A stretch of 64,000 bases of DNA. It comes from Marinilabiliaceae bacterium (GTDB lineage: Bacteria; Bacteroidota; Bacteroidia; Bacteroidales; Marinilabiliaceae). The translations under genes and the position numbers were made by a program. The notes beneath the pieces are model-generated. The model worked only from the letters and a program-made list of their open reading frames with translations, searched no databases and was not told where the DNA came from. Location of the stretch: contig WRMI01000003.1 of the NCBI GenBank assembly GCA_009777175.1, forward strand, positions 242 through 64,241, read 5' to 3'. Shown here piece after piece: positions 1-64,000 of this stretch (its first letter is position 1; every line of letters starts with the position of its first letter).

Positions 1-413
1 TTCTATCAAAAAAGAGAGTAGGAATTAATTTTAATGGTCATGGAAATTACAAATATCCAATAACAGATATTGAAAAAACCATTGTTGATTGTTTCGATTT
101 GCCACAATACAGTGGTGGTTTTGCGGAATTAATTAATGCTTTTTACAGCGCAAAGTTAAACGCTAAAAAATTAATTGATTATTGCAATACTGTAGACAAT
201 ATTGCTGTTATAAAGCGACTTGGATTTTTAGCAGAACTTTTTGAAAAAAAAAATCTAAATAATTTCGTGAAATTTGCCCGTTCAAAAGTCAATAGAAGTT
301 ATAATTTATTTGACACTTTCGGCGAAAATATAGGCGAAACAAACAGCAGTTGGTATTTACGAATGAATTTGTCGAAAGAAAACATTCTAAAAATTGTACA
401 AAATCAATATTGA
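1..413 (+). CDS. AbiEi-family (type IV TA) antitoxin, C-terminal part; 5' end outside window
   Basis: Frame 3 is stop-free from base 3 to TGA 411-413. The translated ...ITDIEKTIVDCFDLPQYSGGFAELINAF... resembles the AbiEi C-terminal domain. The stop lies 1 nt before the ATG of an AbiEii-type gene. Confidence 0.6.
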   Translation, partial: LSKKRVGINFNGHGNYKYPITDIEKTIVDCFDLPQYSGGFAELINAFYSAKLNAKKLIDYCNTVDNIAVIKRLGFLAELFEKKNLNNFVKFARSKVNRSYNLFDTFGENIGETNSSWYLRMNLSKENILKIVQNQY

Positions 414-414
414 C

Positions 415-1272
415 ATGATAAGCAAAAACGAAATAAACAGAATAGCAACGGAGCAAAAAGTTCGCACAACTACAATTGACAAAGATTGGGTTTTGGGACA
501 TTTTATTGACGCAATTTACACGGTATCAGAATGTCGAAATAGTCTAATTTTCAAAGGTGGAACTTGTTTAAAAAAGTGTCGCTTTCCTGATTACAGATTT
601 TCGGAAGACCTTGACTTTACAGCCACAAACGAAAATTTTGTGTTTGATATGAAAATGCTGAAAAAAATTGTTGAATTAGTAACAGAACGAACAGAAATGC
701 TTTTGTATATTCAATCAATTGAAAATTTGCAGTTTAACAATCAAAGAACAGGCTACAGTGCCAAAATAAAGTTTTGGGGAGCAGACCATAGTAAAAATCA
801 GCAACCACCCGAACCAAATCGTTGGCACACAAGCATAAAAATTGAGATAATTTTGTACGAAAAAATGATTTTTGAGCCAGAAAAGGCAACTGTTTTACAC
901 CCATATAGTGATAGACTTACCGAAAACGCACAAAATATTTTGATATACAATATTAACGAAATGCTTGCCGAAAAAATCAGAGCATTAATACAACGTTCTT
1001 ACACTGCACCAAGAGATTACTTTGATATTTGGTATTTGAGTAAAAATATTAAAAATATTGACTGGAAAGAAATTGTAAGAGGTTTTTATACAAAGATTGA
1101 GTACAAAAATCTGCATTTTTCAGGGATTGAGCAGTTAGTCAATGAAAACAACGACAAAATACTAAAATCCGCTTGGAAAAACAGCTTGGAACACCAAATA
1201 GTAAAAGGACAATTACCTGAATATGAAACAGTAAGAAATGATTTGAAAATTTTATTTGAGAACATTTTTTAA
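415..1272 (+). CDS. AbiEii/AbiGii-family nucleotidyltransferase toxin (DUF1814)
   Basis: ORF 394..1272 with first ATG at 415. The FKGGTCLKK ... RFSEDLDF motifs are typical of AbiEii nucleotidyltransferases. Confidence 0.8.
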   Translation: MISKNEINRIATEQKVRTTTIDKDWVLGHFIDAIYTVSECRNSLIFKGGTCLKKCRFPDYRFSEDLDFTATNENFVFDMKMLKKIVELVTERTEMLLYIQSIENLQFNNQRTGYSAKIKFWGADHSKNQQPPEPNRWHTSIKIEIILYEKMIFEPEKATVLHPYSDRLTENAQNILIYNINEMLAEKIRALIQRSYTAPRDYFDIWYLSKNIKNIDWKEIVRGFYTKIEYKNLHFSGIEQLVNENNDKILKSAWKNSLEHQIVKGQLPEYETVRNDLKILFENIF

Positions 1273-1345
1273 AACAAAGTAAAGATGCCTGCAACGAAGC
1301 TGTTTACCCCAGCGGTGGTGTAACCCCGCCGAAACTCTTTTACAC

Positions 1346-1604
1346 ATTCTCTCATTCACTCATTCACTCATTTTTCTACCAATATTTCATCCCTAACGGG
1401 ATGCATTTTTCATTTATTCACTCATTTTACCCTTATTAATTCACTCATTCACTCATTTTCTCATTCACTCATTTTCTCATTCACTCATTTTCTCATTCAC
1501 TCATTCCCTCATTTACACATTCACTCATTCACTCATTTACTCATTCACTAATTCACTCATTCACTAATTCACTAATTCACTAATTCACTGAAAACTGAAA
1601 ACTA
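1346..1604. repeat. Microsatellite array of 8-mers (ACTCATTC / ACTCATTT / ACTAATTC) ending in 7-mers (ACTGAAA)
   Basis: Read directly from the sequence. The array fills the gap between two convergent genes, and its last unit supplies CTA, the TAG stop of the minus-strand gene at 1602. Confidence 0.9.
1388..1411 (+). terminator. Hairpin CATCCC-TAAC-GGGATG followed by a T-run
   Basis: 6-bp stem with a TAAC tetraloop, then CATTTTTC. It lies downstream of the AbiEii stop and is embedded in the microsatellite array. Confidence 0.45.
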
Positions 1605-2117
1605 CTCCATCTCATCCAAATCAAATTTTCTCGACAATTTCGCAGGACTTCCACCATAAATGGTACTCGGAGGCACTTCGCAATTTACGAAACTATTTGG
1701 CATAATAAATGCGCAATCACCAATTTTAGCACCTGCAATTACTACTGTTCCGTGTCCAATAATAGAATCGTTTCCAATGATTATCGGCGCAGTCTTTATG
1801 GGATATTTTTTCAATAATTTAGGACTTCCATTCGGTCCTGTATCAGTAATCATGTGACAAAACGCACCGATGTTGCATCGTTCACCGATTTTCAGTTTGG
1901 ATGAGTATCCATTTAATATCGTAAAAGCACCTATTTCGGTATTGTTGCCCACTTCGAGAATATTATCTTCACTTCCGAATAATGTCGATTTGTTACCAAT
2001 TTTAACGTTGTCGCCCAACCTTACATTGTTAAAAGAGGCTGTTGTTGAAATAGATACGTTTTTTCCAAGCTCTATATTTGAAACTATCATAATTCTAAAT
2101 ATTGGTAACTTATTCAA
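1602..2117 (-). CDS. Left-handed beta-helix (hexapeptide-repeat) acyltransferase
   Basis: Repeated [LIV]-G-x4 hexapeptide pattern (IGNKSTLFG, IGAFTILNG, IGERCNIGA, IIGNDSIIGHGTVV). Confidence 0.75.
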   Translation of the reverse strand: MNKLPIFRIMIVSNIELGKNVSISTTASFNNVRLGDNVKIGNKSTLFGSEDNILEVGNNTEIGAFTILNGYSSKLKIGERCNIGAFCHMITDTGPNGSPKLLKKYPIKTAPIIIGNDSIIGHGTVVIAGAKIGDCAFIMPNSFVNCEVPPSTIYGGSPAKLSRKFDLDEME

Positions 2118-2598
2118 AATCTTTTGGGCTTATATTCCTTACTAATTTAGCGGGATTTCCGCCATAAATAGAATAATCCGGAACATCCCTGTCTACATAA
2201 CTATTTGCGGCAATAATAGAGCAACGACCGATTGTTACGCCCGGCGCTATTATACAACTTGACCCAATCCATGTATTTTCTTTTATTTTAATAGGTGCCT
2301 CACGATAACGAAATAACTTATATAACTTGGAACTTTCTGAAACGTTCCAATGCGAAATAATAACATTTTGTTGGGCTATTGTTACATTATTTTCAAGAAT
2401 TATATCAGCCTGCGAAGCGTCAATAATCGAATACATACAAACAATTGAGCCGCTGCCAATTTTTACTTTATGGTTTTCACTTCCAATAACAGTACATTCT
2501 TTTGCTATTTTTATATTATCACCAAATTCAACGTTGTTGTACTCTGTTGAGGGGTGTATGATAACATTTTGTCCAATTTTAAGGTTTATTGCACTCAT
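2110..2598 (-). CDS. Hexapeptide-repeat acetyltransferase (second copy)
   Basis: Hexapeptide repeats and the C-terminal WIGSSCIIAPGVTIG...YGGNPAK motif. Overlaps both neighbours by 8 nt and 4 nt. Confidence 0.75.
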   Translation of the reverse strand: MSAINLKIGQNVIIHPSTEYNNVEFGDNIKIAKECTVIGSENHKVKIGSGSIVCMYSIIDASQADIILENNVTIAQQNVIISHWNVSESSKLYKLFRYREAPIKIKENTWIGSSCIIAPGVTIGRCSIIAANSYVDRDVPDYSIYGGNPAKLVRNISPKDFE

Positions 2599-3521
2599 TT
2601 TAAAAAGTTTTTGATTAAAGTAATAATATAGTCAACATGATTTTCGGTCATTTTTTGGTGACAAGGAAAATAAAAGGCTTCTTCACCATAAAACACGCTG
2701 CATTCCACACCATTATTTTGCATAAATTGTTTCAATTTAGGATAGTCAATATTTCTTCCTTCTTTTGCGTAAAAGAGGTATGCACCCGGCACTTCGGAAG
2801 TTTTTGGTATAAAACGAGGCAGTAATTTAAGTGGCAACATTTTTTCACGTATATAATTGAAAATGTACAATCTCATACTCCTAATGTAGTCTTCTTCATC
2901 ATTATAACACGTAAAACAGGTTTTGTAATATTCCACTTCCTTTATGGATAAATCTTTTTGAAAAATTATGCCTTTTTTTGCATAAAGCAAGCCTCCTGAC
3001 TGCATTGGAAACATTTTCGCCATACTGAGAATTATATAATCTCCAAAGAAATTATTTTTATCATCATTGTAAAATGAATACATACTGTATGCTTTGTCCT
3101 CAATAATGGGTAGATTGTGTTCTTTTAATTGAGCAATATCCTCATAAAGAAATCCAAATTCGTGGTTGACAAGAATAACAGCAGTTTTTTCGGTTTTTTG
3201 GCGACTCCATTTGCAAAACATTTCTATTGTTCGAGTAACACAACTGCTAATATATTTGTTGCCCGACGTAGTGATAATCCAAACTTCATCATCAGGCTTC
3301 AGTTGCAAGTCGTTCAAAGATAATTCTAATGCTTTTGTCGCACTCTCAGTGATTGAAAAAAACCTTTCATAAAACTCAACTACTGGGTCATTATCAACAT
3401 TATAAACACCAGACAATAACTCTTTGTTAACAAATGCGTCATTGGTTTCAAATGGGGACATATAAATAGTTCCCTTTCTAAAATCCTGAGGATTAATTAT
3501 ATAGCCATCTTTATATTCCAC
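2595..3521 (-). CDS. Divergent DegT/DnrJ/EryC1/StrS-like PLP aminotransferase (tentative)
   Basis: The segments ...DDEVWIITTSGN..., ...IIEDKAYS... and ...LSMAKMFPMQSGGLL... resemble the sugar-aminotransferase layout including the Schiff-base lysine. At 308 aa it is shorter than typical members. Confidence 0.45.
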   Translation of the reverse strand: MEYKDGYIINPQDFRKGTIYMSPFETNDAFVNKELLSGVYNVDNDPVVEFYERFFSITESATKALELSLNDLQLKPDDEVWIITTSGNKYISSCVTRTIEMFCKWSRQKTEKTAVILVNHEFGFLYEDIAQLKEHNLPIIEDKAYSMYSFYNDDKNNFFGDYIILSMAKMFPMQSGGLLYAKKGIIFQKDLSIKEVEYYKTCFTCYNDEEDYIRSMRLYIFNYIREKMLPLKLLPRFIPKTSEVPGAYLFYAKEGRNIDYPKLKQFMQNNGVECSVFYGEEAFYFPCHQKMTENHVDYIITLIKNFLK

Positions 3522-3951
3522 GATATTTTAAATATTCTTCATACGACCTAATGTAATCATTTTCGTTGTATGGGTGTGATGTCATCACTAAACATATCGA
3601 GCCTGATGAAAAGTTTTGCTCGTGCGCCCAAATTCCCGGTGGAATATGCAATCCCATAAAGGGTTGGTTAAGAAAAAGCGTTTTTTTAAATTTCCCATCT
3701 TCAACCATCACTTCAAAACTTCCTCCTGCGGCAATTAAGAACTGATGACACTCCATGTGTGCATGTGCGCCTCTGTCTCTACCGGCGGGAATATCATAAA
3801 GATAAAAGACCCTTTTAATTTCAAAAGGTATATCAAACCCGTTTTGAATTGTAGAAATATTTCCCGAAACAGCACTTATCTGCGGAAGGGTATAAATATG
3901 ACAGTCAAAAACGGTGGGCAGTGTAGGTTTACATTTTTCTATATTGTTCAT
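3511..3951 (-). CDS. FdtA/WxcM-like sugar 3,4-ketoisomerase (cupin)
   Basis: IPFEIKRVFYLYDIPAGRDRGAHAH motif. Confidence 0.75.
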   Translation of the reverse strand: MNNIEKCKPTLPTVFDCHIYTLPQISAVSGNISTIQNGFDIPFEIKRVFYLYDIPAGRDRGAHAHMECHQFLIAAGGSFEVMVEDGKFKKTLFLNQPFMGLHIPPGIWAHEQNFSSGSICLVMTSHPYNENDYIRSYEEYLKYRGI

Positions 3952-4318
3952 AATCTCTAATATAATCGTTTTCAGAAAAATTTTCAGAACTAATATGTAA
4001 TGAAAGAGAATTTGTACTAAAATTTTCAGTATGTCTCCACGTTAACGCTGGAAGGTATAATCCTTTATATGAACGATTTAGGTGATAAACTTTTTTTGCG
4101 CCTGATTTATCGGTAATCACAACATCAAAACTTCCGGATAGAGCAATAATTATTTCTTGTTGTGTTTTAAAAGCGTGTCCGCCGCGTGTTTCGCCACCGG
4201 GTACGTCATAAGTCCAAAAAACCCGCTTTATTTCAAACGGAATTTGGCTAAGATTTTCGAGGAAGGTTAAATTTCCTCGCGTATCTAATATTTTGGGTAG
4301 GTCAATTAGTTTTTCCAT
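3929..4318 (-). CDS. FdtA/WxcM-like sugar 3,4-ketoisomerase (cupin), tandem paralog
   Basis: IPFEIKRVFWTYDVPGGETRGGHAF motif. First gene of the overlapping five-gene operon. Confidence 0.75.
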   Translation of the reverse strand: MEKLIDLPKILDTRGNLTFLENLSQIPFEIKRVFWTYDVPGGETRGGHAFKTQQEIIIALSGSFDVVITDKSGAKKVYHLNRSYKGLYLPALTWRHTENFSTNSLSLHISSENFSENDYIRDYEQYRKM

Positions 4319-4407
4319 TATGTTTTTAAAATATTTTGACTCTCAATAGTCTGATTTATAAAATTTTATCTCAATTATTTTTGAAAAATTTATATGCTTT
4401 TGGAATA

Positions 4408-4415
4408 CAAAATTA
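4408..4415 (-). promoter_or_regulatory. Bacteroidota -7 box TAATTTTG (TAnnTTTG) for the sugar operon
   Basis: The plus strand reads CAAAATTA, about 90 nt upstream of the start at 4318. Confidence 0.35.
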
Positions 4416-4660
4416 AATGAAATATTGGAATTACAAGCTATTGTAAAGAAAAAATATTTTTTACGTGGCAAAAAAAATCTAACCTTTATAAAGATAGAAC
4501 CAATGTAAGCTATTTAGCAATAGTTTTTATTGAAAAAAGAAAAAATATTGGAGTGAGGAATTTTATTAACTACATGCTTAAGTTTGCAATTATTTGTGAA
4601 TAATGCAGATTTGGTTTACACCGTTCAATAGTTCTGAAGCTGTAGAAAATATTAAACTAA

Positions 4661-4692
4661 GACGGGGAATTCCAAAATTGAAATTCCCCGTC
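4661..4692 (-). terminator. 11-bp hairpin GACGGGGAATT/AATTCCCCGTC downstream of gdhA
   Basis: Perfect inverted repeat with a 10-nt loop, 60 nt past the gdhA stop. Confidence 0.55.
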
Positions 4693-4751
4693 TCTGAATA
4701 AAAAATCTAAAAATTACACAGAAAAAATGAGTATTATTTAATTTCGTAAAA

Positions 4752-6089
4752 TTAAACAACTCCTTGTGCTATCATTGCTTCAGCAACTTTTACAAAACCA
4801 CCAATGTTTGCTCCTTTGATGTAGTTTACTTTTCCGTTAGGTTCGGAACCCCATTTGACGCAAGTAGCATGAATGTTAGTCATGATTTGGTTAAGTTTTT
4901 CGTCAACTTCTTCGGTTGTCCAATTTAATCTCATGCTGTTTTGAGTCATTTCGAGTCCGGAAACTGAAACTCCGCCCGCATTAGCTGCTTTACCGGGTGC
5001 AAAGACCATATTTTCGGTAGCGAAAGTAGCGGCATCTGCTGTAAGTCCCATGTTGGAGGCTTCAACAATCATTTGACAACCATTTTCATAAAGTTTTTTG
5101 CAATCATCGAGATTCAGTTCATTCTGAATAGCGCATGGAATCGCAATATCAACTTTTACTTCCCACGGTTTTCTTTTTGGAAAGAATGGGACGTTGAACT
5201 TTTTGGAATATGGTTCTACAATGTCATTGTTAGATGATCTAAGTTCGACCATATAATCAATTTTTTCGTTGTTGAGACCGTTTTCGTCATAGATGTATCC
5301 ATCTGGGCCTGAAATTGTAACAACTTTTGCGCCAAGTTCAGTTGCTTTAAGCGCGGCACCCCAAGAAACATTTCCGAAACCAGACAATGCGACGGTCATA
5401 CCTTTCATATTTTTACCTTTAAGAGCGAGCATTTCGCGGAGGAAATATATTGCTCCGAAACCGGTTGCTTCGGGTCTAATAAGACTTCCACCATATTCGC
5501 GTCCTTTTCCGGTAAAAACCCCGGTAAATTCATTAACTAACTTTTTGTACATTCCGTACATAAAACCAATTTCGCGTGCGCCTACACCGATATCACCTGC
5601 TGGGACATCAGTGTTTGGACCGATGTGTCGAAAAAGTTCACACATAAATGCGTGACAAAAACGCATCATTTCATTTTCTGACTTTCCTTTTGGGTTGAAA
5701 TCAGACCCACCTTTTCCGCCGCCCATTGGCAAAGACGTAAGGCTGTTCTTGAATGTCTGCTCGAACCCTAGAAACTTAAGACCACTAAGAGTAACACTCG
5801 GATGAAAACGAATTCCGCCTTTATAGGGTCCAATTGCGGAATTAAATTGAACTCTGTAACCGCGGTTTACTTGTATTTCTCCTTTGTCGTCTATCCAGGG
5901 TACCCTGAAAATGACACACCGTTCGGGTTCTATCATACGTTCTAAAATTTTGTATTTTTTGTAACGCTCGTTCGACTGATAAAAGTCCCAAACGGTTTCT
6001 ACTACTTCCTGGGCGGCTTGTAAAAATTCATCCTCGCCCGGATTTTTTGCCTTTACGGCATCCATAAATTCTTTCAATTTATTATCCAT
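4752..6089 (-). CDS. gdhA: NADP-specific glutamate dehydrogenase
   Basis: 445 aa with the KGGIRFHP and LPMGGGKGGSDF motifs and a full-length GDH layout. Confidence 0.95.
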   Translation of the reverse strand: MDNKLKEFMDAVKAKNPGEDEFLQAAQEVVETVWDFYQSNERYKKYKILERMIEPERCVIFRVPWIDDKGEIQVNRGYRVQFNSAIGPYKGGIRFHPSVTLSGLKFLGFEQTFKNSLTSLPMGGGKGGSDFNPKGKSENEMMRFCHAFMCELFRHIGPNTDVPAGDIGVGAREIGFMYGMYKKLVNEFTGVFTGKGREYGGSLIRPEATGFGAIYFLREMLALKGKNMKGMTVALSGFGNVSWGAALKATELGAKVVTISGPDGYIYDENGLNNEKIDYMVELRSSNNDIVEPYSKKFNVPFFPKRKPWEVKVDIAIPCAIQNELNLDDCKKLYENGCQMIVEASNMGLTADAATFATENMVFAPGKAANAGGVSVSGLEMTQNSMRLNWTTEEVDEKLNQIMTNIHATCVKWGSEPNGKVNYIKGANIGGFVKVAEAMIAQGVV

Positions 6090-6188
6090 GCTAAAAAAAT
6101 TAGATTTAAATAAAGTGACAAAAGTAATACTTTTTTTTTATTTGATACAATTTTTTGAAAAAAAAAATGTTATTTCAAAAAATATTTA

Positions 6189-6196
6189 TAATTTTG
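6189..6196 (+). promoter_or_regulatory. -7 box TAATTTTG upstream of gcvH
   Basis: TAnnTTTG match 33 nt before the ATG at 6229. Confidence 0.4.
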
Positions 6197-6228
6197 CAAA
6201 TTATTTATTTATAAAATTTAAAATAATA

Positions 6229-6606
6229 ATGAACATACCAGAAAATTTAAAATACACAAAAGACCACGAATGGTTAGGTTTAGATGGTAATGTTGCTACG
6301 GTTGGAATAACCGATTTTGCTCAAAGCGAACTTGGCGACATCGTTTTTGTTGAAATTGAAACCGAAGGTGAAGACATTGAGCGTGAAGAAGTTTTTGGAA
6401 CTATTGAAGCTGTAAAAACTGTTTCAGACCTCTACATGCCCCTCTCGGGAAAAGTTATTGAAGTTAATGTTGATTTAACCGAACAACCCGACTTAGTCAA
6501 TAAAGACCCTTATGGAAAAGGTTGGATGGTTAAGGTGGAAATCTCGAACCCCGAAGAAATTGACGTATTGCTATCTGATAAGCAATACAAAGATTTTATC
6601 GGTTGA
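6229..6606 (+). CDS. gcvH: Glycine cleavage system protein H
   Basis: Internal ATG at 6229 gives MNIPENLKYTKDHEWL... with the lipoyl-lysine motif EAVKTVSD. The upstream part of ORF 6088.. is AT-rich leader. Confidence 0.93.
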   Translation: MNIPENLKYTKDHEWLGLDGNVATVGITDFAQSELGDIVFVEIETEGEDIEREEVFGTIEAVKTVSDLYMPLSGKVIEVNVDLTEQPDLVNKDPYGKGWMVKVEISNPEEIDVLLSDKQYKDFIG

Positions 6607-6710
6607 GATAATCCCTTTGGAGGTTTGATTTTTTGTAACACGAAAAAAAACTAATTTTTAATTTTTTCGATAAAAATTGCGTTAGATTTTTTTTATTCAA
6701 AAAATGCATC

Positions 6711-6718
6711 TATTTTTG
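6711..6718 (+). promoter_or_regulatory. -7 box TATTTTTG for the tRNA-Gly/tRNA-Leu unit
   Basis: TAnnTTTG match 11 nt before the tRNA 5' end. Confidence 0.5.
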
Positions 6719-6728
6719 CGGCGCAAAT

Positions 6729-6801
<73 letters not shown>

Positions 6802-6830
6802 CACAAATGATTTTTTCGTGTATAATGGTT

Positions 6831-6914
6831 GCCCGGATGGTGGAATTGGTAGACACACCAGCTTGAGGGGCTGGCGCCGGTTACGGTGTGCAAGTTCGAA
6901 TCTTGTTCCGGGCA
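6831..6914 (+). tRNA. tRNA-Leu (GAG), long variable arm
   Basis: Acceptor GCCCGGA/TCCGGGC, anticodon loop TTGAGGG, long variable arm, T-loop TTCGAAT. Confidence 0.9.
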
Positions 6915-6920
6915 CAAATA

Positions 6921-6961
6921 AAAATGCTAACCTGCTAAAAATCAAAGGTTAGCATTTTTTC
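6921..6961 (+). terminator. Intrinsic terminator after tRNA-Leu
   Basis: 9-bp stem ATGCTAACC/GGTTAGCAT flanked by an A-run and a T-run. Confidence 0.7.
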
Positions 6962-7035
6962 ATTGGGGGTTTTTTGCCGATTTAGTCAAAAATTTTACTT
7001 TTTTCTTGATTTTTTACCTAATTTAAAAAACAGAA

Positions 7036-7092
7036 AACCACAAAGAACGCAAAGGGTTTGGTTATTGAATTTATTGAAAGACACAAAGGATA
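7036..7092. repeat. Partial CACAAAG-type element (family R1)
   Basis: Reads ACCACAAAGAACGCAAAGGG...GGTTATTGAATTTATTGAAAGACACAAAGG. It shares the CACAAAG and ATTCAATAAC motifs with the copies at 13855, 35521 and 45994. Confidence 0.5.
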
Positions 7093-7109
7093 GTTTTTTT
7101 TTCCACAAA

Positions 7110-8222
7110 TTACACGAATTTGCAAAAAATATGACCTATAAAATTTTTTGAGAGGTCATATATTCTTTTTATTGAAAATTTTCGTTTTCCTTTGCCGTTG
7201 TCTGTTATTGTATTAATGATAAATATTATTTTGTTTTTTATACCTTTGGTATTAGCAAGTCGTTCTAATGCAATGCCGTAGCCATATTCAGTTTTTTTAT
7301 TTCGGTCTGAAATATGAAGCAAATTTATCATTTTTTTAATTTCTTTTGTCTCTTTTTTTGATATTGAAACTGATAATGTAGTTTTAGGAGATAAAACGGT
7401 AAAAAAAGTGAGCATTTTTCTGATTGGTTTTTCGATTTTCCAAATTTTAGCCTGATTTTCAACTGTTTCGAGGGTTATTTCATTGTCAAACTTGCTTAAC
7501 AACTCTTTTATATCATAAAACCAACTTAACCTCAACCCGCCTTGTCGGCAAGAATAATAGATATGAAGTAACTGATATATAATTTGATATGTCGGATTAA
7601 TAGAAGAGGCATTAAAATCAGGCAACTCAATTGCTGATTGCCATATTTCATCAATTGGAATTTGATATTTTACGTCGGAAGGAAAGAGAAAGCGATGTAA
7701 TTCTACGCTAATTCCTTTATAATTAAACAAAGGTAAATGATGTATTGTTTTAATATCATTCAGTTTTAGTTCAATCTCTTTGGGGTTTAATAATTTCCAA
7801 GCCTCAAAAACAGATTTTATAGGTAATAAAATATCTAAATCGCTCATGGGTCGTAAAGCGATATCGTCATATACATTAGTAATCAATGAAATACCTTTTA
7901 ATAAAATTACAGGTATCTCTTTTTGGGACAATTTTTCAATAATTTGTGCAACAATTAATTGAATACCCGCATTTTTTCCTAAGTTGTATAAATAGTTATC
8001 TTTAAGTTGTTTTTGCGCCTCTTTTGATAACTGTTTCGAACCGTCATTTATATATAACAATTGTGCTAATCCGTTTTTGACAGCAATAGATAGTAAGGCT
8101 TTTTCGTCAATTATTGCGGTGTCTAACAATAATTTTTCTTCGCGGAAAAGTAATTTTATTAAAAAATTTTCTTCTGGAGAAAAATATGTCATAAGATTAC
8201 CATTCTTGTTATCAAAAAACAT
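7110..8222 (-). CDS. Uncharacterised nucleotidyltransferase family protein (PF14907/NTP_transf_5-like)
   Basis: The ILLKGISLITNVYDDIALRPMSDLDILLP motif matches the KG...RPMSD[IL]D signature of that family. Confidence 0.65.
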   Translation of the reverse strand: MFFDNKNGNLMTYFSPEENFLIKLLFREEKLLLDTAIIDEKALLSIAVKNGLAQLLYINDGSKQLSKEAQKQLKDNYLYNLGKNAGIQLIVAQIIEKLSQKEIPVILLKGISLITNVYDDIALRPMSDLDILLPIKSVFEAWKLLNPKEIELKLNDIKTIHHLPLFNYKGISVELHRFLFPSDVKYQIPIDEIWQSAIELPDFNASSINPTYQIIYQLLHIYYSCRQGGLRLSWFYDIKELLSKFDNEITLETVENQAKIWKIEKPIRKMLTFFTVLSPKTTLSVSISKKETKEIKKMINLLHISDRNKKTEYGYGIALERLANTKGIKNKIIFIINTITDNGKGKRKFSIKRIYDLSKNFIGHIFCKFV

Positions 8223-8634
8223 TGTCTTCTCTATTTTTGTTTTTTCTTAAAAAGACACCAGCTGCAGCAACTAATGTTACACCTCCAAGTATTGAACCTT
8301 CAAGAGATAATCCATTTATAGCAAGTACAACGGATGCAATTCCACCGCCAACAATAATTGAATATGCCAAAAACATAGCAAGTATATTGGCGACAAAAAC
8401 TCTTTTCCCTTTTCTGCAAAACTCATCTAACCGTTTGTTGTTAAACGCTATCCGAGAGTCTTGCTCTTTTTCGGCACGTTCTTTTAGCCACTCTAACAAA
8501 TCTCTGTCAATAGCCACAAAACGCTCTAATTCATCAGCAACGGGTAACAAGCTGTTATCTTGTACCGCACTTTCTTCAGCCTGTAGCAAGCCATCCGAAA
8601 CACTTATTTTAGTTTGTCTTCCTTGCTTGCTCAT
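8212..8634 (-). CDS. Small membrane protein, DUF2335-like (helical N-terminal part plus 2 TM helices)
   Basis: ELERFVAIDRDLLEWLKERAEKEQDSR is followed by two hydrophobic helices. It overlaps the downstream NTase gene by 11 nt. The antisense ORF 8222..8650 is low-complexity and was rejected. Confidence 0.45.
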   Translation of the reverse strand: MSKQGRQTKISVSDGLLQAEESAVQDNSLLPVADELERFVAIDRDLLEWLKERAEKEQDSRIAFNNKRLDEFCRKGKRVFVANILAMFLAYSIIVGGGIASVVLAINGLSLEGSILGGVTLVAAAGVFLRKNKNREDNVF

Positions 8635-8833
8635 CTTTTGCTTCTTTTAAGGCAACTTTCAAATCATTAATAAAATTTTGACGGTCGCCTCTCATTAATC
8701 GTTTGTCAAGTTCAGGACCAAGATAAAAAATATCATTATCTTCACCAATTATTTCAATGCCGACAGGAGCAGGCAAAGAGCCCATGCTATTAATCCCGAA
8801 TGCATCAGAAATATTTCTCATTATATCAATCAT
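8609..8833 (-). CDS. Hypothetical 74-aa protein, first gene of the trio
   Basis: ORF overlaps the next gene by 26 nt. No recognisable family. Confidence 0.35.
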   Translation of the reverse strand: MIDIMRNISDAFGINSMGSLPAPVGIEIIGEDNDIFYLGPELDKRLMRGDRQNFINDLKVALKEAKDEQARKTN

Positions 8834-8868
8834 AATTTCAATTTTATTTATTTTAAATTCGGATATAT

Positions 8869-9471
8869 TTACTTAAAAGTCAGCAATTTACTAATGTATT
8901 TACCTAAGATATCAAATTCAATATTGATTACCGTTCCGGGCTTAATTTGGTGAAAATTAGTCATTTCATAAGTATATGGAATAATTGCCACAGAAAAACG
9001 GTTATCTTTGCTATTGATAACTGTCAGGCTTACTCCGTTTACCGTAACGGATCCTTTTTCGACGGTCATATAACCTTGAGCGGCTTTTTCGCGGTCAATT
9101 TCATACTCGAAAGTATAGTACCAACTGCCGTCAGCTTCTTTGAGTTCGACACATGTTGCGGTTTGGTCAACATGTCCTTGTACAATGTGTCCGTCTAAAC
9201 GTCCATTCAAAAGCATACTTCGCTCAAGATTAACTTTATCGCCAACTTTCAGAAGACCCAAATTTGATTTTTCGAGCGTTTCTTTTATTGCGGTAACGGT
9301 GTGCGTATCAGCGGTTGTTTTAACGACAGTCAAACAAACTCCGTTATGCGAAACACTTTGGTCTACTTTTAATTCATCCGCAAAAGAACTTTTTAAAGTC
9401 AGATGAATATTGGCTTTTTCTTTTTCTATTGCCACAACTGTTGCGGCTTCTTCTACTATTCCTGAAAACAT
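8869..9471 (-). CDS. ribE: Riboflavin synthase alpha chain
   Basis: MFSGIVEE... N-terminus and duplicated lumazine-binding halves (GVCLTV / GVSLTV). Confidence 0.9.
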   Translation of the reverse strand: MFSGIVEEAATVVAIEKEKANIHLTLKSSFADELKVDQSVSHNGVCLTVVKTTADTHTVTAIKETLEKSNLGLLKVGDKVNLERSMLLNGRLDGHIVQGHVDQTATCVELKEADGSWYYTFEYEIDREKAAQGYMTVEKGSVTVNGVSLTVINSKDNRFSVAIIPYTYEMTNFHQIKPGTVINIEFDILGKYISKLLTFK

Positions 9472-9520
9472 AATATATTAATAATTTTACAATTTAATTT
9501 ATTCTAATTATTTATTTTAA

Positions 9521-9560
9521 CGCAAAGGCGCAAAGTTGAGAACGCAAAGAACGTTAAAAG
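9521..9560. repeat. CGCAAAG-rich fragment related to family R1
   Basis: CGCAAAGGCGCAAAGTTGAGAACGCAAAGAACG. Confidence 0.35.
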
Positions 9561-9634
9561 TTTTGGTTTTTGTAAAAACAAACAAGGTAAAAATAAGGTT
9601 AATACTAAAAACGAAAAAAATTACGAACTAAAAA

Positions 9635-9693
9635 TACTCATTCACTCATTTACTCATTCACTCATTTACTCATTCACTGAAAACTGATAACTA
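9635..9693. repeat. Microsatellite block (ACTCATTC/ACTCATTT 8-mers plus ACTGAAAACTGATAACTA)
   Basis: Same units as 1346-1604. The final CTA is the TAG stop of bamA. Confidence 0.85.
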
Positions 9694-12261
9694 AAATTCT
9701 TTACCCATAATAAATCTAAAATTTCCGCCTCCTGCCGAGGGCTGTCGTGGGACGGTGTCGAAGCCATATCCCCAGTCAATACCCATCATACCGAGCATTG
9801 GTAAGAAAAGCCTGATACCAAAACCGGCAGAACGTTTAAGGTCAAATGGATTGAAGTGATTAAATTCAGACCATGAATTACCTGCTTCGGCGAATAGGAG
9901 TCCCCAAATAGTTGCTGATGGCTGCAGAATAACGGGATAGCGCAATTCTAAGGTCATTTTTGAGTACATATTTCCGTCAAATGCCCATCCTGCTTGACCG
10001 TTTTCATAAACTTTGAATGTTTGTGCTGTCAAACTACTATTTTCGTATCCTCTTAAACCTATCATTTCACTTGCGTTGTAACTATAACCCGACATTCCGT
10101 CTCCGCCAAGCATATATTTTCCAAAGGGTGAGCGTTTGAATTTATTGTAATAACCCAAAAATCCATACTCAATACGTCCCATGACAACTAATTTATCTGC
10201 TCTATCTAATGCTTTGAAAAACATTGACTTAAAAGTCCATTTATGAAACTCAATTAAACGATAAAGTTCGGCGCTTGTAGCTTGCGAATAATCTTGTCTC
10301 GAAAAAAGAGAATAAGGAGGTGTAAATTCCACGCCAAGTGCAATTTCAGAACCTGTTCTTGAATAAAGTGGATTGTCGATAGAACTACGTAACAAAGTTA
10401 ATCCCAAACTAATACTATGAGACATACCGTCAGTAATTTCAGGAAAATAATACCAATTTTTCAGGTTATATCTTTGATAATTAAGTTGGGTCATTAAATA
10501 AAAATAGTCATCTGGCCACCGCAACCGCATTGAATATCCTAAGGAAACACCCGCAACTCGCATATATTTACTATCGTCATAATATCTGGAATCCATTGTA
10601 TTATACCCATAACTCCCGCCATAAGGGTTGTACATACTGTACATATTGTTGTAATAGTTGTAATTAATACCTGTTTGTCGCGAAAGATATGCCGTAACAC
10701 TCAGAGCATTAGGTTTTTTGCCTCCGAGCCATGGTTCAACAAAAGAGATGCTATAAGTTTGAAAATATCTACCTTGCGTTTGCATACGAAGTGCAAGAGT
10801 TTGCCCGTCACCCGAAGGCAAAGGTCTATAAGTAGAAAAATCGGTAACGTTTCTAATAGAAAAATTAGTAAATTTAAGTCCGAGAGATGCGATAAACATA
10901 CCACCTCCCCAGCCGCCAGATAGTTCTATTTGGTCGTTAGCTTTTTCTTCGAGGTTAAGTTCGATGTCAACAGTTCCTTTGTCGGGGTCTGGTATTGGGA
11001 CGGGATTAATTTTTTCGGGGTCGAAATGCCCTAATTGCGCTAATTCTCTAACAGAACGTATAATTGCCGAGCGGTCAAAGAGTTGTCCGGGTTTAAATCT
11101 AAGTTCGCGCCTTATAACGTGTTCGTGTGTTTTTGTATTTCCGCTGATAAAAATATGGTTAATTTCTGCTTGTACTCCTTCGTAAATACGCATTTCTAAG
11201 TCAATAGTATCGGCTTCAATCCTAATATCTACGGGCATAACGCGGCTAAATAGGTAGCCGTTGTTCATGTAATGATTAATGATGGCATCTTCGTCAATAA
11301 ATAATCTTTTTTCCAACAAAGTCTGGTTAAAAACATCTCCTTTTTTTATACGCAAAACATACGCCAAATAGTCGCTGGGATATACCGTATTTCCAACCCA
11401 CGTGATTTCACCGAAATAATATTTGATGCCCTCTTCAACTTTTATAACTATATTTACGGTATTATCTTCGTTTTTGGTAACAGAATGAGATACAATTTGT
11501 GCGTCTCTATAACCTTTTTCGTTATATTTTTCGATGATACGTTTTCTATCTTCTGCATAATTTTCTTCGACGAATTTTTTTGTACGGAAAAAATTTCGCA
11601 TCAAATGTTTTTCGTTAGTTTTTTTGGTTATTCGGTTTAATTTGCCATAAGAAAAAACTTCATTTCCTTCAAAAATAAGTGAATTAACTTTCACTTTTTC
11701 TTTTTTGTCGACATCAATATCTAAAAAAACATGATTAATTCTTGATGTATCATCTCGCTGAACGATAGAAACTTCCGTATTATAAAAACCTTTGTCAACA
11801 AAATGATTTTTAATTACTCTTTCGACTCTTGCTATTGCGTGTGGAGTAACCTGATTTCCTTTCATCATTGAGATTTTTTCTAATATTGTTTCTCGTTCTG
11901 ATTTTTTTAATCCTGTAAAATTAATTTCTGACAATCTTGGTCGTTCTTGTAAATATATATCTAACCAAACTTGTCGTCCTTCAATTTTAGTAATCGCAAT
12001 TTTCACGTCAGAAAAGAGTCCAAAGTCCCAATATTTTTTAATAGCATTTGTAATATCTTCGCCGGGAATTGAAATTTCTTGACCAACTTGCAACCCTGAC
12101 AACCCAGCGAGAATTCGTGGGTCGTTGTGCAGGTCGCCTGATACTCCTATTTCTGCAATTATCAATTTTCGGGGCTTACCGGAATAAGAAATCTCTTCGG
12201 TTTGTGCGAAATTTATGGTCGATAAACTAAATAAAAATATTGGTATTAAATATTTTAGCAT
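9691..12261 (-). CDS. bamA: Outer membrane protein assembly factor BamA
   Basis: 856 aa with a signal peptide, POTRA-like repeats, a C-terminal Omp85 barrel and a terminal aromatic residue (…GKEF). Confidence 0.9.
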   Translation of the reverse strand: MLKYLIPIFLFSLSTINFAQTEEISYSGKPRKLIIAEIGVSGDLHNDPRILAGLSGLQVGQEISIPGEDITNAIKKYWDFGLFSDVKIAITKIEGRQVWLDIYLQERPRLSEINFTGLKKSERETILEKISMMKGNQVTPHAIARVERVIKNHFVDKGFYNTEVSIVQRDDTSRINHVFLDIDVDKKEKVKVNSLIFEGNEVFSYGKLNRITKKTNEKHLMRNFFRTKKFVEENYAEDRKRIIEKYNEKGYRDAQIVSHSVTKNEDNTVNIVIKVEEGIKYYFGEITWVGNTVYPSDYLAYVLRIKKGDVFNQTLLEKRLFIDEDAIINHYMNNGYLFSRVMPVDIRIEADTIDLEMRIYEGVQAEINHIFISGNTKTHEHVIRRELRFKPGQLFDRSAIIRSVRELAQLGHFDPEKINPVPIPDPDKGTVDIELNLEEKANDQIELSGGWGGGMFIASLGLKFTNFSIRNVTDFSTYRPLPSGDGQTLALRMQTQGRYFQTYSISFVEPWLGGKKPNALSVTAYLSRQTGINYNYYNNMYSMYNPYGGSYGYNTMDSRYYDDSKYMRVAGVSLGYSMRLRWPDDYFYLMTQLNYQRYNLKNWYYFPEITDGMSHSISLGLTLLRSSIDNPLYSRTGSEIALGVEFTPPYSLFSRQDYSQATSAELYRLIEFHKWTFKSMFFKALDRADKLVVMGRIEYGFLGYYNKFKRSPFGKYMLGGDGMSGYSYNASEMIGLRGYENSSLTAQTFKVYENGQAGWAFDGNMYSKMTLELRYPVILQPSATIWGLLFAEAGNSWSEFNHFNPFDLKRSAGFGIRLFLPMLGMMGIDWGYGFDTVPRQPSAGGGNFRFIMGKEF

Positions 12262-12265
12262 TTTA

Positions 12266-13009
12266 TTATAATTTTAACTGTTCACTTGTTTTTCCGAACC
12301 TACGTTCTCTTTTTTGATAGTCGAATAATGCTTCATAAAAATGTTCTTTACTAAAATCGGGCCACAAAACCTCTGTAAAGAAAAGTTCTGAGTATGCCAC
12401 TTGCCACAGCAGGAAGTTGCTTATCCGCAGTTCACCGCTGGTTCTGATTAAGAGTTCGGGATCGGGAATAGTTTTTGTTGTTAAATATTTTTGAAATAAT
12501 TGTTCGTTTATTGTATCAATTTGCAGATTTCCGTTTTTCACATCTTCTGCAATTTTTTTTGCTGCCTCTGTAATTTCCCACCGTGAACTATAACTTAATG
12601 CCAAGATAAGCGTTAATCCCGTGTTTTTTTCAGTTTTTAACATACAAAGTTCTAATTCTTTTCTTACTTTTGATGGTAAATTGTTAATATTTCCGATGGT
12701 TTTTAGTATTATATTATTGTCTAACAATGTTTTAGTCTCTTTTGTGATTGTTGAAACCAACAGGGACATCAATGCATTAATTTCTGTTTTAGGTCTGTTC
12801 CAATTTTCAGTAGAAAATACGTACAAAGTGAGGTATTGTAAACCAAGTTCTGTTGCTGCTTCTGTTATTTGATGCACCGTTTCAACTCCTTGTTTATGCC
12901 CGAACATTCTAACGGCACCCTTCTTTTTAGCCCATCGTCCGTTGCCATCCATAATAATTGCAACATGTCTGGGCATTTTTTGTATATCTAATTTTTCTTT
13001 TACAGACAT
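12266..13009 (-). CDS. uppS: Isoprenyl transferase (undecaprenyl diphosphate synthase)
   Basis: HVAIIMDGNGRWA and ELLIRTSGELRISNFLLWQ motifs. The start is taken at the ATG giving MSVKEK; the ORF could extend to 13042. Confidence 0.9.
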   Translation of the reverse strand: MSVKEKLDIQKMPRHVAIIMDGNGRWAKKKGAVRMFGHKQGVETVHQITEAATELGLQYLTLYVFSTENWNRPKTEINALMSLLVSTITKETKTLLDNNIILKTIGNINNLPSKVRKELELCMLKTEKNTGLTLILALSYSSRWEITEAAKKIAEDVKNGNLQIDTINEQLFQKYLTTKTIPDPELLIRTSGELRISNFLLWQVAYSELFFTEVLWPDFSKEHFYEALFDYQKRERRFGKTSEQLKL

Positions 13010-13022
13010 AATAAATTTGTTA

Positions 13023-13766
13023 TTAATAAAATCCTGCGTCACATTTTTCGCGTTTATTAATTAGTGTGAATGAGGCATAAATAGTTACAAAAGATACCCA
13101 GTCGTTGTTATGCGACATTTTCCATTGGTTAAAACCATAAGGATCAGCAGGTTGCACAGAATTATTGAATCCTACTTTGTCTAAGTCGTCAGCAAAAGTT
13201 TTGCGAGTAGTCCATTCAATGCCCAGACGCAGATTATTTTTTAATTTCCATTTAACTCCCGCTCCAAATGGGAACGAAAATACAAAATATGGTTTTTCTT
13301 CATCATTTTCAAATCTTTTATAAAAAATTGTTCCTGCCCCAAATGATATATATGGCGCAAAATTAGTACCTTGCTTGTAGGGATGATTAAAAGAAAAGAG
13401 GTTAATTTCGAACATCAATGCAACGTCAGAAATTGTTCGATTAAACGTATAAGGTTGGTCGTTAAATTCTCGAAGTAAAACACTATTTGTAGGGTATTCT
13501 CCGTTTATTCCACCTAATAAAAATGAGCCTTTGTAGGCTAATCTGTCATTATGGATAAACCTAACAAATGCGCCAAATGCGGGCTGCATATTATAGAACT
13601 GCCTCTGCGGATTCAAATCACCGTTATACCACGAAACGCCTAACATTGGTCCTCCTTCAAGTATTGTTTGCGAATAAATTTCTCCGGCACATGATACCGA
13701 AAAAACCGTTGTTATTAAAAATATTTTTGAAATTCTTTTGCGTCTAATATATTTCATCAATGCCAA
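13023..13766 (-). CDS. DUF6089-like outer-membrane beta-barrel protein
   Basis: Signal peptide, alternating beta-strand pattern and aromatic C-terminus. The position upstream of uppS-bamA is typical of Bacteroidota. Confidence 0.55.
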   Translation of the reverse strand: MALMKYIRRKRISKIFLITTVFSVSCAGEIYSQTILEGGPMLGVSWYNGDLNPQRQFYNMQPAFGAFVRFIHNDRLAYKGSFLLGGINGEYPTNSVLLREFNDQPYTFNRTISDVALMFEINLFSFNHPYKQGTNFAPYISFGAGTIFYKRFENDEEKPYFVFSFPFGAGVKWKLKNNLRLGIEWTTRKTFADDLDKVGFNNSVQPADPYGFNQWKMSHNNDWVSFVTIYASFTLINKREKCDAGFY

Positions 13767-13854
13767 AACGCAAATATTTTATAAATATTGTTTTTATGTT
13801 AAATTTATTAAAAATTCTTAAATTTTTATTTTTTTAACTACTTCTAAAAGTATT

Positions 13855-13976
13855 CTCTACCACGAAAGACACAGAGAATGCACTAAGGGAACAAGTTGAA
13901 ATATGTTGATATTTAACACTTTGTGTCATTTGTGTAGACACTTTGTGACCTTTGTGAAAAAACTTTGTGACCTTGC
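13855..13976. repeat. Palindromic CACAAAG/CTTTGTG element (family R1), full copy
   Basis: TCTCTACCACGAAAGACACAGAG...AAGTTGAAATATGTTGATATTTAACACTTTGTGTC...CTTTGTGACCTTTGTG. The left arm is purine-motif rich and the right arm is its imperfect complement. Confidence 0.8.
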
Positions 13977-14059
13977 GATAAAACAATATATCTTTTCGGA
14001 GTGACTCTTTTTTTAATTAAAAAAATTATCATTTTGAGTTCATTTTAAGAAATTTCATT

Positions 14060-14067
14060 TATCTTTG
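14060..14067 (+). promoter_or_regulatory. -7 box TATCTTTG upstream of the amylase gene
   Basis: TAnnTTTG match 36 nt before the ATG at 14103. Confidence 0.5.
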
Positions 14068-14102
14068 CAAAAAATTAATCACAAAATCAATTCAAAATTG
14101 AA

Positions 14103-15989
14103 ATGAAAAATAACCATTTATTATTACTGCTATTACTCACTTTATGTTTTTCGTCATGTAGGGAGTCGTTAGAGGTTCTTGAAAAAACGTCTAAGGTTCC
14201 TTTTAATGATGGTATTACACGCATAAGCGACGATTCGCTTGCTTTTGTGCTTTTTGCTCCTCATAAAAATAGTGTCCACCTAATCGGTGATTTCAACAAT
14301 TGGGAAGTTTCTGATGAATTTCTATTGAAACAAGAAAATGACAGATTCTGGATTAAAATTGGAGATTTAGATCCTAATAAAGAATATGTTTGTCAATATT
14401 TTATAGATAAAACAATTCGAGTGGCTGATCCGTATGCATACAAAATTTCAGACCCGCGACACGACCGCGACATTCCTGAAACAATTTATCCAAATCTTAT
14501 ACAATATCCAACGGGTAAAACTTCACAAATTGCCATGACCGTTACCACTAAAAAGAATGATTATCCATGGAAAGTGCTAAATTTCAAAATTAATGACCCC
14601 ACTAATCTTATTATTTACGAAATTTTAATCCGAGATTTTACTGATGCGGGTAGTATCAATGCTGTTAAAGAAAAATTGCCTTATCTCAAAAAACTCGGCA
14701 TCAATGCCATCGAACTAATGCCGTTCAACGAATTTGAAGCAAACGACAGCTGGGGTTACAACCCGACATTTTATTTTGCTACCGACAAAATTTATGGCAC
14801 TGATAATGACTACAAAGCATTTATTGATGAATGTCATCTTAATAATATTGCCGTAATAATGGATATTGTTCTTAATCATTGCAAACGCGACAATCCAATG
14901 GTACGTATGTATATTGATAATGCGGGTGTCATAACAGAAGAAAATCCTTGGTTTAACATAGAGTCAAACTTTAAAAATCCTGATGTACGTTCTTGGGGAT
15001 ACGATTTAAATTTTGAAAGTCCTAATACACAGGCATTTGTAGATAGCATCTGTGCTTTTTGGATGCGTGAATTTAAAATTGACGGTTTCCGTTTTGATTT
15101 TACAAAAGGATTCTCAAATACTCCATATCCTGCAACTGGAAACAACAGCTGGGGAAGTGCGTATGATGCCCAACGTATCAACAATTTGAAAAGAATGTAT
15201 GACGAAATGAAAAAAAGAAACCCTAACGCTCTTTTTATTTGCGAACATTTGTCTGATAACTCCGAAGAAAAAGAATTAGCAAACCACGGCATGTTTTTGT
15301 GGGGAAATCTAAATTACAATATAAACGAAATGACAATGGGCTGGGGCGAGGAACAAGGTGGTTACGGTCCAAAAGGCGATATTTCTTGGGGCTCATACAA
15401 AGAGAGAGGCTGGAATAGTCCACATTTAGTTACATATATGGAAAGCCATGACGAAGAACGGCTTATGTATAAAAATATTCAATATGGTAAACAAATAAGC
15501 GGATATGACGTACAGCAAATTCCCGTTGGGTTACAGCGCAATGCTGCCGCAGCAGTGATTTTCTTTTCTATACCCGGACCTAAAATGATTTGGCAATTCG
15601 GTGAATTAGGTTATGATATTTCAATAGATTACGGCGGGCGACTTGGCAAAAAACCTCCTCATTGGGAATACGACGACGACCCTGATAGAAAAGCATTGTT
15701 TGATGTATATGCTAAAATGATTGAATTTAGAAAAACTAAACCTGTCTTTTCAACCACCGACTACACAATCGACCTTAAAACCAACTTTAAAACCATCATC
15801 TTAAAAACCACTAACGAAATAGTCGTTGCAATGGCAAATTTTGATGTCATAACTCGTACAAAAAGCGTAAATTTCTCAAAAGCAGGGACTTGGATAGATT
15901 ATTTTTCAGGTGATGAAATTAGTATAGGAACATCAGCAGTTGATATTTCATTGGAACCGGGAGAATATAGGTTGTATTTTAGTAAATGA
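14103..15989 (+). CDS. GH13 alpha-amylase-family lipoprotein with an N-terminal E-set/CBM48-like domain
   Basis: Lipobox LCFSSC; FAPHKNSVHLIGDFNNW (E-set); GH13 regions DIVLNH, DGFRFDFTKG and YMESHDE. Confidence 0.85.
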   Translation: MKNNHLLLLLLLTLCFSSCRESLEVLEKTSKVPFNDGITRISDDSLAFVLFAPHKNSVHLIGDFNNWEVSDEFLLKQENDRFWIKIGDLDPNKEYVCQYFIDKTIRVADPYAYKISDPRHDRDIPETIYPNLIQYPTGKTSQIAMTVTTKKNDYPWKVLNFKINDPTNLIIYEILIRDFTDAGSINAVKEKLPYLKKLGINAIELMPFNEFEANDSWGYNPTFYFATDKIYGTDNDYKAFIDECHLNNIAVIMDIVLNHCKRDNPMVRMYIDNAGVITEENPWFNIESNFKNPDVRSWGYDLNFESPNTQAFVDSICAFWMREFKIDGFRFDFTKGFSNTPYPATGNNSWGSAYDAQRINNLKRMYDEMKKRNPNALFICEHLSDNSEEKELANHGMFLWGNLNYNINEMTMGWGEEQGGYGPKGDISWGSYKERGWNSPHLVTYMESHDEERLMYKNIQYGKQISGYDVQQIPVGLQRNAAAAVIFFSIPGPKMIWQFGELGYDISIDYGGRLGKKPPHWEYDDDPDRKALFDVYAKMIEFRKTKPVFSTTDYTIDLKTNFKTIILKTTNEIVVAMANFDVITRTKSVNFSKAGTWIDYFSGDEISIGTSAVDISLEPGEYRLYFSK

Positions 15990-16328
15990 GGGAATGAGAC
16001 GGCAACTTCTTTGTAATATTGCCCATAGACTGAATTTAACCAAATTATTACAAACAATAAGCAAAATAATTTTATCATTTTCTTCATAATTTTATAAAAA
16101 CAGTACTATTTAATTGATAATAAACTTTTTAACTACTATTATATGTTAATATTAAATACGCCGAAAATAATAATAAAAAACATTTTCAAAACATTGAATA
16201 TAAGAATAATAGGAAAATAAGGAAATTTATTTTTCAGAAAAATTTGCTTTTTTTTGATTAAAAATTTGGAAATTAAAAAAACATTGTTTTACTTTGCGCT
16301 CTCTATTTATTAACTAAAAATCCTTACA

Positions 16329-19300
16329 ATGAAAAAATTTTTGATTTTAACGGGCGCACTGCTCTTGCTTTTAAGCATGACGTATGCCCAAGTGTCTAAC
16401 ATTACAAACCCTAATGCTAAGAAAGCGGGAGTTTCACTACTGCAAGTGCAAGGCGGTTCAACTTTTGGTGCTATTGACAGGACTACCCAGGTCAATGAAG
16501 ACCCTGAGTTGGCAGAAAAAATGAAAGCGGAATCTCAACAGCAGCAAACTGCGACAAGCAACGTCAGTAATCTTAGCGTGGGTAGCCATGCTAAAGATGT
16601 TAAAGCCCTTCAGCAACAACAACAAGAAGATTTAAAAAGGGCTGAAGAGGAAAAACTCCTAAAACGAACTGCAGATTTTTGTGCTGCTATTATTCCTGCA
16701 GGTACTACATATCAAGTAAGTGGTACAATTATTGACAACGAACTTGGAGTTGGCATTGAAGGTGTTTCTGTTACTCTTACAGGATACGATAATTTTTCAA
16801 CCGTTACTGATAATAATGGTGATTATATTTTCCCATTAGTTTGGGACACACACACTTATACCATAACAGCCTCAAAACCAAGATTTACAACTTATACGGG
16901 CGATGTTACTGTTAACGGAGGAGACGAAGTTTATGACATAACCCTATATGAACTTTTGTATCCTCCAACAAATGTTTTTGCAACAGAAGTAGGAACAGAC
17001 GTTGTTATTTCTTGGGAACAAACAGGACCATTGACAAGTTGCTGGCTCAACTATTGCTTATCCGACGAAGTCGTTGGAAGAATTGGTTATAGTGAAACAT
17101 CAGGCGAAGATATGACAATGGCTATTAGGTTTACACCTGAAGACTTTGCTAATATGTATCTATTTGATGGTGAAATAACCAAAGTAGCACTTGGCATTGG
17201 AACTCATATGAGTGACGTAACCACAATGGAAATCAGAATTTGGGAAGGTGGAACAGGAATTAACGATCCTGGAACATTGGTTTATATTGAACCAATTACA
17301 AATTTCACTACTTTTGCGGAAGAAACCATGGTAGAAATTAATTTAACTACTCCATGGCAAATTGACCCATCAAAAGAACTCAGAATTGGGTGGAACTTAG
17401 TTAATACATTAGGCTATCCTTTCGGTAGAGATGCTGGTCCTGCAGTAGCGCCCGGTAAGGCTGACCTTTTAATTTGTCCTGCGCTAAATAGCGGAAATTG
17501 GGTAAGTTATCTTGCGCAATATGGTTGGAATAATAATATTTCAATTAAGGCATTCGTAAGCGACGGCTCAAAAGAAGTTGAACTCGCGAGAGGGTTAGAA
17601 TCATATAATGTTTACAGATTTAAGCAAGGCGAACCCGAAAGTGCATGGACTTTAGTGGCTACTGCACTTAATGCAACAACCTTCACTGATACACAATGGG
17701 ATGTTCTACCAAGCGGTATCTACAATTGGGCAGTGAAAGCAGTTTATACGGGTGGTGGTCTATCCGAAGCAGCAATTTCTTTTATACACTTGTGTAATGG
17801 TATGCACGAAATTTCTATCGGTAGTGGTACAAACGTATTAAAAGCGCCTGTTGAAGTTTACTGGCGCAGAAGTTTCTCTCAAACCATTTATACACCTGCA
17901 GAGTTAGGTATTAATGGCGGAGAAATTAGTCAATTGACTTATACTTTCGTTGCGCCTGCAGCATCCGCAAATATTGTAGCCATACCTATTACAGTATGGA
18001 TTGCTGAAACAGACCAAGAAACGCTTTCTTCAACTAATTGGATACCATTTTCAGAATTCACAGAAGTTTTTAACGGAACGCTTGATTGGTCAGCAGCAGG
18101 AACTTATGAAGTTGTTTTTATGTTAGATGTTCCTTATCAATATACTGGTTCAGGTAATTTGGTTATTTACACACAAAGACATGATTCTGGATATGCCACA
18201 CTCTATCACGGATTTTATGGCAAAAACTCTGGATATCCGGGTAAAACAATTATCAGTTATTCTGATACCAACCCACCAAATCCTGCTAGCCCATCTACTT
18301 TGGGTACTAATATGGTAATAAACGGTTTCCCAAATGTTAATATTCTTATTAGCACCACAGGAATGGGACAAATTGAAGGTATTGTTACTAACACTAAAGG
18401 TCAAATTGTTCCAAATGCAAAGTTGACTATTGACAATATGACTCAAATAACTGACGTTGATGGTTACTATTACTTTCCATCATTGCAACCCGGAAACTAC
18501 GATATAGATGTAACAGCATTTGGACATTACCACTTTGCTGAACTTGGAGTTGTAGTTGCTGCTGATACAAAAACCACGTGTAATATGTTAATTGGCACAT
18601 TCCCCGAAGTTGTTGTTACGGGTACTGTTACCGCAAACGATGGCACAGGTCCATTGGCAAACGTTGAAGTTACCCTTATAGGTTACCAAAATTACGGTCC
18701 AGTATATACCAATGATTCAGGCGTATATATATTCCCTGCAGTATATGCAAACAATTCCTATCAATTAAATGCTAAGTTGACAGGATGGGAAAATTATAAC
18801 TGCACTCTTATTGTTGATACAACAGACCCAACAGTGTATGATATTATGTTGCCATTAAAAACCTACAAACCGAGTAATGTTGTTGCCGATAGAGCATCCG
18901 ACTGTTCTGAAGTAGTTATCACTTGGGAACCACCAGTTCCGGCATTACCATCACCCGTACAGTATATATTAGATGATGGTACATTTGAATTTGCAATGAG
19001 TATCAATCCGGGTTTCAATATATCTTTGGGCAATATATTTGAAGTAGGCGAAAGCGGTGAAGTAACAAGCGTTGAACTATTATTTGAATCTTATATAAAA
19101 GGACCACTAGATAAAACCTTAATTGCCGATATTTATGATGTAAATCGTAATTTGGTAGGTTCAAGCGAGCCATTTTTGACCTTTCCATATTTCTGGTTTG
19201 AAGTTCCTCTACCGAACGTCCCTTATACAGGTACATTCTACGCAATGTTGCGTTGGGATGGTTCTATTAATGCCCATTCTTGTTGGTTTGGTCTTGACCA

Positions 19301-21392
19301 AAATGGACCTAATGTAAGTTCAAATCCTGCCTGGACTCTAAACGACGGCACATGGGAACCAAGCAACACATCTGGTTGGTTTACTGCACCGAGTGTTTGG
19401 ATGATAAGAGTAAATGCAATATCGGAAGGTAAATCTGTTAAATACGGTTACGCTCCAACAAAAGTTATTTCTAACTATCAAGTTGACCGCTTAGAATATG
19501 GTGACGAAGACTTCCCCTCTCTTTGGACAACAATCGCAACCGTAGCAGACGATGTGTTTACTATTACCGACAACGAATTTGGTGATCTTCCAACAGGAGG
19601 ATATAGGTATGCAGTTAGGGCAATACATACAGGTAACGTGTTGTCAGTACCTGCTTTTAGCGACATAGTTTGGACATGCGATATGGAATCTACTGTAACT
19701 ATCACTATTTTAACCAATGCGGGTGACGATCCTGTAGACGGAACGCAAGTTACTTTGACTCAAGAAGATGGCGACCATATTTATGTTGCAACTGCAAATG
19801 GTACCACATTATTTTTTGACGATGTTTGGAAAGGTACTTACACCATAACTGCAACATTAGAATATCACTTACCATTCATTGCAACAGGTGTAACTATATG
19901 GGACCATGAGTTTGATTTTACTATTAATTTAGTGGAAATAACTGACGAGCCATTTTGTTTAGAAGTCTATCCTGACGATGATACTTGTAGCGCACTATTT
20001 ACATGGAATAACCAATGTTGGTTTCCACAGTATTACCAATATGATCAAGCAGACTGGTTCTGGGCAACTCGTTTTACAGCCGGTACAGAAGGCTGGAAAG
20101 GAAATAAGTTCCCCGTTGGAGTAACAGGTGAAGTTACAAGTGTCGAAATTGGATTAGTCGACGATGGACCAGGTTTACCTGTAACTGTCGATATTTTTGA
20201 TTCTAACCACCAACTTCTGGGTTCAAGTCCAACTTTCCCAATGGAAAATGGATGGTCTTACGCAGAGTTTCTAACTCCCGTAGAATTTAACGGCGATTTC
20301 TATGCAATGGTACATTGGCCCGCAGGTGGTCTCAATTCCCCATTTTTGTTCGCAGAAGTGGATGGACCATTCGCAAGTGCAGGGCTTGCTTGGAGTGTTG
20401 ATGCAGCAGGTGTTTGGCAAGAGGCGCATGTAGGTACTACTTATCCACCATCGGTACTTTTTGTTAGAGTTCATGCTAATGCCGAAAATGGTGATAAAGT
20501 TGTTTATGGTACCGAAAAATCATTCTTAGGATACAATGTCTATTTGAATGATAATTTCCACGTCTTTAAAACCGAAACTGAGTGGACATTTACGAAACTT
20601 AACACAGGTACTTATGTTGCCAGCGTAGAACGAGTTTATTCATCAGGCGTTTCAACAAGAGTTTATAGTGATCCATTTATCATTGACTGCCCAATAGAAT
20701 ATCATCCTATAACCTTTGATGTAACCGATGCTGTTACCGGAGATCCTATTTTGGATGCAGACGTAGTCTTCATAGGAGAAAACTATAATCAAACAGGATA
20801 TTTACACTCCGTTGAAGCAGGTACTTATCAGTACTTAGTACAAAAAGAAGGTTATGAGTTACAAACAGAAACAATAGTGATTACTGAACCAACGACAATA
20901 CCTATTTCTCTTCTGCCTGAAACAGAGCACACTTACAGTGTTACATTCGTAGTAAAAGATGCTCAAGGCATTTCAATTACAGATGCAACAGTTACTTGGG
21001 ATGGCGGTGCAGGAGCATACTTTATGATGGGTATTGATCCCGGTAGTTATGATTGGGTAGTTGCAAAAGAAGGATGTATCACCGAATCTGGCACAGCAGT
21101 AGTTGTTGATGAAGATATTGAAATACCTGTAACGCTTAATCCAGAAAGCATCCGAGGCAATAGTTTAAGCAGTATAGTTCTTTATCCAAATCCATTTAAC
21201 AACGAAATCATAGTAAGTAACCCTGAATTAGTAAAAAGAATTCAAATAACGAATGCTTTGGGACAAAAAGTCAAAGATACAATTTTGGTTGACAGGTTAA
21301 TTGACACAGGTGTGCTTGCAAACGGTATCTATTTCATAACAATCGAAAGTTACAATGGAGACAAAGTGGTACGTAAGATGATTAAGAAGTAG
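16329..21392 (+). CDS. 1687-aa modular T9SS cargo protein (CarboxypepD_reg-like, FN3-like and adhesin-like modules, C-terminal sorting domain)
   Basis: Signal peptide and at least six Ig-like G-x-[VI]-x-D...G-x-Y segments. A module ending Y-x-V-[YD]-R...G-x-Y-x-[WY]-A-V-[KR]-A occurs three times. C-terminal LYPNPFNNEIIV...GIYFITIESYNGDKVVRKMIKK. Confidence 0.85.
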   Translation: MKKFLILTGALLLLLSMTYAQVSNITNPNAKKAGVSLLQVQGGSTFGAIDRTTQVNEDPELAEKMKAESQQQQTATSNVSNLSVGSHAKDVKALQQQQQEDLKRAEEEKLLKRTADFCAAIIPAGTTYQVSGTIIDNELGVGIEGVSVTLTGYDNFSTVTDNNGDYIFPLVWDTHTYTITASKPRFTTYTGDVTVNGGDEVYDITLYELLYPPTNVFATEVGTDVVISWEQTGPLTSCWLNYCLSDEVVGRIGYSETSGEDMTMAIRFTPEDFANMYLFDGEITKVALGIGTHMSDVTTMEIRIWEGGTGINDPGTLVYIEPITNFTTFAEETMVEINLTTPWQIDPSKELRIGWNLVNTLGYPFGRDAGPAVAPGKADLLICPALNSGNWVSYLAQYGWNNNISIKAFVSDGSKEVELARGLESYNVYRFKQGEPESAWTLVATALNATTFTDTQWDVLPSGIYNWAVKAVYTGGGLSEAAISFIHLCNGMHEISIGSGTNVLKAPVEVYWRRSFSQTIYTPAELGINGGEISQLTYTFVAPAASANIVAIPITVWIAETDQETLSSTNWIPFSEFTEVFNGTLDWSAAGTYEVVFMLDVPYQYTGSGNLVIYTQRHDSGYATLYHGFYGKNSGYPGKTIISYSDTNPPNPASPSTLGTNMVINGFPNVNILISTTGMGQIEGIVTNTKGQIVPNAKLTIDNMTQITDVDGYYYFPSLQPGNYDIDVTAFGHYHFAELGVVVAADTKTTCNMLIGTFPEVVVTGTVTANDGTGPLANVEVTLIGYQNYGPVYTNDSGVYIFPAVYANNSYQLNAKLTGWENYNCTLIVDTTDPTVYDIMLPLKTYKPSNVVADRASDCSEVVITWEPPVPALPSPVQYILDDGTFEFAMSINPGFNISLGNIFEVGESGEVTSVELLFESYIKGPLDKTLIADIYDVNRNLVGSSEPFLTFPYFWFEVPLPNVPYTGTFYAMLRWDGSINAHSCWFGLDQNGPNVSSNPAWTLNDGTWEPSNTSGWFTAPSVWMIRVNAISEGKSVKYGYAPTKVISNYQVDRLEYGDEDFPSLWTTIATVADDVFTITDNEFGDLPTGGYRYAVRAIHTGNVLSVPAFSDIVWTCDMESTVTITILTNAGDDPVDGTQVTLTQEDGDHIYVATANGTTLFFDDVWKGTYTITATLEYHLPFIATGVTIWDHEFDFTINLVEITDEPFCLEVYPDDDTCSALFTWNNQCWFPQYYQYDQADWFWATRFTAGTEGWKGNKFPVGVTGEVTSVEIGLVDDGPGLPVTVDIFDSNHQLLGSSPTFPMENGWSYAEFLTPVEFNGDFYAMVHWPAGGLNSPFLFAEVDGPFASAGLAWSVDAAGVWQEAHVGTTYPPSVLFVRVHANAENGDKVVYGTEKSFLGYNVYLNDNFHVFKTETEWTFTKLNTGTYVASVERVYSSGVSTRVYSDPFIIDCPIEYHPITFDVTDAVTGDPILDADVVFIGENYNQTGYLHSVEAGTYQYLVQKEGYELQTETIVITEPTTIPISLLPETEHTYSVTFVVKDAQGISITDATVTWDGGAGAYFMMGIDPGSYDWVVAKEGCITESGTAVVVDEDIEIPVTLNPESIRGNSLSSIVLYPNPFNNEIIVSNPELVKRIQITNALGQKVKDTILVDRLIDTGVLANGIYFITIESYNGDKVVRKMIKK

Positions 21393-21435
21393 AATAGAAT
21401 AAAAAAAAATCATAAAATATTTTTAATAACTGCAA

Positions 21436-21461
21436 GCCCGGCGTATGCTGGGGCATTTTTT
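21436..21461 (+). terminator. Hairpin CCCGGC-GTAT-GCTGGG plus T-run after the giant gene
   Basis: 6-bp stem with one G-U pair, followed by GCATTTTTTT. Confidence 0.5.
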
Positions 21462-21560
21462 TGGGGTTAGCGATACCCCGAATTGCGCTTACGATTATTC
21501 GGGGTTATCTACGTTGCAGGGTTATCTACGTTGCACTCTACCGAGTGCTGCTGCGTGGGG
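21455..21560. repeat. Rearranged copy of the CCCCGAATTGCGCTTA...GGTTATCTACGTTGCACTC-TACC-GAGTGCTGC element (family R2)
   Basis: Shares long identical strings with 35684-35844. GGTTATCTACGTTGCA is internally duplicated here. Confidence 0.75.
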
Positions 21561-21595
21561 TGTAGAGATGATGTGGGGTTTGGTGCGGTAATGTA

Positions 21596-21765
21596 TGCTG
21601 CATTCCGCTAGGAATGCATCCCTTTTCATGTCATTAATGGTAATTTGGTCGCATTCCTAACGGAATGCGTTTTTTTGCTTTGAAATTATTTCTACCAAGC
21701 GTCACATTCATTTTCGACAAGCTCAATGCATCGCCTAATGGAATGTGGAAAACTGAGGTTGATAA
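21596..21765. repeat. Hairpin-rich element (family R3)
   Basis: GCATTCC-GCTA-GGAATGC and GCATTCC-TAAC-GGAATGC plus a T-run, then TGCTTTGAAATTATTTCTACCAAGCGTCACATTCATTTTCGACAAGCTCAATGCATCGCCTAATGGAATGTGGAAAACTGAGG. Matches 52318-52462. Confidence 0.75.
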
Positions 21766-21882
21766 ATATTTCATAAAAAGGTGACATTTTGATTTCCTCG
21801 GAGGTAAGGTAATCTGAATTTATGATGAAACAGGTCGCACTCTAATAACTACACTCTACACTCTAATATCTAACCCCTACCA

Positions 21883-24675
21883 TCACCAATATCTATTATC
21901 CCGCGGGCTACTTCGTTTGTCATATTTTAAATCACGGAGCATGCTGCTATTGACACCAATATTGAAAAAATATGATTTATAACGACCTATCGGAATAAGA
22001 TTAAAACTCATGCTCCAGCAATGTAAGTCTCGTGTAACGCCAATGCTTGTATGGCTAATTTCTTTATTTTCAATATTATAACCTGTGGAAATATTTATGT
22101 TCCATTTTTTTGTGAGCGTAATTCTTCCTGAAAGATTTATGTCGGCAGTCATTTTATAATTGTACGACATTTTATCTTTATTAAAAGAGGACATATCTTG
22201 GATGTAACGCATTGTGTAACTGATATTCATGTTCCATGGAATTTCATATTTAACATATCCTTCGTCACCTTCTTCTTGGATAATAATATTTTGGGTAGGA
22301 GTTGAGGATTCTTCATCTTCGTCTTCGATGTTGATATCGGGTGGTTGGTCGCTATCTTTGGTATTATCGTTAGTTTTCTTTCGTTTTAATTTATCAGAGC
22401 CAAAATCGAGACCAAAACTAAGGTTAGCACTTTCGAGTCTGAGAAGTCCGCCTTTGTCGCTGTTCCATTGGTATTTATCAATTTCTTGCGGAACATATCG
22501 TTGTCCTCTAAAAACAGTATCTAATGCATAAGGGCTATAAGTAGCGCCAAAAGTGATATTTGTACCGAGCACTTTTGTACGTCCCGATAAAGTAATTCGA
22601 CTTAATTTCATTGAATCAGCGAGGAAATTATAGGATGTACCAATATTTAAAGATTCTAAAATACTGATTTTCGCAAAACCGGTAGTATCTTTTTGACTTT
22701 TAATTTTCATTTCAAGAGTATTACCGAGCGACAGGTTTAAAGAACCTTGTTCGCCGCGAGATGCAGTTCCAAACACTTCACGTTCATAAAAAGAGTAATC
22801 ACGTCTCACAATTTCGCCCGAACTGGGGTCAAAATATTCATACCAATCGTAAAAGCCAAATTTAGGGTCACTGAAATCGGGTTTGTATGTTAAGCCAACT
22901 GTTGGAGTGAGTACATGTCGGAACATATTAACTTTATCACCAAAAATAGCAGGAATTGGTTTTAAGAATGTATATAATTTTGTTGATGTACTTAAATTGT
23001 AACTATAATCAAAAACTCTAAAAAAACCTGTAACTGTGTCAGTATTAACGGCTCTTCTCAGGTCGTCATCCCAATCTTGTCTGATAGATTTAAAATACCA
23101 CCGCTCGTTGTATGTAAAATTAGGTGTTAAAGTAAAGTATTTCAACATTTTAAGGTTCATAGAAACAGGAATTGAGTGCCTAATTCCATTTTTCCAATCT
23201 TTTGAAAGACTTTGATCCATCAGTTCACTCTCTTTTGAGTGGATATAATTTTTCATATTTCCCGAATATGTAAGGTTTATTTTTTCGTACCAACTCTCTT
23301 TTGAGCCAACTTTATTTTTGCTTTTGAACGGATATATCCTGTTCATTGTAATTGTGAGGTCGGGTATAGTGAGGTCAATGGTAGTGTCTCGGCTATTTTG
23401 CGAGTGCATTAAATTTACAGAAGTATTAAAAGGAATTCGTGGAAATCTGTATGAATAAGAGACATTAGAACGTTTTGTGTTGGTAGCGAGTGTTTCGGTA
23501 TTAATAACGCTTGTAACGTTATTTTGGTCAAAAGAACTTGATGACAGGTTTACACTTGCAGAAAAAGTGCTATAAGGATTTGCTTTTGCGTCTTGTCGGT
23601 GCGACCAAGTAAGAGAAAAGTCGTTTGTTTGGCTATAATCGGGCAAACCTTTTTCACTGTTGATATTAGTAATTCTTTGGATATTGAAATTTCCGCCATA
23701 TTTATATCTTTTTTTGTATTGCGATGCACCTCTCACAGCCCACGACCAGTTAGTATAAATATCACCTGTAAGTGCAAAATCGAAAAAATCATTAAAAGCA
23801 AAATAGTAGCCTCCGTCTCTCATAAAAAAGCCTCTTCTACTTTCTTCTCCGTATGATGGCATTAAAATTCCCGAACTGTATGGTTTTGTCATTGGTACAA
23901 AAGCAAAGGGGACAGCAAGCGGAGTTTTGACATCTTCGAGGACAAGGTATGAAAATCCGGCGATTGTTTTATCACCCGGAATCATTTTTCCTTTGGAAAT
24001 ATGTATATAAAAGTGCGGGTGGTCGTGGTTGTCGCAGGTTGTATATTTGCCATCTTTAATAAAAAAAGTATCGTCTGCGTTCTTTTTAGATATTTCGCTA
24101 ATTACGTATCCTTCACCTTGTTGCGTAACAACGTGTTTAATGAGCGCTTTTTCGGTTTCAAAGTTGTAAGTAACTTCACGCATTGTATATTCACCGCTTT
24201 TATCTTTATAAACGGGCAATTCAATTTCAACTCCTAATGAATCTCTTGTACCGAGAGCAAAAACTGTTTTTGTTTCGAAATCTAATTCAATATAATGAGC
24301 GGTCAGTTCTATATCTTTGTAATTCACGGCTGCGTCACCGTAGAGGAAAATTTTCCCCGACCCCCAAAAAGTAGAATCGCGTGAACTATATGTAACTTCT
24401 GCATCGATGGCTGATTTACTTTTTTTTTCGGGAGTTTCTATTGCTGTTGAATCAGCGGGCATCTCCTCTTCTTCTTGGAATAAATCGGATAAATCTCCAT
24501 TGTCATCCAAAAAATTGTTTCTATTATTATCGTGCAAAGAATCGGGTGATGCAACATATAAAGAATCGACATTATTTTGAGCAGTCAACAATGAAGAAAA
24601 AAATATCAAACCCGAAATCATAAAAAATCTTATATTTCGGATTATCAGAGTTGTATGACATTGTTTTATTTCCAA
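21883..24675 (-). CDS. Putative LPS-assembly protein LptD (Bacteroidota long form)
   Basis: 930 aa with a signal peptide, an OstA-like N-terminal region (…GDAAVNYKDIELTAHYIELDFETKTVFALG…) and a large beta-rich C-terminal part ending in an aromatic residue (…RYW). Confidence 0.6.
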   Translation of the reverse strand: MEIKQCHTTLIIRNIRFFMISGLIFFSSLLTAQNNVDSLYVASPDSLHDNNRNNFLDDNGDLSDLFQEEEEMPADSTAIETPEKKSKSAIDAEVTYSSRDSTFWGSGKIFLYGDAAVNYKDIELTAHYIELDFETKTVFALGTRDSLGVEIELPVYKDKSGEYTMREVTYNFETEKALIKHVVTQQGEGYVISEISKKNADDTFFIKDGKYTTCDNHDHPHFYIHISKGKMIPGDKTIAGFSYLVLEDVKTPLAVPFAFVPMTKPYSSGILMPSYGEESRRGFFMRDGGYYFAFNDFFDFALTGDIYTNWSWAVRGASQYKKRYKYGGNFNIQRITNINSEKGLPDYSQTNDFSLTWSHRQDAKANPYSTFSASVNLSSSSFDQNNVTSVINTETLATNTKRSNVSYSYRFPRIPFNTSVNLMHSQNSRDTTIDLTIPDLTITMNRIYPFKSKNKVGSKESWYEKINLTYSGNMKNYIHSKESELMDQSLSKDWKNGIRHSIPVSMNLKMLKYFTLTPNFTYNERWYFKSIRQDWDDDLRRAVNTDTVTGFFRVFDYSYNLSTSTKLYTFLKPIPAIFGDKVNMFRHVLTPTVGLTYKPDFSDPKFGFYDWYEYFDPSSGEIVRRDYSFYEREVFGTASRGEQGSLNLSLGNTLEMKIKSQKDTTGFAKISILESLNIGTSYNFLADSMKLSRITLSGRTKVLGTNITFGATYSPYALDTVFRGQRYVPQEIDKYQWNSDKGGLLRLESANLSFGLDFGSDKLKRKKTNDNTKDSDQPPDINIEDEDEESSTPTQNIIIQEEGDEGYVKYEIPWNMNISYTMRYIQDMSSFNKDKMSYNYKMTADINLSGRITLTKKWNINISTGYNIENKEISHTSIGVTRDLHCWSMSFNLIPIGRYKSYFFNIGVNSSMLRDLKYDKRSSPRDNRYW

Positions 24676-24719
24676 ATTAATATACTTAACCTCTTATTTT
24701 TCAAAAATATTTTAAAATA

Positions 24720-27700
24720 TTAATCTAAAGATTCAGATAAAATCTGTTGCATTTTCGGGAAACTGATTGGTGCTGTAACTGTTTTACACTCAATCTTTTT
24801 GATATTAATTCTTGTACATTTATCGCTTTGAGTTATTATGACAAGTGGCAAATCGGGTTTAACAGCATTAATTTGCTTAATGTTCTGTAAATCATCGTGT
24901 TCCAATGCATCTATATCAATAATAACTAAATCAGTAACAATGTTTTGATTAAAAAATTCCAACAACTGTTTCACGCTAAGTGCTTGAGTAACAGTTGCTC
25001 CTGTAACAGAAATCAACTTATCATAATATTTGAACTTCATTGTCATTGGTTCAACGAGTATAACAGACCTATCAATATAAGGTTTTTCGAGGTTTTTCTT
25101 TTCATATTTTCCGTCAAAAATTTGTGCGTCGTCGCAATCAATGGGTATATACATAATTGTGAAAAAGAATGTAGTACCTGTCTTTTCGGTTGATTCTACC
25201 CACATTTGGCCATCTTGAATTTGAACTAAATTGCGGGAAATTGTCAATCCAAGCCCTGTACCACCATATTGTCTGTTATTACCAAGTTCTACTTGCCTAA
25301 ACCTATCAAAAATTACTTCAAGTTGTTCGGGTGACATACCAATCCCTGAATCTTCTACAACAAATTCTAACCATTCGGGCGCAGATTTGCGATAAGAAAT
25401 CTTAATATAACCATCTTCGGTAAACTTTAACGCATTGTCTATTAAGTTAGTAAGTACTTGCCTCAAGCGCACAGCATCGGCAAATACTAAGCAGTCGTCA
25501 ATTGCACCACTTTCGTCTAAAATTAGATTGATATGTCCTTTGTTTCGGGTTGCAAAGTGTTCATCATAGAAAATTTTCAACTCCCGCATCAATTCGTTGA
25601 GTTTAACAGGATATGGATTAATTTTCAACTGATTTGCCTCAATTTTTGCAATATCTATTATATCTTCAACAAGTTTTGTAAGTTGTCGACTATTGTTATT
25701 AACAATTTCGATGTATTGTTGACGTTGTTCGCGTGGAATTTCGTCTGATGAAATAAATTTGAGGAAACCAACAATACCCGTCAAAGGAGTTCGAATTTCG
25801 TGAGACATATTAGCAAGGAATGCAGATTTAAGTTTATCAGATTCTTCTGCCTTATTTTTAGCGTTAATAAGTTCCAATTCATCCAATTTCCGTTGCGTTA
25901 TATCTCTGATTACCATAATTATAGACTCGTTTCTGCCTTCACTGTCTTTTATGGTAGTTGATGATATATCACTATAAAAAGAGGTATTATCAGCACGTTG
26001 CAACATAATTTCGGGTAAAAAGCTGAAATTTTCGGTTTTTAATATTTCAAAAAGTTCTAATGATTGTTTTCTATCTTGTTGACAAACAAATCTTAAAAGT
26101 CTTAAATTCGAGAGTTTAGTATTTTCAGCAAGTCCAAATAGGTTGAAAGTTTTGGTAGATGCAAATTTTACTCGTGCATTTCCGTCACAAACAATAATAG
26201 CGTCAGGGGATGCCACGGTAAGTTGTCGGTACATATCTTCCGACTGTCTTAATGATGTTTCGGCGTTATGCCTGCGAGTAGATGACGATATTATCTGCGA
26301 TAAATTTTTCAAAAGTTCAATTTCTTCTGTTTTCCATTCTCTGTTAAACCTGCATTCGTCAAAACCCACAAATCCGTAGTGATATCCGTAAGAAGTAAGA
26401 GGTAAAACCACTATTGATTTGATATTTTGAGCGTTCATCACTTCTTGAATTTCAGGAGAAAATGTATTAATGTCGGATGTACAAATTATTTCATCGTTTT
26501 CGAAGGCATCCCACCAGGGCTGTGCATTTTCGACAGGAATATTTTGGAGTGAATCAATTACGGGTTCTACACCTTCGTTGCACCATTCGACAGTATTGCT
26601 CATTGTTGTTTTGTCTTCGCTTTTTTCAAAAATATAAACTCGACTCACACCCGTAAATTTGCCCATTTCGTGTAGTGTAAGGTCTAATGCTTCGGATAAA
26701 CTTTTGATGGATTGCATTATTTGCAGTACATTGATAAGCGTATCTTGTCGTTTGTTGAGTGCAAGCAGATTTCCTTGACTTTTCTTAAGTTCGTTGGTCT
26801 TAATTTCGACCATCTCTTCTAACTGCGTACGGTATCTATCTAATTCCTGATTAATAATATTTTGCTCGGTAACATCGCGGATTATTTGACCCATAAAATT
26901 TTTATCGGGTAATTGAATAGTGAATGCGGTTAATTTCACTTCTCTTTCGAGTCCGTCTGCGGCTCGTATCATCATAACAAAATCTTCAGACTGCCTGTCT
27001 CCTTTTTCAGAATTAATAAAAGATTTAATCATATTTTGGTACTGCGCCAAAACAACTTCTTTATTATCTTCATGAATAACTTGCTCTAAAATTTCTCCAC
27101 ATTTTTTGTTTAGTGCTTTACTTGCTGGTATTCCCGAAATTCTTTCTTGTTCGTGGTTCCATTCTAAAATATTTCCTTCATTATCAGTAATCACAATACC
27201 TTCGAAGGATTGTTCTACGAAACTTCTCATTTTATTTTCGCTTTCTTCGAGACGTTTCATAATTTCCATTCGTGCAGAAAATTCTTTTGCTATTTGTGCG
27301 TTTTTCTTATGTAGTTCGTCGTTAATTGCGTGTAATTCTTCGTTGTTTGCGTAAAGTTCTTCGTTTGCTGAATTCAGTTCTTCGTTGACGGTATTAAGTG
27401 CGTCTGTCCTAACTTGAACTAATTGTTCTAAATTTTCGCGATATTGTTCTACTTCTAACTCAGTTTTTTTGCGGTCTGTAATATTAATAATCAGTCCGTC
27501 CCAAATAATTTGAGTGCTATCAATACGTGGTCGGGCAATTATGCGCATCCATTCGATTCCAAAACGAATTTCAATATCTATATCAGTCATATTACTTGCG
27601 CTTTCGTTAATCGATTTTAAGAAAAATTGAAGGTCATCGGGATGAAATATAGAAAAAACTTTTGTAATATCTGCGAGGGCGACCTCAGCGTCAATTTGGG

Positions 27701-29483
27701 TAACAATCTCCCATGTTTTACTGAGGTATGAAAATCTCATTTGACGGGTAATATTATCTCTAATAAATTGAAAAAGAGAACCTTGCGGGATATTGTTTCC
27801 TAATGTTTCAATTCTATTTTTTTCGGCTTCAAGCAATTGTTCTGTTTCTTTACGTTTTGAAATATCGGTCATAATACCGTCCCAAACGGTGTAAATTCCT
27901 TCATTTCGTGGGCGTGCCGTGATATTAATCCACTTTCCGTTTATTTTTGTTTCAAAAAGGTGGTAATTCATTGTTTTAGCACTATCTTCAATGGACTCAA
28001 TCAATGCGGGGAGGTCATTTGGCTCTATTGCGTCAAAAACGGAAGAAATATCATTAAGCGTATGTTGTGCGGGTATTCCCGATATAGATTCCCACGTTCC
28101 ACTAACATAAGACATCCGCATCTGTCCCGTTTGATTATTACGCATAAATTGATACAGTGCGCTTTCAGGGAGATTGTCGCCAAGCATTTGCAGACGTTTC
28201 TTTTCATTTTCTAATTCAGTTTCAGATTCTTTTCGTTGCGTTACGTCTGAAATTATTCCGTCCCAAATGGTACTATTTCCTTTTAATTGAGGCAATGATG
28301 ACATCTTAATCCACTTCGTTTGCCCGTGAACAGAAACACGAAACTCATGCAAAAATTTGCTCAAAGATTTGGCGCTTACTTCAACTTGAACCATCAAATC
28401 CATTATATCGTCTGGATGAACCATTGCAAAAAGAGTATCAATGTTTGATGTCGCAATTTCGTTAGGAACTCCTGTAATTTCTTCCCATTTAGCACTAACA
28501 AAAGAAAATCCCATTAATCCAGTTAAATTTTCGAGGTAAAATTGAAAAAGAGCACCGTCAGGAATATTGTTGCCCAAAGATTCCATCCGTTCTTTTTCGA
28601 TTAACAACTTTTGTTCTGCCTCTTTTCTTGCTGAAACATCAAAAACAAAACCGTCAGCATAGATTGTGTTACCTTTTCGATGTGGATATGACGAAAATTG
28701 AAGCCATAAACTCTTTTTTGTAACAGGGTGATTATAACGTACTTCAACGTTAAATTTATTGTGTGGGTCATCTGATTCGTAAATATTTTTTTTGAGAATT
28801 TCCCTATCCTCCACGGGCATATTAATCATAAGGTTTTTAATATCCGCCAAAGTATCCATTGCAGAAACTCCCATCAATTGTTCCCAAGATTTACTCACGT
28901 AATCGATTCTAATTTCACCCGTTCGGACATTTCTGACAGAACGATACAATGCGCCGTCAAGCATTTGGTCTATTGCTAACAATCGTTCATTTTGTGTAAG
29001 AAGTTGTTGTTCGGTCTCTTTTCGCGCGGTGATATCGAAAATTAATCCATTTGTATAAACAAAATTCTCATCTTTATTGGTATAGGCATTAACCTGTAGC
29101 CAATGTTTCTTTTTGGTTTGAGGATTTATATAACGAAAATCATAAATGAAATTAATGACACTCGTGTGTGAATCGTCAATTAATCTTTTGAATTTAATAA
29201 GGTCTTCGTGAATCACATGAACAAAAATATTTTCAATATCTTCGAGAGCTAAATCTTCTGATATTCCCATAATTTTTTCCCACGTTTCGTTAACAAAATC
29301 CAATTTATGAATTCCTGTGGTTAAATCCTTTACGCTACGGAACATTGTAGCGTCCGGTATTTTATTTAGAAAATGAAGAAAGTCGTTGTTATTATTATCT
29401 TTCTTTTGTGATAGTTCTAATTGTTTTTTGAGTTCGGCTACTTCTTTTTCTAAATCTTCATTATTTTTTCCAAAATGTTCCAT
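24720..29483 (-). CDS. Multi-PAS/GAF hybrid sensor histidine kinase with a receiver-like C-terminus
   Basis: Repeated PAS/PAC units and a NEEL-type coiled coil. H-box FLANMSHEIRTPL, G2 box GGTGLGLTISRNLV, and a C-terminal receiver-like domain (…DLVIIDIDA…). Confidence 0.9.
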   Translation of the reverse strand: MEHFGKNNEDLEKEVAELKKQLELSQKKDNNNNDFLHFLNKIPDATMFRSVKDLTTGIHKLDFVNETWEKIMGISEDLALEDIENIFVHVIHEDLIKFKRLIDDSHTSVINFIYDFRYINPQTKKKHWLQVNAYTNKDENFVYTNGLIFDITARKETEQQLLTQNERLLAIDQMLDGALYRSVRNVRTGEIRIDYVSKSWEQLMGVSAMDTLADIKNLMINMPVEDREILKKNIYESDDPHNKFNVEVRYNHPVTKKSLWLQFSSYPHRKGNTIYADGFVFDVSARKEAEQKLLIEKERMESLGNNIPDGALFQFYLENLTGLMGFSFVSAKWEEITGVPNEIATSNIDTLFAMVHPDDIMDLMVQVEVSAKSLSKFLHEFRVSVHGQTKWIKMSSLPQLKGNSTIWDGIISDVTQRKESETELENEKKRLQMLGDNLPESALYQFMRNNQTGQMRMSYVSGTWESISGIPAQHTLNDISSVFDAIEPNDLPALIESIEDSAKTMNYHLFETKINGKWINITARPRNEGIYTVWDGIMTDISKRKETEQLLEAEKNRIETLGNNIPQGSLFQFIRDNITRQMRFSYLSKTWEIVTQIDAEVALADITKVFSIFHPDDLQFFLKSINESASNMTDIDIEIRFGIEWMRIIARPRIDSTQIIWDGLIINITDRKKTELEVEQYRENLEQLVQVRTDALNTVNEELNSANEELYANNEELHAINDELHKKNAQIAKEFSARMEIMKRLEESENKMRSFVEQSFEGIVITDNEGNILEWNHEQERISGIPASKALNKKCGEILEQVIHEDNKEVVLAQYQNMIKSFINSEKGDRQSEDFVMMIRAADGLEREVKLTAFTIQLPDKNFMGQIIRDVTEQNIINQELDRYRTQLEEMVEIKTNELKKSQGNLLALNKRQDTLINVLQIMQSIKSLSEALDLTLHEMGKFTGVSRVYIFEKSEDKTTMSNTVEWCNEGVEPVIDSLQNIPVENAQPWWDAFENDEIICTSDINTFSPEIQEVMNAQNIKSIVVLPLTSYGYHYGFVGFDECRFNREWKTEEIELLKNLSQIISSSTRRHNAETSLRQSEDMYRQLTVASPDAIIVCDGNARVKFASTKTFNLFGLAENTKLSNLRLLRFVCQQDRKQSLELFEILKTENFSFLPEIMLQRADNTSFYSDISSTTIKDSEGRNESIIMVIRDITQRKLDELELINAKNKAEESDKLKSAFLANMSHEIRTPLTGIVGFLKFISSDEIPREQRQQYIEIVNNNSRQLTKLVEDIIDIAKIEANQLKINPYPVKLNELMRELKIFYDEHFATRNKGHINLILDESGAIDDCLVFADAVRLRQVLTNLIDNALKFTEDGYIKISYRKSAPEWLEFVVEDSGIGMSPEQLEVIFDRFRQVELGNNRQYGGTGLGLTISRNLVQIQDGQMWVESTEKTGTTFFFTIMYIPIDCDDAQIFDGKYEKKNLEKPYIDRSVILVEPMTMKFKYYDKLISVTGATVTQALSVKQLLEFFNQNIVTDLVIIDIDALEHDDLQNIKQINAVKPDLPLVIITQSDKCTRINIKKIECKTVTAPISFPKMQQILSESLD

Positions 29484-29522
29484 TTTATTTTATTATTTTC
29501 AGTTATTAGTTATCAGTTTTCA
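29484..29522. repeat. Inverted copy of the ACTGAnAACTGATAACTA heptamer core
   Basis: The plus strand reads CAGTTATTAGTTATCAGTTTTCA. This is the entire 39-nt spacer between the two PAS genes. Confidence 0.7.
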
Positions 29523-32264
29523 TTAACAATTTTCAGTAATTTCTTTAATAGATCCAGCAACTCTCAGTGCTGTTCCGTCGTTGTCTCTAATTGTAGCGCT
29601 GCATGCTAAAAATTTTCCGTACGTACCATCTTTTTTCTGCAACCTGTATTCGATGCAGAAAGTAGTTTTTCCGCTTATATCCAAAAGATGTGATTCAAAA
29701 GATTTTAATGTATTTTCTTTGTCATCGGGGTGAAGTTTGTCGCTCCAACTGTTAAAAGTATTTGGAAAATCATTAATAGAGGTGTATCCTAACAATTTTC
29801 TATATTCATCTGAAAAAGTCAAAATATTATTTGGGTTAATTGGGTCTCCGTTCACGACCTGCATATCCCAAATTCCAATATTTGTTGCCTCCACGAGCAT
29901 ATCCAATTTCGTTAATTGGTATTGGTTTTCGGCTAATGCGTCAATTAATTTTGCTTCGTGTCTTAAAATTTCTTCGGAAATAGTTTTTTCAGCCGTAATA
30001 TCTTGCACTGCGCCAACTGTTCTGATAGCGTTTCCCTCTTTATCTCTGACGGTTGAGCCGTATGATTTGAAATATCCATACTCGCCATTCTTCTTTAAGA
30101 GTTGATATTCAATATGATAGGGTGTCTTTCCGGTTTTATCCAAGATATGATTTTCAAATGCTTTCACTGCTCGTTCTCGGTCGTGCGGGTGAAGACGTTC
30201 ACTCCAACTGCTTATAACATTTGGAAATTCATCTTCGGGAGTGTATCCAAGCAATTTTTTATACTCGTCCGACCAAACTATTGAGATATTGGGGTTTATG
30301 GGCTCATCTATGGATTTTTTCATATCCCACATTCCAATACCAGATGCTTCTATTAACAAATCAAGTTTTGCAAGTTGATATCTGTTTTCTTGCAGCGCAT
30401 TAGAAAGTTTTGCCTCATTTTCTTCTAACTGTTTCACCACTTGCAAACGTCTTTCTACTTCGTTTTCTAATTCATTATTTTTTTGAAAAAGTTCATCATT
30501 AATTGCATTTAGTTCTTCGTTGTTTGACTTCAGCTCTTCGTTAATAATGTTTAATTCGTCGTTAGCCATTTTCAGTTCGTCAGTCCGTTGTTCGACAATA
30601 ACTTCTAATTTTTCGCGATAGAGTTTGAGTTCTTCTTCGCGATTTTTTGTTTCAGTAATGTTAATAATGATACCGTCCCAAACAATTAATACACCTTCTT
30701 TTCGGGGTCGAGAAATAATTCTCATCCATTGGTCGCCAAGCATTATTTCTCTTTTAAAGTCGGATAGATTAATTGCGCTTTGGTCAATATCTTTAAGAAA
30801 ATCGGGGAAATCTTCTAACGGTGTCAAAGAAAAAACTTTTGAAATATCTGCTAATGTATCAGCAATGCCAACTCCTGTAACGGATTCCCACGTATTTCCT
30901 ACGTAAGAAAAGCGCATCTGTTTTGTCCTCGAATCCCTAATAAACTGAAACAAAGAACCTCCGGGAATATTTTCGCCTAATGTTAATAATTTATTTTTTT
31001 CGGCTTCAAGTTCGTGTTGGACAATTTTCCAAGCAGTTATATTTGTAATAATACCGTCCCAAATTGTGTGTTGTACTTCTTTTCGTGGTCTTCCAATCAT
31101 TTTCAGCCATTGGTCTCCGAACTTTGTTTCGAAAATATGGTCGGTCATATTTCGTGAGCTTTCTTCGATGGATTTGATTAATAGCGTTAACTCGTTAGGA
31201 ACTATAATATCTAAAACATTTGACATTGCTGTTAGCGCTTTTTCGGCGGATACTCCTGTTACCGATTCCCACGTACCACTAACATAAGTGAAACGAAGTT
31301 GTCCCGTTCTGTTATCTCTAATAAATTGATACAGTGCGCTTCCGGGGAGGTTGTCGCCAAACATTTGTAAACGATTTTTTTCATTATTAAGGTCATCTTC
31401 TATTTTTTTCCTTTGAGTGATATCGGTCAATAGTCCGTCAAAAAAAGTGTAGTTGTCGTAACAAACCGGATTTGCCGCCACTTCTACCCAACGTGCTTTT
31501 CCGTGTACTGAAAGACGTAAATCGATACTAAAATTTTTCAAAGATTCAGAACTCTCTTGAATCGCTTGCACAAGTGCCTGTAAATCATCAGAATTAATGA
31601 TAGCAAATAAAGTGTCTAAATTTGCCATGGCTATATCAGAGGGAATTCCTGTGATTGATTCCCATTTTGCACTTACGTAAGTTAATTTTATTTGGTGCGT
31701 TTGATTATCGCGTGAAATCTGAAATAGTGTACTTTCTGGAATATTATTACCCAAAGATTCCAAACGCTCTTTTTCTATTAATAATTTTTCTTCTGCCCGC
31801 TTTCTTGCTGTTACATCGAAAATAAATCCGTTTGCAAAAATAAACTCTCCCTGAAGTACGGGATATGATGATATTTGATACCAAAATTCCTGTTTATGTA
31901 GTGGGTGTAAATAACGCACTTCAACAGAAAAATTGGTCAAAGGTGATAAAGATTCTTCGATGCGCTGAAATAGCAATTTCATGTCACTCGGAATTATGTT
32001 CCGAAAAACATTCATCGGATTTGATAAAGATTCTTCTATCGAAACGCCCATTAATTTTTCCCACGTTCCGCTTAAATAATCGAATTTTAAATCTTTGGTT
32101 TTCATATCTCTAACGGTACGGTACATTGTTCCGTCAGGCATTATACTCAAAGCTTTTAATAATTCTCTCTCGCTATCAGTTAATGAACACCGAGACTCAA
32201 GTTGGGTTTTTAAATATTTATTTTCATCTTCCAACTGTATGACATATTCTTCTAAATTGTTCAT
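29523..32264 (-). CDS. Multi-PAS protein without an output domain; paralog of the N-terminal half of the downstream kinase
   Basis: Coiled-coil N-terminus, about 4 PAS/PAC units, the NEEL stretch NDELNIINEELKSNNEELNAINDELFQKNNELENE, then two further near-duplicate PAS units. No HisKA/HATPase motifs. Confidence 0.85.
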   Translation of the reverse strand: MNNLEEYVIQLEDENKYLKTQLESRCSLTDSERELLKALSIMPDGTMYRTVRDMKTKDLKFDYLSGTWEKLMGVSIEESLSNPMNVFRNIIPSDMKLLFQRIEESLSPLTNFSVEVRYLHPLHKQEFWYQISSYPVLQGEFIFANGFIFDVTARKRAEEKLLIEKERLESLGNNIPESTLFQISRDNQTHQIKLTYVSAKWESITGIPSDIAMANLDTLFAIINSDDLQALVQAIQESSESLKNFSIDLRLSVHGKARWVEVAANPVCYDNYTFFDGLLTDITQRKKIEDDLNNEKNRLQMFGDNLPGSALYQFIRDNRTGQLRFTYVSGTWESVTGVSAEKALTAMSNVLDIIVPNELTLLIKSIEESSRNMTDHIFETKFGDQWLKMIGRPRKEVQHTIWDGIITNITAWKIVQHELEAEKNKLLTLGENIPGGSLFQFIRDSRTKQMRFSYVGNTWESVTGVGIADTLADISKVFSLTPLEDFPDFLKDIDQSAINLSDFKREIMLGDQWMRIISRPRKEGVLIVWDGIIINITETKNREEELKLYREKLEVIVEQRTDELKMANDELNIINEELKSNNEELNAINDELFQKNNELENEVERRLQVVKQLEENEAKLSNALQENRYQLAKLDLLIEASGIGMWDMKKSIDEPINPNISIVWSDEYKKLLGYTPEDEFPNVISSWSERLHPHDRERAVKAFENHILDKTGKTPYHIEYQLLKKNGEYGYFKSYGSTVRDKEGNAIRTVGAVQDITAEKTISEEILRHEAKLIDALAENQYQLTKLDMLVEATNIGIWDMQVVNGDPINPNNILTFSDEYRKLLGYTSINDFPNTFNSWSDKLHPDDKENTLKSFESHLLDISGKTTFCIEYRLQKKDGTYGKFLACSATIRDNDGTALRVAGSIKEITENC

Positions 32265-32327
32265 AATAAATAAGATATGTTATTAATAAAATCATTCAAA
32301 GGAACCTGTTTCCTTTATAAAAAAATG

Positions 32328-32335
32328 CAAAAGTA
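32328..32335 (-). promoter_or_regulatory. -7 box TACTTTTG for the PAS/kinase pair
   Basis: The plus strand reads CAAAAGTA, 64 nt upstream of the start at 32264. Confidence 0.4.
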
Positions 32336-32456
32336 ATTAAAATTTTTGAAAACAAAGGAAAAAAAATTTTTTGATAAAAAAATTTTCCTTATTAATTGTT
32401 CATAAATATTTACATCCTCCTCTGATATCCATTGTAATCTTGCGGCTACTCTAATT

Positions 32457-33956
32457 TTATGGATAGATGGATTTGACGTATTGGAAGATTTTTCGCGGCG
32501 AGTTAAACTTTTTGATTTTTTCTTGAATTTTTTGGAAGAAAATGGTATATGCTTCGGCGTTCAAAAGAGTTGAGTCGGTGGTTGCTTTATATGTCAAAAA
32601 AATTCCAATTGGTAACAAAATAGCGGATGAAAGCCACATACCCTGATAAACAATCCATACTCCTTCTTTTGCAAATTTCACTCCTGTGGTGTCAACGATA
32701 TAATATATTACGAAAAAAAGTACTGAAATTACGGTTGGCAGCCCAAGTCCGCCTTTTCTAATTATTGCACCGAGTGGTGCGCCGATGAAAAAAAATATCA
32801 AACAGGCAAATGATAGCGTAAATTTACGATGAATTTCCATTTCGTGTCGCCGCATTTTTGATTCTTCACGACCAATGTAACGTATCTGATCCTCAATAGT
32901 TGCCTTATTATCGCGGGCTTGACGTAATGAATACTCAAGTACCGTTTTCTTTTGAAGTGTTGATAATGAATGATATAAGGAATCGCTATTTATACTTTTA
33001 GCACTATCAATAATTTCATAATTATCTCTTTCGTCAAATCTAATTTTCGAAAAAACAAAAGATGATGCGCGCAATTCTAATCCTTCAACTTGCGTGTCTC
33101 GTTCTGTTTTTAAAGAGTCCAAATCGTGAATGAGTTGGTTTAAATTTTTCATGCGGTCTCCGCTACGGAACATACTTTCGTCCGTTTTTGAAAAATCATA
33201 TCCTTGCAATTGCACAATTGCAGTCTGTTCTTTAAAGAAGTCAGTGTGAAATGTTTGTGGGTCTTTTTTATTTTGTTTATTCACATTTCCGAGGTCTAAT
33301 TTTTCATCATACCTAATACCGTCATAAAGCTTAATAATAAGGTACTGCTTGTCGTACGACATTTGAAATTTTCCTGAATCAGCCACCGTAACATTACTAT
33401 TTCGTGCTTGTCGGTCACGATGGTCGTATATCATAACGTCATATAAAAATCCTGTTTCTCTATCTTTTTGCTCAACTTTTACAGTAAAGTCGTCAATTCC
33501 ATCATAAAAAACTTTCTCTTTGATGTCTAATTCCAATCTCGTTTCTCTTATTCCGTGTAAAATGGAAACTAATTTTAAATTTGCCACGGGTAAAATATTG
33601 TTAGAGAACTGATAAGCAAAGCCCGAAATTACTATTGTTAAAATTATTAGCGGCATCATAATTCTTGGTAGCGAAATACCTGCAGATTTTAATGCTGTTA
33701 GTTCGTAATTTTCGCCGAGACTACCGAATGTCATTAGTGATGCCAAAAGTATCGCCAAAGGCATTGCCATCGGAACAACCTGAAGTGATGCATAAAACAA
33801 TAATTCAGCAAGAACAAGCCATTCTAAACCTTTCCCGACCATATCATCAACATATTTCCACAAAAATTGCATCACAAGAATGAACAATGCAATAAAAAAA
33901 GTCAGTATCAAAGGACCGAGATAACTTTTCAATATAAACAAATGTAATTTTTTCAT
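32457..33956 (-). CDS. LptF/LptG-family (YjgP/YjgQ) permease
   Basis: N-terminal ILKSYLGPLILTFFIALFILVMQFLW, a central periplasmic domain and three C-terminal TM helices. Confidence 0.8.
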   Translation of the reverse strand: MKKLHLFILKSYLGPLILTFFIALFILVMQFLWKYVDDMVGKGLEWLVLAELLFYASLQVVPMAMPLAILLASLMTFGSLGENYELTALKSAGISLPRIMMPLIILTIVISGFAYQFSNNILPVANLKLVSILHGIRETRLELDIKEKVFYDGIDDFTVKVEQKDRETGFLYDVMIYDHRDRQARNSNVTVADSGKFQMSYDKQYLIIKLYDGIRYDEKLDLGNVNKQNKKDPQTFHTDFFKEQTAIVQLQGYDFSKTDESMFRSGDRMKNLNQLIHDLDSLKTERDTQVEGLELRASSFVFSKIRFDERDNYEIIDSAKSINSDSLYHSLSTLQKKTVLEYSLRQARDNKATIEDQIRYIGREESKMRRHEMEIHRKFTLSFACLIFFFIGAPLGAIIRKGGLGLPTVISVLFFVIYYIVDTTGVKFAKEGVWIVYQGMWLSSAILLPIGIFLTYKATTDSTLLNAEAYTIFFQKIQEKIKKFNSPRKIFQYVKSIYP

Positions 33957-34342
33957 AGCGACCCAAGGCTACGTTTTAAAATTTCAATCTGCTTGTTCCA
34001 CTGCTCAATGGCATCAATTTCATCCTCAAAATCCACGTTATCAACAACAATTAATGACAAATCGCCCGTTATTTCGTCAATTTTGATTTGAAATTCGAAC
34101 CAACTATTGTCTTCGTAGTCGTCTAACCATTGAAAACGCACTAATTGGTCCTCATTACAAATTGTTTGCACTGCTTTTTGTTCACTTTTACTCCAAATAA
34201 AAGTATATTCGAAACCCTCCGCAGTAACGGAGTCGGCAAACCATTCAGCTAATCCTTTCGGAGTACTCAAACTATTGTACAAAACAGCCGGCGAAGTATT
34301 TATAAAATATTCTATTTCAATGGTTTTCTTTTGCTCTGACAT
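33953..34342 (-). CDS. START-like/SRPBCC-fold protein
   Basis: 129 aa; LYNSLSTPKGLAEWFAD resembles AHSA1/START-like proteins. 4-nt overlap with the permease gene. Confidence 0.5.
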   Translation of the reverse strand: MSEQKKTIEIEYFINTSPAVLYNSLSTPKGLAEWFADSVTAEGFEYTFIWSKSEQKAVQTICNEDQLVRFQWLDDYEDNSWFEFQIKIDEITGDLSLIVVDNVDFEDEIDAIEQWNKQIEILKRSLGSL

Positions 34343-34532
34343 ATCAATTAAGCTTGTTAACAGCCGACAAAAAAAATATTTTTATATTAATAAAAAAAAT
34401 TTTTTGTAAAAATATTTTTATTTTTTTTTGTATATTATTGAATATCAAAGAATAAAAATCACAAAAAATTTTAAAATTTATTTTTTATTAAAAAATTTTA
34501 CACAATTTTTTTGAAACAACAAAAAATCACAC

Positions 34533-34540
34533 TATCTTTG
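34533..34540 (+). promoter_or_regulatory. -7 box TATCTTTG for tRNA-Met
   Basis: TAnnTTTG match 15 nt before the tRNA 5' end. Confidence 0.5.
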
Positions 34541-34554
34541 CCGCGCAAAAAAAA

Positions 34555-34628
34555 GCCGAGGTAGCTCAGCCGGTTAGAGCGCATGATTCATAATCATGAG
34601 GTCGGGGGTTCAAGTCCCCCCCTCGGTA
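34555..34628 (+). tRNA. tRNA-Met (CAT), elongator-like; tRNA-Ile2 not excluded
   Basis: Acceptor GCCGAGG/CCTCGGT, anticodon arm CATGA-TTCATAA-TCATG, T-arm GGGGG-TTCAAGT-CCCCC. Confidence 0.85.
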
Positions 34629-34639
34629 CTTTGAAAATC

Positions 34640-34674
34640 AGAGGCTTACAAAATAATTGTGAGCCTCTTTTATT
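34640..34674 (+). terminator. Intrinsic terminator after tRNA-Met
   Basis: 11-bp stem AGAGGCTTACA/TGTGAGCCTCT with one G-U pair, followed by TTTTATTT. Confidence 0.65.
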
Positions 34675-35269
34675 TAATGCGCCCACAATTTGCCCGCCAG
34701 TCGGCAGATGTTCGTTTCAATTCAAAATTAATAACTCACTGACTTGGTAGTTATTATTTCCTGAAATTCAGAACTCTTGACTTGACGCAAAATCGATTGT
34801 CGAAAATTTGCGAAAAAAAATCTAATTTTTACCTAATTCACCAAACCAAATAACCTCAGTAGAGAATGAACCATTCGAGAGTAGCGATTTCAAACATAAT
34901 GCAGCAAATTGATACCAACGGACGTTTGTCGCTAAATTCCATTAGTTTTAAATTTTTTGAAACACAAGCAAAGGCTTTTGTCACTTTTATTCAAAACAAT
35001 TTGAAATAATTTGTTTCTGAATATCGATTATTCCGAAATTTTTTTCTAATTTTGTATTTGTGTTTTGACTCGTTGTTGGAACACATTTATTATTGTTGTT
35101 CAAGCGTTTGCTTTTGTTCTTGCGTATAGAAAATCTGCAATTTTTTAGCAAGATAGGACAAGATTGTTTAACGCTCACGTGCGTGCATGTGGGTATTTCT
35201 TGTTTGCTTGCTAAGGTATGCAGAGCCTCTATACGCTAATGAGAGCCCACGTTTTTTATAAAAAAAGTT

Positions 35270-35494
35270 ATGATGCACAAAGAGTTTCATATCGGAAAGA
35301 TGATACTTCAAAATCTGAACGAAAAAGAGCGAAATGTAGCCTGGCTTGCTCGAAAATTAAGTTGCAACGACGCAAATTTAGGTAGACAACTCGCAAATAG
35401 CAAGCATATTCATTGCGAATTGTTGCTACGAATTTCAAATGTTCTGAAAAAAGATTTTTTTGTACACTATTCTGAGATAGTTGATTTGCAATAA
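35270..35494 (+). CDS. Small HTH (XRE-like) DNA-binding protein
   Basis: 74 aa; ...RNVAWLARKLSCNDANLGRQLANSKHIHCELLLRISNVLKKDFF resembles short Bacteroidota HTH regulators. Confidence 0.45.
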   Translation: MMHKEFHIGKMILQNLNEKERNVAWLARKLSCNDANLGRQLANSKHIHCELLLRISNVLKKDFFVHYSEIVDLQ

Positions 35495-35520
35495 AAAATT
35501 GAGCCCACATCCCAAACGTG

Positions 35521-35618
35521 TTCTCTACCACAAAGTACACAAAGAAAGCACAAAGAGCACAAGGTTATATTTAGTGTTTTGTGTACTTTGCGTAATCGCG
35601 TTGTGACCCTTGTGGTAA
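35521..35618. repeat. Palindromic CACAAAG/CTTTGTG element (family R1)
   Basis: TTCTCTACCACAAAGTACACAAAGAAAGCACAAAGAGCACAAGG...GTGTTTTGTGTACTTTGCG...GTGACCCTTGTGG. Confidence 0.8.
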
Positions 35619-35683
35619 ATACAGAACTCCTGATTTGCTATTTGCTATTTCATTAAAACACAAAACATTTCGATAATGATCCC

Positions 35684-35844
35684 GCATTTTTGGGATATCC
35701 CCCGAATTGCGCTTATTGGGCGACCGCGAGGGTACGCCCCTACCGGGTTATCTACGTTGCACTCGTACCGAGTGCTGCAGGTTATCGAATGTGTTTCCGT
35801 TTCTTGGGGTGTCAATATCATTCGGGACATCCCCCCAAAAATGC
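35684..35844. mobile_element. MITE-like element (family R2) with roughly 24-nt imperfect terminal inverted repeats
   Basis: Left end GCATTTTTGGGATATCCCCCGAAT; right end ATTCGGGACATCCCCCCAAAAATGC. Internal conserved hairpin GCACTC-GTACC-GAGTGC. No coding capacity. Confidence 0.5.
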
Positions 35845-35877
35845 AACATATTTAGTTTATAGTTGCATTTTTGTAAT

Positions 35878-35976
35878 ATCCTGTAATTTAAGTTAATAGT
35901 AAATGCCAAGTCAAAAGTTCTCAATCTTGTAAAAATTACAAGAAAATCCTGTAAAAAAAGTCATAAAATCCTGTAA
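35878..35976 (+). promoter_or_regulatory. Four phased direct repeats ATC[CT]TGTAA upstream of the island operon
   Basis: Copies start at 35878, 35924, 35946 and 35968, giving spacings of 46, 22 and 22 nt. The copy at 35924 is part of the palindrome CTTGTAA-AAA-TTACAAG. Confidence 0.45.
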
Positions 35977-36018
35977 AAATAGCAGCGTAAATATATGGTT
36001 TACATCATATTAAAGATG

Positions 36019-36026
36019 TACTTTTG
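36019..36026 (+). promoter_or_regulatory. -7 box TACTTTTG for the island operon
   Basis: TAnnTTTG match 44 nt before the ATG at 36070. Confidence 0.5.
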
Positions 36027-36069
36027 TATTTTAATTTTTTTAAATTATTAATTTTTTATTTTCTTTACA

Positions 36070-37083
36070 ATGACAAAAAAAATAATTGTTTTTATCGCAA
36101 CACTCCTGTTTTGTGGAGTAGTTGCCGCACAAAATCAGAACGAACATGAGGAGTTTTTGAATGCTCAATTTCTGATTTTAGAGGAAGTTCAGCCGCTAAC
36201 GCAGGCAGAACGAGATCAAATGAAAAGCATTTTCTATGAGGAAATTGCTGAATCGGGTATTCAAGATTTTGCCTTTAATATGGCAATGAGTGCAACGCTC
36301 AAAGATATTGAATACTATAAACATTATTACAAGGATGCGATTGCAAAAAGAGCATGGGTTTTGTACCACGAAGATCTATTCTTTTATGAAGAAGAAATGG
36401 AACTTGCTGAGTCTACGCTCGAATCAGTTAAACCTGATTTAAAAGAGCTTAGCGAGCAATTAGCACTTGTTGAACTCTATTTTTTTGCCACACCGTTTGA
36501 TATCTATGATATTAAAGCGGATGTCAGGTTTAGGTACGAAAAAAACATTTCTGATATTTATATCAGAAGTGATTCCAAAGGAACGAGTTATAATCTTGGG
36601 TTGGTGTTGCAAAACAGAGAACAGCTAAATCTCAGTATGCAACAAATTGACGCTATTGTGGATGCTGCGCAGGAAATTAAAACACTTTCTGACGACGGCT
36701 CTATTGACGAACTAAGCAATAATTGCTGGCTCTTTGAACGTGAATTTATCATTGATGCCTTAAGCGAGGAGCAAGTTAGCGAATTTGTAATTATTCGTTA
36801 TTCAGATGATGCAGCAAAGTATGCTATTGAAACGTGGAAAGAAGGAAAAGCCTATCAAATTGAGTATGGAAATGATTCAATTGCGGTTTTAGATGATCTC
36901 TTTTATTATCAAATAAATAAGTTGATAATACAGTACATTTATTATGATGATAAAGAGAAAATGAAAGAGATGTTAGATTTTTGGTATAAAGAGGCTTACC
37001 CTCAATTTTTAAGGCAACTTGTTGCGGAACGCCGCAGACGAGAAGCAGAAGAGATTGACGAAAAAGATTATTTTAAATTTTAA
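36070..37083 (+). CDS. Secreted, predicted all-helical acidic protein, no recognisable family
   Basis: Signal peptide MTKKIIVFIATLLFCGVVAAQ. First gene of the operon. Confidence 0.6.
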   Translation: MTKKIIVFIATLLFCGVVAAQNQNEHEEFLNAQFLILEEVQPLTQAERDQMKSIFYEEIAESGIQDFAFNMAMSATLKDIEYYKHYYKDAIAKRAWVLYHEDLFFYEEEMELAESTLESVKPDLKELSEQLALVELYFFATPFDIYDIKADVRFRYEKNISDIYIRSDSKGTSYNLGLVLQNREQLNLSMQQIDAIVDAAQEIKTLSDDGSIDELSNNCWLFEREFIIDALSEEQVSEFVIIRYSDDAAKYAIETWKEGKAYQIEYGNDSIAVLDDLFYYQINKLIIQYIYYDDKEKMKEMLDFWYKEAYPQFLRQLVAERRRREAEEIDEKDYFKF

Positions 37084-37096
37084 AAATCAGTATGTT

Positions 37097-38521
37097 ATGA
37101 ATAAATTAAAAATAATTGTAACAATTTTGCTAATGCCGTACTCTATTTTCATTATAGCTCAAATACCCAATCCGCAAGATTCAGTTATAATGGAAAAATT
37201 ACAACTTGCCAATAGTCTTCTTTTGTCAAATGGACAAGAGAGGGCGTATCAACTATATTTTGAATGTGCTGAAGTTGGCAATGCTTACGCAATGAATGCT
37301 CTCGGTATTCTTAAACAGCGCGGGTGGGGTACTGAGCAAGACGAAACAGGCTCCATTGAATGGTTTCAAAATGCAGCTCAAGCAGGGTACGCAAAAGCCT
37401 ATTATAACCTTTTTCATGCTTATGCAAAAGCACTCGGAGTAGAGCAAAATTTTGAATATGTGGTTAATTATCTTGATACGCTACATAATACACAGCATCG
37501 TTCGGTTGCGCTTATGTATCTTGGTTATTATTACTACAAAGGTTTTGGAGTAGAACAAAATTATGAAACCGCCGTTGATTATTTCCTACAGTCTGCGGAA
37601 TTTGATAATGCTGATGCATTATATTTTCTCGGGTTGTGCTACCGAAACGGATACGGAGTTGTTCCAGACGAGGAGATAGCGATATTTTATCTAAATCGCG
37701 CTACTCAATTAGGTCATTATTACTCTTTTGAAGAATTAGAAGAGGAATCGCCGGAAATAATTATTGAACCAAAAAATATATCAATGACTGGCGAAAACGG
37801 TGAGAATGAAATATCTCGAATCCCCCAACAATATCGACAACTTGAACAGATAAATTTGAATAATGATATTGGTGGTGAATACGTAGGAACTATCGTAATG
37901 TACGATTATAGCGGAAAGAAAATTGTAAAAAAATCTAAATTAAAGATATCGTTTGATGATACAAGTGATGGCAAAATTTTTGGAAAGTGGATTGAAAATG
38001 ATACACTCTATACCGATTTTGAAGCAATTTTAACAGAAAATGCCTTGCAGTTTATTGACACAGAATATCACCGAACAGAGAGATATCATAAAAATTATGC
38101 AAGAAAATGGCAATTTAAAAACGCCATTTTAGAAAAGACCGAAACTGACAGTATTTCATATCTTGTGGGCAATATCAGACAATATGATATAAAACGTAAA
38201 GAACCGAGCAAGCCATTATACATTTCTTTGCAAAAGAGTAAAAGTGAGGAAACACAATTAGACACAGAAAAAGATTTTTTTATTGCGTATCCAAATCCAT
38301 TTGAAAACAATATAAATGTCATCTTTACGTTAGAGAAGGAAATAAATGTAATTATTTCGGTTTATGAAGCAACAGGTAAACTTTTTGATAGACAAAGCCT
38401 TGGCGTTTTGCAAACAGGGCAACATAATTATTTGCTTGCTCTTTCGGCACCCAAAGGGCAATATATGCTTGTGGTGCAAACAGGAGACAATAAAATATCT
38501 AGTTTAATCATCAAAAAATAA
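37097..38521 (+). CDS. Sel1-repeat protein with a T9SS C-terminal sorting domain
   Basis: Start at the ATG giving MNKLKIIVTILL... (signal peptide). Several Sel1 units (AYAMNALGILKQRGWGTEQDE..., ALMYLGYYYYKGFGVEQNYE..., ALYFLGLCYRNGYGVVPDEE...). C-terminal YPNPFENNINVIF...GQYMLVVQTGDNKISSLIIKK. Confidence 0.85.
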   Translation: MNKLKIIVTILLMPYSIFIIAQIPNPQDSVIMEKLQLANSLLLSNGQERAYQLYFECAEVGNAYAMNALGILKQRGWGTEQDETGSIEWFQNAAQAGYAKAYYNLFHAYAKALGVEQNFEYVVNYLDTLHNTQHRSVALMYLGYYYYKGFGVEQNYETAVDYFLQSAEFDNADALYFLGLCYRNGYGVVPDEEIAIFYLNRATQLGHYYSFEELEEESPEIIIEPKNISMTGENGENEISRIPQQYRQLEQINLNNDIGGEYVGTIVMYDYSGKKIVKKSKLKISFDDTSDGKIFGKWIENDTLYTDFEAILTENALQFIDTEYHRTERYHKNYARKWQFKNAILEKTETDSISYLVGNIRQYDIKRKEPSKPLYISLQKSKSEETQLDTEKDFFIAYPNPFENNINVIFTLEKEINVIISVYEATGKLFDRQSLGVLQTGQHNYLLALSAPKGQYMLVVQTGDNKISSLIIKK

Positions 38522-38527
38522 TACATT

Positions 38528-39580
38528 ATGAAAAAATATTTGAATTTTTTAGCAATTTTTGCGCTCTTAGTGAGCATTGTGAAAATTAATGGACAAGAAT
38601 GCTCAGGATATTGGGACGAGTGGGATCAAGTGGCAAGTGGAGAAGAAACACCAAGTTTTTTCCATCCAAATGTTATTATTAAGAGATTTAGGTGGGATCA
38701 ATGGGATGATGGTCATAATAATGGTAATCCTAACAATCCAGGATCACCTGGAAATCCTGGACAGGGAAATAATGGGTATAATGGATATTCAGTTGATTTA
38801 CACTTAATGACTTATAATCAATGGCGAGGAAGTGCACGTTATGGCAAACATAAAGATGTAATCAACGGTAGTGGTGCACGGGTAGTTGCATTACAGGAAC
38901 AGTTAGGATTGAAAAGGTTTAATCGGCTTAAGAAAAAAACTGGGAGAGAAGGCACTTTCTTGGTTACTGACAGTTGCGCAAACGGTCTTTGCCAATACTA
39001 TGGAATAGCAATGTTGTGGAAAAAAAGTGAAATAGGTATTTCTCCAACGATTTATCATAGAAGAGTTACACTCCCACAGCAAGATAATTATTCCAATAAA
39101 GCACCTTATATAATAGGTGAATTTTCATCTTATTGTGTTGTTTGTGTTCATTACCCTCTTGTTTCAGAAAACCAAGTCGCTATGTCAGACGCAATTTTAG
39201 CAGATCCAATTATTGCAAGTCGTATAGAAGATGAAAGACCGATATATATTGCTGGTGATTTTAATTGTGATTATGATAACGAGGCAGTAAAGAGATTTAC
39301 GAGAGATAATAATTTTTATGTTCTTAATGATAAAGAATTTAGTTATCAAAATGGTAAGAGGATTTTCGAACATGCTACTAAGAAAGATGGCTCTATGATT
39401 GACTTGATACTTGAGTATAATCCCAAATATAATAAAACAGTATCATGGCGTGGAATACCATCATCTTTTTCTCCTGGTTGGTTAGGTCCATGTGTATTGT
39501 GTAATAATTTAATATGTCCATTTCATGTGTCAGACCATTTTCCTTATTATGTTAAACTTTGGTTTCAATATGTTTATTAA
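38528..39580 (+). CDS. Secreted endonuclease/exonuclease/phosphatase (EEP, DNase I-fold) family protein, copy 1
   Basis: Signal peptide; G/N/P-rich linker; the ordered EEP catalytic motifs LMTYNQW, VVALQE, VVCVHYP, IAGDFN, SMIDLIL and VSDHFP. Confidence 0.8.
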   Translation: MKKYLNFLAIFALLVSIVKINGQECSGYWDEWDQVASGEETPSFFHPNVIIKRFRWDQWDDGHNNGNPNNPGSPGNPGQGNNGYNGYSVDLHLMTYNQWRGSARYGKHKDVINGSGARVVALQEQLGLKRFNRLKKKTGREGTFLVTDSCANGLCQYYGIAMLWKKSEIGISPTIYHRRVTLPQQDNYSNKAPYIIGEFSSYCVVCVHYPLVSENQVAMSDAILADPIIASRIEDERPIYIAGDFNCDYDNEAVKRFTRDNNFYVLNDKEFSYQNGKRIFEHATKKDGSMIDLILEYNPKYNKTVSWRGIPSSFSPGWLGPCVLCNNLICPFHVSDHFPYYVKLWFQYVY

Positions 39581-39593
39581 AATTAAATAAATT

Positions 39594-40181
39594 ATGAAGT
39601 CGAAAGTAGTAATAATATTGACATTGTTTATTGTTTTAGTATCTTCGTGCTTTAAAGAAGAAATTGTTTACTATGACATTGCTGAGTGGCAACATAAAAT
39701 GATACCATACCAATTAGGTCAAACTATCACGTTTATTGATACTTTGGGACGAAGTTCTGATGTACATGTAACTAATGATACAACAGCATATTATGATGTT
39801 TTACATATTACAACTCCCGCATATACACAATATACACAATATAGGGAAATAAGATTAATGTCTGACAAACAAGATATTAACATAACATTTGAAATTTTTG
39901 GCACGGGGAGAGATATAATTGTAACATTTTTTGATAATTGGCGGAGTACATTGAGTCATGATGAAGAAGGTAGGTTTATAACTTTCGAGAGTAATAATAG
40001 AAAACAATCTTTATTCGATTCCTTAGAAATAAACAACACAATCCTATACGATGTAGTTGAGCATAATTATTATCATTACTCGACAAAGAAACTTATGTTG
40101 CATCTTTTATACAACACAACTTACGGCATCCTTCATTTTGAATATGAAGAAAGAGTGGTTTATACGTTGGCAGATTTGTAA
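39594..40181 (+). CDS. Lipoprotein partner, copy 1 (no recognisable family)
   Basis: Lipobox LVSSC and a beta-rich sequence. Homologous to the ORF at 41820 (shared KM[IV]PY..GQ, DEEG[RK]FI, LFDS[LI]EINN, LLYNTTYG[IV]L). Confidence 0.65.
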   Translation: MKSKVVIILTLFIVLVSSCFKEEIVYYDIAEWQHKMIPYQLGQTITFIDTLGRSSDVHVTNDTTAYYDVLHITTPAYTQYTQYREIRLMSDKQDINITFEIFGTGRDIIVTFFDNWRSTLSHDEEGRFITFESNNRKQSLFDSLEINNTILYDVVEHNYYHYSTKKLMLHLLYNTTYGILHFEYEERVVYTLADL

Positions 40182-40224
40182 AATAATAAAGTCGAAAGTA
40201 GTAATATTTGCAATAGTTAGAAAC

Positions 40225-40776
40225 GGTAAAATTATCGGCAAATGGATTGAAAATGATACACTCTATACCGATTTTGAAGCAATTTTAACAGAAAATGCCT
40301 TGCAGTTTATTGACACAGAATATCACCGAACAGAGAGATATCATAAAAATTATGCAAAAAAATGGCAATTTAAAAATGCTATTTTAGAAAAGACCGAAAC
40401 TGACAGTATTTCATATCTTGTGGGTAATATAAGGCAATATGATATAAAACGTAAAGAGCCGAGCAAGCCATTATACATTTCTTTGCAAAAGAGTAAAAGT
40501 GCGGAAACACAGTTAGAGACCGAAAAAGATTTTTTTATTGCATATCCAAATCCATTTGAAAACAATATTAATATCATCTTTACGTTAGAGAAGGAAATGA
40601 ATGTAATTATTTCGGTTTATGAAGCAACAGGTAAACTTTTTGATAGACAAAGCATTGGCGTTTTGCAAACAGGGCAACATAACTATTTGCTTGCTCTTTC
40701 GGCACCAAAAGGGCAATATATGCTTGTGGTGCAAACAGGGGACAATAAAATATCTAGTTTAATCATCAAAAAATAA
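40225..40776 (+). pseudogene. 5'-truncated copy of the 3' third of the Sel1/T9SS-CTD gene (orphan CTD module)
   Basis: Aligns to 37970-38521 with about 19 mismatches by hand count. It has no start codon or signal peptide of its own. The ORF-track entry 40057..40776 only gains an N-terminus by reading out of frame through the preceding gene. Confidence 0.65.
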
Positions 40777-40782
40777 TACATT

Positions 40783-41808
40783 ATGAAAAAATATTTGAAA
40801 TTTTTAGCAATTTTTGCGCTCTTATTGAGCGTTTTGGAAATTAATGGACAAGAATGTGCAGGATATTGGGACGAGTGGGATCAAGTGGCAAGTGGAGAAG
40901 GAACACCAAGTTTTTTTCCACCCGGTTATAATCCTGTGAGGTTTTTAGGAGATTTATGGGATGATGGTCATAACGATCCTGGCAGCCCACATCATCCTGG
41001 GAACCAAGGCCCCACCACATATAGTTCCCTAGATTTAATGACTTATAATTTATATCGTAATAGTGCACGTTATGGAAAACACAAAGATGTTATTAACGGT
41101 AGCGGAGCAAATATAGTAGCATTGCAGGAAATGTTAGGTTCTAATAGATTTAACAGACTTAAGAAAAAAACAAGTATGAATGGAAATTTCTTGATTACTG
41201 ACAATTGTGCAAACTGGTTTTTTCAAAATTACGGTATAGCTCTATTATGGAAAAATTATCACTTACCAGACATAACTCAAAGAATAAATCCAAATCTTTC
41301 CCCTTATATAATAGGAGAATTTACAAGTTTTTGTGTTGTTTGTGTTCATTACCCTTTAAATAAAAATGATCAAACGTCTATGTCCAACACAATATTAGCC
41401 GACCCGGTGATTGTAGCTTGCCAAAACGCCGAAAAACCAATTTTTATTGCGGGCGATTTTAATCGAAGTCCTTGGGGTGATAATGAAAACTACCCTATTA
41501 AAGCATTTACAGACCAAGGTTATGAAGTGCTAAATTTTCTGGGCACATATGAAGACCCTCCGAATTCTGGTAACTATAAATGGGATCACGCAACAAAAAA
41601 GGATGGCTCTATGATAGATTTGATACTTGAGTATAGTACTAAATCAGATAAATCTACCGATTGGGGTTTCAGTGGCATTCCCTCTTCTTTTCCTTCTAGC
41701 TGGTTAGGAAAGTGTGATTGTTGTGAAAAGGGGTGGTGCCCCTGTCAACAACATGTTTCAGACCATTTTCCATACCTTGTAAAACGTCGGTGGAAGGCGT
41801 ATGACTAA
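40783..41808 (+). CDS. Secreted EEP (DNase I-fold) family protein, copy 2
   Basis: Same motif set (LMTYNLY, IVALQE, VVCVHYP, IAGDFNRSP, SMIDLIL, VSDHFP). The first ~45 codons are nearly identical to copy 1 and the rest has diverged. Confidence 0.8.
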   Translation: MKKYLKFLAIFALLLSVLEINGQECAGYWDEWDQVASGEGTPSFFPPGYNPVRFLGDLWDDGHNDPGSPHHPGNQGPTTYSSLDLMTYNLYRNSARYGKHKDVINGSGANIVALQEMLGSNRFNRLKKKTSMNGNFLITDNCANWFFQNYGIALLWKNYHLPDITQRINPNLSPYIIGEFTSFCVVCVHYPLNKNDQTSMSNTILADPVIVACQNAEKPIFIAGDFNRSPWGDNENYPIKAFTDQGYEVLNFLGTYEDPPNSGNYKWDHATKKDGSMIDLILEYSTKSDKSTDWGFSGIPSSFPSSWLGKCDCCEKGWCPCQQHVSDHFPYLVKRRWKAYD

Positions 41809-41819
41809 TAAGAAAAAAT

Positions 41820-42503
41820 ATGAAATCGAAAATATTAGTATTGTTATTTGCCTTGCCGGTTGTTTTTGTTTTATCTTGTGAGAAGGAACAAATCGATTAC
41901 TTTTACTTGACTGATACTCAAATTAAGATGGTACCATACACTTTCGGTCAGTCTGTTATGTGTCTTGATTTTTATGGAGATAGTTTTGAACTAATTGTAG
42001 TAGAAGATTACATGTTTTATTCGGAACTCAATTGGGATGCCCCCCGTTATACTAAACACATACAACATCGTGAAGTAAGATTGAATTCTAATAGAAAAAA
42101 TAAACAAAATTATGAAATATATATAGGTTATTCAGGGGAGGATAATTATATTGCGTTTCGAATCTTATATAATTTGTGGTATGGTTTACACCATGACGAT
42201 GAAGGAAAATTTATAATTTCAGAAAGTTATAATAGCAGACAATTCTTATTCGATTCCATAGAAATCAACAATAATATCTATTACGATGTTATTGAGAATA
42301 ATCATATTAACCCTGATAACAACAATGAAATAGTAGGTCGGCTATTATACAACACAACCTACGGTGTCCTTCTATTTGAACATAGGGATATAGAAGGTTT
42401 TGTTATAGATAATTTTTCAAACAACAATATAAATGAAAAAAGTAATTTTTGTTATTTCAATCCTGTTGATTTCACATATAGCGGTTTCTCAGATTATAAA
42501 TGA
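41820..42503 (+). CDS. Lipoprotein partner, copy 2
   Basis: Lipobox FVLSC. Homologous to 39594..40181. Its 3' end overlaps the next ORF by 71 nt. Confidence 0.6.
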   Translation: MKSKILVLLFALPVVFVLSCEKEQIDYFYLTDTQIKMVPYTFGQSVMCLDFYGDSFELIVVEDYMFYSELNWDAPRYTKHIQHREVRLNSNRKNKQNYEIYIGYSGEDNYIAFRILYNLWYGLHHDDEGKFIISESYNSRQFLFDSIEINNNIYYDVIENNHINPDNNNEIVGRLLYNTTYGVLLFEHRDIEGFVIDNFSNNNINEKSNFCYFNPVDFTYSGFSDYK

Positions 42504-42954
42504 TACGTTATATCAAGGAAAAATTGAATCAAAAAAGGTGCTATTGCCCAGAAATGAATTTGCTTTTTCGTTAGGTGGTGTTGTAGAGCAATTAAAACCA
42601 TTTTATGGTGTTGGTGCTTTCACATTCTCCTACCACAAACGTAATAAAATTAAAAATTGGTTTTGGTTTGGTTTTTGTTCAGCCGATATTCATGGGCAAA
42701 ACCGTTATGGTTATTATAGATATGTTTCAATTGCACCCTCAATACGTTTTTCGTTTCTAAATGAACCAAAAGTTACACTATATTCGGGTCTTTCACTAGG
42801 GATAGGAATAATGACTGGTGCTTTCGGAGGAATCTTTCCTTTTTACCAAATAACGCCAATCGGTTTTTCTTACGGCAAACGATTCTTTGTTGGTGGTGAG
42901 TATGGTTATGGTTTAAAAGGTTCTTTTTGTGGTAATGTAGGCTATAGGTGGTGA
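42433..42954 (+). CDS. Small outer-membrane beta-barrel-like protein
   Basis: Signal peptide, alternating Gly/aromatic strands, and a C-terminal ...GNVGYRW aromatic beta-signal. Confidence 0.5.
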   Translation: MKKVIFVISILLISHIAVSQIINDTLYQGKIESKKVLLPRNEFAFSLGGVVEQLKPFYGVGAFTFSYHKRNKIKNWFWFGFCSADIHGQNRYGYYRYVSIAPSIRFSFLNEPKVTLYSGLSLGIGIMTGAFGGIFPFYQITPIGFSYGKRFFVGGEYGYGLKGSFCGNVGYRW

Positions 42955-42988
42955 TTGAAACCATCCTGAACACCACAAGTATGTATTA

Positions 42989-43071
42989 CTCTTTCCGCAC
43001 CCCAAGGGCAATATATGCTTGTGGTACAATTAGAAAACAAAAAATTTACAAATTTAATTATAAAAAAATAG
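42989..43071 (+). pseudogene. Relic of a third T9SS-CTD 3' end
   Basis: CTCTTTCCGCACCCCAAGGGCAATATATGCTTGTGGTACAA... translates to LSAPQGQYMLVVQLENKKFTNLIIKK*. Compare LSAPKGQYMLVVQTGDNKISSLIIKK* in the two upstream copies. Confidence 0.6.
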
Positions 43072-43077
43072 ACAATC

Positions 43078-43176
43078 ATGAACAAATTATTGAAAAAAAT
43101 TATTACTTTTGCATTCATTTTCACAATTTTTGCCCAACTTGCCCAACTATTTCACACATTTCGTACCAAATATTAG
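43078..43176 (+). pseudogene. 32-codon signal-peptide relic following the third CTD relic
   Basis: The ATG lies 6 nt after the relic stop, the same spacing as CTD-to-EEP in copies 1 and 2. It encodes MNKLLKKIITFAFIFTIFAQ... and then stops. Confidence 0.35.
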
Positions 43177-43453
43177 AGTCGAAAGTTCAAATTTTTGTTA
43201 CTGACCCTTTTGTATGGATGAACTTGAAACGGGTTGAGGATTTACCGCAACCTGTTTCACGTTTCCATTGATATGCTAATAGAGTAATTCTTAACGACGT
43301 GAGGAAATCAGATGTCAATTGTAACCCAGCATAAATTTGACAAAGAATAAACAGCTCGCACCTTGATACTATATTCAAGATGTCAGAACAAATTCCGATT
43401 AATGAACTCGGAAATAAACCTACGCCCGAAGTCGTAGATTTTGTTAGAACTAT

Positions 43454-43795
43454 TTAAGAAATCTCTGGACTAAGGTCTTCAAATGTTAACTCAGAAACAA
43501 CCTTTTCATAATCGGTTGTTTGAACTTGCGCGCCTTTAATAAAATCTATCGATTCTTGTAATCCTTCGACAAAATTGTCAAAATCTTCTTTGTACAAAAA
43601 AATCTTGTGCTTTTTAAAATTAAAACTACCATCCTCTTCAAATTTCTTTTTGCTTTCCGTAACCGTCAGATAATATTCGTTCTTTCGGGTTGCTTTCACA
43701 TCAAAGAAGTAAGTTCTTTTTCCTGCTCTTACAGACTTAGAGAAAATCTCTTGGTCAATCCTACCGAGATCTTCTTGCTTTTCCAATCCTTCCAT
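43454..43795 (-). CDS. DUF3276 (PUR-alpha-like nucleic-acid-binding) protein
   Basis: SKSVRAGKRTYFFDVKATRKNEYYLTVTESKK...KHKIFLYKEDF. Confidence 0.8.
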   Translation of the reverse strand: MEGLEKQEDLGRIDQEIFSKSVRAGKRTYFFDVKATRKNEYYLTVTESKKKFEEDGSFNFKKHKIFLYKEDFDNFVEGLQESIDFIKGAQVQTTDYEKVVSELTFEDLSPEIS

Positions 43796-43903
43796 TCTGA
43801 TTTAATGTTTGTTACAACTTCTTAACTATAAAAAATAAACTGCAAAGATGATAATTTTTTTTATAAAAAATATCTTTTTTAATTTTTTTTGTAAAAATTT
43901 TTC

Positions 43904-43911
43904 TATTTTTG
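43904..43911 (+). promoter_or_regulatory. -7 box TATTTTTG for tRNA-His
   Basis: TAnnTTTG match 13 nt before the tRNA. Confidence 0.5.
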
Positions 43912-43923
43912 CACCCTCAAAAT

Positions 43924-44001
43924 GGTGGTTGTAGCTCAGCTGGTTAGAGCGCCAGATTGTGGCTCTGGAGGTCGCCGGTTCGAATCCGGTCAGTCACCCC
44001 A
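43924..44001 (+). tRNA. tRNA-His (GTG) with G-1 and encoded CCA
   Basis: Extra 5' G, acceptor GTGGTTG/CAGTCAC, anticodon loop TTGTGGC, T-loop TTCGAAT, 3' CCCA. Confidence 0.9.
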
Positions 44002-44006
44002 AAAAG

Positions 44007-44036
44007 AAACCGGTTTATTTAAACCGGTTTTTTTTA
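44007..44036. terminator. Bidirectional terminator (AAACCGGTTT x2) between tRNA-His and dprA
   Basis: 10-bp stem AAACCGGTTT/AAACCGGTTT with an ATTT loop, an A-run upstream and a T-run downstream. Confidence 0.7.
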
Positions 44037-44057
44037 AAATTATCATCCAAATCTCAC

Positions 44058-45176
44058 TTAATACCTCAATTTATACAGCCCACCTGGGCTACATTTCACA
44101 AAACCTCTAAATTCCAATCCTAAAAGAGTAGCGCAAGTTTTACTAATTGTCAATTCACATTTTTGGGCTAATAGGTTGACGTTCATCTCTTTTTCGACTA
44201 ATAAAATATCCATTAAAGCTTTTTCTTCGTCTGATTCGGGTTGAAAAAGGATAGGAGGTTCTACTTTGTTTTGGGTTGATTTTGTTTCCCACCCCATTAT
44301 ATATGCAAAATCTTCAACCGATTCAAGTAAGTGTGCCTGATTAGTTTTAATAAGATTGTTGCATCCTTGCGAAAAATCGTCGTTAATCCTTCCGGGGAAT
44401 GTAAAAACTTCTCTATTGTAACTATTAGCGATTCGTGCCGTAATTAATGCGCCACCTTTTTTAGCCGATTCTGCAACAATAACTGCGTCTGCTAACCCTG
44501 CAATAATTCTGTTTCTTTTAATAAAATTTTGTCTATCGGGAGTAGTTTTGGTCATAAATTCCGTAAGGACAGCACCTTTGTATAACATTTCTCGTGCGAG
44601 GTTGCTATGTGCGGGTGGATAAATTCTATCTAATCCGTGCGCCAAAACAGCAACTGTTGGCAAACTATACCTAAATGCGCCTCTATGTGCTGCTGCGTCG
44701 ATTCCATAAGCTAATCCGCTAACAATAATAGTATCGGGATAATTTTTAGCAAGTTCGCCAATAAATTTTTCGCAATAGGTCATGCCATATTCGGTCGCTC
44801 GCCGAGTACCTACAATACTTACTATGCGAGGAGAATCAAGGTCTAAGTCCCCTTTTACATAAAGGATTAAAGGTGCATCGTCACATAAAGAGAGTCGTCG
44901 AGGATAATTGTCATCCAAAAAATAGAGCGTTTTAATATCGTGTTTTACGACAAAATTTATCTCCTCCTCAACGCTATTCAACAACTCTTTTTTGTTAATA
45001 GAATTAAGCATAGATGCTGTGATGCTGCCTATTCCGGGAACTTTTTCTAAAGGTAGTTTTTTCTTTGCAAAGAACTCTTCTACTGACCCGATATACGCAA
45101 TGATATTGCGGGCAAGTTTAGGTCCGATGCCTTTTATTAAACTTAATGCTATCTGATATTTTAATGAGTCTGTCAT
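44058..45176 (-). CDS. dprA: DNA-processing protein DprA
   Basis: IVSGLAYGIDAAAHRGA and GGALITA motifs, with a C-terminal winged-helix-like extension. Confidence 0.9.
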   Translation of the reverse strand: MTDSLKYQIALSLIKGIGPKLARNIIAYIGSVEEFFAKKKLPLEKVPGIGSITASMLNSINKKELLNSVEEEINFVVKHDIKTLYFLDDNYPRRLSLCDDAPLILYVKGDLDLDSPRIVSIVGTRRATEYGMTYCEKFIGELAKNYPDTIIVSGLAYGIDAAAHRGAFRYSLPTVAVLAHGLDRIYPPAHSNLAREMLYKGAVLTEFMTKTTPDRQNFIKRNRIIAGLADAVIVAESAKKGGALITARIANSYNREVFTFPGRINDDFSQGCNNLIKTNQAHLLESVEDFAYIMGWETKSTQNKVEPPILFQPESDEEKALMDILLVEKEMNVNLLAQKCELTISKTCATLLGLEFRGFVKCSPGGLYKLRY

Positions 45177-45194
45177 AAAAGATTTTATTTGTAT

Positions 45195-45653
45195 TTAGTT
45201 TGTATTCAAAAATTTATCTATATATGCAATAATATATTTGTGTTGTGCTTTTGGAATTGCCGAAAGTCCAATACCAGGATAGCGTGCTATTCCTTTTTTT
45301 GATTTTTCATACAAGAAAAGAAATGAAAAAATGCCGAAAAAATATGAACTAACTTCAAATTTTTCAAACTTTTTCTGCTCTATTTGAAATACTTTGAACT
45401 TGCGCCCAAAAGGGAATAACCTATAATGCCTGAAACTTAAAAAGTGACCCCTTTCTACTACAATTTCGATATAATAATATCCGCCGAAAAGATAAATAAC
45501 AATAATGAAAAGGAGTAAAATACCCGAAATTATTTGAAAATATTCAACCTTTTCAATATCAACAAAAAAGGAACCTGCCAAACATCCCAAAATTATTAGC
45601 AAAGATAATCCCAAAATAAATGAAACTCTTTGTGCTGTTGTTTTATTGTTCAT
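45195..45653 (-). CDS. Hypothetical membrane protein (2 TM helices plus a small soluble domain)
   Basis: The ATG giving MNNKTTAQRVSF... is followed by two hydrophobic helices. No recognisable family. Confidence 0.45.
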   Translation of the reverse strand: MNNKTTAQRVSFILGLSLLIILGCLAGSFFVDIEKVEYFQIISGILLLFIIVIYLFGGYYYIEIVVERGHFLSFRHYRLFPFGRKFKVFQIEQKKFEKFEVSSYFFGIFSFLFLYEKSKKGIARYPGIGLSAIPKAQHKYIIAYIDKFLNTN

Positions 45654-45821
45654 AATTACATAAAATTTTTTAGGCGGCAAAAGTAGTTGAAAATTTTGAG
45701 AAAACAAGCTCCCTCTTTAAATTATTTTTTGGGATTGTTTTTTATATCCTACATTATTCATAAATAACTGCAGGCTAAAGACCCCAGTTAATAAAAAAGA
45801 AGTCTATAATCTGTATTATTC

Positions 45822-46004
45822 TTAAATTATTTCCCCCGTCCCTTTCAATGCTACAATAATTTTCTGATAATGTACAATATCTTCGTAACTTAACACGCAT
45901 CCTTTTTTATCTTTCAGCCATTTTGGTGCGGGTTGGTATCCGCCGATGTAGAAATTCCACGCTACTAAAGGAGCGATGTCGAAATATTGTATGTTTTCTA
46001 CCAC
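45822..46004 (-). pseudogene. C-terminal fragment of a type ISP/IIG restriction-modification enzyme
   Basis: WNFYIGGYQPAPKWLKDKKGCVLSYEDIVHYQKIIVAL matches the conserved C-terminal domain of large N6-methylase/restriction fusions. Only about 55 codons remain. The apparent start lies inside a family-R1 repeat. Confidence 0.6.
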
Positions 46005-46132
46005 AAAGAAAACACAAAGATCACAAGTTGATTTATGTTGATATTTAATACTTTGTGTCTTTTGTCTATTTCGGTAAACTCAATAACAATTTCAATCAAT
46101 TCAATAACCAAATTACTTTGTGACCCTTCGGG
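45994..46132. repeat. Palindromic CACAAAG/CTTTGTG element (family R1) with a TTCGGTAAACTCAATAACAA insert
   Basis: TTCTACCACAAAGAAAACACAAAGATCACAAGTTGATTTATGTTGATATTTAATACTTTGTGTC...CTTTGTGACCC. The inner segment is the reverse complement of the 21-mer at 52061. Confidence 0.8.
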
Positions 46133-46211
46133 AAATAATACGGTTTTTCGGCGAGCAACAAATCTATTTATAAAAAAATTAATTTTTTTTTGCAGATTAA
46201 AAAATTTGTAC

Positions 46212-46219
46212 TACTTTTG
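46212..46219 (+). promoter_or_regulatory. -7 box TACTTTTG for the tRNA-Glu/rpsT unit
   Basis: TAnnTTTG match 41 nt before the first tRNA-Glu. Confidence 0.45.
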
Positions 46220-46259
46220 CGCCCGATTTTGAGACCAAAAATCTACAAAAAAAAAGTTT

Positions 46260-46331
46260 GGTCCCTTCGTCTAGTGGTTAGGACGCAAGGTTTTCATCCT
46301 TGAAACAGGGGTTCGATTCCCCTAGGGACTA
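46260..46331 (+). tRNA. tRNA-Glu (TTC), copy 1
   Basis: Same layout as canonical tRNA-Glu: GGTCCCT-TC-GTCTAGTGGTTAGGAC..., anticodon loop TTTTCAT, T-arm AGGGG-TTCGATT-CCCCT. Confidence 0.9.
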
Positions 46332-46370
46332 CAAATATTGTAAGTAAATAACAGATAATTTTATAAAAAG

Positions 46371-46625
46371 ATGGTACATCATCAGTCTGCAAAAAAAAGA
46401 ATGAGGCAAAATGAAAAGAAAAGATTGCATAACAAATATTATGCAAAAACTACTCGTAACGCCGTCAAATTGTTACGAAACACAACAGAGAAAGAAACAG
46501 CAACCACAATGCTACCGCGAGTTTCATCTTTGTTAGACAAACTTGCCAAAAGAAACATCATTCATAAAAATAAGGCATCGAACCTAAAATCGAGCCTGAC
46601 AAAACATGTTAATAATTTAGCATAA
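46371..46625 (+). CDS. rpsT: 30S ribosomal protein S20
   Basis: MVHHQSAKKRMRQNEKKRLHNKYYAKTTRNAVK...; 84 aa, basic. Confidence 0.9.
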   Translation: MVHHQSAKKRMRQNEKKRLHNKYYAKTTRNAVKLLRNTTEKETATTMLPRVSSLLDKLAKRNIIHKNKASNLKSSLTKHVNNLA

Positions 46626-46631
46626 AAAAAA

Positions 46632-46703
46632 GGTCCCTTCGTCTAGTGGTTAGGACGCAAGGTTTTCATCCTTGAAACAGGGGTTCGATTCCCCTAGGGA
46701 CTA
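46632..46703 (+). tRNA. tRNA-Glu (TTC), copy 2, identical to copy 1
   Basis: Base-for-base identical to 46260-46331. Confidence 0.9.
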
Positions 46704-46734
46704 CTATATTTTATCAATTTAATATCATTATATT

Positions 46735-47514
46735 ATGCGGTTAATTATTGAAAACGATTACCAATCGGCTGCGAAATGGACAGCAGATTATATTGCAAAA
46801 AAAATTAATTCACATGCCGAAAACCGCCCCTTTGTGCTCGGATTACCAACAGGAAGTTCCCCCATTGGAACATACAAAGAACTTATTTTATTATACAAGA
46901 ATGGAAAAGTTTCTTTCAAAAACGTTATAACTTTCAATATGGATGAATATGTAGGTCTTGCCGAAACACATCCTCAGAGTTATCACTTTTTTATGCATGA
47001 AAACTTTTTCAATCATATAGACATTCTTCCCGAAAATATTAATATTCCAAACGGAAATGCGCAGGATTTGGACGCAGAGTGTAAACTTTACGAAGAAAAA
47101 ATAGCATCATTCGGGGGGATAGACCTCTTCTTAGGTGGAATGGGCGAAGACGGTCATCTTGCATTCAATGAACCCGGCTCATCTCTACAATCGTTAACAA
47201 GAGTGAAAAATTTGAATTTTGACACTATTAATGCTAATTCCCGTTTCTTTGAGAACGATATCCAAAAAGTTCCAAAAAAGGCTGTTACTGTTGGAATTAA
47301 AACTATTCTTGATGCTCGAGAAGTGATTATTCTATCATTAGGACATCGAAAAGCCCGCGCACTCCATAAAGCAGTTGAAGGAAGCATAAACCACCTGTGG
47401 ACAGCAAGCGCACTGCAAATGCATCCAAAAGGAATTATTGTCTGCGACGAAGAAGCAACTTACGAACTGAAAGTCAGTACTTATAAATATTTTAAAGATA
47501 TTGGAAAAAGATAG
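46735..47514 (+). CDS. nagB: Glucosamine-6-phosphate deaminase
   Basis: [18 protein letters not shown] and [16 protein letters not shown] motifs. Confidence 0.93.
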
Positions 47515-47693
47515 TTCCAATTGATTTATTTGCTAAAATATAAAATTTTAGAAATAATATAAAATATTATAATTCAAACAATTAGTGATAATAAGTTTAT
47601 TTCAATAAATTCAATAACAAATTAGTGGCAAAATAAAATCAGAAATTACCAAAAAATTAAATATAATATAAATAAACTAAAATCTTTTATAAT

Positions 47694-49754
47694 ATGCAAA
47701 AACAGAAAGGACAAATAGGAGTCAGTACGGAAAATATTTTTCCTATAATAAAAAAATACCTTTATTCAGACCATGAAATTTTTCTTCGTGAACTAATTTC
47801 AAATGCCGTTGATGCAACTCAAAAATTAAAGACTTTGGTTAGCGTAGGCGACTTTAAAGGTGAAATGGGCGACTTGAATATTCAAGTCAAAATAAATGAA
47901 AAGAAAAAAACTTTGTCGGTCATCGACCGCGGAGTTGGTATGAGTGCCGAAGAGATTGATAAATTTATCAATCAAATCGCATTTTCGAGCGCTAATGAGT
48001 TTCTCGAAAAATACAAAAACGACGCAAACGCAATTATTGGACACTTCGGAATGGGTTTTTACAGTTCTTTTATGGTTTCGAAAAAGGTTGAAATTATTAC
48101 CAAATCATACAAAGAAGAAGCAACTCCCGTAAAATGGACTTGCGACGGAAGCCCCGAATTTACAATTGAAGAAGTAAAAAAAGAAGATAGAGGTACCGAA
48201 ATTATCCTGCACATTGACGACGATAATAAACAGTTTGTCGACAAAAAAGAAATCGAAAACCTACTGAAAAAATATTGCCGCTACCTCCCAATTCCAATTA
48301 TTTTTGGAAAAGAAACAGAATGGAAAGACGGCAAAGAAGTTGATACAGAAAAAGATAACATAATAAACGAAACAAGTCCACTTTGGTCTCGAAAACCCGC
48401 AGACCTGAAAGACGAAGATTATAAAAAGTTCTATCAGGATTTATATCCAATTAGCGAAGAGCCACTGTTTCATATACATTTGAACGTAGATTATCCATTC
48501 AACCTTACGGGAATACTCTATTTTCCAAAAATAAAGAATAATATCGAAGTTCAAAAAAATAAAATCCAACTATATTGTAATCAGGTTTATGTAACCGATT
48601 CAGTAGAAGGGATTGTACCAGAATTTCTTACGCTGCTTCACGGAGTGATAGATTCGCCTGATATTCCGCTAAATGTATCACGCTCTTACCTACAAAGTGA
48701 CAACAACGTTAAAAAAATATCTAACCATATAACCAAAAAAGTAGCCGACCGTTTAGAAGAAATATTTAAAAACGACCGTAAAAATTATGAGTCAAAATGG
48801 GACGACCTGAAACTCTTTATCGAGTACGGTATGCTGACCGAAGATAAATTCAACGAAAGAGCAATGAAATTCGTGCTTTTGAAAAATACTGATAACAAAT
48901 ATTTCACTTTGGACGAGTACCGCGACCTAATGAAATCAAATCAAACCGACAAAGACGGAAATCTGATTTATCTTTACGGCACAAACAAAGAAGAACAGTA
49001 CGGTTTTATCGAAGCGGCAAAAAACAAAGGCTACGACGTACTATTGTTAGACGGTCATTTTGATATGCACTTCGTAAATCATTTAGAACAAAAATTGGAA
49101 AAAATTCGTTGCGTACGTGTAGATAGCGCCGTTCCTGAAAAGTTAATCGCAAAAGAAGAGTTTCAAGAACTAAAACTAACAGCCGATCAGCGCGAAAACC
49201 TTATATCTATTTTCAATTCACAAATGCCCGAACTAAATAAAGCACACTTTATCGTTACTTTTGAGGCACTATCCGAAAACGATTTCCCCGTTATGATTAC
49301 GCAACACGAATTTATGAGACGTATGAAAGATATGAGCGCATTAGGAGGCGGTATGATGTCATTCTACGGCGAACTACCTGATAATTACAACCTTGTCGTT
49401 AACGGAAATCATCAGCATATTGTTCGTATTGTAGAAGAAGTAGAAAAAGAATTGGGCGACAAACTGTCATCAATTCGTAGCAGAATTGCTTCCTTAGAAA
49501 GTCGTGTTAAAGAATTAGAAGCGGCAAAAAAAGATAAAAAAGAAGAGGAGATTCCATATTCTGAAAAAGAAGAGTTAGAAGATACTAACAAGAAAATCGA
49601 AGAACAAAAAAGCAAAAAAGAGGAAATACTTAAAAAATTCGCATCAGAGGAAAAACATGTTTCGCAACTGATTGACTTAGCATTGCTATCAAATAATATG
49701 CTTAAAGGAGAAGCACTGAATAGGTTTGTAAAGAGGAGTATTGAGTTGATTTGA
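47694..49754 (+). CDS. htpG: Molecular chaperone HtpG (Hsp90)
   Basis: FLRELISNAVDA and IGHFGMGFYSSFMV motifs; 686 aa. Confidence 0.95.
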   Translation: MQKQKGQIGVSTENIFPIIKKYLYSDHEIFLRELISNAVDATQKLKTLVSVGDFKGEMGDLNIQVKINEKKKTLSVIDRGVGMSAEEIDKFINQIAFSSANEFLEKYKNDANAIIGHFGMGFYSSFMVSKKVEIITKSYKEEATPVKWTCDGSPEFTIEEVKKEDRGTEIILHIDDDNKQFVDKKEIENLLKKYCRYLPIPIIFGKETEWKDGKEVDTEKDNIINETSPLWSRKPADLKDEDYKKFYQDLYPISEEPLFHIHLNVDYPFNLTGILYFPKIKNNIEVQKNKIQLYCNQVYVTDSVEGIVPEFLTLLHGVIDSPDIPLNVSRSYLQSDNNVKKISNHITKKVADRLEEIFKNDRKNYESKWDDLKLFIEYGMLTEDKFNERAMKFVLLKNTDNKYFTLDEYRDLMKSNQTDKDGNLIYLYGTNKEEQYGFIEAAKNKGYDVLLLDGHFDMHFVNHLEQKLEKIRCVRVDSAVPEKLIAKEEFQELKLTADQRENLISIFNSQMPELNKAHFIVTFEALSENDFPVMITQHEFMRRMKDMSALGGGMMSFYGELPDNYNLVVNGNHQHIVRIVEEVEKELGDKLSSIRSRIASLESRVKELEAAKKDKKEEEIPYSEKEELEDTNKKIEEQKSKKEEILKKFASEEKHVSQLIDLALLSNNMLKGEALNRFVKRSIELI

Positions 49755-49988
49755 TAATAAACTATTTAGCGTGCATTGTTCATCAGCACACAGATAATAA
49801 ACTGAAACAAAGTCAGATAAACGCAAGTACAAAAAGTTACCCTTAGTAGCCACCGTCAGTCGCCGCACTTCCTTTTTGGCAAAAAACCAAATAAGAACGT
49901 TTTAGCAATATCGCAGTCTACTAAGGGAACCCTTTGAAAAATGAATACCTTTTGAACTTTTAATAACAACCCATTTATTTATAAAATC

Positions 49989-50489
49989 TTAATTTTTAAA
50001 TAAAGGTAGTTCTCTTACTTGTGTATAAGCACCTTGAATATGCAAGACATCCCATTGATTGTTATACACAATCTTGTCGTAAAGGGTATACTCATAACGG
50101 TCGTTTTCCCAATCGTAGTTTGAGTCATACCCTGTTCGCCAAGGGTTAGGTATATCTAACCTGAAGAGGTATTCCCCTGCGGGTAGATTGATGGTAATTT
50201 TCCCTGATGCATCCGACTTGAAGGTATTACCATTCTCAAGTTTAATCTCAACATCTGCTACGGGTGAAAATTTTCCTTCCATAACAACTGTTGGTGTCCA
50301 CTCGGGTCCGCTTGCTCCGATGGTATATCCATTGAAGTACCAAACCTGTGTTCCGTCTGAGGGAACAAGTTTAATCTCTGTAACATCGTCTTTGCTGCAC
50401 GAAACAGCCGCAATGAACGCTACAAGCGTCAAAAGTGTTAGCATACTTTTTGTTGTATGTCCAACCAAATTAAAAATCCTTTTTTTCAT
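49989..50489 (-). CDS. Hypothetical lipoprotein
   Basis: The ATG giving MKKRIFNLVG... and lipobox IAAVSC. Beta-rich sequence. Confidence 0.5.
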   Translation of the reverse strand: MKKRIFNLVGHTTKSMLTLLTLVAFIAAVSCSKDDVTEIKLVPSDGTQVWYFNGYTIGASGPEWTPTVVMEGKFSPVADVEIKLENGNTFKSDASGKITINLPAGEYLFRLDIPNPWRTGYDSNYDWENDRYEYTLYDKIVYNNQWDVLHIQGAYTQVRELPLFKN

Positions 50490-50554
50490 ATTAATGATAC
50501 GTTTAACGTCCGTGTCCTTTAACACAGACAAAAATTATAAATTATTATTTAAAA

Positions 50555-51097
50555 TTATTGAAATTCCGCAAAAAATCTTATGAAATATTTGTTTCCATCA
50601 AGAAATTTTATTCCGAATTCTATCTCTTCGTCGCCTTTGAATCCATAAAAAGAACCGTGGAATAGTTCATTGTCTGGATTTTTAAAACATGCAAAACTTT
50701 CTATCTCGCCTTCATCGGTTGTCTGTTTTGGAATTTTGAAATTAAACGTATATGATGGATTAACTACAACATCGCGTTTAATCTTATTCGAAATAAAGCA
50801 CATACCGTTATCAAGGGTGATTTTAATTTTAGAGTTTCCTTCTGTTCCTTCAATAACAAGCCAACCTTTTTCTGTTTTGAAAGGGTCGTTTTTGTCGCAT
50901 GTAACGCTGCCTGACTTTTTATTTTCAGAGTAACAATGAACAAGTGCATCGCTCTCGCTACGGAAATAAGATGCTTCGTAATTATATTCTCCTTCGGCTC
51001 GTTTTATCAAATCTTCAACTGAAGGATTGAAACAAGCTGATAAAAGTAATGAAATGCAGATAATTGTCAGAAAAATTTTTATTATTTTCATATTCAA
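50555..51097 (-). CDS. Hypothetical lipoprotein
   Basis: Lipobox LLLSAC. No recognisable family. Sits 23 nt upstream of the next lipoprotein ORF. Confidence 0.5.
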   Translation of the reverse strand: MNMKIIKIFLTIICISLLLSACFNPSVEDLIKRAEGEYNYEASYFRSESDALVHCYSENKKSGSVTCDKNDPFKTEKGWLVIEGTEGNSKIKITLDNGMCFISNKIKRDVVVNPSYTFNFKIPKQTTDEGEIESFACFKNPDNELFHGSFYGFKGDEEIEFGIKFLDGNKYFIRFFAEFQ

Positions 51098-51262
51098 ATT
51101 TCTTTTTTTTAATTAATTATCAATACCTCATTCCAAAAGTTGCCCAAAGTAGCCTAAAGCAACTCATGTACTCATTCTTTAAAAACTACTTAGGGAACTT
51201 TTGAAAATAAGGGTTTTAAAGAGTAACATGTAATAAATTACAAATTTTGATGTCTCTTTTAA

Positions 51263-51859
51263 TTAAAAATTAAACAAAACACCTGCCGAAATCACAAGAA
51301 ATGCATCTTCGCCTATAACAAGTTTAGGTTCGGCGTTGATAGTAAGTTTCGGGCTTAATTTAAAATCGACCCCTGCACCAAGATTGAAAAAACCATCTGT
51401 TACGTTATCGTCCATTGGCACAGACACACCAAAAGCAGTAGCAGTTCCTGAGACACTTTGTCCCAAAAAACTTAATCCGGCAAGTGGATAAATGTTCACA
51501 GCATCTCCTAAGCGCAGCAAGAAATGCATATTTGCCGACAAATCCCATAAACCATACTTTAATTCGGATGAGACTCCCAAAAGTTCTTCTTTCAAAGTTT
51601 TTGGGGCATAGTACGTAAATGCGGCTTCTAACCTCCATTTAGCAGCAAAATTAGTTCTAAACTTAGCTCCAAATCCTAAGTCTGGCGGGGGAACATCACC
51701 TGTGTTAAAAGCAACGTGAACTCCGATGCCTTTATCACCTTTTTCTTGTGCATTCGCAGCAGAAAAATTTCCCGCAAACAGCACAACACATGCAATTAAT
51801 AGAAAGTTACCCATTGTAACTCTCACGTTTTTTCCTAAATACTTAATAATCTGTTTCAT
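51263..51859 (-). CDS. Small outer-membrane beta-barrel (porin-family/OmpA-barrel-like) protein
   Basis: Signal peptide ...SAANAQ, alternating strands and a C-terminal ...GVLFNF. Confidence 0.6.
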   Translation of the reverse strand: MKQIIKYLGKNVRVTMGNFLLIACVVLFAGNFSAANAQEKGDKGIGVHVAFNTGDVPPPDLGFGAKFRTNFAAKWRLEAAFTYYAPKTLKEELLGVSSELKYGLWDLSANMHFLLRLGDAVNIYPLAGLSFLGQSVSGTATAFGVSVPMDDNVTDGFFNLGAGVDFKLSPKLTINAEPKLVIGEDAFLVISAGVLFNF

Positions 51860-51920
51860 AGAAAAATAAAAAAATTTAATAAAATTACTATATAAAAAAA
51901 TCTAAAAAATTCCACTCTTC

Positions 51921-51993
51921 GTTTCTTCATTTCTACTAAAATCAATATTTTAAAGCCATTTTCCACTAAAAAATTTTTTGCAAAGATATTTTG
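51921..51993. repeat. Direct repeat copy 1 (promoter plus 5' leader of the OMP gene)
   Basis: Near-identical to 52141-52215. Contains CAAAGATA, which is TATCTTTG on the minus strand, at 51981-51988. Confidence 0.85.
51981..51988 (-). promoter_or_regulatory. -7 box TATCTTTG, proximal promoter of the OMP gene at 51859
   Basis: Perfect TAnnTTTG on the minus strand, about 120 nt upstream of the start. Confidence 0.45.
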
Positions 51994-52060
51994 ATAATTT
52001 TAATTTGTCAATAGTTAATTTTAACTATTTTTTACTTTTTATTTTTAGCCACTAATTTGT

Positions 52061-52123
52061 TTGTTATTGAGTTTACCGAAATTGTTATTGAGTTTACCGA
52101 AATTGTTATTGAGTTTACCGAAA
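52061..52123. repeat. Perfect 3 x 21-bp tandem repeat TTGTTATTGAGTTTACCGAAA
   Basis: Read directly from the sequence. The reverse complement occurs once at 46069-46090. Confidence 0.95.
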
Positions 52124-52140
52124 TACAATCATTTGGCTAT

Positions 52141-52215
52141 GTTTCTTTTCATTTCTACCAAAATCAATATTTTAAAGCCATTTTCCACTAAAAAATTTTT
52201 TGCAAAGATATTTTG
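52141..52215. repeat. Direct repeat copy 2 (duplicated promoter plus leader segment)
   Basis: Near-identical to 51921-51993. The second TATCTTTG box is at 52203-52210 on the minus strand. Confidence 0.85.
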
Positions 52216-52287
52216 GTATTTTCAGAGTTCCTTACCTCATAAACGTTTTTTTGTTATTTTATAAGGAAAAATCTATTTTTGCTGAGG

Positions 52288-52317
52288 AAACCAAAATGTC
52301 CTACATTTTGGTTTTTT
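52288..52317 (+). terminator. Strong plus-strand intrinsic terminator with no upstream gene
   Basis: 11-bp perfect stem AAACCAAAATG/CATTTTGGTTT with a 5-nt loop, followed by TTTTTT. Confidence 0.55.
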
Positions 52318-52462
52318 GCACTCCGTTAGGCGATGCATTGAGCTTGTCGAAAATGAATGCATCGCTTGGTAGAAAAATAGCCATATAAACAACCGTTTTT
52401 ATGCTTTGAAATTATTATCTACCCAGCGTCACATTCATAGCGGAATGTGGAAAACTGAGTTT
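52318..52462. repeat. Family R3 element: an inverted copy plus a direct partial copy forming a long inverted repeat
   Basis: 52318-52377 is the reverse complement of 21690-21745. 52394-52462 matches 21668-21762 in direct orientation. Confidence 0.75.
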
Positions 52463-53476
52463 CTATTGATAGTTATTTGCTAAAATATCATAAACAGGCA
52501 GTTGCAAAGCTTCTTGCATTTGTTCCTGCAAAATTATTGGATTTAGTCTTACTCCTTCGGGAGAAACAGGGTTTGTACATACTGCCAAAAGCTTTGGTTT
52601 TTGTATTACTTTGACGCTACTTCCTTGTTTTAAAAATTTATTATATGTTATTGTTTCAATAAATAGTTTCGTAAAATCACGGACAATTATCTGGATATTT
52701 TTATATTTTTTTGTGCTTATTAGTTTTAAAAAGTTGTTTGTAACGGCACCGCTAACATAGATGTTGCTTAAATTATCAGGAAGTTTTATTGTCTCTTTGT
52801 CAAATGTAAATAATGAATCGCAAATTTTTTGTCGGGTATCATGTTTGTCATTCCATATCCATACTCCATCTTCTATTGTTATTAATATTTTTTGTAGATT
52901 AATATCAACTTGTTCTAAATCAATTAATTTACATCGAAATTTTGTTTTATTAATTAATTCTTGTAATTGAGCCGAACATGCTGCTCCCGTGCATAAAATC
53001 ATTGCATCTGTAACGGCGGGTGATGCCAAACTCATTCTCGACAGTGCGCCATCAACTAATGTAAGTTGAATGTTGTATTTTTGCATTTCGCTAATAATTT
53101 GTTGCAGCCAAATAGAATCGGATGGACCAGATAAAACAGCAATTCCGTTTCCTTTTGCTTTTGCCGTGATCAATTTTCCCAAAGGGGTTGAACGTTCTGA
53201 AATTGACAATATTTCTGCGGGGAAATTTATGTTTGCAAAATCATTTTCGGAGGTAACAAAAATCATATTTTCCGACAACTCAATGCGTGGTTTGGGAGTT
53301 TGATATAAAATATCTTTTTCTTCACCATCAACTCCTATTGATGTAACAGCAAAATTTATTTTTTCTTGCTTCAAACGGTTTATAACAAAGTTGAGGCAGG
53401 TCGTTTTGCCCGTATTTTTTGCCATTCCAACAATGGAAACGCTTTTGTGTCGCAATAGGTCTTTGATGAAGGGCAT
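52463..53476 (-). CDS. P-loop NTPase (MobB/dethiobiotin-synthetase-like fold), function unknown
   Basis: Walker A VGMAKNTGKTT and later LVDGALSRM. No confident family assignment. Confidence 0.5.
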   Translation of the reverse strand: MPFIKDLLRHKSVSIVGMAKNTGKTTCLNFVINRLKQEKINFAVTSIGVDGEEKDILYQTPKPRIELSENMIFVTSENDFANINFPAEILSISERSTPLGKLITAKAKGNGIAVLSGPSDSIWLQQIISEMQKYNIQLTLVDGALSRMSLASPAVTDAMILCTGAACSAQLQELINKTKFRCKLIDLEQVDINLQKILITIEDGVWIWNDKHDTRQKICDSLFTFDKETIKLPDNLSNIYVSGAVTNNFLKLISTKKYKNIQIIVRDFTKLFIETITYNKFLKQGSSVKVIQKPKLLAVCTNPVSPEGVRLNPIILQEQMQEALQLPVYDILANNYQ

Positions 53477-53617
53477 TAGTTAGTGGTTAGTGATTAGTGA
53501 TTAATGGTTTATATGATTTACTCTTTTGTCATAATCATTTCCATGCAATAATATCCATTTTATTTCACTCATCTTAAATCACTGACAACTGACAACTAAC
53601 AACCTTGTCGATATGTA
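53477..53617. repeat. Two oppositely oriented heptamer blocks flanking a roughly 55-nt spacer
   Basis: 53477-53510 reads AGTTAGTGGTTAGTGATTAGTGATTAATGG. 53566-53604 reads CACTCATCTTAAATCACTGACAACTGACAACTAACAACC. Confidence 0.7.
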
Positions 53618-55282
53618 TTAATATTTGAAACTACTACCTCCCAAAAATTCTCGTAAAATCGATGTTGGAGGAATATTATTTGAAATAATTGGTTTAAAAT
53701 AGCTTAGGAATTTAAGCAGTCTTGTTGCTTCAGAAAATTCGGGCTGATTCGGTTGTACTTCCAAAAGAATAGGTTCTACAAAAGGTTTTAAAACAGCAAA
53801 TTCGTATAATAATGCTGTGTTGAACATTACGTCTGCTTCTTCTTGATATGGAAAAATGTGCAGGTCTTCACCTCTTCTGACGCTTTCCCAGCGTGCTATT
53901 GTGTTTTGTGCCGAATAACCTCGATATTTATAGTCTCGCAAAATTCTGCGTAGCAACCTATTATCCGTTGTAGGAATACGAGTCAAGTCGTCAATGTTGA
54001 TTGATGTGAGTGCAGAAATATATATTTTATATTTGGCATCCGGGTTGATTGCTTCGGTGAGTTTTGGGTTAAGACCATGAATTCCTTCAATAATCAAAAT
54101 ATTTCCAGGTTCCATTTTCAATTTTGTACCGTCATAAAACCGTTCTCCGTTTTCAAAAGAAAAAGTAGGTATTTCGATTTCATTTCCTTCGAGTAATTGA
54201 ACCATTTGGTCATTAAAAAGTTTTAGGTCAATTGCATCTAATGCTTCAAAGTCGTACTCTCCATTTTCGTCTAACGGGGTTAATTCTCTGTTAACAAAAT
54301 AGTTATCAAGGGAAATGTTTATAGGGATAATTCCAGAAACAATAAGTTGCGTAGCGAGTCTTTTGCCGAACGTAGTTTTTCCGCTTGAGGATGGTCCGCT
54401 GATAAGAACAATTTTCAACATATCTTTTAAAGTTGCAATTTGGTCAGCAATTTGTGCAATTTTCTTTTCTTGGAGTGCTTCAGAAACTTGTATCAAAACT
54501 TCTGCATCGCCTTTTAAAATTTGCCTGTTTAAGTCGCTAATGTTTGAAACATTTAAAATTTTGTTCCATTGGTTATGTTCGCGAAATATTTCAAACATTT
54601 TTTTCTGAAGGATAAGTTCTGCAACTTCTTCGGGGTTGCTTCTTTTTGGAACTTGCAAAAGCATACCTTTAAAATATTTGTTTAAATCAAAAACTTTCAA
54701 TACTCCTGTTGATGCGGCTAAATATCCGTAGAAAAGCCCAACATGCTTTCCCATTTTGTAATAAGAGGTATAGTATTGCCCTCGATGCTCAATAAGTTCT
54801 TTTTTATCAGTAAAACCGCATTTATCAAATACTTCTATAACATTTTCGGTCTCGTCTTTGATATGAATAAAAGGGATGTCGGCTTCGATAATTTCTTTCA
54901 TTTTTTTTCCGATTTGAAAAACGGTTTGAATGTCTAATTCTTTGTCAAAATTAGTCAATTCGCAAAAATAGCCTTTGCTTACGGAGTGTTCGATGCGTAA
55001 TTTTGCTTCGGGATATAGTTCTTTGACCGCAGCATATAAAACAAAAAAGAGACTCCTCGTATAAATACGCATACCGTCAACATCGGTAACATCGATAAAC
55101 TTGATTGTTTGAGGATGATAAAACTCGAAAGAACACTCTCGAATACAATTATTGGCTAACGCTCCTACGATTGGATTTGGAAGATTTACATCAAATAATT
55201 TGGCGGCTTCTAATAGCGTTGTGCCTTTGGGAACAATAATTAACTTATTGTTGTTTAAGCATTTAAGTCTTACTTCGTTCAT
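53618..55282 (-). CDS. TGS-domain / ThrRS-like N-terminal region fused to a uridine-kinase-family nucleoside kinase
   Basis: N-terminal ubiquitin-like TGS pattern, Walker A ISGPSSSGKTTF, and the uridine kinase/PRK-like IIEGIHGLNP. Confidence 0.7.
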   Translation of the reverse strand: MNEVRLKCLNNNKLIIVPKGTTLLEAAKLFDVNLPNPIVGALANNCIRECSFEFYHPQTIKFIDVTDVDGMRIYTRSLFFVLYAAVKELYPEAKLRIEHSVSKGYFCELTNFDKELDIQTVFQIGKKMKEIIEADIPFIHIKDETENVIEVFDKCGFTDKKELIEHRGQYYTSYYKMGKHVGLFYGYLAASTGVLKVFDLNKYFKGMLLQVPKRSNPEEVAELILQKKMFEIFREHNQWNKILNVSNISDLNRQILKGDAEVLIQVSEALQEKKIAQIADQIATLKDMLKIVLISGPSSSGKTTFGKRLATQLIVSGIIPINISLDNYFVNRELTPLDENGEYDFEALDAIDLKLFNDQMVQLLEGNEIEIPTFSFENGERFYDGTKLKMEPGNILIIEGIHGLNPKLTEAINPDAKYKIYISALTSINIDDLTRIPTTDNRLLRRILRDYKYRGYSAQNTIARWESVRRGEDLHIFPYQEEADVMFNTALLYEFAVLKPFVEPILLEVQPNQPEFSEATRLLKFLSYFKPIISNNIPPTSILREFLGGSSFKY

Positions 55283-55398
55283 GTAAAAAATAATTTAAAT
55301 TTTATTAAAACAAAATACAAAGATAGAATAAAATTTTTATTTAAAACATAGAATTTCAAAAAATTTTATTAGCAAGTGTGTAATTAAAAAAAAACATC

Positions 55399-55406
55399 TA
55401 CTTTTG
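55399..55406 (+). promoter_or_regulatory. -7 box TACTTTTG upstream of the ACP gene
   Basis: TAnnTTTG match 52 nt before the ATG at 55458. Confidence 0.45.
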
Positions 55407-55457
55407 TGCCGATTTTTTCATTTTTTTATTAGTAACAATAATAACAATAACAATAGA

Positions 55458-55736
55458 ATGATAGAAGAAGAATTGATAGAACAGTTAAAATCACAAATTA
55501 TAGAATCTTTATCATTGGAAGATGTTTCTCCATCAGATTTTGATGCTGATACTCCGCTTTTTGTAGAAGGTTTAGGGTTAGATTCCATCGATGCAATAGA
55601 GTTGATTTTATTACTCGAAAAAAAATATGGCATCAAAATTGAGGATCCAAAGCAACGTAGAGAGGTACTGAAATCTGTGCGCACAATGGCAAATCTGATT
55701 TTGAATAATAAACAACATGACATTGCTAACAAATAA
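55458..55736 (+). CDS. Acyl carrier protein (phosphopantetheine attachment GLDSID)
   Basis: Internal ATG gives MIEEELIEQLK...FVEGLGLDSIDAIELILLLEKKYG. Confidence 0.85.
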   Translation: MIEEELIEQLKSQIIESLSLEDVSPSDFDADTPLFVEGLGLDSIDAIELILLLEKKYGIKIEDPKQRREVLKSVRTMANLILNNKQHDIANK

Positions 55737-56922
55737 TACGAATAGGGTTTTTATCACCGGTTTTGGAATCATTTCCTCGATTGGTTGCGGCGAGAGCGAT
55801 ACTTTCAAAATACTGCAGGAAAAAAGAACTACTTTCAGAAAAGTAACATTTTTAGAAACAGCACTAACTCAATTTCCTGTTGCTGAGGTAAATAAAAGTA
55901 ATCACGATTTGACTCTTTTAGCATCTTTGTCTGATAATGAACATTATAGCCGTACATTTTTGCTTGGAATCATCGCAGCACAACAAGCGATGCAGATGGC
56001 GGGATTGAAAACTTTGGAAGGAATTGTTGCTGCTACAACAGTCGGAGGTATTGATTTATTTGAACGTTCTTACAAAAAATTAATAGATAGCAATTACAGC
56101 GCACAAAACAAACAACAAATAGCTTTTTCGTTAGATATTTCAGATTGTACTGAAAAAATTGCTGATTATTTTGGAATCAGGTCAAACGTTTCAACAATTA
56201 GCACCGCATGTTCATCATCGGCAAATTCATTGATAACAGGGGCCCGAATGATACGTAGTGGGTTGGTAAACAAAATATTAGCCGGAGGAATGGATGCACT
56301 TTCGCTTTTTTCTTTAAACGGATTTAATTCTTTGGAAATTCTCTCCGATACAGGCTGCCGCCCCTTCGACCAACAACGTAACGGCATCACAATTGGCGAA
56401 GGAGCAGCATTCTTAGTTTTAGAATCGGAAAAATCGGCAAAAAACAAAAAAATTTACGGAGAAATTGTTGGATATGCTAACCGAAACGAAACATTTCATC
56501 AAACAGCACCATCACCAAACGGAGACGGAATAGCAATGACCATGAAACAAGCATTAAAAATTGCCGAAATTAATCCCGAATCTATCGATTACATCAACGC
56601 TCATGGTACAGGAACTCTTATGAATGACCTTTCTGAAGGAAACGCAATTAAAACTGTTTTTAAAGAAAATATCCCGCCTATTAGTTCTACCAAAGGTTTT
56701 ACAGGACATACTCTTGCTGCCGCTGGGGCAATTGAAGCAGTGTTGTGTTTGTTATCTTTAAAAAAGCAAAAACTTTTGCCAAATTTAAACTTGGAAAATG
56801 TAACGCAAGAATTGTCGTTTAATCCCGTTACAGAAATGAAAGACGCAAAAATTAATTATATTTTATCCAATTCAATTGGTTTTGGAGGTGCAAATAGTTC
56901 ATTGATAATAAAAAAAGTATGA
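55717..56922 (+). CDS. Beta-ketoacyl-ACP synthase (KAS I/II-like)
   Basis: Cys-His-His triad contexts ISTACSSSANS, INAHGTGT and GFTGHTLAAAG. Confidence 0.85.
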   Translation: MTLLTNNTNRVFITGFGIISSIGCGESDTFKILQEKRTTFRKVTFLETALTQFPVAEVNKSNHDLTLLASLSDNEHYSRTFLLGIIAAQQAMQMAGLKTLEGIVAATTVGGIDLFERSYKKLIDSNYSAQNKQQIAFSLDISDCTEKIADYFGIRSNVSTISTACSSSANSLITGARMIRSGLVNKILAGGMDALSLFSLNGFNSLEILSDTGCRPFDQQRNGITIGEGAAFLVLESEKSAKNKKIYGEIVGYANRNETFHQTAPSPNGDGIAMTMKQALKIAEINPESIDYINAHGTGTLMNDLSEGNAIKTVFKENIPPISSTKGFTGHTLAAAGAIEAVLCLLSLKKQKLLPNLNLENVTQELSFNPVTEMKDAKINYILSNSIGFGGANSSLIIKKV

Positions 56923-57872
56923 TATTCATCAATTCAATTGGGAGCATAACTCCCAACAAGACAATAGAAAACGGGCATTTTCAGTGCGTAGAACCTTTAT
57001 ATAAAGAGTTAATAAATCCCATTCAACTACGGCGAATGTCGCGTATATTAAAGATGGGTTTAGGAGCATCAACAATCTGCATCCAAAATTTGCCAGAATC
57101 TAAAATAGACGCAATTATCGTGGGAACAGGGTTGGCATGCATTTTAGATTTGGAAAAATTTCTTTTTACAGTATTAGAGGGAAACGAACAAAGTTTATCG
57201 CCTATTCCTTTTATTAATTCTACTCACAATACCGTTGCCGCACAAATTGCATTTATGCACAAAATTACAGGTTATTCTAACACTTTTTGTGGTGCTGATT
57301 CTTTTGATTCTGCTCTCGCTGACGCAATTTTGTTACTCAATGAAGACGCAAATCAAGTGCTCATCGGAGGAATTGACGAATACTCTGAATATCATTTTTT
57401 TATGAATAGCGAAGAACATGATTTGAAAAACGCCCAATTCGGTGAAGGGGCTATCTTTTTTATCCTTGAAAAAGAACTAAAAGATAATAGTTTTGCACAA
57501 CTGATTGGAGTTCACAGTTTTTTAACAAAAAATAAAAAATGTAATAACAATCTTTTTGAAATTATTAAAACCGAAATTACTCTTTTTTTAAAAAAATATG
57601 AATTAGAATTGACTGATATTGAGATATTTGTTTCTGGTAAAAACGGAAATTGTTTTTCGGATGATATTTATGATATATTGCAAAGAGATTTTTTTCCACA
57701 TTCGGATACACTACAATTCAAACATCTGTGCGGAGAATATATGACATCAACCGCATTTGCAATGGAACATACAGCGCGGCATTTGAGTAATTGTACTGAA
57801 AAATATGCTCTGATTTATAATCATTTTAATCTCGTGAATCATTCAATTATTTTAATGAAAACAAGTAAATGA
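56919..57872 (+). CDS. Beta-ketoacyl synthase chain-length-factor-like protein (no active-site Cys)
   Basis: 317 aa with a thiolase-like layout; STHNTVAAQIAF replaces the Cys motif. 4-nt overlap with the KS gene. Confidence 0.6.
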   Translation: MIFINSIGSITPNKTIENGHFQCVEPLYKELINPIQLRRMSRILKMGLGASTICIQNLPESKIDAIIVGTGLACILDLEKFLFTVLEGNEQSLSPIPFINSTHNTVAAQIAFMHKITGYSNTFCGADSFDSALADAILLLNEDANQVLIGGIDEYSEYHFFMNSEEHDLKNAQFGEGAIFFILEKELKDNSFAQLIGVHSFLTKNKKCNNNLFEIIKTEITLFLKKYELELTDIEIFVSGKNGNCFSDDIYDILQRDFFPHSDTLQFKHLCGEYMTSTAFAMEHTARHLSNCTEKYALIYNHFNLVNHSIILMKTSK

Positions 57873-57957
57873 AATTGCCCTGCTTATTTGTACCTTTTTT
57901 GTGAACTGAGGTTGATTTATTAACATACGACATCTTTAGATTGCAGAATCATATTAA

Positions 57958-58725
57958 TTAGGATCTTTTGCCTATAGTTCTTTTAAACTCCGAACATATT
58001 ACCGCCGTTGCTACGCTAACGTTCAAAGATTCGGGCAATGTTTTGTTGGTAGAAAACGTTGGAATAGACAATTTTTGGGTAATTAGTTTTTCTATTTCGG
58101 GTCTAATACCGTTTCCTTCATTTCCCATTATTATCAACCCTTTTGGTGAAAGTTGTGTATTGTAAATGTTATCTCCGTTTGTAAAAGCACCGTATATAAT
58201 GTTTTGGGATTCAGTGTATTTAATACAGAACTCTTCAAGATTTTCGTACCTGACATTAAGTCGTGCAATTGCTCCCATTGACGATTGAACAACTTTTGGG
58301 TTATAGATATCAACAGTATCAGTGCTGCAGATAATGGTTTTTATGCCAAACCAATCGGCGATGCGTAAAATTGTTCCAAAATTACCTGGGTCTTGGATGC
58401 CGTCTAATCCTAAAATAAGAGAATTAATATCTATTTTTTCAGAAAAATTATTTTGTTGATGAAATACTGCGATGACATTTTGAGGAGTTTTAAGATTTGA
58501 CAATTTTTTTATAACGCTTTCAGTTGTTATCACAGGATCTACATCACCGAGAGAGTTCTTTTTATAATGAAAATGTTTATCACATACTATGATAAAAGGT
58601 TTCAGTCCGGAATTTACCAAATCAAGTATTAATTTAGGACCTTCTGCAACAAAAAGTTTCAACTTATCGCGATATTTTTTTTTGGAAAGCGAAACAATTA
58701 ATTTTTCTTGATTTTTGCTCAACAT
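57958..58725 (-). CDS. TrmH/SpoU-family RNA 2'-O-methyltransferase
   Basis: GIQDPGNFGTILRIADWFG, IMGNEGNGI and ESLNVSVATAV motifs. Confidence 0.85.
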   Translation of the reverse strand: MLSKNQEKLIVSLSKKKYRDKLKLFVAEGPKLILDLVNSGLKPFIIVCDKHFHYKKNSLGDVDPVITTESVIKKLSNLKTPQNVIAVFHQQNNFSEKIDINSLILGLDGIQDPGNFGTILRIADWFGIKTIICSTDTVDIYNPKVVQSSMGAIARLNVRYENLEEFCIKYTESQNIIYGAFTNGDNIYNTQLSPKGLIIMGNEGNGIRPEIEKLITQKLSIPTFSTNKTLPESLNVSVATAVICSEFKRTIGKRS

Positions 58726-58732
58726 ATTTGCG

Positions 58733-61078
58733 TTAAGCCTTACGTGTAATATATTTATTTCTCATACTATAACCATATTGATAGCTATATTCTTTCTTTT
58801 GGAAAGGAATGCCATTTAAGAGGACAGTGAGGTTAGGCATTTTTTTGGTTTTTTCGTCTCTTAAATTAATTTTCAAAACAGGTTTTGGAGTAGAGTTATG
58901 CCTGACAACTAAAATATTGATGTCCGCGTATGCCGCTAAAAGATGCGCGTCTGAAACCAATCCTAACGGGGGCGTATCTAAAATGACCACATCATAATAA
59001 CTTTGAAGCGCTTCCATTAATTGGTTTGTTTCTTCGCTTGCTATAAGTTCTGCGGGGTTTGGAGGTATTTGACCAGAAAAAATTATGTTAAAGTTTGGAA
59101 CTCCCGTATCTCTAAGCAGGATATTATTAATATCTTTTTCGCCAGTGTAGAAGTTACTAAGACCCATTTCGGGTGGTTTCAGTCCTGTTTGTCGGGATAC
59201 GGATGGTCGTCTGAGGTCAAATTCAACTAAAAGTGTTCTTTTGCCAAGTTGTGCAAAACTATGTGCTAAATTTATTGCACAGAACGACTTACCTTCGCCG
59301 GGAAGTGTTGATGTAAATAGAATTGTTTTTTTCTCTTTTTGATTTGCATAAAAACTCATCGAGACTCGAATACTTCGGAACGATTCCGCTAAAATTGTAT
59401 TTGGTTTGTCGGTACTTATTACAGCTTTTCGTTTCTTTTTAGCACCTTTCACTTTTTCAATTGGTACTTGTCCGATAACAGATGCGGAAGTAATATTTTT
59501 GATATCTTCAATATCTAAAACTCTGTCGTTTAAGAAAATAACGAGAAAAATAATAACAGCGGGAAGTGCTAAACCTCCCATAAATACTATCATTATGTTT
59601 TTCTTTGAATCAGGTGCGACCTGATACCTGTAACTTGCGTCTTCAATAATTTCGTTGTCGGGCAAATTTGAGGCTTTTGCCATCTGTGCTTCTGTAAGTT
59701 TTTGCATCAAAAATGTTGATAGCTCGTCTTGTATTCGGAACGTTTTTTGCATTCCCGCAAAGGTTTGTTCTAATTTTGGAACATTACTTATATCTTGACG
59801 AACACCGTAAAGCTGCCTGTTTAGGTTATTTCTTGATCGTTCGGTTTGACTTCGAAAATTTTTTATGGCATCGATGGTGCTAATTTTCACCGCTTCAATT
59901 TGTCTATCCAAATTTTTGACCGCAGGATTTTCCTTAGTTGATGTAAACAACAGTGCTGCTCTTTTGGAATTAAGTTCTATCAATTGATTCGTAAAATTGC
60001 CAAGAGTGGGGTCAGTTATTCCGTAGGCAATCGGAGGGACTATTTCCAAAATATTTCTATTATTTTCGAGGTAACTTTGCAGGTAATTGAAATAATCGAG
60101 AGTCCTACTTAAAGCACTTCTTTCCATTTCAAGTTCCGCCGAACGAGACATAATTTGCTGTGATTGCAAAGATACGTCCATAATTTGGTGTCTAACTCGA
60201 AACTCTTCTAAGGCGTTTTCGGCTTCACTAAGCGAGTCGGACACTTCCATTAATTGTTTTTCTATAAATAGAATTGTATTAGTAGCGATATGGTTTTTTT
60301 TGTCTAATGTATAATTGACAGATGCTTGCGCTAACTTATTCAGAAAATCAATACCTTTTTGAGTATTGCTTTCAACAACAGATAGTTCAACGATTGAGGA
60401 GCCGCCTCTAACCGTTTCAATTTTTACTTTGTTCTGATACTGACTAATAAGTCGGTTCATGGTATTTATTTGAAAACGATAATGACCGCCAACGTAATTA
60501 GAATTGATGGTATTTTCTTCGACAGGAACTATTGAATAAGAAAATCTGGGGTGATTAATTTTTTCAAAAAAATTGACTTCTTGCTCAAAATCGAGATCTT
60601 TAGATGTCAAAAGAAATTTATCTTGCGATAGAAATTTCAAATCAAATTTTAAATTGATAGGTTTGATTTCTGTTGTATCGACTATAACTCTGAATGGAGA
60701 ATCTTTATAAATTTCTATTTCTCGATATTTATCTTGTTTGAAATAAGAAATTTCGAAATCAAGTTGTCTTAAAATTTTTTCAATTTGATGACGTGATGTC
60801 AAAATAATGTGTTGGTTTTCTTGCTGAATTTGATTAAGCATAACCGTTGGCAGAGCACCGCCCATTCCGCCTATTCCTTCTGATAAACTTTGGTTACTGC
60901 CTATCATCAATTTTGTACCTACTTTGTACAATGGTGTTGTTTTCTTGTACGTATAAATGGAATAACTTGCGAATATTGCAATGCATATCGGAAAGATATA
61001 CCAATAACTTAATAAACGGAAAAATATTTTTATTAAATCAATATTTTTATCCATTTCGGCATCTTCAATACTTCTCAT
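58733..61078 (-). CDS. Polysaccharide co-polymerase / tyrosine autokinase (Wzc/GumC-like)
   Basis: Wzz-like N-terminus with a TM helix, a coiled coil, a second TM helix, Walker A TSTLPGEGKSF, and VILDTPP. Confidence 0.85.
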   Translation of the reverse strand: MRSIEDAEMDKNIDLIKIFFRLLSYWYIFPICIAIFASYSIYTYKKTTPLYKVGTKLMIGSNQSLSEGIGGMGGALPTVMLNQIQQENQHIILTSRHQIEKILRQLDFEISYFKQDKYREIEIYKDSPFRVIVDTTEIKPINLKFDLKFLSQDKFLLTSKDLDFEQEVNFFEKINHPRFSYSIVPVEENTINSNYVGGHYRFQINTMNRLISQYQNKVKIETVRGGSSIVELSVVESNTQKGIDFLNKLAQASVNYTLDKKNHIATNTILFIEKQLMEVSDSLSEAENALEEFRVRHQIMDVSLQSQQIMSRSAELEMERSALSRTLDYFNYLQSYLENNRNILEIVPPIAYGITDPTLGNFTNQLIELNSKRAALLFTSTKENPAVKNLDRQIEAVKISTIDAIKNFRSQTERSRNNLNRQLYGVRQDISNVPKLEQTFAGMQKTFRIQDELSTFLMQKLTEAQMAKASNLPDNEIIEDASYRYQVAPDSKKNIMIVFMGGLALPAVIIFLVIFLNDRVLDIEDIKNITSASVIGQVPIEKVKGAKKKRKAVISTDKPNTILAESFRSIRVSMSFYANQKEKKTILFTSTLPGEGKSFCAINLAHSFAQLGKRTLLVEFDLRRPSVSRQTGLKPPEMGLSNFYTGEKDINNILLRDTGVPNFNIIFSGQIPPNPAELIASEETNQLMEALQSYYDVVILDTPPLGLVSDAHLLAAYADINILVVRHNSTPKPVLKINLRDEKTKKMPNLTVLLNGIPFQKKEYSYQYGYSMRNKYITRKA

Positions 61079-61098
61079 GGTTTTTATTTAATTACAAA

Positions 61099-61905
61099 TT
61101 AATTCATATTAATTAACATATATATTGTTAGTCCGAGGCTAATTGTGCTTGATAACAAAGAAATTGAAGTGGCTGAGAGATTTAATAGTTTTGAGCGTTT
61201 GGGTTCGACGTAGATGATATCACCCGCTTTTAAATAAAAATATGGTGAAAGCAATACTCTTTCGTCTGTAACGTCAAGGATAAACATTTGAGTGGTTTCT
61301 CCGTCGTCGCTTCTGATAAGTCTGATTTTTTTTCTGTTTCCCATATCAGTTAAATCGCCACCAAATGCGATGGCTTCAAGCAAATTAATGTTTTCGCTAT
61401 TTAAGGGATATCGTCCGGGTGAGTTTACTTCACCCAAAATTGTGATAAGGTCGTTAAGTAATTTTACTGCTACGTTACTATCTAATACATATTGGTTTAC
61501 TTCTTTTTCGACTTTTCTTTCGACCTCGCTAAATTGCAACCCTGCGACTTCAATTTTTCCGCAAAGAGGAAAGTCGATACAGCCGTCTGGTCCGACTCTA
61601 TAGCCCATTAAACTGGCAGAAAGCGCATTTTGAGCTCCAGCTGTATTTGTGCCGCCTGTAATAAATGCTAAGGGATTTGCTTCGTCACCAGATCCTCCTC
61701 CATAAGCTGATATATTAATGAAAAGTAAATCGCCGGGCTTTACGCAATAAATCATTTTTTCGTCTTTTGCCTTGCCACTCATTTCGGGCGCTCTTTTTGC
61801 GATGTCACCTTGAAGGTAAACGGTATCTTTCAGCCTTATACATGAACTAAAAAATAACATCATACATAAAACCAAACCGAATAAGTGTAATTTTTTGTTT
61901 ACCAT
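61099..61905 (-). CDS. Polysaccharide export outer-membrane lipoprotein (Wza-like, Poly_export plus SLBB)
   Basis: Lipobox FFSSC; Y.VKPGDLLFINI and PGRYPL motifs. Confidence 0.8.
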   Translation of the reverse strand: MVNKKLHLFGLVLCMMLFFSSCIRLKDTVYLQGDIAKRAPEMSGKAKDEKMIYCVKPGDLLFINISAYGGGSGDEANPLAFITGGTNTAGAQNALSASLMGYRVGPDGCIDFPLCGKIEVAGLQFSEVERKVEKEVNQYVLDSNVAVKLLNDLITILGEVNSPGRYPLNSENINLLEAIAFGGDLTDMGNRKKIRLIRSDDGETTQMFILDVTDERVLLSPYFYLKAGDIIYVEPKRSKLLNLSATSISLLSSTISLGLTIYMLINMN

Positions 61906-61948
61906 ATAGTTAGTTTTTATAAATATTGTATGATATTTTATGCAAAGA

Positions 61949-62281
61949 TTAATCGTCTTTCTTGTCTTTGGAAGGATTCCTATAATAAATTTTATTATCA
62001 GTAAATTCTTTTGCCGCTATTGATGAGGGTTTTGGAAGTCTTTCGTAATATTTTGATATTTCGATTTGTTCTCTATTTTCAAAAACTTCTTCGAGGTTAT
62101 CGGTATATGACGTAAACTCGCCCAATTTTTTGCCTAAATCTTCTTTTATCTCTTTGCTGATTTGATTGGCTCTTTTTGCCATTATCATTACTGATTCGTA
62201 AACATTTCCTGTTTTGTTGCCCATACTTTCTGTATCCCACGTAATGGTGTTTAAGGGCGCTGTTAATTTTTTGTATTCCAT
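61949..62281 (-). CDS. rpoZ: DNA-directed RNA polymerase subunit omega (Bacteroidota type)
   Basis: NVYESVMIMAKRANQIS...LEEVFENREQIEISKYYERLPKP, and its position just downstream of bamD. Confidence 0.7.
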   Translation of the reverse strand: MEYKKLTAPLNTITWDTESMGNKTGNVYESVMIMAKRANQISKEIKEDLGKKLGEFTSYTDNLEEVFENREQIEISKYYERLPKPSSIAAKEFTDNKIYYRNPSKDKKDD

Positions 62282-62312
62282 ATCAAATAATCGATTTATT
62301 GTTATTTAATTT

Positions 62313-63152
62313 TTAATTTAATAGATATGATGCTGTTTCAAAAAAATTGTTTGCCTTGGTTAGATATTGGCTCGACGGAAACTCATTGATAAATGAATAA
62401 TATTCGTCAACGGTTTCTCGGAGTCTTTCTTCTTTAAGTTCTATAACACTATTGATAGCCTGACGATATTTTGACTCAAGGATTAAAAATGATAGTTCTT
62501 CGCGATATTCTGTATCGGGGTACTCGTCTAATATGTTACGTGCGGCTATTATTGCTGATTTGTAATTATTTCCAAGATATGTTCCTAAATTAAAATATAA
62601 TCGGGCATTCAAATAGGCTTTATACACTAATTTATCTCGCAGTTCGTCCATTAATAGAGTTGTTTCAATAACTTTTGGACTATTAGGAAAAAGGTTGATA
62701 AAAAGTTGAAATCCTTCTAATGCATTATAAGTTTCGGTTTGGTCAAGGAGCGGACTTGCGGACATCCTATAATTACAAAAAGGGTGCATAAATTGTGCCT
62801 CTTCGCGAAGTTGGCTCGTTGGATAACTTTGTACAAAGGTGCGATAATAATGTCCTGCAAGCAAAAAATCTTTTGTGTTATAAAGGCAATTGGCATAGAT
62901 AAAGTGCGCCATTTCAGATTTTTCTGTTCCCCTATAAATTCCTATCAATTCATATAATAGTGTTGATGCGCGGTTATAGTCCTCTTTTTCATAATATTCC
63001 ATTGCTTTTTCGTACTTCATTTCATAATCTTTGCTTTTAAGTAATTTTTGATATTTACTGCAAGAAGGAAACAAGAATATTACAGATAGAAATATAATAT
63101 TTCGCAGTTTGAAGGTTTCTGTCAAAATAATATTAAGATGATTTTTCCTCAT
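62313..63152 (-). CDS. bamD: Outer membrane protein assembly factor BamD (TPR lipoprotein)
   Basis: Lipobox LFPSC and TPR-like repeats (YEKAMEYYEKEDYNRA...). Confidence 0.8.
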   Translation of the reverse strand: MRKNHLNIILTETFKLRNIIFLSVIFLFPSCSKYQKLLKSKDYEMKYEKAMEYYEKEDYNRASTLLYELIGIYRGTEKSEMAHFIYANCLYNTKDFLLAGHYYRTFVQSYPTSQLREEAQFMHPFCNYRMSASPLLDQTETYNALEGFQLFINLFPNSPKVIETTLLMDELRDKLVYKAYLNARLYFNLGTYLGNNYKSAIIAARNILDEYPDTEYREELSFLILESKYRQAINSVIELKEERLRETVDEYYSFINEFPSSQYLTKANNFFETASYLLN

Positions 63153-63180
63153 ACTTGGAAAACTTTAAGCGCTTTTATAG

Positions 63181-63252
<72 letters not shown>

Positions 63253-63284
63253 GTTTCATCAAAAAATTTGCATTTTTTGCGCCG

Positions 63285-63292
63285 CAAAAGTA
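63285..63292 (-). promoter_or_regulatory. -7 box TACTTTTG for tRNA-fMet
   Basis: The plus strand reads CAAAAGTA, 33 nt upstream of the tRNA 5' end. Confidence 0.45.
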
Positions 63293-63778
63293 ATATATTA
63301 TTTTTTATTGTGCAAATTTAAATGAAAAAAATGAAAAAAAAATATCATGAGAATTGAATCTAAATTCAGAATTCTTGATTTGGCACAAACTTAATTGTAC
63401 CGATTTTCTATAATTACAAGTATAATGTATTGTTTTTGCCAAACTATAGAGTGTGCCTGATATTTTCAAATATGCCGTAATCACTGAAAATATGGCGACT
63501 TATCACTATCACAATATCGTCCTATGCTGGAGGAATATGTCGCAAAATAGCGACAATTCAATTATGCCCACTGCGTACGGAAACGTCTTATTTTAGAGGG
63601 TAAGTAGAAAGTTCTGAAATTTCAGAAATATAAACATAATCATCACATTATGCTCAAAAATTGCAAAAAATCAATATTTCAATTTTTCAAAATACAAATG
63701 TGTTAAATCCAGAATATCAAATATTTACAGAAACGAATAAAAGAAATCTGATTTTTAAGAAACATAACACAAAAAATT

Positions 63779-64000
63779 TTATTTATCTGGATCAATGCCA
63801 TTTTGAACCCAATCAATTCCTGCTTTCTCCCAATTTTGATTAGTGGTTGCGTCAATGTATCGCTCCCATTGATAAATACCTGTTTCTTTTGCAATTCTTT
63901 TGAACTGCATTGTTGTGATGGAATTGGCTAAAATTACTACTGACTTGATCATGCCCTTTTCTTTCCATAACTTTTGCCCTTCTTGCATATATTTTTGGGC
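63779..64000 (-). CDS. Partial ORF of unknown function (5' end outside window)
   Basis: Open to the window edge. The C-terminal ...WEKAGIDWVQNGIDPDK has no recognised family. Confidence 0.3.
   Translation of the reverse strand, partial: AQKYMQEGQKLWKEKGMIKSVVILANSITTMQFKRIAKETGIYQWERYIDATTNQNWEKAGIDWVQNGIDPDK

Follow-up and report, generated by a model that had tools for sequence, protein, structure and literature searches.

Among the described systems closest to the locus analysed here, Tle/Tli pairs comprise T6SS lipase or phospholipase effectors that act in the periplasm and an immunity (lipo)protein encoded directly downstream, often as several paralogues, while in CDT the partner of CdtB, CdtA, is a lipoprotein. 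AID proteins are cytoplasmic or periplasmic, belong to known Imm families and are often encoded on mobile elements with a recombinase. The AID or orphan immunity arrays of gut Bacteroidales consist of small, fast-diversifying protective genes that give protection from T6SS effectors (Ross et al., bioRxiv 10.1101/471110; PMC12247911), and CDI (cdiA-CT/cdiI) and Rhs loci carry tandem orphan toxin/immunity modules (Poole et al. 2011, PMC3150448).

The window, a 64,000-nucleotide stretch of a termite-gut Bacteroidales genome, carries at 36019-43197, on one strand, p337, a Sel1/T9SS-CTD gene, a first EEP enzyme and lipoprotein, a 5'-truncated CTD copy, a second enzyme and lipoprotein, an OMP-like gene and two relics (Table 1). 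The original prediction of a same-strand run with the EEP-lipoprotein pair occurring twice is borne out by the ORFs, the lipoboxes and the matches to PF03372. Its spacing of 6-14 nt holds for spacers of 10, 6, 13, 6 and 11 nt but not for LIPO2 and the OMP-like gene, whose start lies within a 71-nt overlap. The promoter-like box, thought to be single, is not unique, as TAnnTTTG has 67 copies on the same strand of the window and three further copies inside the operon, which makes the motif by itself weak evidence; it does, however, coincide with the left end, at about 36019, of the homology to the paralogous locus L023.

Table 1. Features of the cassette array, in window coordinates.
Feature	Position	Strand	Basis or remarks
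Bacteroidota -7-like box TACTTTTG	36019..36026	+	44 nt 5' of first ATG; left edge of conserved operon
p337, secreted 337-aa protein, first gene of operon	36070..37083	+	ORF with N-terminal signal-like sequence
Sel1-repeat protein with middle domain and T9SS type A C-terminal sorting domain (5' module type A)	37094..38521	+	ATG at 37094; Pfam/NCBIfam profiles
Conserved homology block, copy 1	37970..38680	+	last 184 Sel1-CTD codons, 6 nt, first ~50 EEP1 codons
EEP1, Sec-exported EEP-fold enzyme	38528..39580	+	PF03372 29.9 bits (cut-off 24.5)
LIPO1, lipoprotein of large all-beta family	39594..40181	+	lipobox VSSC
Lipoprotein gene-start relic, ATG -> ATA, ..KSKVVIFAIV	40181..40224	+	repeat family D7; fused to truncated CTD copy
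5'-truncated Sel1-CTD copy (middle domain + CTD)	40225..40776	+	Por_Secre_tail 2.8e-8; without start codon or signal peptide
EEP2, second EEP enzyme	40783..41808	+	PF03372 31.3 bits (cut-off 24.5)
LIPO2, second lipoprotein	41820..42503	+	lipobox VLSC
OMP-like protein, barrel family A	42433..42954	+	173 aa, signal peptide, ~eight amphipathic strands, C-terminal ..GYRW
Type B CTD gene relic, last ~27 codons (..LSAPQGQYMLVVQLENKKFTNLIIKK*)	42986..43071	+	78% identity to window's CTD ends
Type B EEP leader relic, 32 codons (MNKLLKKIITFAF...)	43078..43176	+	intact versions: P0003, P0004, P0005
Possible lipoprotein gene-start relic	43168..43197	+	repeat family D7, 80% over 30 nt; weak evidence

The leading gene, p337, is identical in contig L025 and split in L023 (84% nt identity), and its product has no match in Pfam, NCBIfam, PADLOC or PDB. 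The second gene does encode the expected Sel1 protein with a T9SS sorting domain, with above-cut-off matches to Pfam Sel1 (1.8e-22), Por_Secre_tail (5.8e-8, 33.4 bits; cut-off 27) and TIGR04183 (1e-10, 41.5 bits; cut-off 23). The coordinates agree with the claim that each EEP gene starts 6 nt after a T9SS-CTD stop, first of the intact and then of the truncated copy; across the window, L023, L006, L003, L036 and L039, this distance is 4-18 nt, and the upstream cargo varies between Sel1-CTD and tail-fibre-like Peptidase_S74-CTD. The proposed tie to a T9SS cargo gene thus recurs in other lineages with other cargo, but L004, L026 and L037 lack the Sel1-CTD link. No CTD or translocation domain is recognisable in the EEP sequences themselves; speculatively, the T9SS cargo protein from the upstream gene may give the CTD-less enzyme surface display or export.

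EEP1 consists of a signal peptide, a low-complexity region of about 60 aa rich in W, D, G, P and N, the catalytic domain and a Cys-rich C-terminus. EEP2 aligns with it at 58-62% aa identity and with the allelic cassette P0003 of L022 at 82% nt identity. In the alignment of all six family members the catalytic N, E, H, D-x-N, D and S-D-H never vary, so that both copies do keep the full motif set attributed to them. The AF2 model of EEP1 (core pLDDT 80-90; mean pLDDT 63, moderate confidence overall) retrieves CNOT6L, nocturnin, TDP2 and Bacteroides EEP structures in Foldseek with E of 1e-9 to 1e-11, the structural comparison that had been called for, and the structures closest to it are nucleic-acid phosphodiesterases with no known toxic role. 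With Bacteroides EEPs (3g6s BVU_0621, 3mpr BT and those linked to a PUL in L016), the enzymes share fold, catalytic residues and phylum, and some of the Bacteroides proteins are T9SS cargo; however, identity is only 24-28%, and those proteins have neither LIPO/OMP neighbours nor cassette arrays.

LIPO1 is confidently modelled as all-beta (pLDDT 92.7) and yields no significant fold match in PDB or viral structures (best PDB TM-score <=0.35); its family comprises 1217 clusters at 50% identity and has no relative in Pfam or PDB. LIPO2, whose core stops at about 42404 (..VIDN) and whose 3' extension runs into the next gene, shares 41% aa identity with LIPO1 and 67-71% with lipo239 of L022. Mean aa identity (LIPO 0.37, EEP catalytic part 0.48, OMP 0.53) makes LIPO the fastest-evolving component, and dN/dS reaches 0.53-0.57 in LIPO vs 0.28-0.40 in EEP. 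The gene that follows belongs to barrel family A, in whose alignment SYHKR is invariant and whose members follow LIPO in L001/L022, L005, L006 and L023; because the family has no Pfam match, its OMP fold is deduced from the sequence pattern only. As a small OMP gene occupies third place in the window, L022, L005, L006, L032, L036 and L038, the variable module is not just the enzyme-lipoprotein pair first proposed, which does recur, but a three-gene unit of EEP, lipoprotein and small OMP in a tandem, strain-hypervariable array.

As in Tle/Tli, an envelope (lipo)protein gene lies directly 3' of a hydrolytic enzyme gene; unlike there, the fold is EEP and not alpha/beta-hydrolase or PLD, and export uses Sec, possibly together with T9SS, instead of T6SS, the locus having no T6SS genes. 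As in CdtABC, an EEP-fold catalytic subunit exported by Sec shares its locus with exported partners, one of them a lipoprotein; in contrast to it, LIPO lacks a lectin-like fold, gene order and number differ, and an OMP and a cassette array, neither found in CDT, are present.

The cassette repeats with a period of 2255 nt. Between 37970-38680 and 40225-40935 identity is 95-100%, falling abruptly to 55-80% across the remainder of the unit; the CTD parts differ by 17 synonymous vs 7 non-synonymous changes, and the truncated copy, within the second block that reaches about 40935, retains 96% aa identity to the intact one at a dN/dS of 0.09. A block of about 0.7 kb, repeated ahead of each enzyme gene, that keeps 95-98% identity between cassettes with bodies at 55-80% points to gene conversion or unequal crossing-over, which homogenises the CTD 3' end and EEP leader within a genome and gives rise to duplicated and deleted units, shortened CTD copies and relics. 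The junction KVVIFAIVRNGKIIGKW of the lipoprotein-start relic with the truncated CTD recurs in contig L003, and a third repeat copy (42986-43094) retains 78% identity. Both the CTD relic and the signal-peptide relic of 32 codons read as originally described but do not stem from the window's own cassettes: they match genes of the sibling contigs L023 and L003 at 94-96% identity, where the type B CTD is intact or truncated, and represent cassette type B.

Sibling haplotypes of the same species have flanks that are 99.9-100% identical and different cassettes. L025 matches window positions 31067-38082 at 99.93% and diverges beyond; with L022, identity is 100% from about 43074 onward (dS = 0 for DprA and DUF3276) but only 82% over EEP2 and LIPO2, and that contig holds other cassettes. 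All sequences are from metagenome contigs or MAGs, and single junctions such as that of L025 could be assembly chimeras. A survey with our own HMMs and gene tables places EEP before LIPO, 4-14 nt apart, in the window (twice), L022 (twice), L023/L005, L006, L004, L026-28, L029, L032, L036, L037 and L039; the co-occurrence that had been expected elsewhere is thus found, adjacent and in the same order, on many other contigs and MAGs of unrelated Bacteroidales, and the order is kept across genera. Decayed EEP fragments lie directly 5' of intact LIPO genes in L030, L035, L036 and L038 (twice), LIPO is fused to a C-terminal EEP half in L029/L030, one EEP precedes three LIPO paralogues in L039, and L025 and L033 hold LIPO arrays without EEP; at least five contigs beyond the window show either a decayed EEP before an intact LIPO or several LIPOs per EEP.

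The cassette does duplicate, diversify and decay, as was proposed, and the suggested Rhs/CDI-like logic is matched by repeated 5' blocks, variable content in identical flanks and decayed enzymes beside intact genes. Like CDI and Rhs loci, the array has variable tandem modules, each behind a conserved upstream-coding fragment that is a potential recombination arm, strain-specific content between identical flanks, and decaying modules. In contrast to these loci, the variable enzyme has a gene and a Sec signal peptide of its own and is not the C-terminus of the large conserved protein, the conserved fragment is a T9SS cargo gene 3' end with the enzyme leader, and the putative protection gene encodes a lipoprotein and has a small OMP gene beside it. 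As with AID genes, protective-type genes persist without, or outlive, effector genes (LIPO arrays or EEP relics in L025, L033, L036, L038 and L039); unlike them, the proteins are lipid-anchored, belong to an uncharacterised family and come with an OMP and an EEP enzyme, and no recombinase was noticed beside the array in the window.

While this architecture is well supported, toxicity and immunity are roles that we purely infer, and the chances are about even that the locus is a polymorphic one of secreted effectors and protective lipoproteins. The first gene of the unit encodes a phosphodiesterase or nuclease-type enzyme of EEP fold, exported by Sec, which would then act as a secreted antagonistic effector; the cognate LIPO, probably in concert with the small OMP at the outer membrane, would shield the producer and its kin, and strains would therefore differ in their effector and protection sets. 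LIPO(-OMP) genes persist past enzyme decay, as expected of orphan protection genes. In favour of this reading are the conserved order of EEP, LIPO and OMP, which distant PUL-linked EEPs lack, the hypervariability within one species, the mosaic identity and concerted evolution of the 5' block, the decayed enzymes ahead of intact LIPO genes, the fast evolution and great diversity of LIPO, the retained catalytic residues and the T9SS-CTD gene that ends shortly before the EEP start. A T9SS CTD is carried by the LIPO relatives P0038 and P0046, and probably P0043, which implies a surface location, would suit a partner or receptor-binding function no less than immunity and fits a simple periplasmic immunity protein poorly. 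These CTDs, dN/dS values below 1 everywhere and one EEP without a downstream LIPO (P0004 in L003) speak against the effector reading, as do the moderate confidence of the EEP model and the non-toxic roles of its structural neighbours, the absence of a CTD or recognisable translocation domain from the EEP and the lack of any toxin, immunity or defence profile match.

A possible but distinctly less probable explanation is a non-antagonistic surface hydrolase, in which EEP would be a nuclease or phosphodiesterase outside the cell or in the periplasm that scavenges, for instance, eDNA, phosphoglycans or phospholipid head groups in the termite gut, LIPO its substrate-binding or anchoring partner and OMP the anchor of the complex, with strain variation arising from phage or protist pressure on exposed proteins or from substrate diversification. 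The nearest EEP relatives beyond the family indeed lie in Bacteroides PUL-like loci beside SusD-like genes, some with T9SS CTDs (these distant enzymes have no LIPO neighbour), L032 and L036 contain LTD-EEP architectures, which we take to resemble extracellular nucleases, and the exposure indicated by LIPO-CTD fusions and dN/dS below 1 would both suit such an enzyme; it leaves unexplained, however, the repeated enzyme decay beside intact LIPO(-OMP) genes, the three LIPO paralogues behind one EEP and the differing cassette sets in near-identical genomes. Improbable, in turn, is a CDT-like binary or ternary toxin acting on eukaryotic or bacterial cells, with EEP as A subunit and LIPO, perhaps with the T9SS fibre or Sel1 protein encoded upstream, as cell-binding B subunit: the co-encoded Sec-exported partners, the probably surface-exposed or secreted CTD-bearing LIPO relatives and the tail-fibre-like genes 5' of the cassette in L032, L036 and L039 are in line with it, but no known binding fold, ricin/lectin-like or other, is seen in the LIPO model, neither CdtB nor DNase I is among the 50 Foldseek matches listed for the EEP model, and B subunits orphaned from A would be useless. 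Neutral duplication and decay of ordinary paralogues, inflated by artefacts of assembly or binning (repeats collapsed or chimeric, strains mixed), is very improbable: the repeat length is troublesome for short-read assemblers, and the MAG bin of the window contig also contains a 30-kb contig sharing its right flank (FWH18_01155, FWH18_078xx) and therefore mixes haplotypes, but with differences at about 2-5% of sites the repeat copies of the window are resolvable, independent assemblies and samples show these junctions and cassette types again (ENA ERZ27257348, ERZ27257309, ERZ27257299, ERZ27257302; JGI 3300002469, Ga0209737; GTDB MAGs), gene order is conserved across genera, and truncated copies show a pattern of purifying selection and concerted evolution.

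None of the components matches toxin, immunity or defence profiles, and, in keeping with the original prediction, no account of a system with this architecture was found in the searchable literature. If the reading as secreted effectors with protective lipoproteins is true, the locus looks like an undescribed bacterial weapon-and-shield system.

Every open reading frame (ORF) of the original prediction is present in the array, which runs from p337, the first operon gene, through two pairs of EEP-fold enzyme and lipoprotein (EEP1/LIPO1 and EEP2/LIPO2) to a small OMP-like gene, with gaps of 6-13 nt between array genes. The array has a period of 2255 nt and a repeat structure far above chance: a homology block made of the 3' end of the T9SS cargo gene (CTD gene) and the EEP leader is 95-100% identical between 37970-38680 and 40225-40935, while the remainder of the unit shares 55-80% identity. 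The short third copy that had been proposed can also be read in the sequence: it occupies 42986-43071, with a signal-peptide ORF of 32 codons behind it at 43078-43176. The truncated CTD copy was considered as a translated protein and rejected, as it has ATA in place of ATG, lacks a signal peptide and lies in a frame different from that of LIPO1. LIPO2 overlaps the start of the OMP-like gene by 71 nt (42433-42503) through a 3' extension of about 33 codons past the usual IDN end of the family, an extension also found in a 239-residue lipoprotein of the sibling contig L022; it could reflect the loss of an ancestral stop codon or a genuine overlap.

Features of the array and the basis on which each was assigned
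Feature	Coordinates	Strand	Basis
p337	36070-37083	+	ORF
Sel1-repeat protein with T9SS type A CTD	37094-38521	+	Pfam and NCBIfam thresholds passed
EEP1	38528-39580	+	above PF03372 threshold
LIPO1	39594-40181	+	lipobox
Lipoprotein-gene-start relic	40181-40224	+	short repeat
Truncated CTD copy	40225-40776	+	repeat of Sel1-CTD gene
EEP2	40783-41808	+	above PF03372 threshold
LIPO2	41820-42503	+	lipobox
OMP-like, 173 aa	42433-42954	+	signal peptide, alternating amphipathic strands, C-terminal GYRW
Lipoprotein-gene-start relic, less convincing	43168-43197	+	short repeat

EEP1 and EEP2 are bona fide members of the EEP superfamily, scoring 29.9 and 31.3 bits against PF03372 (cut-off 24.5). As predicted, the catalytic motif set is kept, N97, E124, H208, D244/N246, D292 and D336/H337 being invariant in 6/6 sequences (EEP1, EEP2 and four relatives). 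An AF2 model of EEP1 built from six sequences has a core pLDDT of 80-90 and a disordered N-terminal stretch (residues 14-87), and its Foldseek comparison with the PDB returned 210 matches at E<=1e-3, led by CNOT6L, nocturnin and TDP2 along with two EEP proteins from Bacteroides structural genomics, with neutral sphingomyelinase at rank 17. Since the core is confidently modelled and the matches listed are all EEP-fold proteins, the four-layer alpha/beta sandwich can be taken as established for EEP1, a statement on fold that does not extend to substrate. Sequence searches of the PDB with EEP1 and with the EEP profile gave nothing significant, nor did a GTDB scan with the EEP alignment return any locus. 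A single-sequence homologue search with EEP1 found 6 proteins only, suggesting a tiny family; this reading was rejected, as our own HMMs on the fetched loci and the lipoprotein profile search revealed a far wider distribution. A T9SS CTD was sought on EEP1, EEP2, both lipoproteins and the OMP-like protein and found on none, and the enzymes are also without a recognisable translocation domain. The EEP leader is rich in W/D/G/P/N and disordered, a composition reminiscent of nuclease colicins, whose translocation domains are disordered, and its type co-varies with that of the CTD gene.

The lipoproteins carry the lipoboxes LVSSC (LIPO1) and FVLSC (LIPO2), with a cysteine nearly invariant across 42 family members, and are thus bona fide predicted lipoproteins. 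A single-sequence search retrieved two proteins, the query and one relative; a profile from six locus-derived members gave 40 matches, a GTDB scan with the alignment 5 MAG loci, and an HMM run exhaustively against 1.84 billion cluster representatives 1217 at E<=1e-3 (126 at E<=1e-30), so that, at 50% identity, the family comprises 1217 clusters or more. Apart from an occasional T9SS CTD, the members scanned are without a Pfam domain; the relatives that bear this CTD probably act at the cell surface. The AlphaFold model (42 sequences) is all-beta with a pLDDT of 92.7, and Foldseek found no significant match for it in the PDB (best E 2.6e-3, TM <=0.35, none lectin-like) and nothing among viral predicted structures; the lipoprotein profile likewise had no significant match among PDB sequences. 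In terms of divergence, the lipoproteins have a mean identity of 0.37 versus 0.48 for the EEP catalytic part and 0.53 for the OMP, and a dN/dS of 0.53-0.57 versus 0.28-0.40 for the EEPs, the ratio being everywhere below 1.

The Sel1-CTD gene is a bona fide T9SS cargo gene whose product passes both CTD models (PF18962, 33.4 bits against a threshold of 27; TIGR04183, 41.5 against 23), and the truncated copy also passes the T9SS CTD test. Profile searches with p337 (Pfam, NCBIfam) and with the OMP-like protein (Pfam), as well as PDB searches with both, gave no significant match; a weak and non-significant match of p337 to 6vj2 (‘Foldase’, E 0.084) is at most a hint that it might be a periplasmic chaperone for the enzymes. 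The features of the OMP-like protein (signal peptide, amphipathic strands, C-terminal aromatic residue) are read from the sequence, and neither it nor its family, barrel A, matches Pfam, while OMPs at the equivalent position match PF13505 in L038 (3.1e-11) and L032 (0.0096). The small-OMP slot is in fact filled by three unrelated families: barrel A in the window, L022, L005 and L006, barrel B in L025, L033 and L038, and the PF13505 type in L032 and L038; profile-profile comparison of barrel A with the L025 barrel B found no relationship. Compared with L022 3320-3470, the window protein lacks, at about 42492, an N-terminal domain of about 50-60 aa (DIIVTTNQDTIFCKILMVSSKYIRFQEK...) that is present in both L022 barrel-A proteins. 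In the small OMP, the SYHKR motif is invariant and might be catalytic, as in PagL. PADLOC and NCBIfam yielded no informative matches, the one PADLOC hit (E=0.053) being noise.

The alignments of EEPs, lipoproteins and OMPs were turned into HMMs, which were run over every fetched locus. An EEP gene followed a few nucleotides later by a lipoprotein gene occurs twice in the window, twice in L022, and in L023/L005, L006, L004, L026-L028 (two MAG assemblies and a termite-gut metagenome contig), L029, L032, L036 (a Bacteroidales MAG), L037 (a Bacteroides sp. MAG) and L039; in many of these loci the small OMP comes next. The expected co-occurrence of the two families is thus seen, in the same order, across loci, and because this order recurs, the possibility that EEP and lipoprotein genes do not travel together elsewhere falls away. 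The proposed tie to a T9SS cargo gene stands in part. A gene with a T9SS type A CTD stops 4-18 nt before the EEP in six loci: the cargo is of the Sel1 type in the window, L023, L006 and L003, while in L036 and L039 it is tail-fibre-like and combines a Peptidase_S74 chaperone domain with the CTD. In L032 an S74 protein without CTD is found, and L004, L026 and L037 have neither a CTD gene nor an S74 gene, so that the CTD gene is frequent and not obligatory. In L003, a 295-aa gene (1661-2548) whose weak match is NodZ-like (fucosyltransferase) lies within an array between the EEP P0004 and the next CTD relic, where lipoprotein and OMP would be. PUL-associated EEPs on human-gut contigs (24-28% identity) have no lipoprotein or OMP neighbours. 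On one such Bacteroidales contig (L016 8288-10969), three tandem EEP paralogues directly follow a SusD-like gene, the third with a CTD-like C-terminal end as judged by eye from the sequence; these EEPs are a different, PUL-linked use of the fold.

Going by the source names in the records, the window belongs to a Marinilabiliaceae MAG. The contigs related to the window come from termite-gut metagenomes, and three haplotypes of one species could be compared: the window, L025, and L022 together with L023, which is the head of the L022 array. L025 shares 99.93% identity with window 31067-38082 and departs from it within the Sel1 gene; a lipoprotein fragment, two lipoprotein/barrel-B units and a barrel-A gene follow, and no EEP occurs before the contig ends. 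From about 43074 on, L022 matches the window at 100% (dS = 0 for DprA and DUF3276); upstream, identity is 88-92% in the OMP gene and 82% over EEP2 and LIPO2, with extra cassettes further upstream. L023 carries a split p337, Sel1-CTD, an EEP, a lipoprotein and an OMP of 325, 196 and 170 aa, and a different left flank. The L025 and L022 breakpoints therefore bound a hypervariable segment from about 38082 to about 43074, the window's terminal relics falling in the invariant flank. In the NCBI records, FWH18_01155 (window contig) and FWH18_07860/07875/07890 (a 30,452-nt contig) belong to one MAG bin, and the related proteins P0003, P0005 and P0008-P0010, recorded on the 30,452-nt contig, are found on L023 and L022 in the ENA assembly. 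As the L022 right flank is identical to that of the window, the bin is probably a mix of at least two haplotypes of one species.

Two types of 5' module can be told apart. Type A (ending in TGDNKISSLIIKK at the stop codon, then MKKYL) precedes both window cassettes; type B (QLENKKFTNLIIKK at the stop, then MNKLLKK) is the source of the window's terminal relics and is intact in L023, L022 and L003. The truncated CTD copies of the window and L003 have an identical junction with the lipoprotein-start relic (KVVIFAIVRNGKIIGKW), and the truncation therefore predates their divergence. At the amino acid level, the truncated and intact window copies are 96% identical and the truncated L003 copy is 92% identical to the intact L023 copy, while the two truncated copies share only 75%; CTD copy differences are 17 synonymous versus 7 non-synonymous (dN/dS 0.09-0.12). 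Such a pattern is the signature of concerted evolution, in which gene conversion copies the functional gene onto the truncated one. The homology block also spans the first ~50 EEP codons and can for this reason act as an arm in unequal crossing-over, by which cassettes would be duplicated or deleted.

Upstream of the operon, the promoter-like box expected at 36019 is present as TACTTTTG, in agreement with what we take to be the Bacteroidota -7 consensus, but it is not single: it occurs 67 times on the same strand of the window, with three more occurrences inside the operon. Its best support is that homology to L023, a paralogous copy of the whole operon, starts at about 36019. A sigma-70 promoter scan, a model ill-suited to Bacteroidota, stayed at chance level (51 found versus 44.8 expected). 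A G+C-rich stretch at 35660-35850 (+), within an otherwise ~33% GC intergenic region, folds at -64.3 kcal/mol (z = -2.9 versus shuffled controls, i.e., more stable) and is conserved in the near-identical contig L025 only; an Rfam search of the non-coding region including it found no family. Between tRNA-Met and the operon lies a 74-aa ORF (35270-35494, +) with a weak HigA-like/HTH match (TIGR02607, E 0.016), and the paralogous locus L023 is instead directly preceded, on the other strand, by a 130-aa HTH_3 gene; either could be a local regulator. The array is flanked by tRNA-Met(CAT) at 34555-34629 and tRNA-His(GTG) at 43925-44001, and tRNA-flanked positions are frequent sites of genomic islands. 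A mobile-element origin seems unlikely, no integrase-like ORF having been noticed among the ORFs of at least 50 aa at 33-46.5 kb, a list that was read and partly profile-scanned. Further downstream, the ribosomal protein S20 gene (46371-46625) lies between two tRNA-Glu(TTC) genes (46260-46332 and 46632-46704) of the same anticodon and Rfam score (65.6 bits each).

While the architecture and population dynamics of the locus are well supported, its function is a matter of interpretation, and we infer as the best-supported reading that the array is an effector plus protection system. The most telling point is the repeated, independent decay of the EEP with the downstream lipoprotein(-OMP) intact: C-terminal EEP relics stand directly before a lipoprotein gene in L030, L035, L036 and (twice) L038, a lipoprotein is fused to half an EEP in L029 and L030, three lipoproteins follow one EEP in L039, and the arrays of L025 and L033 have no EEP. 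Orphan immunity genes at CDI/Rhs loci (PMC3150448) and in Bacteroidales AID clusters (bioRxiv 10.1101/471110) are known for this pattern. The tight pairing of exported hydrolase and lipoprotein, the fastest divergence and family diversity of the latter, and cassette sets that vary between strains in otherwise identical genomes point the same way. For a downstream protein that would specifically neutralise its cognate enzyme, the linkage, the divergence and the retention beside decayed EEP genes are indirect evidence. Against an effector role count the lack of any match of array components to toxin, immunity or defence profiles, a dN/dS below 1, and enzymes devoid of CTD or translocation domain. 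The CTD-bearing lipoprotein relatives, moreover, are as compatible with binding partners as with surface immunity, and a nutritional surface-hydrolase complex is a rival explanation. A CDT-like binary toxin would also pair an EEP-fold enzyme with partner proteins; the CDT partners CdtA/CdtC, however, are ricin-like lectins, the lipoprotein model has no such fold, CdtB is not among the EEP Foldseek matches listed, and the window locus is not CDT. Neutral duplication plus assembly artefact is a third rival, weak in its artefact part since independent assemblies and samples show the same junctions.

The likeness to orphan CDI/Rhs arrays that had been drawn holds for the orphan modules preceded by upstream-gene fragments, here truncated CTD fragments, and for strain-specific content, with different cassettes between flanks that are 99.9-100% identical. 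It does not hold for the toxin, which in Rhs/CDI is the C-terminus of a conserved delivery protein, whereas the window EEPs have ORFs of their own, complete with start codon and signal peptide, beginning 6 nt past the CTD stop. By analogy, the locus would work like the orphan-module array of a polymorphic toxin locus while failing the defining Rhs/CDI feature. The effector reading can be extended to a joint one, which we consider unlikely as it stands: a formerly unrecognised, T9SS-linked polymorphic effector system of Bacteroidales, where a surface or secreted T9SS cargo (Sel1-CTD here, S74-CTD elsewhere) would dock the CTD-less EEP through its disordered W/D/G/P-rich N-terminal region and present or carry it outside, the new-fold lipoprotein and small OMP would form an outer-membrane immunity complex, and the CTD 3' end plus leader would be the arm for cassette swapping. 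The co-variation of EEP leader and CTD type might reflect such piggy-back docking, and physical linkage alone also explains it.

In keeping with the original claim of novelty, the literature searched, whose coverage is incomplete so that a prior description is possible, gave no account of the lipoprotein family or of any system joining EEP and lipoprotein, with or without OMP. Were the functional reading right, the locus would represent an effector/immunity family in Bacteroidales besides the known T6SS, BSAP and bacteroidetocin systems, and would connect T9SS cargo genes with polymorphic antagonism; a large orphan lipoprotein family that has neither a Pfam domain nor a solved homologue would then gain a function. 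As a natural case, the array shows cleanly how a conserved recombination block drives the turnover of cassettes in nearly identical genomes, so that strain-level incompatibility can be put to the test in termite-gut communities. Should the enzymes turn out to be nutritional, the conserved EEP-lipoprotein-OMP triad and the confidently predicted, matchless lipoprotein fold are still new objects that merit characterisation.

Follow-up and report, generated by a model that had tools for sequence, protein, structure and literature searches.

Paired EEP phosphodiesterase and lipoprotein genes in a Marinilabiliaceae contig: a candidate effector and immunity locus

Two exported EEP enzymes with all catalytic residues

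The window, i.e., the whole 64,000-nucleotide stretch of Marinilabiliaceae DNA analysed here, encodes two related EEP enzymes, each followed by a small lipoprotein gene. What do these enzymes cleave, and why is each of them paired with a lipoprotein? EEP1 (38528..39580, plus strand) is an exported EEP phosphodiesterase of 350 residues whose catalytic domain begins at about 38790, and EEP2 (40783..41808, plus strand) is a second one of 341 residues; both open reading frames lie at exactly the coordinates given in an earlier sequence-only reading of this DNA. The two proteins are intact paralogues with 58% identity (E = 3e-128). LMTYN, [VI]VALQE, KHKDVINGSGA, VVCVHYP, IAGDFN (with RSP next in EEP2), SMIDLIL, and VSDHFPY are found in both, and their Pfam PF03372 scores (29.9 bits for EEP1 and 31.3 bits for EEP2) exceed the gathering cut-off of 24.5, confirming the ordered and complete EEP motif set proposed from the sequence. 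The residues N97/89, Q123-E124/115-116, H208/189, D244/225, N246/227, D292/279, and S335-D336-H337/326-328 (EEP1/EEP2 numbering) are invariant in all 44 family members, and the catalytic residues are intact in EEP1 (N97, E124, H208, D244, N246, D292, D336, and H337) and in EEP2 (N89, E116, H189, D225, N227, D279, D327, and H328). Structure comparison of the AF2 model finds EEP structures (E = 4e-11).

The signal peptide of EEP1 (38528-38593, plus strand) reads MKKYL...ING↓QEC. It is followed on the same strand by a W/D/E-rich segment and then by a G/N/P linker (38711-38788, residues 62–87), and the pLDDT of the AF2 model is below 50 over residues 14–87. The linker, previously described as collagen-like, is real and shorter in EEP2 than in EEP1, but it is a low-complexity sequence with no true G-X-Y repeat. 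The Sec signals and the same-strand run of exported-protein genes in which both enzymes lie support the view, already taken in the sequence-only reading, that EEP1 and EEP2 are exported, non-housekeeping EEP enzymes.

The most distinctive element of the catalytic domain is a hypervariable loop. In EEP1, it comprises W318–H333 (WLGPCVLCNNLICPFH; 39479..39526, plus strand), lies between the last two strands, and abuts the catalytic SDH; the Cys-rich loop of EEP2 is WLGKCDCCEKGWCPCQQH (41701-41754, plus strand). The clustered cysteines (C322, C325, and C330 in EEP1; C311, C313, C314, C319, and C321 in EEP2) had been assigned to a C-terminal tail. They are real in both proteins, but they belong to an insertion that separates the catalytic SDH from the invariant WLG and is confined to the closest relatives. 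The EEP1 loop is absent from most family members and has a pLDDT of about 50. In the profile of the C-terminal half, W318-L319 of EEP1 align on the hairpin apex W284-F285 of Bacillus cereus sphingomyelinase, and the aromatic hairpin at this pre-SDH site of sphingomyelinase serves membrane binding (PMC9710629). The aromatic/hydrophobic pre-SDH loop of the EEP family thus aligns with a membrane-binding hairpin, although the loop of EEP1 and EEP2 is Cys-rich, whereas that of the sphingomyelinase is plain aromatic.

Placement among EEP subfamilies

A word-index search revealed only four relatives of EEP1 and EEP2 beyond the window, and when 1.84 billion representatives were searched exhaustively with a profile, 65 relatives were retrieved at E<1e-30. 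Genome hits come almost entirely from Bacteroidales gut MAGs. The closest relative of EEP2 is P0003 (62% identity), encoded in the syntenic locus L001. The two enzymes belong to a small, unnamed, and distinct subfamily found almost entirely in Bacteroidales. The N-terminal modules of its members vary (W/D-rich, lamin-tail domain, stack of three coathangers, or Cys-rich), and the enzyme domain remains C-terminal.

When the full-length family profile was compared with all PDB sequences, the best matches included NExo (9.5e-8), ExoIII (5e-7), and APE1 (about 1e-5), together with BVU_0621, Nocturnin, Staphylococcus aureus beta-hemolysin (1.4e-5), and L1 endonuclease. The N-half profile gave 46 matches at E<=10, among them ExoIII/APE, Nocturnin, and BVU_0621, and the C-half profile gave 15, the best of which are bacterial sphingomyelinases with weak E values of 0.006–0.04. 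Neither of these two complete lists contains a CdtB or DNase I chain, and none is present in the best 60 of the 69 full-length matches. Among the NCBIfam models, xth matched 30 of the 44 members, ExeM/NucH eight, and the MnuA membrane nuclease five; the CdtB model matched two members at E = 0.06, neither of them EEP1 or EEP2. The 50 best Foldseek matches of the AF2 model include CNOT6L, Nocturnin, BVU_0621, TDP2, and nSMase and no DNase I or CdtB. The mannosyl-6-phosphatase 4c1r and the Bacteroides thetaiotaomicron EEP protein 3mpr are among the weak PDB matches.

The substrate signals therein conflict, with the N-half resembling ExoIII/APE and the C-half, weakly, the sphingomyelinases; taken by itself, the sequence profile slightly favours a DNA nuclease. 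EEP1 and EEP2 share the EEP fold and the catalytic Asn/Glu/Asp/Asn/Asp/Asp-His with ExoIII/Xth-APE1, ExeM/NucH, Xds, and MnuA, and the best profile matches across the N-terminal half are of the ExoIII/APE type. Some family members are exported and combine lamin-tail and EEP domains as Xds and ExeM do, an arrangement found in none of the window proteins. However, motif III carries a Tyr in ExoIII and NExo and a His in the present family, and we know of no ExoIII/Xth-APE1 or secreted EEP nuclease with a dedicated lipoprotein partner. Sphingomyelinases C (B. cereus SMase, S. aureus beta-hemolysin, and Listeria SmcL) are likewise secreted and have the motif-III His, yet the N-half of the family has no sphingomyelinase match; to our knowledge, no lipid activity has been described in the EEP1/EEP2 subfamily. 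BVU_0621 (3g6s), 3mpr, and Nocturnin/CNOT6L are among the best structural and profile matches and have the THY/THF context of motif III in common with the family, but they are only 13–17% identical and none has a partner lipoprotein. Of these, 3g6s and 3mpr are Bacteroides EEP proteins with no assigned function, and Nocturnin and CNOT6L act in eukaryotic RNA or NADP(H) metabolism.

Partner lipoproteins, cassettes, and recombination

The locus comprises two EEP–lipoprotein cassettes and a decayed third junction, within a same-strand run of exported-protein genes, most of which are 6–13 nt apart or overlap. The first gene of the cluster (36070..37083, plus strand) encodes a 337-residue exported protein with an N-terminal signal peptide, no Pfam family, and no assigned function. 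The next (37019..38521, plus strand) encodes a protein that combines Sel1 repeats with a C-terminal sorting domain of T9SS type A (Pfam Sel1, E = 2e-22; Por_Secre_tail, E = 6e-8; NCBIfam TIGR04183, E = 8e-11) and ends 6 nt before EEP1; its start is likely ATG 37097 (MNKLKIIV...) rather than the TTG 37019 of the ORF list. The order of Sel1/T9SS gene and EEP gene, with a spacing of 5–6 nt, recurs in L003 and L004, where homologues of the 337-residue protein again lie upstream.

Partner lipoprotein 1 (195 residues; 39594..40181, plus strand; lipobox LVSS↓C) starts 13 nt after EEP1, and partner lipoprotein 2 (227 residues; 41820..42503, plus strand; lipobox VLS↓C) starts 11 nt after EEP2. They are 41% identical to each other, and lipoprotein 2 is 71% identical to the lipoprotein encoded 3' of P0003. 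Their mature pI values of 4.9 and 4.6, respectively, contrast with the neutral to basic EEP catalytic domains. No Pfam or NCBIfam family matches lipoprotein 1. Its AF2 model is confident (pLDDT 89.5) and all-beta, with no significant fold match in the PDB (best Foldseek E = 5e-3, TM <= 0.37), so the fold provides no independent mark of an inhibitor role. The lipoprotein HMM matched only ORFs directly 3' of close EEP relatives, at 11 loci, and nothing beside the EEPs of L012 and L014–L082, which are more distant. Among 5.8 billion proteins, this previously undescribed family counts 22 members, none of which has a name or a Pfam assignment; they are acidic and about 170 residues in size, and in most of them the lipid-modified Cys is not followed by the acidic motif for surface export.

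Between the cassettes, after a gap of 43 nt, lies a truncated Sel1/T9SS copy (40225..40776, plus strand) that retains the C-terminal ~185 residues without a signal peptide and is probably a remnant; the listed ORF 40057-40776 overlaps the 3' end of lipoprotein 1. At the DNA level, this copy is 95–98% identical to 37970-38521 (92% in protein). A near-identical recombination tract (37998..38640, partner copy 40253-40895) spans the 3' half of the T9SS gene and the first ~37 EEP codons. Sliding identity along the aligned units is 94–100% within the tract, against 41–78% over the remaining EEP sequence and the lipoprotein genes. The acidic/aromatic segment reported as conserved is, as described, alike in both copies; however, it lies inside this tract, and its conservation is largely due to recent recombination and is no evidence of constraint. 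Downstream of the second cassette, a gene at 42433..42954 (plus strand) encodes a 173-residue exported protein ending in ...GNVGYRW, with no Pfam or NCBIfam family; it may form a small beta-barrel in the outer membrane. In L001, each lipoprotein gene is likewise followed by a homologue of this protein (76% and 41% identity). The decayed junction (42986..43176, plus strand) consists of a T9SS-tail remnant and the first 32 EEP codons, from ATG 43078 (MNKLLKKIITFAF...) to a stop codon at 43174-43176. Repeat D2 has this junction as its third member (78% identity), the encoded EEP N-terminus agrees with the P0003 and P0005 signal peptides, and such a remnant is also present in L001.

Several relatives have a single EEP gene followed by two to five divergent lipoprotein genes (L006, L010/L087, L011, and L031). 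Two orphan pieces of the last 53 EEP codons occur in L087 and L010; one is 92% and the other 63% identical to the full gene, and both lie directly 5' of a further intact lipoprotein gene. L088 lacks one module present in L087, i.e., there is strain-level variation. The lipoprotein P0165, found on 17 contigs, has only a 17-residue remnant of the EEP C-terminus 5 nt upstream (weak match, E = 0.004) and no EEP gene nearby on any of them, indicating that a lipoprotein can be kept without the enzyme. The orphan fragments could be neutral debris of unequal crossing-over, and Bacteroidota nutrient-uptake loci also carry arrays of paralogous lipoproteins. The recombination tract of the window sits at the 5' junction of the T9SS and EEP genes, unlike the 3'-end units of these relatives.

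Possible roles of the enzyme and lipoprotein pair

The layout looks like that of polymorphic toxin/immunity loci such as CDI, Rhs, and T6SS Tle–Tli. In both, variable N-terminal modules precede a C-terminal enzyme domain, the gene directly 3' encodes a small partner, arrays of partners are interleaved with orphan 3' fragments of the toxin, and orphan partners persist without the enzyme amid strain-level variation. An extracytoplasmic lipoprotein partner fits effectors that act in the periplasm, such as Tle lipases. We therefore tentatively prefer, at a probability of roughly 45%, the reading that the EEP enzyme is an exported phosphodiesterase effector neutralised by its cognate lipoprotein as an immunity protein. 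In contrast to the known systems, the EEP loci have no CDI, Rhs, or T6SS genes nearby, the enzymes are exported via Sec, and the only comparable neighbours are T9SS-sorted or Peptidase_S74 proteins. No dedicated delivery machinery adjoins any examined locus and the EEPs have no T9SS sorting domain to account for a route to a target cell, which counts against this reading. The literature searched yielded no paper that pairs an EEP toxin domain with an immunity lipoprotein, and so offers no precedent for the reading.

Under the effector and immunity reading, the EEP protein would be exported via Sec, with cleavage predicted before Gln23, fold outside the cytoplasm, and cut a phosphodiester with its canonical, metal-dependent residues. 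The lipoprotein would be tethered to the periplasmic side of the outer membrane, bind the enzyme, probably on or close to its hypervariable pre-SDH loop, and block it in the producer and its kin; toxicity, inhibition, and binding site are what we infer from the features above. In relatives, the EEP 3' end and the lipoprotein gene may move as one unit, with displaced units piling up downstream. If the two form such a pair, an extracytoplasmic antidote favours an envelope target, e.g., a phospholipid or sphingolipid head group cleaved in the manner of sphingomyelinase C. A lipid or envelope component is accordingly our leading, still tentative, candidate for the substrate, a nucleic acid is almost equally likely, and any other substrate is improbable.

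A rather unlikely but substantial alternative is a nuclease, outside the cell or in the periplasm, that would degrade eDNA and scavenge nucleotides or phosphate, comparable to Vibrio Xds, Shewanella ExeM/NucH, or the B. thetaiotaomicron surface DNase BT3563, with the lipoprotein as anchor, substrate-binding partner, or export helper. The DNA nucleases that head the full-length and N-half profile matches and the NCBIfam hits to xth, ExeM/NucH, and MnuA point this way, as do the basic EEP1 catalytic domain (pI 8.65, with conserved KHK, LKKKT, and ATKK motifs) and the N-terminal lamin-tail domain of some members, a domain also carried by Xds and ExeM. However, all nuclease-model matches are far under the family cut-offs (14 bits for EEP2 against 99 for xth), and no TonB-dependent or SusC/D-type uptake genes occur at close loci. 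An anchor or helper is useless without its enzyme, yet orphan and arrayed lipoproteins persist beside EEP fragments, which argues against this role. Bacteroides does use a secreted DNase (PMC8851478), but BT3563 is not stated there to be an EEP enzyme, and this counts against the parallel.

Far less probable is the genotoxic nuclease of CdtB/DNase I type suggested by the sequence-only reading, in which the flanking genes might encode delivery subunits like CdtA and CdtC. CdtB and DNase I belong to the same superfamily, are secreted, and have the motif-III His, GDFN(R), and SDH(FP) in common with both window proteins, and the order of secreted protein, EEP, and lipoprotein superficially recalls cdtA-cdtB-cdtC. 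The motif-III His and GDFNR are nevertheless common to many EEP subfamilies. Since the best profile and structure matches are to other subfamilies (ExoIII/APE, Nocturnin, BVU_0621, and CNOT6L) and the C-half leans toward sphingomyelinases, which the sequence-only reading had judged a poorer fit, the identity is largely refuted at the level of sequence and fold, and that reading as a whole is partly supported. In addition, no CdtA/CdtC-like lectins adjoin EEP1 and EEP2: the upstream product is a Sel1/T9SS protein rather than a ricin-type lectin, and the lipoprotein model has no lectin-like match. The hosts are also gut-commensal-type Bacteroidales. A non-toxic envelope or glycan phosphoesterase, with the lipoprotein as regulator, is improbable, if less so than the genotoxin; such an enzyme could hydrolyse lipid head groups in a housekeeping role or, like the mannose-6-phosphatase of Bacteroides, dephosphorylate sugar phosphates. 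Distant Bacteroides EEP domains do occur in glycan-utilisation loci, one of them (L061) fused to a GH20 enzyme and adjoining SusD, GH18, and sulfatase genes, and the weak matches to 4c1r and 3mpr agree with such a role. These relatives, however, are only about 25% identical and have no lipoprotein partner, glycan-utilisation genes are absent from the window cluster and the close loci, and a housekeeping enzyme would not be expected to show polymorphic cassettes, orphan modules, or variation between strains.

Fold and catalytic residues of EEP1 and EEP2

EEP1 (38528-39580, 350 residues) and EEP2 (40783-41808, 341 residues) are both encoded on the plus strand and are 58% identical to each other, a level of protein identity at which synonymous sites are saturated between them. 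Both open reading frames, with every motif quoted in the sequence-only reading, were found at these positions. Pfam PF03372 (Exo_endo_phos) matches EEP1 with 29.9 bits and EEP2 with 31.3 bits, a modest excess over the gathering cut-off of 24.5, and 43 of the 44 aligned relatives are matched as well. The columns invariant in this 44-relative alignment are, in EEP1 numbering, N97, Q123, E124, H208, D244, N246, L266, D292, S335-D336-H337, and P339. All of these except L266 and P339 are canonical catalytic positions, and all are intact in EEP2 too. The complete EEP catalytic set (Asn, Glu, His/Tyr, Asp-x-Asn, Asp, and Asp-His) is present in both enzymes, as had been proposed.

The AlphaFold2 model of EEP1 has a confident core (pLDDT ~80) that forms a four-layer α/β sandwich and matches EEP structures in Foldseek with an E-value of 4e-11. 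Against the PDB, the model gave 210 matches at E ≤ 1e-3, and the best 50 of these 210 are all EEP enzymes, including CNOT6L, Nocturnin, BVU_0621, TDP2, BT 3mpr, nSMase, ANGEL2, and synaptojanin, together with three structural-genomics EEP proteins of unknown function. The signal peptide, the low-complexity G/N/P linker, and the cysteine clusters reported earlier are all present in the sequence. The linker (EEP1 residues 62-87) had also been called collagen-like, a term that does not suit a short, low-complexity stretch that is predicted to be disordered and has no sustained G-X-Y periodicity. Judged from their sequences, EEP1 and EEP2 are established as exported EEP enzymes of a distinct subfamily, catalytically intact by their residues.

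A word-index search retrieved only four EEP relatives beyond the window. Across 1.84 billion representatives, searched exhaustively with an HMM, 364 matches had E ≤ 1e-3 and 65 of them E < 1e-30; the genome matches are almost all Bacteroidales gut MAGs. The N-terminal modules vary within the family and comprise W/D-rich segments, a lamin-tail domain (LTD), a 3-coathanger stack domain, and Cys-rich repeats. In P0059, a protein of 6831 residues, the family profile matches 29 separate short stretches (profile positions 112-166), which points to the repetition of a single EEP segment. At the Bacteroides thetaiotaomicron locus L061 (4366-6693), a GH20 hexosaminidase is fused to a C-terminal EEP domain within a SusD/GH18/sulfatase glycan-utilisation locus; this fusion and its setting suggest a glycan-phosphodiester role for that distant branch. 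Membership of the B. thetaiotaomicron DNase BT3563 in the EEP family was considered, and the link was not established: the paper states no domain for BT3563, and the fetched match from this species is the GH20-EEP fusion rather than BT3563.

Relation to nucleases, sphingomyelinases and CdtB

Single-sequence phmmer searches of the PDB sequences with EEP1 or EEP2 as query returned nothing beyond chance matches such as RhaR and an antibody chain; profiles were needed for this comparison. The 44-sequence profile matched Neisseria NExo (9.5e-8), BVU_0621 (2e-7), ExoIII (5e-7), and Nocturnin (1e-6), followed by APE1 (~1e-5), Staphylococcus aureus β-hemolysin (1.4e-5), and L1 endonuclease. When the catalytic domain was split, the complete list for the N-terminal half held 46 matches at E ≤ 10, consisting of ExoIII/APE, Nocturnin, BVU_0621, and CCR4-type enzymes, the sole non-EEP chain being a chance match to an ITK/TSK kinase (E = 0.56). 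The complete list for the C-terminal half held 15 matches at the same threshold and was led by bacterial sphingomyelinases (SMases), namely β-hemolysin (0.006), SmcL (0.015), and Bacillus cereus SMase (0.035).

The motif layout of both enzymes had been likened to that of CdtB and DNase I. The profile search and structure comparison proposed alongside this idea recover ExoIII/APE, Nocturnin, BVU_0621, and SMases, but not CdtB or DNase I. The complete lists for the two half-domain profiles (E ≤ 10) are free of DNase I and CdtB chains, no CdtB chain is among the matches listed for the full-length profile, and neither family is among the best 50 of the 210 Foldseek matches of the EEP1 model. The NCBIfam CdtB model NF011787 matches two of the 44 relatives at E = 0.06 and does not match EEP1 or EEP2. 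The specific CdtB/DNase I reading is therefore not supported. The gene context differs as well. CdtB is flanked by the lectin-type delivery subunits cdtA and cdtC, whereas the gene upstream of EEP1 encodes a Sel1/T9SS protein instead, and the model of the downstream lipoprotein 1 has no lectin match or other significant fold match. The motif-III His and GDFN(R), from which the idea arose, are common to many EEP subfamilies. For annotation, the consequence is that a CdtB-like or DNase I-like genotoxin label is unsuitable for EEP1 and EEP2, which corrects a tempting error.

Among NCBIfam nuclease models, xth matches 30 of the 44 relatives weakly (best 1e-10), ExeM/NucH (NF033681) matches eight weakly, and MnuA matches five. 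With the ExoIII/Xth model TIGR00633, whose equivalog cut-off is 99.05, EEP2 scores 14.2 bits and EEP1 has no match; neither enzyme comes near the cut-off of any NCBIfam nuclease model. The extracellular nucleases ExeM, NucH, and Xds combine an LTD with the EEP domain, whereas EEP1 and EEP2 have neither an LTD nor a match to NF033681. Such features, either an LTD or a weak NF033681 match, are found in some relatives only.

The C-half alignment places W318-L319 of EEP1, at the start of a hypervariable loop preceding the catalytic SDH (W318-H333, the pre-SDH loop), on W284-F285 of B. cereus SMase; at profile E-values of 0.006-0.04, which are weak, this alignment is a lead rather than a classification. 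W284 and F285 form the apex of the SMase aromatic β-hairpin, which binds membranes and sets SMases apart from DNase I (PMC9710629). In the EEP1 model, the loop holding W318-L319 has low confidence. The cysteine clusters previously described as a Cys-rich tail are real, but they belong to an insertion in this loop, which is bounded by the invariant WLG and the catalytic SDH. The insertion is found in the nearest relatives only, and other family members have Trp-rich, hydrophobic, or short loops at this position.

The EEP cassettes and their partner lipoproteins

The EEP genes belong to a same-strand cluster for exported proteins between tRNA-Met (34555) and a DUF3276/tRNA-His/dprA group. In order, the cluster encodes a 337-aa secreted protein, a Sel1-repeat protein with a T9SS sorting domain, EEP1, lipoprotein 1 (39594-40181, 13 nt after EEP1), a truncated copy of the T9SS protein's C-terminal half, EEP2, lipoprotein 2 (41820-42503, 11 nt after EEP2), and a 173-aa exported protein, and it ends in a decayed third T9SS-tail/EEP-start junction (42986-43176). 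Neighboring genes mostly lie 6-13 nt apart or overlap, and the widest gap, 43 nt, precedes the truncated T9SS copy. A DNA tract at 37998-38640, which takes in the 3' half of the gene upstream of EEP1, is 94-100% identical to 40253-40895; elsewhere, identity between the two cassettes falls to 41-78%. The acidic/aromatic segment behind the signal peptide had been noted as conserved, and so it is between the copies; because it lies inside this tract, its likeness largely reflects recent recombination.

Syntenic loci retain this organization. A Marinilabiliaceae-labelled MAG has two EEP-lipoprotein cassettes and the same remnants, and in two Prevotellaceae-labelled MAGs the gene for the 337-aa protein is still followed by that for the Sel1/T9SS protein and, 5-6 nt further on, by the EEP gene. 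The locus is cassette-like and recombining. The decayed junction at 42986-43176 includes a 32-codon stub of the EEP signal peptide; it is also present in the syntenic locus L001 and is therefore older than the split of the two genomes. An intact 239-codon ORF without a signal peptide (40057-40776) overlaps the end of lipoprotein 1. Its 40225-40776 part duplicates the last ~185 residues of the Sel1/T9SS protein at 92% identity, and the ORF, though still open, is probably left over from recombination. Predicted promoters and terminators were no more numerous than expected by chance, in a scan that is not informative for Bacteroidota, and no public sequencing run was found to contain the locus.

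Lipoproteins 1 and 2 are acidic (pI 4.6-4.9), 41% identical, and without a Pfam or NCBIfam family. When all ORFs of the 90 fetched loci were searched with a lipoprotein HMM, matches were found only directly downstream of close EEP relatives, at 11 loci, and none beside more distant EEPs. The pairing of EEP1 and EEP2 with a lipoprotein is strict. A word-index search with lipoprotein 1 alone returned one close match. With a profile made from homologues taken from the loci, 22 members, all unnamed, were found among 5.8 billion proteins. The AlphaFold2 model of lipoprotein 1 is confident (pLDDT 89.5) and all-β, and Foldseek found no significant match for it in the PDB. Weak likenesses to LolA/RseB/LprG and YmcC-like proteins had TM-scores ≤ 0.37 and were unusable.

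Toxin/immunity-like layout and candidate roles

In polymorphic toxin/immunity loci, the partner gene is immediately downstream and strictly linked, as it is in the EEP-lipoprotein pairs. Orphan tips with immunity modules, immunity arrays, and orphan immunity genes also have counterparts in the relatives' loci; the window itself has two complete cassettes plus a decayed 5' junction. Up to five lipoprotein genes, divergent from one another, stand behind a single LTD-EEP gene in mouse-gut-type Bacteroidales. At two loci, L087 and L010, two fragments of the EEP's last 53 codons lie between lipoprotein genes. Each fragment runs from the conserved GGNMIDLILEYN motif, takes in the variable loop and SDH, and lies directly 5' of another intact lipoprotein gene; identity to the full gene is 92% for one and 63% for the other. 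A sister assembly (L088, compared with L087) lacks one module. No EEP gene lies in the vicinity of the lipoprotein P0165, which is present on 17 contigs; of the enzyme, only 17 C-terminal residues are left, 5 nt upstream of the lipoprotein gene. Enzyme-less partner genes that are kept, enzyme 3' tips that decay, and a variable loop that travels with its partner jointly form the signature of polymorphic toxin/immunity loci. Elsewhere, such a layout of cassettes and orphan modules is a reliable flag of these systems.

The only delivery signal of the EEP enzymes is a Sec signal. Their neighbors are the T9SS-sorted Sel1 protein (in the window, L003, and L004) or Peptidase_S74 proteins (L083 and L087), and no T6SS or CDI genes were found near EEP loci. 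The exported enzymes around P0165 include a C25 peptidase and an Amidase_6 protein that carries a T9SS type-B domain; a Peptidase_S74 protein stands before each of the two. At the gut Bacteroidales loci L083 (1197-10243) and L087 (2259-5172), a secreted Peptidase_S74-domain protein of ~360 aa precedes each exported enzyme, and these enzymes differ in kind (C25 peptidase, Amidase_6 protein with a CHU_C T9SS domain, and LTD-EEP protein); such loci may constitute a wider modular effector system. Other small lipoproteins beside P0165 (L083 4158-4766 and 5262-5840) were rejected as distant relatives of the partner family, with hhalign probabilities of 5-9%.

We tentatively read the EEP-lipoprotein pair as an effector and its inhibitor, with a probability of about 0.45. 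The lipoprotein would inhibit the EEP enzyme, probably at the variable pre-SDH loop, and the pair would function in antagonism. Two weaknesses of this reading are that a delivery apparatus is not evident from the gene content and that the predicted fold of the partner gives no independent clue. The main rival, an eDNA-scavenging nuclease with an accessory lipoprotein, appears rather unlikely; the pattern of kept partner genes, decaying tips, and travelling loops is difficult to square with a mere anchor or helper role of the lipoprotein. As to the substrate, profile similarity and the LTD-bearing relatives favor a nuclease. An envelope-lipid substrate is favored by the extracytoplasmic lipoprotein partner and by the hydrophobic loop at the SMase position. 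Among known systems, lipoprotein immunity proteins belong to periplasm-acting effectors, and the immunity proteins of known nuclease toxins are cytoplasmic.

A fuller version of the effector/inhibitor reading, improbable as a whole, is a new class of Bacteroidales interbacterial weapons in which a sphingomyelinase-like EEP would attack the envelope (sphingo)phospholipids of rival Bacteroidales. Here, the Sec-exported EEP would be released with the aid of the adjacent T9SS-sorted Sel1 protein or via vesicles, kin would be protected by a cognate periplasmic lipoprotein of previously unseen fold that blocks it, and specificity would change as the variable pre-SDH hairpin and the lipoprotein gene are swapped as one cassette.

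The EEP fold and chemistry are known already, and the enzymes alone would be routine ("endonuclease/exonuclease/phosphatase family protein"); the significance lies in the lipoprotein pairing. Here, an EEP subfamily without a name is tied genetically to a lipoprotein family that has none either and whose fold, though confidently predicted, has no PDB match. Searches of Pfam, NCBIfam, the PDB, and the searchable literature found neither the polymorphic EEP-plus-lipoprotein module nor the lipoprotein family; for Bacteroidetes and for polymorphic toxins, this literature yielded nothing relevant on an EEP toxin paired with a lipoprotein immunity protein. If the effector/inhibitor reading is true, an EEP phosphodiesterase would join the antagonism repertoire of gut Bacteroidales, a new immunity-protein family would be defined, and there would be a handle on how Sec-exported effectors reach their targets without a T6SS or a T9SS signal.

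Upstream of the cluster, a locally GC-rich element with long inverted repeats (35676-35852, folding z-score −2.4) lies in an otherwise AT-rich intergenic region; it matches no Rfam family and occurs once only in the window, with no copy in the fetched loci. Within a long non-coding stretch between tRNA-Met and the cluster, a small plus-strand ORF (35270-35494, MMHKEFHIGKMILQNLNEKERNVAWLARKL...) looks like a short helix-turn-helix regulator. Further features of the window are a 1687-aa T9SS-sorted CarboxypepD_reg-repeat protein (16329-21392), two very large PAS-domain sensor proteins on the minus strand (24720-32264), of which the one at 24720-29483 carries histidine-kinase domains, and two copies of tRNA-Glu(UUC) ~370 nt apart (46260-46332 and 46632-46704).
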